Positions 1 to 44,150 of a DNA stretch of 44,150 nucleotides are shown one piece after another (the stretch's first letter is position 1; every line of letters begins with the position of its first letter). The notes beneath the pieces were generated by a model. That model saw only the letters and a program-made list of their open reading frames with translations, had not been told where the DNA came from and made no database searches. The stretch spans positions 110,839,412-110,883,561 of the forward strand of contig NC_068983.1 in NCBI RefSeq assembly GCF_001194135.2. The letters run 5' to 3'. The DNA is from Octopus bimaculoides. Lineage: Eukaryota. The position numbers and the translations under genes are program-made.

Positions 1-39
<39 letters not shown>

Positions 40-40
40 C

Positions 41-198
41 ATGACGGGCTTCTTTCAGTTTCAATCTACCAAATCCACTCACAAGGCTCTGGTCAGCCCG
101 AGGCTATAGTAGAAGACACTTGCCCAAGATGCCACGCAGTGGGACTGAACCCGGAACCATGTCGTTGGTGGCAAGCTACTTACCACACAGCCGCTCCT
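41..198 (-). mobile_element. tRNA-derived CORE-type SINE, head half (octopus OR-like family)
   Basis: Minus strand reads A-box-like GGCTGTGTGGTAAG, B-box-like GGTTCAGTCC, then CATCTTGGGCAAGTG resembling the MIR/CORE motif. Closely similar copies lie at about 9480-9632, 20660-20823 and 23777-23903. Confidence 0.8.
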
Positions 199-797
199 AC
201 TATTTTTATAATCACTTTGATATCGAGTTTTTTATTCCCCGAAGCAAGTCGAAATCCAATGGAGGTTAATAAAAACACAAAATATACTTAGTTCTCTGCA
301 TACAGAGTGCTATCAATTGTTTCCATTTTGTTTGAACTTTAACTATTTTGAAGCAAAATTTTTAATTTTTCGCTCACCAAAGGCTAAGACATATTTTAAT
401 TTGAAGCTACCGCACCTGTATGATTGGGCCTTATCTACAACTGACCAGTTACATTTGAATTTACGAGAAGTTGTATCACACATGAACCGCTTACAAATCC
501 GAACTAGGTTTTTTTTCTTCAAGTCTGAAAAATGAATGTGATTATAAAGTTGGCTTACATAGCAATTCAGTTATTCTAGTATACGTTTTAGGTTCATCTG
601 TGTTGTTTGTTTCTCCTTTTGTGCGACACATCAAAAAGATACCGTTTAGAGGGAATTTACTTCCAAATCGACAGTTGCACGATAGGTATTAGTGAAATGT
701 TTCCCTATTGTTTCAATTTGTATTTGACGTATTATAGCATCTGATATAGCAAACAAAGTTCCTACCAGCTGAATAACTCATCTAAACAAAATTCGTT

Positions 798-838
798 ATA
801 CATACATACATGCATACATGCATACATACATACATACA

Positions 839-892
<54 letters not shown>
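798..892. repeat. (TACA)n/(TA)n compound microsatellite
   Basis: Tandem repeat visible directly. Confidence 0.95.
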
Positions 893-896
<4 letters not shown>

Positions 897-1922
897 TGAG
901 CTGAGGAAAAAGGTAATCTAGGTATATTAATTTGTACTGCTAGGTTAAATCCTGGTGTGCACCATGAAATGTTCCTTTTCATATTTACGTTTTATGCAAT
1001 ATGTGCTTAGTGTTTCTTAGCTCTTCATTATGTTAGCCAGCTGCCCTGTAAAATTATCTCCATCATTATGAAGACAGCCGATTACTTCAAAGGTTGTCGA
1101 CATAGTTCCTCAAGATGCTATGATTGCCTATGAATGCACGCTAATTTTTCATTTCATTTCTTATATGCTGTGAAATTATTATTCAGTCTCAAATTTATTT
1201 TTAGAAAAAGAACGGTAATAAAATGAGTATTTAAAGACACACGAAATCCTACATCCTGTAATTCTTTAGTTAAACTTTTCTAAATCTCTGTGACGAATGG
1301 CAGTAACAGTTTCTCGACAGAAGCAGGCTACAATCACAATATAAGCTACCATCAATTTACGGAATATATTGTCCAACACATCTAGAATATTTAGCACTAT
1401 TATTTTTCTCACTTTAGAGTATCATATGCTCTCGTAAACACATCGAAGAGTTCGCCTGAGCTTTTCTTAAGTCACGTATCATTACTGAAAAGCATGATTA
1501 ATTTACTTGCGTTTATAATCACGTTAACGTCACTAATAGAAGGTTTTATTTTTGCAAAATCTGAGTTCATCATTAATAAGGTGTTCGTTATTGAAAGATG
1601 AAAGTCGTCTAAATCTAGTAACGTAGATCTTCAGTTTTACTTTTAACCAGAAAAAATCATCTTCGTATTTTTAAGGCTTTGTTCCATAATCTCAATGAGG
1701 AAAGTCCTTCTTCCCTAAGAATGATTTTTCCAATACTATTTTATTAAAATATACCTAAATTCCAAACTAGTTGGTTTAATCAATATACACCTAATGTTTT
1801 TTCTTGAAGTTTGCTTAATGACTTTAAAGTATTTTAAATGAGAAACGAGCAGCCAAGCAATCCACTTGCGATCTATATTTGCTTTGCTGCTAACTCTTTC
1901 CACTTCTAGATCAATATATCTA

Positions 1923-2545
1923 CAGGATATTCGGCTTAAATTGGACAGTTTGCTGAACAGGGGAAGAAAACAATATCGCATTCAAAAATGAAAGTATTTC
2001 ATAAATAAAACAGTATCGGCTGGTTTATAGCTCGGAGATAACAGGTTTCTTAACGTGGTAGCCCTCAGCTGCTACCACAGCCTCAAGACGGCTCCGGAAC
2101 CAGGTGCGTACATTCCTCACTGTGTCACTAGGAATGATTTGGGTCACCAGCTTGACTTAGGCCACATGATTTTGACCACCAGCTTGGCTTTGCTTTTGCA
2201 GACAGAGTAGTTGGTGGCCTTCTCGAACGTATCCCATATATAGAAATACATGGGTTTATAATCGAGAAAATTAAGAGGCAAGAAACTAGTGAAGTAGAAG
2301 AGATTCTCCGACAACCACTTCTAACATTTTCTGGAGGTATGCTAAAGAGCTGGATTCTGCTGCCTCACATATGGCTTACAAGCAGCATCCCTCTCCGGCA
2401 GGGTTTGACCAAACTCTCCAGCAACTTCACATTTCCGCTTAAATTGAGCCTATCGCCCTGTCCAAAGATGTGGGGACGAATAAGGTCGTGCAATAAGAAC
2501 ATCTGTTGTGACCCTCTTTGCTGGCAACGGCTTCGTAGTCTTTGT
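1923..2545 (-). mobile_element. Tc1/mariner (maT, DD37D-like) transposase relic with one terminal inverted repeat
   Basis: Frameshifted minus-strand translation gives KPYVRQQNPA (QQDSA motif), IWDTFEKATNYSVCKSKAKLVVKI and FRSRLEAVVAAEG, the typical mariner/maT C-terminus. The end reads TA|CAGGATATTCGGCTTAAATTGGAC at 1921-1946, a CAGG-type terminal repeat next to TA. Confidence 0.75.
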
Positions 2546-2593
2546 TGGAATAGTTCATATATATGTATATAACCTTATGTAGTTTTAGGGATG

Positions 2594-2594
2594 T

Positions 2595-2680
<86 letters not shown>

Positions 2681-2760
2681 GTGAGTGTGTGTGTGTGTGA
2701 GAGTATGTGTCTGTGTGTAACTGTATATGTATATGTGTACATGGATATTTATGCACATAT
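2594..2760. repeat. (CA)n(TA)n(TG)n compound microsatellite
   Basis: Tandem repeat visible directly. Confidence 0.95.
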
Positions 2761-3209
2761 CGATACTCAAACATGTTTATTTCTGATGCAAAATTTGCTC
2801 AGTTTTGAATATTATTTAATAAGATAGCTTTGTCTGAGCAAGATCGTTTGTTACTGATAAACACGCTCTGATTTATTTCAGAAGATGAGTGTCTTGAGCA
2901 CAGCTTTTCCACAATATTTACATTTATACTTTAATTATATCCAGTAAGTTAGTGAAGGACAGAGTTAATGTCTTGATATACAATTAAGTTTCCATTGCAC
3001 TGGTTGTACAACGGAAAAATAAGGCTCGAGAAGATGAGTAGCCGACTCACTAATAAGGGCCATAAATTTGGCTAGATGTTATTGACTAAAACCCTAGAGT
3101 CTGTATCAATCAGTTCAGAGACCGATCACTGAAGTAGAAAGGCAGAAACAGAAAAAATTGTACACAGACACAGACACACGCACACACGCACGCACACACA
3201 CACACACAT

Positions 3210-3242
<33 letters not shown>

Positions 3243-4414
3243 CACACACATACACACGCATGCATTAATATATAAATANNNNNNNNNNATATATATATAT
3301 ATATAATGGCAAATACATATGTTTGTGTGTGCATGTATATATTTGTGTATGTTTATATGTGTAAATACATGAGGGGTGTATTTTAGATATAACTGTACGC
3401 TTTTAAATATAAATAATTTCTGTTATTTCAATGCTTTCTTTAATATGTGCTTATTAAATATATAATAATATTTTTTATATTTGTTACTGGAAAGAGTTCA
3501 GATGTCATATTTATGTGTTTGATGAGCGATTATTTATTCTTATGAGTGGATTATATTGCTATAGGTATTCATGTAACTGCATAAATAGCCTTCACATAAT
3601 GTTTTATATGCTCGTTGTAATCTGCTTATGGCCGTAGGTATGATTATACTTCAAAGTAAAGAGGCATTATTTTGATGATGCATTTTGCTGGCAAGTCATT
3701 TCTGAGCCGCCATTGTTTAGCTGTAGTGTATTAGCAGACAGCATTTTAACTGATAAACATATCCCTGTACCTTTTTAATATATGAAAATAAGGGTTTGCT
3801 GATGTCAAACTTTAATTGCATTAATATAGGTATGCACATACAAAAAACCACAGATATATAACTACAGACATATGGAAAAATACACACAAACATACACAAT
3901 ATGCATACATATAAATGAATATANNNNNNNNNNNNNNNNNNNNNNNNNNNNNNNNNNNNNNNNNNNNNNNNNNNNNNNNNNNNNNNNNNNNNNNNNNNNN
4001 NNNNNNNNNNNNNNNNNNNNNNNNNNNNNNNNNNNNNNNNNNNNNNNNNNNNNNNNNNNNNNNNNNNNNNNNNNNNNNNNNNNNNNNNNNNNNNNNNNNN
4101 NNNNNNNNNNNNNNNNNNNNNNNNNNNNNNNNNNNNNNNNNNNNNNNNNNNNNNNNNNNNNNNNNNNNNNNNNNNNNNNNNNNNNNNNNNNNNNNNNNNN
4201 NNNNNNNNNNNNNNNNNNNNNNNNNNNNNNNNNNNNNNNNNNNNNNNNNNNNNNNNNCCATATCTGTTTGATAAACGCCGAAAATATTTTTGCAGAAATC
4301 CTTATTTTATAGAGTACCATTTTATGAATTTACGCCTGAGTCATGGATGTTTTGTAAGAGTGCTTCAGCAAGCAGTTTTCCCAAACAGGCATGTTTAAAG
4401 GCAATTTAAATATA

Positions 4415-4637
4415 CAGTAATCCCTCAACTATCGCGGGGCTTACGTTCCAAAACACGCTGCGACAGGTGAAAATCCGCAAAGTAGAAACAGTACTGTGCT
4501 ATGTATCTTTTTTCATTATTTTCATAATTTGTATATATTCATATAATTATAAATGCAAAAGAACACCACGAATGAATCGACGTAAACTTCACTAATAAAC
4601 CGCGATAGGTGAATCGCGTTCTGGCGAAGGACTATTG
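4415..4637. mobile_element. Tigger/pogo-like MITE
   Basis: Left end CAGTAATCCCTCAACTATCGCG and degenerate inverted right end CGCGTTCTGGCGAAGGACTATTG. TA flanks both sides (4413-4414 and 4638-4639). AT-rich non-coding interior. Confidence 0.7.
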
Positions 4638-5539
4638 TATATGCTCAAGAATATATGGAACATTGTTGTTAAAGTAAAAATACGTTAAAAGTGTGCCAAC
4701 ACAAATACCTTAACACACTCACAAATCCACATATGCATAGAAATGCACGTATAAAAACATACATACCATTTAAATATATATGTATGTGTTTATAAACATA
4801 CATATACATATAAGTTTTATATGCGTATAATTTATATGCGTATAATATATGTACATCTATGTATATAGTATTATGTATATAGCTATATGTACTCAAACAC
4901 ATGCATATATGGTGTTATTATGCTTATATGCTTCCATAAACTTCATTCGTTTGCTTATAACTCTTTGATAAAGATAAACCTATCGTTTTCAGAAAATCTT
5001 ATTTTCTCAATATGTCAGGTGTGATAAAGCATTCATATGTGACATCTTTCTCGAAGAATCTTTTGTTTTGAAAATTTTTTTCGTATATTTTACTCAAATT
5101 AACGGAGTTGTAAGACTATGTACGTCATTTAGAAGTGTTTATTCAGGGTGACGACATTTAATAAATTTATCTTTAATGTTAGTGTCGTGATTTATAGATC
5201 TAAGCAAAATATTTCTGACTAGAAAATGTTCTCAGATAACTTGTGCATGAAAAGCGTATTGTAAAGTGATACCTAATATAGTGAATGAAATGAAGCTTCA
5301 TTACATAGAATTGCACTTTCAATGAAGACAAAAATCAAAAGTTTCTTTCATTAGCCTTTGTTAGGAGAGCCAAGAGGACAATGTAGCACCAAGGGGGTAT
5401 CAGTGTTGGTTTTGCAGTCCCTTGCAAATACTAATGTTTCCTGGGATCGTACAACAGAGCAGATCAGACAATACTTATTAAAATCATTCAAATACAAATA
5501 CAATATCCACAACATCGATATATAACAGTGATTACGGTA

Positions 5540-5850
5540 GATGTAAGAACCCAGGATAATGACCATATATTATCTCTTTCCATCAGAACTAAAGTTCAGT
5601 GTAAACTCTAATATTAAACTAGTTAATTTAGACACAAATTCGAACTGTATTGCAAACTTTCTGAAATACTAAAGCAGATGAAATGGAGCTCTTGACATAA
5701 GGTCATGATGGTACACCATCCGTATCATCACCTATTAAGTGGCCATTTTCTTAATGAGAACGAGGGAGTAAGACAGTGCTGTCCTCTTTTGAGTTTATTT
5801 CCGTGATATATGTTCACCTGGGTCCTTAGAAAGTCAAGGTGCTTCTTGGT
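5540..5850 (+). pseudogene. Highly decayed LINE reverse transcriptase fragment (RTE-like)
   Basis: Around 5745-5835 reads EGVRQCCPLLSLFP*YMFTWVLRK, resembling RT motif GVRQGCxLSPLLF...WVLRK. The remainder is too degraded to place. Confidence 0.4.
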
Positions 5851-6449
5851 AATATCTACCGCCATCTCATGTATATGTCTCTGTTTTGGGACAAGATATT
5901 AAATAACCATGAGCCCTTGAATCCCCAGCTATTGTAGTACCCCTAGTTCTTACCTTAAACCAGATGAATGGACATTTCGAACACTGCAGTGGTAGCCTGT
6001 TCAAGTAATGGCATACCTATCGATGCCAAAGTATAATGCCACCCTCTCTAGGATCTTCCATATCACCACATATATCCAAGAAGCAGAGTCGTAATTCTTT
6101 CAGTCTCTCTCAGTTGCTCAAGTGCTTCAGCGATGTAATCATTTTCGTGTAGCAATGCTCAACTATCTTAAGTTCCGCTATTAATTTGACATTGTAGGGT
6201 GACAATTATTGAGAACAGCAATCAAGAAGGCCATAGTGTTTCTTGAGCCCTTATATACGTAGGTTAATAGTTTTTTTTTATTTAGTGTTTTTTTCATTTG
6301 TCTTGGCCTTTTACAGTCTATTGTGTGGCTAAATTTTTTACTGAGAACATATTTTTCGCGGTTAGATGATTCGGCATCTATTTCTAGCATATAGGAGTCC
6401 ACTTTTGCTGGTCATTTTTCTTATTTTTAGTATATATATATACACACAC

Positions 6450-6501
<52 letters not shown>

Positions 6502-7245
6502 ATATATATATATATGTATATATATATATAAANNNNNNNNNNNNNNNNNNNNNNNNNNNNNNNNNNNNNNNNNNNNNNNNNNNNNNNNNNNNNNNNNNNN
6601 NNNNNNNNNNNNNNNNNNNNNNNNNNNNNNNNNNNNNNNNNNNNNNNNNNNNNNNNNNNNNNNNNNNNNNNNNNNNNNNNNNNNNNNNNNNNNNNNNNNN
6701 NNNNNNNNNNNNNNNNNNNNNNNNNNNNNNNNNNNNNNNNNNNNNNNNNNNNNNNNNNNNNNNNNNNNNNNNNNNNNNNNNNNNNNNNNNNNNNNNNNNN
6801 NNNNNNNNNNNNNNNNNNNNNNNNNNNNNNNNNNNNNNNNNNNNNNNNNNNNNNNNNNNNNNNNNNNNNNNNNNNNNNNNNNNNNNNNNNNNNNNNNNNN
6901 NNNNNNNNNNNNNNNNNNNNNNNNNNNNNNNNNNNNNNNNNNNNNNNNNNNNNNNNNNNNNNNNNNNNNNNNNNNNNNNNNNNNNNNNNNNNNNNNNNNN
7001 NNNNNNNNNNNNNNNNNNNNNNNNNNNNNNNNNNNNNNNNNNNNNNNNNNNNNNNNNNNNNNNNNNNNNNNNNNNNNNNNNNNNNNNNNNNNNNNNNNNN
7101 NNNNNNNNNNNNNNNNNNNNNNNNNNNNNNNNNNNNNNNNNNNNNNNNNNNNNNNNNNNNNNNNNNNNNNNNNNNNNNNNNNNNNNNNNNNNNNNNNNNN
7201 NNNNNNNNNNNNNNNNNNNNNNNNNNNNNNNNNNNNNNNNNNNNN

Positions 7246-7279
<34 letters not shown>

Positions 7280-7310
7280 TACTTACATATATATGTATAT
7301 ATATGCATAT

Positions 7311-7908
7311 TTGGGTATGCGAACAACGAGAGAAACAAATGGAAACCAAGGCAAGTAACATAAAGAACGACCCTTCATCAGTTGTCGGTTGTTAATCTAC
7401 TCTACATTTCGAGCAATTCACGACAACATGAAACTTCGAAAAACAGTTGCTCCTGCGAACCAAAATAAAATTTGAGCTTTGCGGTGGATTAAATTTTATA
7501 ACAAAAACAGGACAGGGGAAACATACAAAAAAAAACCGGAAAAAATATGTTGGGCCGTTAGGCGAGACGAGGTAAGCTAGCGAAAAGATAGACAAGAGAA
7601 AAGATAGGAGGCGAGACAGATAAGAATGCGTCTGGTCTGTGCGACAGAGTGAAGGAAGAGAAAGATGTCCACGTGAGAAAAAGATAGATGGACGATGGTT
7701 GCGTGTGAATAACCCGAGAGTGTAAAGGAGGAAGAGAGAGAGATAGAAAACTGAGTAGGGGACAAAAAAGAATTCGTGAAAGGAAGAGTGAGAAAACGAA
7801 AGGGGGAGAGACAGTACAGGGTAGAGTCGCCTCAAAATTATTAAGATAAATTTACTTGGAAATGTATACGTGGCGTTCAGTAATATAATAATATAAATAA
7901 TATGTATA

Positions 7909-8006
<98 letters not shown>

Positions 8007-8283
8007 TTGCATAAATAGATACATATATGTACATACATACATATATATGTATATATATGCATATATGTGTACAGGACGTCAGAAAACGTAAGGAACATGA
8101 ATTACGAAATCAACATTCATTACGAAGGCAAATTTGGGTATTGGAATAACGAGAGATACAAATGGAAAACAAGACAAGTAACATAAAGAACGACCCCTCA
8201 TCAGTTGTTGGCTGTTCCTCTACTCCAAATTTCGAGCAATTAACGACAGTATGAGTCTTCGAAAAGCGGTTGCTCACGCGAAC
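7311..8283 (-). repeat. Two diverged direct repeats of about 150 bp (7311-7461, 8131-8283) flanking a purine-skewed segment; possible Penelope-like pseudo-LTR pair
   Basis: Both copies share TTTGGGTAT...AACGAGAGA.ACAAATGGAAA.CAAG.CAAGTAACATAAAGAACGACCC.TCATCAGTTGT.GG...TTTCGAGCAATT.ACGACA...GCGAAC. The Penelope assignment is inference. Confidence 0.55.
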
Positions 8284-8383
8284 AAGTATATATATATATA
8301 TATATACATATGTATGTGTGCGCGTATCCGTGTGTGTGTGTTACTGTCCGTGTGTGTGTATATAAATACATGCATATATATAA

Positions 8384-8464
<81 letters not shown>

Positions 8465-9229
8465 NNNNNNNNNNNNNNNNNNNNNNNNNNNNNNNNNNNN
8501 NNNNNNNNNNNNNNNNNNNNNNNNNNNNNNNNNNNNNNNNNNNNNNNNNNNNNNNNNNNNNNNNNNNNNNNNNNNNNNNNNNNNNNNNNNNNNNNNNNNN
8601 NNNNNNNNNNNNNNNNNNNNNNNNNNNNNNNNNNNNNNNNNNNNNNNNNNNNNNNNNNNNNNNNNNNNNNNNNNNNNNNNNNNNNNNNNNNNNNNNNNNN
8701 NNNNNNNNNNNNNNNNNNNNNNNNNNNNNNNNNNNNNNNNNNNNNNNNNNNNNNNNNNNNNNNNNNNNNNNNNNNNNNNNNNNNNNNNNNNNNNNNNNNN
8801 NNNNNNNNNNNNNNNNNNNNNNNNNNNNNNNNNNNNNNNNNNNNNNNNNNNNNNNNNNNNNNNNNNNNNNNNNNNNNNNNNNNNNNNNNNNNNNNNNNNN
8901 NNNNNNNNNNNNNNNNNNNNNNNNNNNNNNNNNNNNNNNNNNNNNNNNNNNNNNNNNNNNNNNNNNNNNNNNNNNNNNNNNNNNNNNNNNNNNNNNNNNN
9001 NNNNNNNNNNNNNNNNNNNNNNNNNNNNNNNNNNNNNNNNNNNNNNNNNNNNNNNNNNNNNNNNNNNNNNNNNNNNNNNNNNNNNNNNNNNNNNNNNNNN
9101 NATATATATATATACATTTATATATATAAATATTTATATATATATATATACATGTATATTGTTATATAATATTTAACTCTTTCTTTCTCTCTCTGTACGC
9201 ATACATACACACATACACACGCACATATT

Positions 9230-9632
9230 CTTTTATTGTTTTACTCTTTTACTTGCTTCAGTCATTTTGACTGCGGCCATGCTGGAGTATCGTCTTTATT
9301 TGAGCAAATCCATCACAGGACTTATTCTTTGTAAGCCTAGTACTTATTCTATCGTTCTATTTTGCCGAACCGCTAGGTTACGGGGATGTAAACACACCAC
9401 CATCGGTTGTGAAGCGATGTTGGGGACACGCACACAAACATACACACACACACACACATATATAAATATTAATATACACGACGGGCTTCTTTCAGTTTCC
9501 GTCTACCAAATCCACTCACAAGGCTTTGGTCGGCCCAAGGCTATAGTAGAAGAGACTTGCCCAAATTGCCACGTAGTCAGACTGAACCGGGAACCATCTG
9601 CTTGGGAAGCAAGCTACTTCCCACACAGCCAT
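9230..9632 (-). mobile_element. Bipartite tRNA/CORE SINE with internal microsatellite (most complete copy)
   Basis: Head at 9632-9480 matches 41-198. It is followed by an internal (TG)/(TA) tract, then a 3' body ending CTCCAGCATGGCCGCAGTCAAAATGACTGAAGCAAGTAAAAGAGT, shared with the 20522 and 23560 copies. Confidence 0.8.
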
Positions 9633-9669
9633 ATGGGTATATACATACATAAATATGTATATATATATA

Positions 9670-9800
<131 letters not shown>

Positions 9801-11704
9801 GTATGTATATACGCACACACTAACTATACATATAAGCATATGTATATATGTATAAGAGAATGTATAGATTGAAATATAGTCTCAATGAAAATCCGATAAA
9901 ATCTTTATTACTCTGATAGTTTTGTTTGTCCAGTTATTTCCTGTATACTTATTGTTTTCCTATGAATAAATGACGCTGAAGTTTCTTACATCGAACTTAA
10001 TTTAGTACACCGTGTCTGAAAGTCAATGAGTTGTTATTAATGAATAGACGTTTTTAGAGAAAATGTGACTTAGGTGGACAACGAATACAGATACATTATT
10101 ATTGAAAGTAACACAAAGTCTAGTCTCTTAGGCTGGAAAAATATTACTTGTAAGACACAATGTGACCAGAAAATCAGCATGTATAACAAAGTAGACGGAT
10201 CAGTAAACAAAATCAAAATTAAGACCATCCGGTTATTGTCATATATATTGTCAGTGTCGCTTAACAAAACCCTCTTTGTAATCAGAACACAAGGATGTTC
10301 TCTTTCATAGTATAAGCATCATGAAGGCTTTACTGTAGCAAACAATAATATCGGATTTTTCTTATGCTGTCATCCAAGAGAAACACAATCCGCCATTGAG
10401 GAACGGTTGGTAGTTTTATAGGATTTTCTATATTGAAAATATGATTTCTAGGAAATATAGGTTTTGAGAAAACGAAGTGCATTAATATTAGTCAGAGGTA
10501 CATAAAAATCGGTGATGAGATATCAACTCGAAAGGACACACACACACACACACGCACATATATATACACACACACACTCACACACACACACACACACACA
10601 CAGTGATTTATCGTTGCATAAACTAAAACTGAAATACTTTTATAAATAAAAGAGGAAAAAGCAAATCTAGTTCATCTGTTTTGTATATTTAATTCTTTTT
10701 ACTATAGTTCATTGAACATTGATTTCATCTTCACTTTGAGGCTATTGTAAACGAAAGCTTAAAACCATTTTTGTTTACTCTATTATATGGAAAATACTCA
10801 AAACAGCATTTATATTATCGGCCCCGGTGAGTAAAACTAAGTTTAACTTTTGCAAGAAATGAAATTATAGAATACATTGACTAGCACTGTACAACGCGGC
10901 GTTTAGCACAGTATTCTAATAGTTTTTGGTGATTCATATCGCAACTTTAGAGAATAACTCTATAGATAATTTACTCGTGGCGAGTATTGTTTTTGAAGTC
11001 GACAGCAGCTTGTAATTGGTACGTTTCCATTATCCCAGAGGAATATATAATACACATTTTGCGACATAAGAAATCAGCTTTAAGAGAGACCAACATAATT
11101 AAATACTGTAAAGCATTTACCCACCTTTCTAGCATTTTTAATATTTCATTACAATGTTAATATGAAAAGACCAAAAAACATGAAGTGTGTAGCACAAGGA
11201 ATAACGAGTAAATGAAGTATCTAACAATAAGAAAATATCATGATAATGAAGATGTGAGACTGTGGTTAGAATACCCGAACGATTAAGAAAATGTTACTGA
11301 AATGAAGAAAATGGAGACAGAAATAGAAAATGCATCAAATAGAGAGAGAAATACCTGACAGGAAAGAAATGGTCGAAGTTTTGCGTGAAGAGTAAAAAAA
11401 AAAAAAGAAAAACGAACGGAACACTGAAATCATTTAAAGCTATATATTTCTTTCGAAGTATCTAATCTATATTCGTATGTAGCTGTGGAACTGAGAAATT
11501 TCAATCACCATAGTAACTAAAAGACTAGAATGTAAATGCTGTGAATGTTAGATGATGAAAAGGCAAGATTAGAAATTTGCTCTCCAGTTGTTCTAAATAG
11601 AGTTTAAAAAAAAAAAAGAAAATCAAGTGAAAAATACTGAATATAGAATTAATACTAAGTAGTTAACTCGTGAAAGATCGGAAATACTTTTTAGTAATTA
11701 TATA

Positions 11705-11811
<107 letters not shown>

Positions 11812-12318
11812 ATGCGTGCGCGTGCGTACATACGTACAAACATACATCCATGTGTGTCTGTTTGTGCGTGCTTGTGTGTGTATGTGATAGAGTACAAGTA
11901 AAGTAGAAGTTGCTCCTCATAAGCTCTAATCGTTACCCGGGTTCTATTTCCAGTTGAGGTTATTTTACTCGTTTTAGACGATCCTGCTTCCTGTCACGAA
12001 ACTGACGACCTTGCAGTTAACATTTCATAAAATTTAGGAGCAAATTCTGTGAATAAATTCCATGCATTTACAGACATTTTCCTTTCCTTAGGTTATTAAA
12101 TGCATCGGTTAACGTATGTTTGCTTCAACATAATTTTCCCTCTTACTGATGAATATGATGACGCAGGATATCCCAACAATGATTTTATGCGTATGCATGG
12201 GTATGTATGTGTTGCAATAAATATACAGATCTTCACTGAGTGATCATATAGATTCGGGTTTGATCGCAATATGCGGTGTATGCGGATTTGAATGACGGAA
12301 GCGATGTGGGAGCCCCTC

Positions 12319-12381
<63 letters not shown>

Positions 12382-12383
12382 TA

Positions 12384-12530
12384 ATGGTTTCAAATTTTGC
12401 CACAAAGGCAGCCATTCTGGAAGAAGAATGAGTCAATTACATCGACTCCAGTGTTTCACTGGTACTTCGACCGCAGTGTTCCATGGTACTTCGACTCCAG
12501 TGTATCACGGGTGCATTATTGACCTCATAT
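12384..12530 (-). mobile_element. 3' part of a tRNA-SINE (second family) with (ATT)n tail and an internal triplicated 24-25-nt unit
   Basis: Minus strand ...AGTACCAGTGAAACACTGGAGTCGATGTAATTGACT...GTGGCAAAATTTGAAACCATT(ATT)n. Homologous to 14945-15063 and 25861-26020. Confidence 0.65.
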
Positions 12531-12844
12531 ATGTGTTGCGTGTGTGTGTGAATGTGTGCGCGTGTGTCTACGCATTTCCATCTACTTAACTATAAGTTTT
12601 CTGCCTGCCTCTTTGTATGTATGTATGAATGTATGTATGCATGTGTGNNNNNNNNNNNNNNNNNNNNNNNNNNNNNNNNNNNNNNNNNNNNNNNNNNNNN
12701 NNNNNNNNNNNNNNNNNNNNNNNNNNNNNNNNNNNNNNNNNNNNNNNNNNNNNNNNNNNNNNNNNNNNNNNNNNNNNNNNNNNNNNNNNNNNNNNNNNNN
12801 NNNNNNNNNNNNNNNNNNNNNNNNNNNNNNNNNNNNNNNNNNNN

Positions 12845-13252
12845 TTTTTCCGTTATCATATTTCGGACCGGTGCCCACAGGGGAATTGTCAAACGTTGAA
12901 CAGGAATGGCGAATCTGACATTCTTGCTGCAGCCCATACATACATCAATCGATCGTTGTACATACAATCAATTCCTCCAGGACCATTGTGAGTCGAACAA
13001 AATTGTGATTGATGAACAGGTTGGTGGAAAGAAGCGAGTGTTGGGATGTGCCGAAGAACTTTTAGCGAGTAAAGCTGTACTGTCGGACGTAAGAGAACAA
13101 CGAAGAAACCTTGCGACAGTGTGGCTTGACTGTAAGAAGGCATTCGACTCTATCACTCATTCATGGCTGTTGAAGTGCCTACATCTGGCAAAGATACCTA
13201 CTATCTTAATTGCTGCTATAGAGAGACTCACAAAGACATGGACACCTATTCT
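12845..13252 (+). pseudogene. R4/Dong-type non-LTR reverse transcriptase fragment
   Basis: ORF 12906-13382 contains EQVGGKKRVLGCAEELLASKAVL...RRNLATVWLDCKKAFDSITHSWLLKCL, homologous to the RT at 40756-41199. Similarity stops at the element starting at 13253. Confidence 0.8.
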
Positions 13253-13467
13253 TACAGTTCTATATTTAAGAGACAAGGAATTACGTACATTATTTACATT
13301 TGACGGATATTTCTCCTCATCTTGTTTGTTGTTAACACGACGTTTCGGCAGATATACTCTTCAGCCTTCATCATGTGTTTAAGGGAAATTTCGAACCTGA
13401 GTTCTCATTCCGAAGGTATTATTAATATTATTATTATTATTGTTGTTGTTGTTGTTGTTCTTGTTGC

Positions 13468-13527
<60 letters not shown>

Positions 13528-13684
13528 AGTTACTGCTTGGAATCGAACTCAGAATCTTGGGGTTAGTAGCCGGCACTCTTAACCACTATATGCCCAACAA
13601 ACAAGATGAGGACAAATATCCGTAAATCTTGTAAATAATGTAAATAATGCACATAATTACTCATCTCTTAAATATGGAACTGTA
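13253..13684 (-). mobile_element. Small non-autonomous element: inverted arms of about 80 bp, tRNA-derived head, (TAA)n and hammerhead motif
   Basis: Left arm 13253-13330 (TACAGTTCTATATTTAAGAGA...CTCATCTTGTTTGTT) is the reverse complement of right arm 13595-13684 (CAACAAACAAGATGAGG...TCTCTTAAATATGGAACTGTA). Minus-strand B box GAGTTCGATTCC at 13539-13550 and A-box remnant TAGTGGTT near 13581-13588. Confidence 0.8.
13334..13379 (-). ncRNA. Minimal type-I hammerhead ribozyme relic (Penelope-type)
   Basis: Minus strand AACAC-ATGATGA-A-GGCTG-AAGAGTATAT-CTGCC-GAAA-CG-TC-GTGTT. Stem I is 5/5 bp, stem II 4/5 bp, and stem III is the palindrome ACGU. Core position C3 is changed to A. Confidence 0.75.
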
Positions 13685-13799
13685 TATGTATGTTGTTTAC
13701 CGTTCTGTTATTTCTTTGATCAGCAAAAGAGTACTCCAACTTTATATGTATATTAATAATAATAATATGACAACAAAAGAATGAATGAGATCTCGATAT

Positions 13800-14117
13800 T
13801 ATGTAAATACGCGTATTCTATGAGTGTGGGTTTACCTTCTTCGAGTATTTTTACTTTCTCGCTATACAGGTAACTTCCCTTTATTTAACGGTCATTTTCA
13901 TAACATCTTTGTTTGTCTTAATAACTGACGAGATGCCGGAGCAGACATCCGCCCCGACATCTGAAACTCTGAGTTTTATTATGGCAACCGTGAAGAGCGT
14001 TTCTCGAAGCGTTAAATACTTTCTGTATTCCCGAGCGTCAAACTAATACATCCTTTTGTTGTTTACACCACCTGTCCTCGTCTGTTGTTGTTGCTTTTCG
14101 TACATTCTCCCATATAT
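13800..14117 (+). mobile_element. Probable Penelope-like pseudo-LTR fragment carrying the hammerhead
   Basis: Hammerhead fold followed by a pyrimidine-rich tail running into (TA)n and a gap. Family identity is inferred from the known association of Penelope-like elements with hammerheads. Confidence 0.4.
13919..13981 (+). ncRNA. Type-I hammerhead ribozyme-like fold
   Basis: TAATAA-CTGACGA-GATGCCGGAGCAGA-CA-TCCGCCCCGACATC-T-GAAA-CTC-T-GAG-T-T-TTATTA. Stem I is 6/6 bp and stem II 11/14 bp. Stem III ACTC/GAGT has a 1-nt loop. Core CUGANGA/GAAA/UH is intact, with one extra U before G12. Confidence 0.7.
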
Positions 14118-14944
14118 NNNNNNNNNNNNNNNNNNNNNNNNNNNNNNNNNNNNNNNNNNNNNNNNNNNNNNNNNNNNNNNNNNNNNNNNNNNNNNNNNNN
14201 NNNNNNNNNNNNNNNNNNNNATATATATATATATATATATATATATAACATCATTGCAGCGGCACTTAAAAGTAATGATTTTCCCAGTACTACAGCTCAG
14301 AGAGAGCGGAAGAAACGCGAATTCTTCCGCTCTTATGCTCTAATTATTCAGTACATGAACACCTTGACATCATCCTAGGACGTGACTGCACCAAGGATGA
14401 CAAAAAGGATGGACAAAGCCTGCAGGGCCCAACGGTCTCTCAAAAGAACTATAACAAACCCACGGTTGATAGGCCTACAAGCGAGGGAAACAATGATACT
14501 GGTACGGCCCCCAACACATCAGAAGACCAAATAGGTGTGAGGGCCAAAAATGAAAATTTATATCTATGCCATTTAAAATACACGGTATTGAAACACGAGC
14601 TACTAGTAGCTTCAGGGTGTGGAAACACAATATATCGGCAGGCTCCTCTTTTTGCATTCACCTTCCATTTGTTGCTTCTCGTGTCTGCTCGTAGACTTTC
14701 TCGTTTCTCCAAATGAGGTCAGATAAGCTGTGTATTTGACCCTAAAGGATTGCTTGGAGGCACAAGACATGATATAAATCAGACGATTTATTATGTTCCC
14801 AGAACATGAACTTAGATGCAATTTCTATATAAATATATGCAAGTGAAATAATATATATGCGTGTATATATATGCATCTGTATGCGCGCGTGTATGGAGGT
14901 GTACGAACATTCTTATTTCTAACACCGCAGATATCAGCTTTGCA

Positions 14945-15063
14945 ATTCATCTCTCCGGGATCGATTAATCAAAGTACTACCTAAGTACTGGTGTCGATGT
15001 AACTGACTATCTTCTTGACCCTAATATTGCTCATGTTATGGTTCCTCAGTTCAAAGTTTGAAA
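14945..15063 (+). mobile_element. Degenerate tRNA-SINE body (second family)
   Basis: TTCATCTCTCCGGGATCGATTAATCAAAGTAC...GTACTGGTGTCGATGTAACTGACT...AAAGTTTGAAA aligns by eye to the reverse complement of 25861-26020 and 12384-12530. Confidence 0.55.
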
Positions 15064-18000
15064 AAATATGCAAATGTTTTCGCCTTAAAACATATTATAT
15101 ATAATCACTTAAAGCATGCAAAACTTCTAGAACATTTACTGTGCATTCAGTGGTTTGCAGCTGCAAATTCCTAACTAATAATGACCATACTAATTTATAC
15201 AAACAAAAAAAACAAGATTGATGCTGAGGCAATTAGTTACATATCTAAGTGACCCAATAATAATTGATATATTTCTAAGACTAATAATATTGGTGTGATA
15301 ATTGCAAATTTTCTATTAGTTCAGCTTGTCTTCGTTTTCACTAATTTTAAACATTATAATGATTTTCTGCTGGGCGGCTGATTTGCCTTATTGGCACAGT
15401 TTCTACCCTTTGTTCCAGATCAGTTTTCCTACGCTATAATTTACTTGGATGGTGGCAGGAAAATTCCATTTTTATGGATTTATATAATGAGAGGCTGTAC
15501 TCTCTATGTTATTGAAACATTTTATAATTTTTCCTTCTGAATAGACTGTCTCTATTAGAGGTGGTGTGGAAATTTTCGGTGTTCGTTTATAATTTTCGTG
15601 TTTTAGCTGCAATGACTTCCATCACATTTAATATTCATTCAAGTAACAAAAATGTTGGTATCACTACTACTAGGGTACTGTTTTATTGCATTTAGAGAGT
15701 AGTTAGCAGCATTTGTTATGTGTATCAGTTCTCGGTCAATACGTCTCAAAGAAATACTCAAATATCAAGAAAACATTTGAAGAAAATTACCTTCTGAGCT
15801 TGCTTACACATTCGCCAGTGATCCGACTGTTGAATTCTTTTATTGACTTGTTAGAAAACCGCACAAAATAAATAGATAAATGAATAAATAAATAAATAAA
15901 TAAATAAAAGCAATGTTTAGATTTATAATTAACGTCCATCATCAGAATGTATAAGACACAGGATTAAATACATTGGATTTTTTTTTTCACTTTATTTTCC
16001 GAATTCATATTTTACTTGACTAGATTTGATAAAATTACGTCCGAGTATCTTTCTAATTATTGGCTATTTAGATATATCAGAAATCTATATATGCTTATAG
16101 CTACAACGAAGGTGATATTTAGAAAAAAAAAACAAGAAGAAAAAACACGATTTTAGAAATAATGTAATCATAAAAAACTTGGTCACATTATCTTAAAGAA
16201 CATTCTTCCGATATTTAGAGATGGATTTAACTCAGTTATTAATAGAAATGTTACAATATGACTAAGCCCTACACTCAGAAATTGTGCTGAAATATTATGT
16301 AAGTAATACTGTGCAACGTACTTGAACGAGGTCTGGAAACATGTTCACACAATCAGTTGCTGCAAATTTTGCGAAAGGTAAAAAACTATACATTGTTAAG
16401 TTATCCCTATTAAGTTTACTATTTATTATTCAGAAGTACGGTTATGCATCTTCTAAATTGTTTGCAATCTTTCTACCTTTTATGATCGAGAATCAAATGA
16501 TCACATGTTCCGCTAGTAAATGAAATAATAAAAAAATGTGTTAACGAGTTATTTTAAGCACTGGTTCTTAATCACGCTTACAGTAAGATAAATATAATTC
16601 CAAAAATGCATTATGTAGATAACGAACTGCTGTCATCAAATATAGGATTATCCACATTATATAAACATGCTGCTTATGTACTCTAATCTCGAACCAAATT
16701 TCAGTGAGATTTCTAACAGGTGTAGTACTTGGAATATAAAATTAGTTTGCTTTTCTCTTCCTCACCGCTGCATTTTACAAGTGAGTTCAATATGTTGTAA
16801 TCATTAGTCTGTTCAACATTGGTGAGCTGTTATATATTGGTACAATTTTCCAGTTTGTTATGTGGAAGTTGAAATTTTGAGCGTGTTAAGACTAAAAAAA
16901 AAAAAAAGCTTGGAACTGTTTTGAAGTTGATTAAACGAAAACGAAAAGAACAAATTTTTAACTAACATCGATATATATTCTCTAATATATCGAAATTTAC
17001 GTTCCCTGTAAATTAATTAGTACAAAAGATAAATTTAAACCATATAGACTTAAGCAACATTTCTGATTTAAATTTTTTTTTTTACTTATACAAAACTGCA
17101 AATTCTGATGGAACAACAGTAATGTTGATATATTACATTTGTATTGTACCTTTCTAATCTGATTGTATTCTATATTTTGATCATTCTCTGTCTGCATCTG
17201 TCACGAGACACGAAAATAACGTTTTAGTAATTGACAAAAATTTCTAATAGCTTAAAATCGTCTACAAATTCTTATCAAAACAATATTTCGGGAAAGAAGG
17301 AAAAAGAAACTATATCAATATTGTTAACTCTAATCCTTCGAGAATATCATTATACATACATATATGCATACATCTTCATTTATATATATATATCGATATC
17401 TATATCTATCTATATGTATATACATGAATGATGAGCTTCTGAATATTTTCAATGTTGGCTTCTCTCTACATATGTCCATATATGAATTTATATGCATATG
17501 GATATGTATATTTCATACACCAAATACAAGCGTGTTTATTAGTTTCAAACACATACATACACACGCGCACGTGCGCACACACATACATGCTTGTATATGT
17601 GTTGCCCGTATGTATGTATCTATGTGTATATATGTGTGTGTATGTATATATATATATATATATATNNNNNNNNNNNNNNNNNNNNNNNNNNNNNNNNNNN
17701 NNNNNNNNNNNNNNNNNNNNNNNNNNNNNNNNNNNNNNNNNNNNNNNNNNNNNNNNNNNNNNNNNNNNNNNNNNNNNNNNNNNNNNNNNNNNNNNNNNNN
17801 NNNNNNNNNNNNNNNNNNNNNNNNNNNNNNNNNNNNNNNNNNNNNNNNNNNNNNNNNNNNNNNNNNNNNNNNNNNNNNNNNNNNNNNNNNNNNNNNNNNN
17901 NNNNNNNNNNNNNNNNNNNNNNNNNNNNNNNNNNNNNNNNNNNNNNNNNNNNNNNNNNNNNNNNNNNNNNNNNNNNNNNNNNNNNNNNNNNNNNNNNNNN

Positions 18001-18257
18001 NNNNNNNNNNNNNNNNNNNNNNNNNNNNNNNNNNNNNNNNNNNNNNNNNNNNNNNNNNNNNNNNNNNNNNNNNNNNNNNNNNNNNNNNNNNNNNNNNNNN
18101 NNNNNNNNNNNNNNNNNNNNNNNNNNNNNNNNNNNNNNNNNNNNNNNNNNNNNNNNNNNNNNNNNNNNNNNNNNNNNNNNNNNNNNNNNNNNNNNNNNNN
18201 NNNNNNNNNNNNNNNNNNNNNNNNNNNNNNNNNNNNNNNNNNNNNNNNNTATATATA

Positions 18258-18293
<36 letters not shown>

Positions 18294-18544
18294 TATGCTA
18301 TGATCATGCTGATCAGTGTTGTGTTTCAATACTGCAGAACACCTTTCCAATTACGTTGAGTTTGTGTTATGTGTTCCTAATACCTGATTCATTTCTGTAC
18401 AGTAAATGATGGTTATCCAAGAATTCCTTGTACATATGAATCGAGTGTAGTACAAACAGATAATTGTCATAAAAATGCTTTTCTGAGAAGAAACATAACA
18501 GTGATATTCACTTTCGAATGAACCTGAAAGTATTAAAAATAAAT

Positions 18545-19893
18545 ATGCTTCAATGTGCAAATAGCTTCAATGTGCATAACTGGAATAACAGTGAAATAAT
18601 GAAAATTGATCGAAAACTCCGCAAGCTCTGACTTGTAATAAGATGCACCATCCAAAGGCAGAAATGGATCGTCTTTATCTTCCCAGAGCTCAGGGAGGTC
18701 GATGCTTGATCCAGCTTGAAATTACGTACAAACCCACTACAATCGGACTAGCCAAATACCTTGAAACAACCAACGATTGGATGCTGAAACTTGTTGAAAA
18801 ACACAAAAGAACGAAAAAACTTTATTCTATTCTGAAAGAGACCAAAACATTCGTTACTGATCTCTTAGATACCCACAAGCTTGATCAGGTTGAAGGCAAT
18901 GCGCCAACTGCTGCTGCAAAAAAATAAAATTAAATGCAAAGACAAAAGCACATGAAAAATTAGCTAGCAGATGGGAACAGTAACCTCTGCATGGCAAGTA
19001 TTTTGCCCATAGCAAACAAACTGATGTCGACCAGAAACACACGCATAAATGGTTACGAAGCTCAGTGCTAAAAGCAGAGAGTGAAGGATTCATATTAGCT
19101 GCTTAATACCAAAGCTTATTAACCCGGAACTACCAAGCCAAAGTGATAAAAAATGGAGCTGACCTACAATGTCGATTCTGTAACGATGAGATTCAAACTA
19201 TAGACCACCTAATCTCAGGGTGTAGAGTCTTAGCACCTGTAGAATATAAAGCAAGACATGATAGAGTCGGCCAGTATTTACACCTGACAGTATGTCGGCA
19301 TTATAAAATCAAAACCGCTGACGATCCTGAAGCTGTGACTGAAGGAGAAAATGTATCGATTCTCTGGGACTTCCCCGTACATACCGACAAAACTATAAAA
19401 GCTGATAAACCGGATATTATTATAAAAGATCAGAAGAAAAAGGTCTGTTTATTAATTGACATGAGTATTCCTTGCGATCAGAATATAGCGGCGAAAGAAT
19501 TTGACAAGATCAGTAAATATAAAGACTTGGTAATAGAAATCGGAAAATGTAGCATCTCAAGGCGACTACCGTACTAATGATTGTAGGAACTGTAGGAATG
19601 ATAAAAAATAAAGGTACTGATGTCTATTTGAAGATAATACCAGGCTTACCATCCCTACTGGAAGTGCAAAAAATTGTGTTAACTGGAACGACTCGTGCCG
19701 TATTATCGCTGTGAAAACAAAATCCATTCATGAATTTGTTTATTCATAACATTTTTTAAATACATATTTTACTTGTGAATATGCGTGTGTAAATTGGGAA
19801 TGCACACAATGAGCTTCTCTGCCTTAGGTGTACTGAAAATACTCGGAGAGAAGTGTAAGAAAATTTGAAGAAAGAAGGAAACAACATAATAAT
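18545..19893 (+). mobile_element. 5'-truncated R4/Dong non-LTR retrotransposon (subfamily A): post-RT region, CCHC knuckle, REL endonuclease, 3' UTR
   Basis: MHHPKAEMDRLYLPRAQGGR; PLHGKY; CRFC...HLISGC (CCHC); RHDRV; KPDIIIKD...LIDMSIP...KISKYKDL (PD-D-K nuclease). Several stops and frameshifts. The 3' UTR is shared with 42915-43130 and ends in a short TAA tail. Confidence 0.92.
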
Positions 19894-19954
19894 ATGAATG
19901 AAAGTAATATGAATAAAATGTATGTTGCTTTTGACCCACCCTCTATATATGTAT

Positions 19955-19956
<2 letters not shown>

Positions 19957-20004
<48 letters not shown>

Positions 20005-20017
20005 CATACCCCTCTCA

Positions 20018-20065
<48 letters not shown>
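19957..20065. repeat. (TATC)n and (TA)n microsatellites
   Basis: Tandem repeats visible directly. Confidence 0.9.
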
Positions 20066-20521
20066 TGTGTCATCCCATAAATAATGCAGTTTTTTTCAAT
20101 TCAGCGCTAGAAGGAAACCGACCATCTTTGTTTTCATGACGAAATGTGTTGTTCCATCAGAATAATGCTCGGTCACATACAACAAGGATGACATTCCAAA
20201 GGCTGGAGCAATTTGATTGAGAATCGATGTCGCACACAGCATGTTCGACGGTCATGTCCTCATCTCATTAATTTATTCCGCAATCTTCAAAATCATTTGT
20301 ACGAAAAAAAATATGAATTCTTCAGACAAGGTCAGAACAGTACCGGAGGTGCATTTTTCTTCACGGACAAGTGGACTTTGGAATAGGGGCCTTGCAAGTC
20401 TACTAGACAGAAGGTAGAGCATTGTAGAAAATGGAGAGTATATTTTAGATTAAAAAGGTACATTGTTTATCTTAATTTTGGAAAAAAAACCCCGCATTAC
20501 TTATGGTATGACCCAATACAT

Positions 20522-20596
20522 ATTCTTTTATCCTTTTATTTATTTCAGTCATTTTGACTTAGGCTATGCTGGAGCAACGCCTGGAAGGACACACAG

Positions 20597-20661
<65 letters not shown>

Positions 20662-20823
20662 CGACAGGTTTCTTTCAGTGTCCGTCTACCAAATCTACTC
20701 TCAAAGCTTTGGTCGGCCCGAGTCTATAGTAGAAGACACTTGCCCAAGGTGCCACGCAGTGGGACTCAACTCAGAACCATGTGGTTGGTAAGCAAGCTAC
20801 TTGCCACTGTTACTCCAGCGCCT
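20522..20823 (-). mobile_element. Bipartite tRNA/CORE SINE, internally deleted 3' body
   Basis: Head at 20823-20660 and a (CA)n tract. Only the terminal part of the 3' body remains (TTCAGTCATTTTGAC...ATGCTGGAGC). Confidence 0.78.
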
Positions 20824-20939
20824 ATATATAGTTACATAGATAGGCAGACAGACGTAGATAGATAGAGAGATAATTAGGTAGATTGAATGTTTCTTAGATG
20901 GATAGATAGTTATGTGTATGCATGATAATAACACATATA

Positions 20940-21531
20940 AGGCGATGCTTTATCTATTCACCAAAGTGAATGGACCCTTGGACAGGAGGAGCTGATTGCG
21001 GCGGAAGATACTCAACCTTGATCGGGTTTTTCAACTCTGAACCGTAGCACCCTACCGTTAATGGGTCAGCAGAGTTGGCCAAGTCACTGCCCCTGATGTC
21101 CGCTTGGTTTCCAGCTTAACTCTTCTCCCTTACTCCAAAGCCTACAAAGGGCTCTTTCAGATGCCTTTCCCATCCCGCGCACTGTCACCATTAACTTCTT
21201 ACCTCTTCTTCCAATTGTTGTAAGTATCCTCTATGCCGACTGAGCAGAGAATCCCCTAAAACCAACATCGACGGGGAAAAGCCATATCTGCCATCCGTTC
21301 TCTCTGCAATCCTGCAGCAGGCTGTCATGTCTGTCACGCTTCTGTTAATGGCCTCATCACAACTCTTTCCCCACGGGACTGTTAGTTCGATTGCGTTAAT
21401 TTTCTTGACCTTTTAAGACCACACAACCACATCTGGCCTCTCGGTTGTATGGACGACCTGAGGAAACTGCAATATCCCATGGTTGAGATACTTTATGCAA
21501 GCTATGTATTGCTTTTGCTGACTTTGCTGCT

Positions 21532-21579
<48 letters not shown>

Positions 21580-21772
21580 GCACACACAAACTTAATTGCT
21601 GCTGTTGCCTTCCCTTGGTGATGATATTTCTTGCGCCTTTCCTGTTCCAGAGGGCGAGCAAGTGTTGCAAGCAGGCCATCATGGCACCATTTATATCTGC
21701 CTTGAGAAAGTGCTGTTCTGCACCCTGCCAAGATGTGTGCCAGAGTATCCCTTTCTCCACAAAATCTACATA
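20940..21772 (-). mobile_element. HERO-like REL non-LTR retrotransposon 3' fragment
   Basis: CRFCGERDTLAHILAGCRTALSQGRYKWCHDGLL (CCHC plus the RYxWRHD-type motif), LQFPQVVHTTERPDVVVWS, IELTVPW, LFPVDVGFRGF. This arrangement is characteristic of the HERO clade. Frameshifted; the 5' end runs into (CA)n. Confidence 0.8.
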
Positions 21773-23559
21773 TATGGATGTATGCGTGTGTGTGTATGTG
21801 TGTGTGTGTGTGTGTGTGTGTATGTATCTGGTACATATGTTTTCTTGTGTATTATAATGCGTGTATTTGTGAGTGCATGTGTTGTTGTAATGTAATCTGG
21901 TATGATTTCCTTTGAGTGACATCATAAAATATTCTTTCATTGGAAAGAATATGAAATGCTATCTATATCTGTAATGTTTATGTATCTATCATTATTTTAC
22001 TAATACAAAACCTGATGGTGCTTGTAAATGTTTGATTTTTTGACTAGAAATAATAGCCAAATCTCCCTCTAGTCACACTATGCTGTTTTTAAAACACTAG
22101 ATGTGTATCTTTTGATAACAAAATGAAATGAGTTATATTTGGGATGGATGGCAACAAAAAGCCAAATATAACACACTTGAACTTTACATCACTTCGATTT
22201 CGTCAACTGTAACATCTAAAACTTTACCGAGCGCTTAATTTCCATTTACTTCAAAGCAAATAATACATCACTTATTAACTAAATGAATCGTTGTTAAAAT
22301 CCAATAGCTAACCGACTAACTTTTCAATCGAGAAATTTCCTAGCTCGCTTGAAGAAAGAAGAAATGTTGCTAATATATCAACGTGATCGCGTATTTACTC
22401 GTATTGTTTGCTTCTCTCCGCTTCTGTCTTTCTGTGTTACGTCCCTCAGTTTTCCTTCTCTTATTCTCTATATTCATAATTTTACATTCATGTATACAGG
22501 TAAATATGAAGTAAGAATCAAGAAACCTGCCAACCGTTCTTCTATTTATTAATTATTAAATTAAATTTACTATCATGACATCATATAATGAAAAATCACA
22601 GCACAAGATACATGTTTTCTTTATGGGATTCCGAACTTCAAACATGCGAGAAGCCATATTGAAGGTCAGGCTGAATATCCGTAGGGCGTAATTAAACTAT
22701 AGCAGATGGCACATTCTAATTATCTAAATCGATATGACTGTAAATGTTGCCAATACTATATACGAAGAAAGGTCACAGGTGGGTATTTATTGCAGGCCCA
22801 AATGGACATTAATTTTCTGCTTTAGTAGACTAACGTACTAGCTCTCAATTAAATGCTACAGCCTCTATAAGAACTTTGATGAACCAAGACGTTATGACAA
22901 AGGGTCATATAAGAACTTTGATATACATTCCTGGGGTCACTGAGACTGAAAAACAAGTAATAATTATCATAGACTATCTCACAATTCTCCACTGATGTAC
23001 GGTAGAATCACAAATGATAATAATTACTGTTTAGCTGGCAATTACTATATTTGAGTTGATAAATAATCCGTTTTGTACTTACAACCCTACAATGGTAGGC
23101 TAGGTTTATGATAAAATACATTCCTGTCATATAAATTCAACCATTTAAAAAAATTTTAGATAATGCATTGCCCACTCTGATTCCTCTGTCATAAGCTATA
23201 GTTGATGGGATTTGGTTGCTGTTACTAGCAGTCTGTGTTACCGCGTAGCGGTTTCTCGTTGGTTCAAGACATAAATAGTTAAAGTATAAAATACTTCGTT
23301 TGATACAATACGTAAATAATGTTACAATATAGTTATGATAGAGCAATATACTATATTATCAGGAAAAATGAACATAAATGCATTTCTAAGCATCATATGA
23401 TCCACGTAGATTATTCATTTTTTTATAAAATACTTCTGCGTTTAAAATGTTTCTCTTAGATGGAATTAAAGATATTTACATATCCTATAGGCTCATCATT
23501 AGAAACCTAGCTTGGCAAAACTTATCTCTTCAAAAACGGCAAAAAATATTTGAATTATA

Positions 23560-23903
23560 CTTATCATGTTTCACCTACTTAACTGCGGTCATGCTGGAGC
23601 ACCACTTTTAGTCGAACAAATCGACCTCAAGGCTTATTCTTTCTAAGCCTAGTACTTATTCTCTCGGTCTCTTTTGCCGAACTGCTAAGTTGCGTGGACG
23701 TAAACACACCAACATCGGTCGTCAAGCGAGGGTGAGGGGACAAACACAGACGCACAAACATCTGTCTATCTCTATATGACGGGCTTCTTTCACTTTCCGT
23801 CTACCAAATCCACTCACAAGGCTTTCGTCAGCCTGAGGCTATAGTAGAAGACACTTACCCGAGGTGCCACGGAGTGAGACTGAACCCGAAACCATGTGGT
23901 TGA
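23560..23903 (-). mobile_element. Bipartite tRNA/CORE SINE, 5' end truncated
   Basis: 3' body and head align by eye to 9230-9632. The A-box region is missing. Confidence 0.8.
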
Positions 23904-25274
23904 AAGATATTTTAAATAACACAGATAAGTCATAGAATATGAGTAATATATGTATTCTTTTCCGTTATAGCCTATTGTAACATATGCTTGTCAATATCTA
24001 CACTGCAGTAGATCGGTCATTTTAGGTATTAGGTAACTTGGCCTTAAAAATAATAGCGCTCCATTTGTAGGATGCAAATCAACGATATTTGATCGACATT
24101 TAGGACATACGAACGTCCTACACCAGCTACTGCTGTCTTGAAAGGTATTGCGTTACATTCTATATAATCCACTAAGACTGACAGTTTGATGCTTTTATAA
24201 AACGGCTGACACTAAAAATGATCATTTATCGTATTGACACTAAAAATGATATTTTTTCGTATATAACAAAAAATGTTATGAGGTGGTAACAAGTCTTCGG
24301 TTTTATTACATAAAGCGAGTTTATGCTGTTATTTTGATATAGATCGTTCTTCATCGAGTAAATTCAAAATAAAACGCATTGCCGTCTTGATCATTATAAT
24401 TTCTAAAGGCGTAGTCTAGATATGACAACAATGTTCAATGTGCATGGACCATTTAATTTTAAGATGGCAGGATGTGTCATGGGTGAAGATTGAGAATAAT
24501 TCTAGTAGCTCTAATGACGAGATACAAGTCAACTCCCTGGCTCATCTTAATTTTCATCTAACACCATATATAACACAACTGGAGAACAAGATTTTCAGTA
24601 GAATTATTTTTCATAGCCTATGACATTTAGGGTTAGAGTGATTATTCAAAATCTAACCAATCTACCAGCATCGTCCCACAACTAGTTAGCTCTTTGCTCT
24701 TTACAGCTAAAAATAAGTGAGTCTTTTATGAAAATCGATATTTCAACTTTTTTACAAACTGACTTCAAATTTTAAACTCTTGTAACATATTTTATTCCTT
24801 TACACTGTTCTAGAATATATTCCCATTTGATTCAATTTAAAACCACGAGTGGAGTAAAATTGCTAAGACGTGTTTATTAAAAAGAAATAACTCAAAACTA
24901 ATTGACAAACTTTAATGTTTCTTTCTCTGTATAAAACTTAGTGAACGGCCGGTTTCGACTGCTAGATTATTAAGTTGTTAATCAAGCCTTTATTGACTTT
25001 CATTATGTTAATTCTGCTTCTTTTTAAAAAATTCCTTTAGTGGTATTCTTTAAAGTAATGTAATCAGATAGTTTTCTTTTTTTAATATTATCTCAAGGAA
25101 TGAAAATAAATCATTGCTAGTTATCAGTTGATAAAATTAACTTCAGCTAATTAATAGGGAATTTGAATTTCGAATATATTTATATTTTTTAAAGTTGTAG
25201 GGCTTTTCATTTTCAGTATAATTGAAAAGTTTTACGCGAGTAATTTTCATAAAATTTTGCAAATATACTGAAGT

Positions 25275-25275
<1 letters not shown>

Positions 25276-25333
<58 letters not shown>

Positions 25334-25385
25334 TTACTACTACTGCTGCTGCTGCTGCTGTTTCTGCTACTGCTGCTGCTGCTGG
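25276..25385. repeat. (TAC)n to (TGC)n compound trinucleotide repeat
   Basis: Tandem repeat visible directly. Confidence 0.95.
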
Positions 25386-25404
25386 GACCTAATGTAAGCA
25401 CAAT

Positions 25405-25530
25405 AGCAACTTTTGGGCGAGGAAGTTAGTCAATTTTATCAACCCAGCATTTTTACTGGTATTAATTTCATCTACAATAAAATGATGATAAGCAAAGATG
25501 TTTTGGACAGTATTTGAAATCATGACGTAA
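25405..25530 (-). mobile_element. Very degenerate tRNA-SINE copy (second family)
   Basis: Weak similarity (AGTCAATTTTATCAACCCAG...ACTGGTATTAATTT...GTATTTGAAATCATGACG) to 25861-26020. Confidence 0.4.
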
Positions 25531-25860
25531 GCAACAAGAAGGAATATCAACATTCACTGCAGAGTATCCCACTTTCATTTGCAAAGTCTCTCACTTTCTC
25601 TTTTAAGTCTTAATTCGCTATTTGGAAAACAGATAGTTCATTCTGTTACTGTATACATAATGTCAAAACATTATTTATTGAATGAAATTTTGTTTTAAAT
25701 ACCCGTATAATTTTTAACGTGGAATAGCTGTGAGAATAGCCTATAAAACTGAATAATTACTATTAGAAGACGAGGAGAGGAAAGTTCCGGACATGTAATC
25801 GAAACTTTCACCTTATTCACACTTTCCAAACACTCTGTACCACTAAGACAATATATACTT

Positions 25861-26020
25861 TTCTACTCTAGGCACAAGGCCCGCAATATTTGGAGAGGGA
25901 GCCAGTCGATTGGAGCGACCCAAGTACGCAACTGGTACTTAATTTATCGACACCAAAAGGATGAAAGGCAAAGTCGACCTAGGTGGAATTTGAACTCAGG
26001 ACAAAGACAAACGAAATACC
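25861..26020 (-). mobile_element. tRNA-SINE (second family), 5' head cut off at GGTATTTCG
   Basis: Minus strand GGTATTTCGTTTGTCTTTGTCCTGAGTTCAAATTCC (B box) ...GGTCGACTTTGCCTTTCATCC...TAAGTACCAGTTG...GCCTTGTGCCTAGAGTA. No A box; directly preceded by the Tx1 tail. Confidence 0.75.
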
Positions 26021-28685
26021 AATTTCTTTATTGCCCACCGAGCGCTAAGCACAGAAATGGATAGAACAACTGATGGGATCAGTAATGAGATATGGTTTTA
26101 CATAGAATGTGAATTAAAAATTAAATAAAATATCAAAAATCAAATGAAATTAACAATACAGACACAATACAAATGAAGCGGTGATCAGGCCACGCTCCGA
26201 CCGCACAAGTCCCGATCTATCGCTGGTACCGTTTTTTGTTCTTTTTTCCGTCTATTCACACGGCTCTTTGCATGCATAACACTTGTGTAATATGCTTTCA
26301 TCTCTTTTGGAATTTACACTCCGACAGACATCTCTTCTCCAGCCACACCTTTCTTTTCAAATGAAAAGTAAAAAAAAAATGATCGTAAATTGTGGCCAGA
26401 TATAAAGTTGCCTTTTCATCCTAGTCTTCCATATTGCCTCTTTCGCTATTGCTTCAACCGTAAGAAAACAATTCTTACCTTCGTTTGTTAAAACGCCCAG
26501 TGGGTNNNNNNNNNNNNNNNNNNNNNNNNNNNNNNNNNNNNNNNNNNNNNNNNNNNNNNNNNNNNNNNNNNNNNNNNNNNNNNNNNNNNNNNNNNNNNNN
26601 NNNNNNNNNNNNNNNNNNNNNNNNNNNNNNNNNNNNNNNNNNNNNNNNNNNNNNNNNNNNNNNNNNNNNNNNNNNNNNNNNNNNNNNNNNNNNNNNNNNN
26701 NNNNNNNNNNNNNNNNNNNNNNNNNNNNNNNNNNNNNNNNNNNNNNNNNNNNNNNNNNNNNNNNNNNNNNNNNNNNNNNNNNNNNNNNNNNNNNNNNNNN
26801 NNNNNAACCCAAATGAAACGGTGAAGCAGGTGGTCCAGTTGAATAAACTCGAGACTTTAGAGACGCCGCCAGGCCACCGTCGCATTCAGACTCTACCAAC
26901 CCACTATATAAAATTCATGTGGAACCCTACTGCTGGCGTCGCCCGAGCGCCGGAATAGTAAGAAGGCCTTACATCACTCTTTATACCATTCACTCGACCT
27001 CGGTCTTTGAGAACATCAGGCCTCCTGTTCACAAAAACGTTTGAACTCGGGGAACATTTGTCTGGCCAGCGGTGACCACACCCGTTCACTATCCAGGATA
27101 ATTCAGACGTTCCTCAACCTCAACGCATGTCTGCGCATCATTAACCAAAGCATCCATAAACTTCCTTTTAAAGGCTTTTGACAGCAGACATTGCGTTTCA
27201 CAAGTGGCGACCTGTCCTTCCACAAAAAGCGAAAGAGCTGTTTCTCCAACCTGATCAACCACGAATCCTGACAGGGCACGACGGTCAGCCAGTAGGTAAT
27301 GACCGATGCGATAAACACATTGGCAACCTCCGCCCTCTCTTTCAGGGATAGCCACCGCCAAGACCAGGTCTTGACTACTACAGCCACTCTGCTCAATACC
27401 TCCGTCCAGTTTTTCTCTATCTGGGGGTCTGGTCCGAACCAAACTCTCATCGACTTAACCGGTCCCTCTGTCCAGCACCCAACAACGCTGTCTGAAGGCA
27501 TCGACTTGACAACTGAGGTTCCAAACTGCAAGCCGACCGACGTTTCCCGGTTAATCTTTGCTCCTGCCACCTCCTCGTAAGCCTCAATAGTTTTACCCAC
27601 TTCGCGTAGGCGTGCTACTAAGGTTACGCTGATAGTGATATCATCCGCGTAAGCCGTAACAAACTCCTCTAGACCTGGTTCTCTCGGAATACCACTCAAC
27701 CTTCGCAGTAGGGGCTCGAGAGCCACCAAATACAAAAGTGATGAGGGCGGACATCCTTGACGAACCGAGCGTCTGATGCAGAACGGCTTCGAAAGGAAAC
27801 CGTTCACCCGAACTATCGAGTCAATGTTGTGGTACAAAAGGATAAAGCACCTGAAGAAGACAACGCCCAGACCGAAACGCACAAGCACAGTCGCCAGGTA
27901 TCGATGGTCAATCCTATCAAAAGCTTTAGACTGGTCCAAATGTACCAATGCCCCACCTTTGCCAGATTTATCACCAACCCTCTCTATGGTATAGCCAATA
28001 AGGTGGATATTATCCTAACTGGATCTGCCTGGGATGGCACATGTCTGTGCCTCCCCGACTATACCATTCGTGACACGCACCAACGTTTTTGCTAAGACCT
28101 TGGTCAAAATCTTCACTTCTGCGTTTAACAGAGTGATGGCCTGAAATTCTCTATAACGTCCCCCTTGTCCGGGTCCTTTCTGACCAACGTCACTACTCCC
28201 TGGCGCACATATCTGGGGATGAACCCATTCTGTTGCCAGTTCGCGTACACGTCAGCGAGTAGATGCCTGAACAAGTCTGGTATACGTTTATACAACTCAT
28301 ATGAAAGACCATCAAGTCCCGGTGACTTACCCGCTTTACAGTTGGCCAAAACTTCCATCAGCTCCACAGGCGTGATCGGCCTTTCGCAAGACTCCGCATC
28401 CGACACCGAAAGACACAGCATCCAGACAAGAAAGTCCTCGTGGGCTCTCCCACCATTAGGACAACCGACACACCCAAACAGCTGGGAGAAATACTCCCAA
28501 AGGGCCTCACACATTTTCTCGGGTTCATTTACAAGATATTATTGTGATTCGTCAAAAACCGAATAGTGGAACTATTTCCTTGCCGAGTTTCCAGCACTCG
28601 GGCCAATCCAACGGCCTTGATTCTTTCAGTACACGGTGCCTTCCACCCCAAAAGTGACAGCGATAGGCTGTACTTGTCCAGAAGA
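26021..28685 (-). mobile_element. Tx1/L1-clade non-LTR retrotransposon, 5'-truncated (RT, C-terminus, 3' UTR), with an assembly gap
   Basis: GKSPGLDGLSYELY, NFRP; LDQSKAFDRIDH (the Tx1-typical DQxKAFDR), VRQGCPPSSLLY, AYADDIT; C-terminal AIAKEAIW. The 3' end carries AATAAA at about 26028-26033. Confidence 0.88.
27103..27948 (-). pseudogene. Tx1 reverse transcriptase core (longest intact stretch, 281 aa)
   Basis: ORF track: RT motifs including YADD. Flanked by frameshifts and stops. Confidence 0.85.
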
Positions 28686-28689
28686 TAGT

Positions 28690-29275
28690 GTGGGAGATGT
28701 ATGGTCAGTTGCCAGGATTACAGCGAAACATAGGAAAACAGCTTAGGATGGTATGTAAAAAAATGCTGTGGAGCCATATTTGAAACACACGAAAAAGGCC
28801 GGCGTCATCAAAACTTAGAATTGTGTAATGAAAGAAAAATTTGAAGAGGAAAAGAACACAAAAAAAGAAACAGCATGGAAGGAAAGGAATGTACGGACAG
28901 TTTGCAAGTGATACGAGCGCCAAGACAAATACAGAAGACCAGTGGCTATGGACGAGGGAGCGTGACCTGGCGATAAAGTCAAAAGCACACACATGTGCAG
29001 CTCAAAAACAAGTGTTAAGGACCAACTATGTGAAGTGCAGAATAGACAACATATTCGACAGCGGCAAATGCAGAATGTGTGTGGTGAGGGTGTTAAAACG
29101 GTATGGTGCATCGTCAGCGAATGGCCGAAATTGGCACAATGCAAAAACAAAAAAAACATGACAATTTGGCAAGTATGATCTGTTGGGACCTCTGTGGAAA
29201 TCACGACCTAGAAAGAGCAAAGACGTGGTATAAGTAAACCCCAAAAGGAGTCACAAAGAATATAGCATGATACTT
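28690..29275 (+). mobile_element. R4/Dong fragment (pre-knuckle and CCHC region)
   Basis: GMYGQF...QWLW...AAQKQVLRTNYVKCRID...KCRMCGEGVKTVWCIVSE.PKLAQ, then a decayed RHD motif and WYK. Confidence 0.8.
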
Positions 29276-29279
29276 TTGT

Positions 29280-29515
29280 GTAGGTCGACTATGCAAGTTT
29301 GAGTTCCAATTTCTTTCGGTCATTTAGGTAGCAGTTTGGACGTTATTTCTCAGTTTTTTTTTCCATTTCTTTGGTACCAACTTCGTTATAGGGAATTTCA
29401 GAATCTAGGATCATACATTCTATGTTTATTTTATTCTCTATAATCATGTTTAGTTTACTTGCTTCAACAATACGGTCAGTCTTTATGGCGAAGTCTCATT
29501 TTCTGTAAGAAAATG
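29280..29515 (-). mobile_element. R4/Dong REL endonuclease fragment
   Basis: Minus strand DFAIKTDRIVEASKLNMIIENKINIECMILDSEIPY, a decayed DF.I.TD..I.ARRPD...CxIID..IP motif. Confidence 0.6.
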
Positions 29516-29519
29516 AGAA

Positions 29520-29970
29520 TTATTATTGTTATTATTGAGTGAGAGAGCAGTGTATGCCATCAAAGTGACACTGGGGTAAAATATACGAAGCCCATGACAC
29601 CCATCATGACTACCCGTCTGATAAGGGTACACCAAACACATGCATCACAACCATATGTGCGTGACATAGTGATCTCATATCAAGATAAACAGCGCATGGC
29701 CTCGCAGGTGGGGCCCAGTTAGAATTTTCTTCAGGTCGAGTAGCCCATCCCGCTCAAAAGGTCCATGAATTAGGTTTGTTTAAGGATGTTGAGCAAAACA
29801 CCCATGTTTCTCAAGGTGGATTATTCAAGCCCCAAAGAATTTCTCTCAACACATGGCTATGATGCTCCCCCACTACTTCTGCTCGGGATCAGAGATGCAC
29901 ATATCGTCAGTCACGAAGGGACATGCTCAACTGGTTAAGGTCAAACAACTGACAAGCAAATGTGTGTCAT
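29520..29970 (-). mobile_element. Non-coding SINE-like interspersed repeat with (TAA)n tail
   Basis: GC-richer non-coding block ending on the minus strand in CTCTCACTCAATAATAACAATAAT. Single copy here; recognised only from memory as an abundant octopus repeat. Confidence 0.35.
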
Positions 29971-29999
29971 TGTTATTATTGTTGCTGTTGTTGTTATTG

Positions 30000-30225
30000 T
30001 TTTACTTCTCAGAACGCTAGTTCTTGTTTGTTCTCATAGATCCTGTGAGAGTGGACAGCAGCCTGCTCTCAGAGGTCTCACAGGGTCTCTTTCCGTAAAT
30101 TATAAGCTCGGGGTGTCACTCTTAAGCTGGAAGGCTCAGTGTACTGTCAGCATTTTTCTTGTCTTCGTATCCATATTCATCATTTCTTTTTTTGCCATTT
30201 TATGATTCCAGCTCCATACTGAAGT
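30000..30225 (-). mobile_element. R4/Dong post-RT fragment
   Basis: LQYGAGIIKWQKKEMMNMDTKTRKMLTVH*AFQLKSD, homologous to IDRKLRKL...MHHPKAEMD of the 18545 copy. Confidence 0.65.
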
Positions 30226-30236
30226 TGTTGTTGTTG

Positions 30237-30304
<68 letters not shown>

Positions 30305-30311
30305 GTTGTTG

Positions 30312-30403
30312 GTTTGATTCCTGCTGTTCTATTTGCGGTTGTTCTTTACTTTAAAGCGGGCAATAACGAATCACCAAAGGTTTCAAGTAGCACTCTCCAT
30401 AAA
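30312..30403 (-). mobile_element. 3' UTR-only R4/Dong remnant between (TAA)n tracts
   Basis: Minus strand GAAACCTTTGGTGATTCGTTATTGCCCGCTTTAAAGTAAAGAACAACCG versus GAAACATTTGGCAATTTGTTATTGCCTGCTTTCAAGAAAAGGATAACCG at 43492-43540. Confidence 0.6.
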
Positions 30404-30429
30404 ATTATTATTATTATTATTATTATTTT

Positions 30430-31345
30430 ATGTTTGACTTTTGTTTTGCATTTGTACAAGTTGGATCCAAGTCTCACCCAGAGACCTCAAGAGACAACAA
30501 GTTAGAAGTTCATGTAGGTGTTATGCCTAGGGTACCATATATTTGGATTTGTACAGTTTTGTTCTAGTGAATATTTAAGAAACCATAAGAAAATTATGTT
30601 TGCTTTAAAGTTTGAGATCACATAAACAGTATTTTACGTAGGATATGGGCAGTTTCCATGAGCACTATCTTTTGAACTTCAGCCATTTTGGGGTTTCCTG
30701 CTACCTGAGCTAGGTAGTAATCAGACGGTTCGCTGTCATTCCCAGGGCACCTATGACAATAGGTATTGTTTTCGTCTTCAGATTCCACATTTTGCTAATT
30801 TCTATTTCAAAATCTTTATATTTGCTCAGTTTTTGGTAGGTCTTGACAGATACGTTTATATCGATTGGGACAGTCATATCAATGAGGAGGCATGATTATT
30901 GTCTGAAGTCTTTCAGTATGATGTCTGGCCTATTTGCGTCTATCTTTCTGTCAGTTTGAATGGTGAAGTTCCAGAGGAGTGCAATGTGATCATTTTCAAG
31001 TACTGGGGGTGGTTTGTGTTCCCACCAGTTTCTATCATGGGGCAAGTCCAGGTTTTTGCATATTACCCAGTGAATATATTGTGCAGCTCTATCATGCCTG
31101 TTGAGATACCCTGTAGGCGCAAGCAGACTGCACATGGAGACAACATGATCGATGGTCTCATTTTGTTGTTGGCATATACGACATAATGGGGAGCTGCCGT
31201 TCTTTAATATGTTGGTAGTTCTTTGTAGGTAGGCATTGATCTTGGGCTGCTATGATAAACCCCTCTGTTTCTGATTTCAAGCCAGAGGCCATTAGCCATT
31301 GATGGGTAAGGGCTTTGTCAATATCTGCATTATTCGCTCTCTTTG
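30430..31345 (-). mobile_element. 5'-truncated R4/Dong element (knuckle, REL endonuclease, 3' UTR, TAA tail)
   Basis: GLKSETEGFIIAAQDQCLPT; ETIDHVVSMC; RHDRAAQYIHW; LLWNFTIQTDRKIDANRPDIILKD; LIDMTVP; KLSKYKD; IVIGALG. (TAA)n lies at both ends. Confidence 0.9.
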
Positions 31346-31394
31346 GGTATTATTATTATTATTAATATTATTATTATTATTATTATTATTATTG

Positions 31395-33399
31395 GTGTTG
31401 TTGTTATTTCAGTTTGTCTTACTTTTACTGTTTGTTTTGCAACATAACAGGGTTAGTTCTATGCGTATTCGGTATGTCTTTTGCTTTTTACAGTTCAGAT
31501 AACGTTTCTCTACGTTATATAATTGCCTAATGCTTCTATTTTCAATACATTGTATATGTAAGTTCTTTGTTTATATATAACATCTATTTTCATTGTTTAT
31601 ATATATATCGTTAGCTATTTTCTTTTTTCTTAAGGCAGCTATTATTAAAGGATTTGTTTCTCTCTTCATTGACATTTCTATTTTTAGATATTTAAACTTC
31701 TTAGTTTCTCATTTCTTTGAGATATATATTGTTGTCTGTTGGAACTGATTCGTCTATTATAAAGTATTTCTTTTCCTGGTTGTATTTGACTATATTGACT
31801 GGGTAATGTTCTTTAATCTTCCCATCTTCGTGAATCGGCATGCCCCAGAGCATATTCAATTTGTCATTCCGAAATATTATTTCTGATGTCGGTTGTGCCA
31901 TCTTGAATCTTTTCATATTCTATAATACTGGCATCATTCCCAATATATGAAACTTACACATCTATCATACTCATTTATATACTCCAAGTTGGCTAAGACA
32001 AAGCAACCAGAAAAGTTGTGATTGATTGCCTCTTTGCATTTTCCACATCTTCTGAATTTACAGATTACCTAGTGCGTCTTTATGTTTACCGTAGTTCCGG
32101 ATGTAAGGCATTAGTCTTCTACTGCAATAAAGCCGTTACTTTTGATTGTGTACTGAGAATTGCATTGTTTCAGTTTAGCTCAATACAAGCTTCTCTTTTT
32201 TTTTGTTGTCCAAGTAGGATCTTTCTTGTAAATGTGTTAGAAAGAATTTTAAAATTAAGTTTCACTTCTTAAATATTGTCTTTAAGCATTTCTCCAAAAC
32301 TTTCAACTGTTTACCACTACAATCTGTGTTCTATATTTTTAGGTGCCACTAAACTGAGAAAACGTTTCGTGAATGGTTTGTTAGTAATTACAGTTAGTTA
32401 TATACTAAATAACTCTTTTCAAGAATATTTATTTTATATGGCTTACTCACAAATTGCACTAGATCACATCTTTTCATCAACCTGAACTCGAAAGTTCAAA
32501 ATGTTTACACTGTACACTTCATAGAAGAAACGTACACTTCCATAATCGTGTCTGACTCGATTCACCTAGTCCCATACCTAATAGAATATTGAAGAGTTGA
32601 CTCTTTACTACCGTATTGTATATGCTGTCAAAATAATTAACTTGCCTGTTACTTTCATTTTGAGGTATGGTTTGGATTGAGAACATTATAATGATAATAC
32701 CCATTTTATTCTATGGAGGATTTCAGTTTAAAAGTTTATCTAAAATATCTACGCTATTTCTTTCTCAATTTTTCTTTCATTTACTTGTGTACTTTGCTCA
32801 TTAATTCTTAACAGCTTGTAATCCGGTTATTTCTTCTCTGATTATTTTGTCTTTGATTCTTTAGTTACCAATAACATCACTGAATGTTATTCATTTTCCA
32901 CTCTTAAATGTAATGTAGCCTAGGAGCTGGCTAATTTACTTATTGTGTATTTTAAAAAAAGGGTTTTCAGTTATTTGTTATATGTAACATGGAAAAAGTC
33001 TATCTACAGGAGACGGTTGAGCGACATTCTATAGCACTAGTATCTACATCCGAATTATTCGGTAAAGGTTTCGGAGGGTAGGAAATAAAATAAAGCAGGG
33101 GTTCCGTTGAAATTGTTGCATTTTCTTGGGCATCATGATCTTGAACAGTTTCATCCTTTGTTGTGCAGAAAAATGTTGTTATTTTATTCTTTGCACGTTT
33201 GTTATACGGATATTCTTGCAAGTTATTGGTGTTATCAAATGGCTGATCATCAAACCATAATATACAAGACCCCTTCCTTCTTTACGAAGTTAATATTACA
33301 TTTATAGATTAGTAATTGATACTTTACAATTCAACCTTTGATGTATTCACTCTGTTCATCTAGAAGCATATATACATATATTCATGTGTGTATATGTAT

Positions 33400-33441
<42 letters not shown>

Positions 33442-34700
33442 ACACACACATACATATTTAGTTTCTCAATCCTCATCTACTCTTTGTAGAAAGATTGGTG
33501 TTGAGGACATTTTTATATGGTAAGCAGCATGTTATGAGTATATATGTTATGGCGTCTAAGGTTTCTCCTGCTTTGCTAAAATGTATGGCTTTTGTAAATC
33601 CTTAAAGTACCATTTCAAGTTGTTTTAGTAGATGACTGAACTGTTACATACTTTATACATACTTTTGACAAATATCATTTCTATTTGTTCGTAATCTTGT
33701 ATATTTGTGCAAGATTGGTCAATATTCCCTCATGATAGAGCTGTCTTCCTTTATCTATTGTGGGTAAGTGGTTTTTCATAAAATTACTTGAATTTGCAGA
33801 GAAAACGTAGAATTCATAACTAAGTATTCTTGCTCTGCTTTAAGGAGTACCTTTCTTCTTGGGCGCCTTTTGATTCCGATTGATTCTTTTGTTATACTTT
33901 TATATTTTGTTTATCTATCTGTCCTTTTTTGCCATTTATATGTTTCCGTGACCAATCTAATTGAGACTAGGAAATCTTGTCTTTTATTTGCCACCTTCCA
34001 CTGTATCTCTGTTTAACAACTTATTTGCTTAGGTTTAAATATTTCTATAGAAATTTCCTTTGTACCAGCAGCGGCGGATACACAATAGATGAGTTGATTT
34101 ATTTAGGCGATATTGATATTCACATCTGTTTCCACGATGGTTATTATAACTTATATTGCTGTTGTTATTTTACCATTCAATTTTATCTTTTGAAGAGTCT
34201 TTCGTTGGTTGATAGAAACTTTTCTATTGGCTCTACTACTAGCTCTTTAGAGTAACGCCATATTCAGATTTTTCAAGTGTAGAACTTCCAACTCTACGAT
34301 CCTTTTCACATTCCTTTGTGTGCATGTATATTCGTTAGAAACATTCAGGTCTAGCATTTGTTGAACTTTATTTTGTAGGTATGTTCGGCTTTGGTTTTGT
34401 ATTTTGTTCTCTTTTTTTTTCTTCATTCTTGACCTTGTTCTATGTCTTCTATATTCATGATTCATTTATGTTCGCAAAGTTTTTAGCTGTAGGTACTAAA
34501 ATTTTTTTATTCGTTTGTTTTTATATTTGGTGCTTCTTTGTATTTATGTAATATTTAACTTGATTCTTGAATTTTTATGAATCCCTACTTTTTTATTGTT
34601 ATTTCTGTCCATCCTCTTGTTCTTATAATCTCAGTTCAGTCCTGGTTGTGCAAAACTATGACCAGTGGTAATATTTCCGTGATCATCTCTTTTATGATTA
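31395..34700 (-). mobile_element. Old, heavily decayed, possibly near-full-length R4/Dong element
   Basis: The 3' half is clear: GKCKEAINHNFSGC..LANLEYINEYDRCVSFIYW and LWGMPIH...IIDESVPTDNNIYLKEM (31700-32150). The 32500-34700 part gives only scattered similarity (PITCKNI; INQLIY) and is tentative. Contains a (CA)n tract near 33400. Confidence 0.55.
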
Positions 34701-35976
34701 CGTTATAATGAATCCTGAGCTACATTAGTATCAAAGCATAAGATACTCTTTGGTTTTTATACGAGTATATGATTTAATGTGAATAATCTGATAGCCTTAT
34801 TAGATCGAGTGACGCTTAAATACATCCTCCTGTTTGCGTTTATATGTTAATGTCTAAGATTTAGTGCCAAACACTTTAATTTCAATGAACTAATGGCATT
34901 AAAAGTTTAATTTTGTTGATAGATGCTTCTGAAAGAAAATACAGATGCCCTTGCTTACCTGCATGAAATATTTGCAAATGTCACGAATCCAACGCATGCT
35001 TCATCATTATTAGCCAAAACAGCTTATTCTGAAAACTCTGCAGAGCCATATCCTTCGTCAGTAAACGGAAGAACAAATATATTTACATGGTGAGGTTTGT
35101 CTAACAGCAAAGCAAAATAACTACCTCTAATAGATAACAAACATGATGTTGCTATTCTCAACCTATGTCTCTCCTTTCAGGATTAGATTCCGGTTGTTAA
35201 TGAAGATTATTTTCAGATTATGTAGAAGGATATTGTTATAGTCAAGTTTCACAAATTAGTATGTGGTGTAGTATAGGTATTTAGAATAGAAACGCATTTT
35301 TCTTGAGTACATTTTTTTTTATTTACGAGTCATGAAGGTTAAATGTCGTCCCTGTATTTAGATTGCCATCGTTTTATTTTTATACCAATTTACTTGTTTC
35401 TGAAAATATTGAATTCTACAACTAGTATTTTTATGCACCAAATTCAATGTTAGCATTCCTATCTAACTCTGTGCTGAATGGTATTCTTTATAATTGGACT
35501 GTTTGTCTATCTTTTATGTCTGTATACTGAATGTCTTGTAGGGAATTGACATGCGCTCTGTTTGTTTACATGTTAGAGCTGATCTCGTACAAGTACGAAT
35601 ATAAAAAAAACATTAGTTCTGTTACGTAAAAAGCAATAATATTTCACTTATACATTTAAGCAGGACACAAGTATCCATTAACAATTTTGTCATATATTTT
35701 ATCTAGTCGATATTAATGGGTATATTTACGAACAGTCAAGTATCGTTCTCTCATGTCAAATGTCCACCGGCGTTCTGTCTGACTTGACTTGCACCGTTAG
35801 TTTGCTTATGCATCGTAGCCAATCGACAAGAAATAAAAATACTCAAAATATGTTACGTACATGAGGTAAAAGGCAATGAAATGTTACTAATACTTTAATG
35901 TATTACATAAAATTGTTATTTAATTGATGGTAGTGTACAATTTTAAAGAAATCGAATACTGTTTTCCCATGATATA

Positions 35977-36076
35977 TTCTTCTTCTTCTTCTTCTTCTTC
36001 TTCTTCTTCTTCTTCTTCTTCTTCTTCTTCTTCTTCTTCTTCTTCTTCTTCTTCTTCTTCTACTACTACTACTACA

Positions 36077-36159
<83 letters not shown>

Positions 36160-36190
36160 CAACAACAATAATAATAATATTAATGATAAT
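35977..36190. repeat. In-phase compound trinucleotide array (TTC)n(TAC)n(CAC)n(CAA)n(TAA)n
   Basis: Visible directly; each motif differs from the next by one base. Confidence 0.97.
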
Positions 36191-38299
36191 AATGCACCAC
36201 CTCTTCTACATCTTCCGCCTCCTACTACTGCATTTCGCCCGTCAGTACATTTTGAGTTCAAGTTTCAAGTTTACGCGAAATCCTGCTGTCAAAAGTTTAC
36301 TTAAGGAATTGAATTTACTCTGATACTAATTTACTTCATATGAAAAGTGGTCAGAGTTGGCACCGTTAATGTAGCACCAGAATCAAATTTTTGATATTTG
36401 GTGGAATTTGCTCTGGGAAGGTATTCAGAAAATGAAACATTGGATTAAACGTGACTGGAGAACGCGAATTCGGTGAAATATGTGACACTATACTAGATCT
36501 CCGATCCACGAACTAACAGATATCTTAACTAGTGGAGATAATTAAAACCAAAAATCTTAGCTCTTACCACCACAACTGAAACAGCGTGAACAACATCACA
36601 CATAAATAAAAATAGCAAAATGAAGAGCGAAAAAATTATCATTGACAACGAATGCCACCACACCACACATAAGAGCGATAGGGACAGCAACAGAAAATCC
36701 TCAAAGCAACAACGTCAATCATACCAAACGAATACCACGAACAGGCCACTACCAACTTCGAGTTACTCAAACACTTCTTAAAGGGAAGTTTATGAAAATT
36801 GCTCTAAATGGTAATAGAAAGAAAAAAAATATTATGCCCGCAAAACACATCCGGGAGATCATCATCATCCTAACCACTACTACCACCGCCGCCACTATTA
36901 CCACCACTATCAGAACCACCAGTATCACAACTGAAATTACAAATGCAAGCACGATTTAATCAACAAACACATATCATCACCACAACATGAATAGAAAAAG
37001 AGCATCCTTGAACTACATGACTAAACATGCAAGCAGCTACATTAATGAATAACGTACATGAAGTTAAAAAGCATTACACAGAATAACTACATCCGCCCAA
37101 CAAATAACATACTGACACATATACAAACAACATAATAGACATGCAATCTGTCATTTAAAAAATCATTGGAGTAGAATATTTCGAATGGAATTGAATATCT
37201 CGAGTGGAATATTGATAAACGATTATGCAAAGATTAATTCGTGGAAACATCACTAACTAATCGTAATGGCAGAACACCTATCCTACGACAGAATGATATC
37301 AGTGGTTCTCCATTACCTCATTTAGTTTAGATTGATCTGAGTTCCACTTGGAAACAAGATCAATTTTTCAACAACCTCAGATCACCAGCTATATAATTAT
37401 TGTCTATTGCCATGACTATAATTTCCTAACCTCAAAGTATCACGCTCAGTTTTAGTGGCTGCAAGTTGTACGTATCTTCCTGTGACCTGAGATCGGGAGG
37501 GGGAATTATACTGTTCCAAATTATCTGGATCTCACAATATTAACTATAAACTTTTTATTCAGAAGGTAAGTTGGTGGTAGTAGACAAATAGAAGCAAAAG
37601 TCAGTAGTTCTGCAGCTCGATACCTGAAGTGCAGAACTGGGTACCCAGTCTAACCCTCAAAAAGACCAAAAAGAATAAATCTTTCAAGGGTGGCACAGAA
37701 GTAGCGAAAACTTATATCACCTCAGTCCTCTATTACCATATGACTATCATGCTTTCCCTGTCTATGATTAATGAGACGGTGACATGCTCCGAGGTTACAA
37801 CATTTGAGGTTACAACGTTTTCTCCAGATAATCTCTTTTAGAGATCTGCAGTCCTAAATCAAGCAAAATCTAAGGTTGCTTGATATCTGGATCATCATAA
37901 AACGCTCTAAGAGTCAAGCAATGCAGTTGGTGGAAATTACTCATTGCTGATCTATAGGCTGTTAGAGGATATAAAAGGCCACCTTCTCGTGGAAAATGTG
38001 GGTATCGAAGAAAATCTACTGACAAGTCTGTCCCGGGTGATGTCTAATCTTTGGCATGTAGATTATTTCCAGAAATACATGGCAATTCTAACTAGCGGCG
38101 CTGGTGCTTCCAGACAAATTATACAATACAAGTGTTTAGTCAGCCGGGCCTCTCTGAGACACGTACACAGCAATGATACCAATCTGCATGCACTGAGCTT
38201 CTTTCACTGGTTAAAATTGACTTCACTGGTCAGCAATGCCCTCAGTGGTCAACGAGCATTGCTGACTTTTATAATTAGTTAAAACCCAAATATGTGCTG

Positions 38300-39180
38300 T
38301 TTTCTATATGAAGATCTCCTGTCGCCTTCTATTAATGAGGAAGAGTAGGCAATTTTTATACATCTAGGAAGCACGGATAAAGGGGTGTAGTAGTGGATAA
38401 GGTTGAACGCGCTGAAACCAAACTCGTCTTTGGACAAGGATTACTTGAAAAGGAAAAAGATAGTGGCGAGCGACTTGAATGAAGAGGAATTCCCGGTAGG
38501 CGGCGCGGGTCATCAGCCCGCGTCGATCACATTCCTGCCCTTTGTACACACCACCCGTCGCAACAACGTAAAAGACCAGAAAGCATCATGAAGGTAGCTT
38601 AACAAGGGTGACCTAACAAAGAATGCTGAAAGCATAACCATCGCTGCCCAGGACCAGGTATTGAATACCAACTCAGTGGAAAAGAATGTATACCACTCAG
38701 GTGCAAAAGCCATCTACAGAATGTGTAAGAAGAAGGTCGAAAGCGTACAACACATTGTTAATGCTTGTGAAAGTCTTGCGCAGAAAACAAGCGTAGACAC
38801 GACAAGGTAAATCAAAACTTCCACTAGCTACTATGCCATAAGTATGGATATGATGTTACGGTGCTTGGAAGAAAAGGTAATGGACGAAAAGAGGAAAGTA
38901 AAACTCCTCTGCGACTTTGACTTCGAGACAGACAAGGTATTAGACCACCGAAGGCCGGATATCGTAACCTTTAGAAGGGACAAATAAGAGTGCCTAATAA
39001 TTGAGGTGACAGTGTCAGGGGATCAACATATCATCATTAATGAAAGAGAAATGGGTGATAAATACGGAAACCTGAGAATTGAGGTCGCTAAGATATGGCA
39101 GCTACGAGAGTTAAATTTAAACGCTATCCCTGTTGTCATCGGAACATTAGGTTAAATACCACCCCAACGGAAAAAAACAT
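38300..39180 (+). mobile_element. 5'-truncated R4/Dong element carrying an 18S rRNA insert
   Basis: DYLKR; LNKGDLTKNAESITIAAQDQVLNTN; RMCKKKVESVQHIVNACESLAQK; RHDKV; DFETDKVLDHRRPDIV; LIIEVTVSGD; KYGNL; PVVIGTLG. Confidence 0.85.
38484..38561 (+). rRNA. 18S rRNA fragment (3' major domain end, helix 43 to start of helix 44); a dispersed copy, not an rDNA unit
   Basis: GAGGAATTCCCGGTAGGCGGCGCGGGTCATCAGCCCGCGTCGATCACATTCCTGCCCTTTGTACACACCACCCGTCGC matches the conserved eukaryotic SSU segment GAGGAATTCCC...GTCAT.AGC..GCG..GAT...CCTGCCCTTTGTACACACCGCCCGTCGC. Hairpin CGCGGG/CCCGCG is intact. Confidence 0.9.
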
Positions 39181-39184
39181 CTGA

Positions 39185-43199
<4,015 letters not shown>

Positions 43200-43610
43200 G
43201 TAACTGAATATAATACATGTTACAATAACAGGCGATTCGAGGATGAAATGTAAGGAAACAGAAAAAATGAGAAATACCAGCCACTGTGGGACTAGATAGG
43301 AAAGTTATGGGGCATGAGGAAAGTAATGGTAATTGGAGCATTAGGAGCTGTTTCCAAGGACTTTGAAAAGACATATTAAGAATACTGGAGCTGCTGCTGG
43401 TTCAAAATGATCCAGAAGACAGCATTGTTGGGCCCAGCTCGCATTCTAAAGTAAATATTGTCTCTTTGAGTCACAGCAGAAGGTACTAGAAGAAACATTT
43501 GGCAATTTGTTATTGCCTGCTTTCAAGAAAAGGATAACCGGTAATCAAGAACTTTCCGAGAGTCTTTCAGAATAACAACATCAACAACAACAACAACAGC
43601 AACCATAATG
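43200..43610 (+). mobile_element. R4/Dong 3' end (another subfamily) with (CAA/TAA)n tail
   Basis: Decayed IDVTIPGD..., KLWGMRKVMVIGALGAVSKDFEK, IQKTALLGPARIL. Confidence 0.75.
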
Positions 43611-43619
43611 ATAACAATG

Positions 43620-44041
43620 ATAAAACCAGGCATAGTGTTAATTGAGAAAGAATGGTAACGTTACTGGATCATAGATGTAGCATTCTCAGCTGACAACAAG
43701 GTATGCGATAAGGAAGAAAGAAAAGTCGATAGATATGACTGGTTATCTTGGAAAGTTAAGCAGTTATGGTCGGTGAAAAGAGTGGTAATATTACCAATAA
43801 TTGTTGGAGCCCTGGGAACAGTGAGCAAAAATCTTGAGATGTACATGAAACAAATAAGGGCTACAATAAGGGTAGAGCACTTGCAGAAAACAGCAGTGCT
43901 CAGAACCGGTCGAATACTCCGGATGGTGCTCGAAAAATAAGATGTGTTACTTCAGTTCATTGGTAGGGAACAGCTGGCACCGGAATACATCTCCAGCGTT
44001 AGAAGCTCTGCAAAGAAAATAAATAAATAAATAAATAAATG

Positions 44042-44060
<19 letters not shown>
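43620..44060 (+). mobile_element. R4/Dong 3' end (another subfamily) with (TAAA)/(TAA)n tail
   Basis: KPGIVLIEK...IIDVAFSADNKVCDKEERKVDRY...QLWSVKRVVILPIIVGALGTVSKNL...LQKTAVLRTGRILRMVLEK*. Confidence 0.82.
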
Positions 44061-44109
<49 letters not shown>

Positions 44110-44146
44110 AAGAAGAAGAAGAAGAAGAAGAAGAAGAAGAAGAAAA
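44040..44146. repeat. (AAT)n to (AAG)n compound microsatellite
   Basis: Tandem repeat visible directly. Confidence 0.95.
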
Positions 44147-44150
44147 ACAG

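What the first reader, a model, noticed from the sequence alone, without database searches (positions are those of the whole stretch)
38470..38570. 18S rRNA fragment embedded in sense orientation and in frame within a Dong retrotransposon
Seen: about 80 nt of the conserved SSU rRNA 3' region sits between Dong coding sequence (DYLKR upstream; KDQKAS*R*LNKGDL downstream). It appears to replace the segment that carries the LHG/MYGQF motif in the other copies, and ORF 38403-38591 reads through it with no stop. Known: RTs of REL-clade elements such as R2 jump between RNA templates, and R4 itself targets rDNA in nematodes. Inference: a double template switch (element RNA to 18S rRNA and back) during reverse transcription, or repair-mediated capture. 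If other copies share it, a retrotransposon lineage propagated with a piece of the ribosomal decoding region.
Basis: partly seen in the sequence, partly recalled or inferred. Interest (0 to 1): 0.76.

Follow-up and report, generated by a model that had tools for sequence, protein, structure and literature searches.

The report
18S rRNA patch in dead retrotransposon
One decayed, 5'-truncated copy of a Dong-like retrotransposon carries 82 bases of the host's own 18S ribosomal RNA in place of about 120 bases of its coding sequence. It is a real, single-copy, non-functional scar of a known kind, not a propagating element lineage.

Summary
Window 38480-38561 (82 nt, + strand) is host 18S rRNA sequence covering the conserved ...GTACACACCGCCCGTCGC stretch. 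It differs from the host's high-copy rDNA by three transitions, a 1-nt deletion and a 3-nt duplication.

Dong-like coding sequence lies on both sides in the same orientation. The downstream side (38562 onward) is robust. The upstream side (38348-38479) rests on weak but significant motif matches (0 of 2000 shuffles). About 40 codons, including the conserved LHGQF motif, are missing exactly where the patch sits.

It is not a mis-assembly. Contigs at single-copy depth cross the 5' junction in eight runs and the 3' junction in four. Exact 31-mers link the two halves.

No other copy in the genome shares either junction, so there is no propagated subfamily. The copy is dead, with stops and a frameshift, so the "in-frame ORF" means nothing.

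The mechanism is unresolved between two routes:
- capture of an 18S-derived fragment at a break in an integrated copy (about 0.45, favoured on base rates);
- serial template jumping Dong-18S-Dong during reverse transcription (about 0.35).

This is a new member of a known kind, of low to moderate interest.

The parts
38348..38479 (+). Upstream Dong-like coding remnant, from the linker after the RT domain. GNFYTSRKHG*RGVV (38348-38392) matches the LYxxRxxGGRGL motif. After a frameshift, SSLDKDYLKRKK (38424-38459) matches the SLxxYL motif. The copy is 5'-truncated near 38348.
   Evidence: Colinear weak tblastn hits from many full-length relatives. Profile HMM: 8.7 and 4.0 bits, with 0 of 2000 dinucleotide shuffles reaching 8.7. 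This is the 4th best hit in the whole window after three obvious copies. No RT or other Dong similarity further upstream. No paralog at 80% DNA identity or more.
38480..38561 (+). 82-nt patch of host 18S rRNA, sense strand, running from TGAA(C)GAGGAATTCCC to GTACACACC(G>A)CCCGTCGC. It carries 3 transitions, a 1-nt deletion and a 3-nt GGC duplication relative to host rDNA.
38479..38480 (+). 5' junction, ...GCGACTTGAA|TGAA-GAGG. TGAA occurs on both sides in tandem and no collapsed microhomology is present.
   Evidence: A contig of 2192-2368 nt at single-copy depth crosses it with 0-1 mismatches in X1-X7 and X9.
38561..38562 (+). 3' junction, ...CCCGTCGC|AACAACGT. There is no exact microhomology. 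18S continues TACTAC, which matches 4 of 6 positions.
   Evidence: A 173-nt contig at single-copy depth (38503-38675, 0 mismatches) is present in X1, X2, X4 and X7. Ten paralog contigs per run start exactly at 38562, preceded by GAATTACATGGTCAGTTCCACCGTGAAACT (ELHGQFHRET). Exact 31-mers 38501-38531 and 38502-38532 link the two halves.
38562..39155 (+). Downstream Dong-like coding sequence: W.WL..GDL and IAAQDQ (38640-38663), CCHC knuckle YRMC..H....C (38715-38768), and endonuclease-type motifs RRPDIV (38949-38966), CLIIEV (38991-39008) and DKY (39051-39074), ending at VVIGTLG (39132-39152). It has 4 in-frame stops in 197 codons.
   Evidence: tblastn with full-length relatives: 31-39% identity, E down to 1e-32, covering 38568/38598 to 39152/39188. 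Motif coordinates.
39156..39499 (+). End of the ORF (about 39270) and the 3' untranslated part. The 3' end is probably near 39499, in an (ATAA)-like tail, but this is uncertain because everything downstream is repeat.
   Evidence: Word depth rises toward the 3' end and drops about 100-fold at 39508. Fourteen contigs end at 39499 with variable A/T-rich sequence after it.

Best explanation
The feature is a single-copy, inert scar. An old, 5'-truncated copy of a Dong/R4-type (R2-like, restriction-like-endonuclease) LINE lost about 120 nt of the linker between the RT and the zinc knuckle, including the LHGQF motif. At the same point it gained 82 nt copied from the host's mature 18S rRNA region, in sense orientation. 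It has no function and was never propagated.

Most likely route: the patch was captured after the copy had integrated. A break inside the copy was resected by about 120 nt. It was then sealed by end joining with a stray 18S-derived fragment as filler, either rRNA cDNA or an rDNA fragment. This is the way mitochondrial and other templated fragments are captured at breaks.

Shown: the anatomy, the host origin, the single-copy status, the deletion plus insertion at one site, and the decay. Inferred: the timing (after integration) and the joining pathway.
For: - A deletion of about 40 codons and an 82-nt insertion at the same point is the usual signature of break repair with filler.
- Neither junction shows a tail, and no target-site duplication of 8 nt or more flanks the insert.
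- Other 18S-derived pieces lie elsewhere in this genome at single-copy depth. These include truncated ones with non-rDNA flanks and different breakpoints, for example the 333-nt contig leaving 18S at 38536 and a piece starting at the equivalent of 38513. So a background process scatters 18S fragments.
- LINE copies of this type fill roughly a tenth or more of the window, so a random hit inside one is not rare.
- In the best-studied case, rRNA/LINE template-switch chimeras are a small minority of events (18 28S/L1 loci) and tripartite ones are rarer still.
- Patch divergence is 3/82. The Dong part differs from the paralog majority at about 12/139 sites. This allows the patch to be the same age as the copy or younger.
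Against: - Sense orientation is only a 1-in-2 outcome under capture but is required under template jumping.
- The patch lies inside the very kind of element whose RT is known to jump templates.
- It lies only about 130 nt from the copy's truncated 5' end, as expected if an RT lost processivity after jumping.
- No allele with an intact LHGQF segment at this locus was seen in eight runs.
- The ages of patch and copy are not significantly different.
Confidence: 0.45

Rival explanations
1. Serial template jumping in one retrotransposition event. The Dong RT copied the element RNA from its 3' end up to position 38562. It then jumped to an 18S rRNA fragment and copied 82 nt. It jumped back to Dong RNA about 120 nt further 5', on the same or a sister molecule, copied about 130 nt and stopped. 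The tripartite cDNA was then integrated.
For: - The full-length relatives' RT matches solved R2 proteins far better than L1 ORF2p: E 5e-21 against 1e-10. No APE endonuclease domain is detected in the relatives.
- An R2 RT performs robust serial end-to-end template jumps with 0-2 bp of pairing (PMC8594491).
- Double jumps giving tripartite chimeras are documented for LINEs (PMC2104539).
- 28S rRNA/L1 chimeras of 50-482 nt, mostly in sense orientation, are documented (bioRxiv 10.1101/2025.02.02.635956).
- The patch is in sense orientation, the junctions are clean, the 5'-most segment is short, and the patch lies within mature 18S.
- A 7-nt match (CCGTGAA) and a 4-of-6 match (TACTAC/AACAAC) between 18S at the patch edges and Dong around the departure point hint at homology guidance (note 3).
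Against: - Tripartite chimeras are rare where they have been counted.
- Return to the same element near-colinearly has to be assumed.
- No target-site duplication or tail defines a single insertion.
- The homology-guided version predicts that LHGQF is retained upstream, and it is not.
- No second example was found among junction contigs.
Confidence: 0.35
2. A single template switch, giving an ordinary bipartite 5' chimera of 18S plus 5'-truncated Dong. On this reading the upstream 'Dong-like' similarity is chance or belongs to an unrelated older fragment.
For: No paralog at 80% DNA identity or more covers 38362-38479, whereas thousands of word-depth units cover the downstream part. The upstream flank is one unbranched 2.3-kb unique contig. 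The protein hits are individually weak, with E of 0.5-2.
Against: The profile score is reached by 0 of 2000 shuffles. Two motifs occur in the right order, strand and distance from the downstream part. Downstream paralogs are themselves only about 82% identical, so a more variable linker would fall below the 80% cut.
Confidence: 0.08
3. RNA-level recombination before reverse transcription. A cleaved Dong RNA was ligated to an 18S fragment, for example by an RtcB-type ligase, and the chimeric RNA was then copied once.
For: RNA ligation precedes U6/L1 chimera retrotransposition in human cells (PMC6789731, seen only in the search listing, not read). The sense orientation and clean junctions fit.
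Against: Two ligations in the right order are needed, and no data here bear on it.
Confidence: 0.05
4. Assembly artefact or contaminating non-host 18S.
For: No single read or contig spans both junctions. The 3' junction contig is missing from four of eight Logan contig sets.
Against: Zero-mismatch single-copy contigs exist at both junctions, the 5' one in runs of four studies and the 3' one in runs of three. 31-mers carry both the left-specific base (38501 C) and the right-specific base (38531 A). The patch matches the host's own rDNA-depth contigs. Contig sets show presence, not absence.
Confidence: 0.02

Closest known systems
[quoted passage not shown]
   Same: A fragment of an abundant structural RNA, here rRNA, is fused in sense orientation directly to the 5' side of a 5'-truncated LINE 3' part. 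The size of 82 nt falls within the 50-482 nt reported for 28S/L1.
   Different: The element is an R2-like, restriction-like-endonuclease LINE, not L1. The RNA is 18S. LINE sequence also lies 5' of the rRNA piece, so the piece is internal and replaces about 120 nt. No target-site duplication was found.
Tripartite chimeric retroelements from double template jumps (Magnaporthe WEIRD/Mg-SINE/MGL; human examples)
   Same: Three segments are joined head to tail, with the LINE 3' part last.
   Different: Here the first and third segments are the same element and are colinear. The Magnaporthe case is validated by a 14-bp direct repeat, which is lacking here.
Serial template jumping by R2 reverse transcriptase in vitro
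   Same: The relatives' RT matches solved R2 proteins best, E 5e-21. The junctions here have 0-1 nt of pairing, as in end-to-end jumping.
   Different: That is an in vitro property. Nothing here shows that the RT made this junction.
Filler or templated insertions at repaired double-strand breaks (NUMT-type capture, templated sequence insertions). From my own knowledge, not read here.
   Same: A short piece of distant, highly abundant sequence is inserted together with a local deletion. There is no tail and no target-site duplication.
   Different: The usual 1-4 nt collapsed microhomology is not evident. No ancestral allele was available.
rRNA-derived SINEs (5S-derived SINE3, 28S-derived SINE28), cited within
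   Same: An rRNA piece is joined to a LINE-related 3' part.
   Different: Those are amplified families. This junction is single copy.

Membership tests
Dong/R4-type LINE (R2-like, restriction-like endonuclease) | Reverse transcriptase of the R2 group and no N-terminal APE endonuclease | tested here: met
   Full-length relatives (P0056, P0044, P0015) have RVT_1 only, with or without zf-RVT. The best solved-structure matches are R2 proteins at E 5e-21, against L1 ORF2p at 1e-10. The window copy itself lacks the RT because it is truncated.
Dong/R4-type LINE (R2-like, restriction-like endonuclease) | C-terminal CCHC knuckle followed by a PD...(D/E)...K endonuclease motif | tested here: met
   Read directly: YRMC-x11-H-x4-C at 38715-38768, RRPDIV at 38949, CLIIEV at 38991 and DKY at 39051. 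Colinear with relatives. No curated domain model hit.
Dong/R4-type LINE (R2-like, restriction-like endonuclease) | Placement in the Dong clade rather than other R2-like clades; (TAA)n target | not tested
   No reference set of named clades was available. The tail looks (ATAA)-like at 39480-39499, but the 3' end is uncertain.
LINE template-switch chimera | Partner RNA in sense orientation, directly abutting the 5' end of a LINE 3' part | tested here: met
   Junction at 38561|38562. Paralogs start exactly at 38562.
LINE template-switch chimera | One target-site duplication and one 3' tail flanking the whole chimera | tested here: inconclusive
   No shared k-mer of 8 nt or more links either candidate 5' flank to the sequence after the 3' region, apart from an A-rich 11-mer. 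The downstream sequence is all repeat. R2-like elements often make no long duplication (my own knowledge).
Propagated rRNA-LINE composite (SINE-like subfamily) | Several genomic copies sharing the same junctions | tested here: not met
   Junction contigs are at 55-70 word depth, against 55 for the unique flank. At 80% likeness every other 18S-like contig continues as 18S, and every Dong-like contig is preceded by LHGQF-coding sequence.
18S rRNA gene (Rfam SSU_rRNA_eukarya) | Score at or above the family's gathering threshold | tested here: not met
   31.6 bits against 50. Only about 80 of 1831 model positions are truly aligned. It is a fragment, not a gene.
Break-repair filler insertion | Local deletion plus insertion of distant sequence at one point | tested here: met
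   About 40 codons, including LHGQF, are missing where the 82 nt are inserted.
Break-repair filler insertion | Existence of the pre-event allele (element without the patch) | tested here: inconclusive
   No alternative continuation at 38479 in eight contig sets. No long-read runs or sister-species data were available.

The most novel reading that the evidence does not exclude
The locus is a fossil of in vivo serial template jumping by a Dong/R4-clade reverse transcriptase. The enzyme left its own RNA, copied 82 nt of the 18S decoding-site region, and returned to its own RNA. The return may have been guided by short homologies (CCGUGAA, ACnAC) between the element RNA and 18S rRNA. This would imply that the RNP was close to small ribosomal subunits or rRNA fragments during target-primed reverse transcription.
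Probability: 0.3. Interest if true: 0.45.

Novelty: new member of a known kind. Interest (0 to 1): 0.25.

Why it matters
Taken alone, it matters little. It is one dead copy with no sign of transcription or spread.

Its value is as a data point. rRNA/LINE chimeras have been catalogued mainly for mammalian L1. An internal 18S patch in an R2-like LINE of an invertebrate-type genome suggests one of two things. Either these RTs also recombine with rRNA in vivo, or 18S-derived fragments are a recurrent filler at breaks in this genome.

A genome-wide census of such patches, scored for orientation and for enrichment inside Dong-like copies, would turn this anecdote into a test of in vivo template jumping by R2-like RTs.

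Tried and rejected
- **Rfam searches.** The gathering search found nothing. Whole-window and 5-kb e-value searches did not recover the SSU hit. The cmscan extension of the hit to 38200-38270 and 38566-38591 is spurious: it covers a hairpin and Dong sequence.
- **Self-BLAST.** No nucleotide-level sister copy in the window.
- **Protein search with a stitched query.** No hit.
- **First working idea: a simple bipartite chimera with non-Dong upstream flank.** It rested on the absence of paralog depth. I downgraded it after the colinear motif hits.
- **Alternative reading that frame-0 'VFGQG' is the LHGQF motif.** No profile support.
- **Rest of 18S elsewhere in the window, as expected for an insertion into an 18S pseudogene.** None.
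- **Target-site duplication searches from both candidate 5' ends.** None.
- **Ranking relatives by upstream against downstream similarity, to ask whether both halves share a lineage.** Uninformative, rho 0.2.
- **Long-read runs.** None served.
- **RNA-seq.** No reads.
- **Flank of the other truncated 18S contig.** Not in the window, so it is not an allele visible here.
- **36-nt 83% match at 38325-38360.** A chance hit with unrelated flanks.

Full report
**What is there**

The stretch reads ...GCGACTTGAA|TGAAGAGGAATTCCCGGTAGGCGGCGCGGGTCATCAGCCCGCGTCGATCACATTCCTGCCCTTTGTACACACCACCCGTCGC|AACAACGTAAAAGACC....

In a 601-nt search, cmscan aligns 38482-38565 with high posterior probability to SSU_rRNA_eukarya positions about 1602-1682. 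The score is 31.6 bits with E 7.5e-7, below the gathering score of 50. The rest of that alignment is forced. The hit disappears in gathering mode and in larger e-value searches. Rfam alone would therefore be thin evidence.

**Host origin**

The strong evidence comes from public runs of the same organism.
- Contigs with word depth of 10^4-10^5 cover 38482-38553, against about 55 for the unique flank.
- Their overhangs give the host 18S on both sides: ...ACCAACCCCGTGAACGAGGAATTCCCGGTA before, and TACTACCGATCGAACGG... after.
- Against this host sequence, the window piece 38480-38561 differs by three transitions (38531, 38533, 38553, two of them at CpG), a 3-nt GGC duplication and one lost C.
- The alignment scores 69, against at most 19 in 2000 shuffles.

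From general knowledge, GTACACACCGCCCGTC is the universally conserved segment at the base of helix 44, which is part of the decoding site.

**Assembly check**

- A contig of 2192-2368 nt at single-copy depth runs from unique upstream DNA across the 5' junction to 38530/31. It has 0-1 mismatches in eight runs from four studies.
- A 173-nt single-copy contig (38503-38675) crosses the 3' junction in X1, X2, X4 and X7.
- The two contigs share only rDNA-identical sequence. However, exact 31-mers 38501-38531 and 38502-32 are present at single-copy depth. These carry both the left-specific base (38501) and the right-specific base (38531).
- The 3' contig is missing from X3, X5, X6 and X9. Contig sets drop low-depth paths between high-copy nodes, so this shows nothing about absence. 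It does leave polymorphism untested.
- Raw-read sampling was too thin to help, and no long-read run was served.

**Downstream flank**

From 38562 the + strand encodes NNVKDQKAS*R*LNKGDL..IAAQDQVL..YRMC..H....C..RRPDIV..CLIIEV..DKY..VVIGTLG.
- Full-length relatives found by an exhaustive HMMER search align to 38568/38598 through 39152/39188, with E down to 1e-32.
- These relatives carry RVT_1 and no detected APE domain.
- They match solved R2 proteins at E 5e-21, against L1 ORF2p at 1e-10.
- 'Dong/R4-like, R2-type LINE' is therefore reasonable. Clade placement was not tested.
- At 80% likeness, ten paralog contigs per run begin exactly at 38562 and are preceded by GAATTACATGGTCAGTTCCACCGTGAAACT, which encodes ELHGQFHRET. 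The 3' boundary of the patch is therefore exact, and the conserved LHGQF motif lies immediately 5' of it in intact copies.

**Upstream flank**

My first reading was that the upstream flank is not Dong. No paralog at 80% or more covers 38362-38479, and the flank is one unique 2.3-kb contig.

A permissive tblastn then showed many relatives hitting 38339-38392 with the conserved LYxxRxxGGRGL motif at the colinear position. A profile of that region gave these results:
- It finds the three obvious Dong-like copies in the window, and then this site as the next best hit of all six frames.
- Restricted to 38250-38479, it scores 8.7 bits for GNFYTSRKHG*RGVV. None of 2000 dinucleotide shuffles reaches that score; their maximum is 8.3.
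- It scores 4.0 bits, above the 99th percentile of shuffles, in the next frame for SSLDKDYLKRKK, which matches the SLxxYL motif.

The downstream paralogs are only about 82% identical to this copy, so a faster-evolving linker falling below the 80% cut is expected. No Dong similarity exists further upstream, so the copy is 5'-truncated near 38348.

**What was replaced**

Aligned with relatives, the copy lacks about 40 residues between the SLxxYL motif and W.WL. From the LY motif to W.WL, a close relative (P0022) has 90 residues. The window has 77, of which 27 are the patch. An LHGQF profile finds nothing upstream. About 120 nt were therefore replaced by 82 nt.

**Is it propagated or functional?**

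No.
- Junction contigs have the depth of the unique flank. Every other 18S-like contig continues as 18S, and every other Dong-like contig carries LHGQF.
- The copy has 4 stops in 197 codons downstream, plus a stop and a frameshift upstream.
- ORF 38403-38591 starts at TTG and ends at a W>stop.
- Three RNA-seq runs, each about 6% sampled, gave no read.

**Mechanism**

Two routes fit the data.

(a) Serial template jumping, Dong RNA to 18S rRNA to Dong RNA.
- R2 RT jumps serially end to end with 0-2 bp of pairing (PMC8594491).
- Tripartite LINE chimeras exist (PMC2104539).
- 28S/L1 chimeras of 50-482 nt, mostly in sense orientation, exist (bioRxiv 10.1101/2025.02.02.635956).
- The sense orientation, the clean junctions and the short 5'-most segment all fit.

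(b) Capture of an 18S-derived fragment at a break in an already integrated copy, with resection.
- Deletion plus insertion at one point fits.
- There is no tail and no target-site duplication.
- Other truncated 18S pieces lie elsewhere in the genome.

Where these events have been counted, rRNA/LINE chimeras are rare (18 28S/L1 loci) and tripartite ones rarer still. A random insertion, by contrast, has roughly a 1-in-10 chance of landing in this kind of LINE, going by the window. I therefore put (b) slightly ahead, at 0.45 against 0.35.

The remaining readings share the rest:
- single-switch chimera, 0.08;
- RNA ligation before reverse transcription, 0.05;
- assembly artefact, 0.02.

Patch divergence (3/82) and the copy's divergence from the paralog majority (about 12/139) do not differ significantly.

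**Unexplained**

The Dong consensus reads CCGTGAA-ACT-AACAAC around the departure point. 18S reads CCGTGAA-C..patch..-TACTAC. A 7-nt match and a 4-of-6 match therefore bracket the patch (note 3). A homology-guided detour would predict that LHGQF is retained, and it is not.

**Verdict**

This is a known kind of event in a new element-and-RNA combination. It is single copy and inert.

Noticed in passing
window 39440-39507: A segment of about 50-65 nt (..ATATGACCGCAGCCACTTGGCTGAAACCCATAGATAAATGAATAAATAAG) has word depth of about 600,000-690,000, against about 55 for single copy. That is on the order of 10^4 copies. Fifty contigs start at 39453, and fourteen end at 39499 followed by variable A/T-rich sequence. 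It is probably the 3' tail module of a very abundant SINE or LINE.
   Followed up: no
organism A genome, seen through window 38484-38556: Several other 18S-like contigs sit at single-copy depth. They include diverged pseudogenes of 600-1177 nt and truncated pieces with non-rDNA flanks. One leaves 18S at the equivalent of 38536 (flank TTCTTCCACAGTAG..., not in the window). Another starts at the equivalent of 38513.
   Followed up: partly
window 39839-42800 (+): A second, longer Dong-like copy of a different family has no nucleotide similarity to the first. An (AAT)n microsatellite at about 42470-42600 interrupts its endonuclease domain, and the MSIPCD(H/Q)NIAA coding piece occurs on both sides of it.
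   Followed up: no
window 39200-39940: Paralog contigs run continuously from the 3' untranslated part of the first copy into the 5' region of the second, skipping 39443-39509. The head-to-tail arrangement of these sequences therefore recurs in the genome.
   Followed up: no
window 38231-38267: A hairpin with perfect 11-nt arms, GTCAGCAATGC...GCATTGCTGAC, lies in unique DNA upstream of the element. cmscan forced it into the SSU model and also gave a weak mir-92 hit.
   Followed up: no
window 795-20075 and 33364-33453 (many sites): Sub-threshold Rfam hits to mir-297, mir-466, mir-1277, mir-3149, mir-5014 and others all lie on (CA)n/(TA)n microsatellites. They are low-complexity artefacts. The window also has many N gaps (2888 N).
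   Followed up: no
runs X14-X16: Reads carry a palindromic linker, GGTTCGTCCATCGATCGATGGACGAACC. This is a proximity-ligation type junction, so loose ends showing it are library artefacts.
   Followed up: no
window 27103-28514 (-), 21396-21940 (-), 28653-28763 (+): Further retroelement pieces are present: a reverse-transcriptase ORF on the minus strand, a CCHC-containing ORF (CRFCGERDTLAHILAGC), and a third LYxxRxxGGRGL-type motif hit at 16 bits.
   Followed up: no
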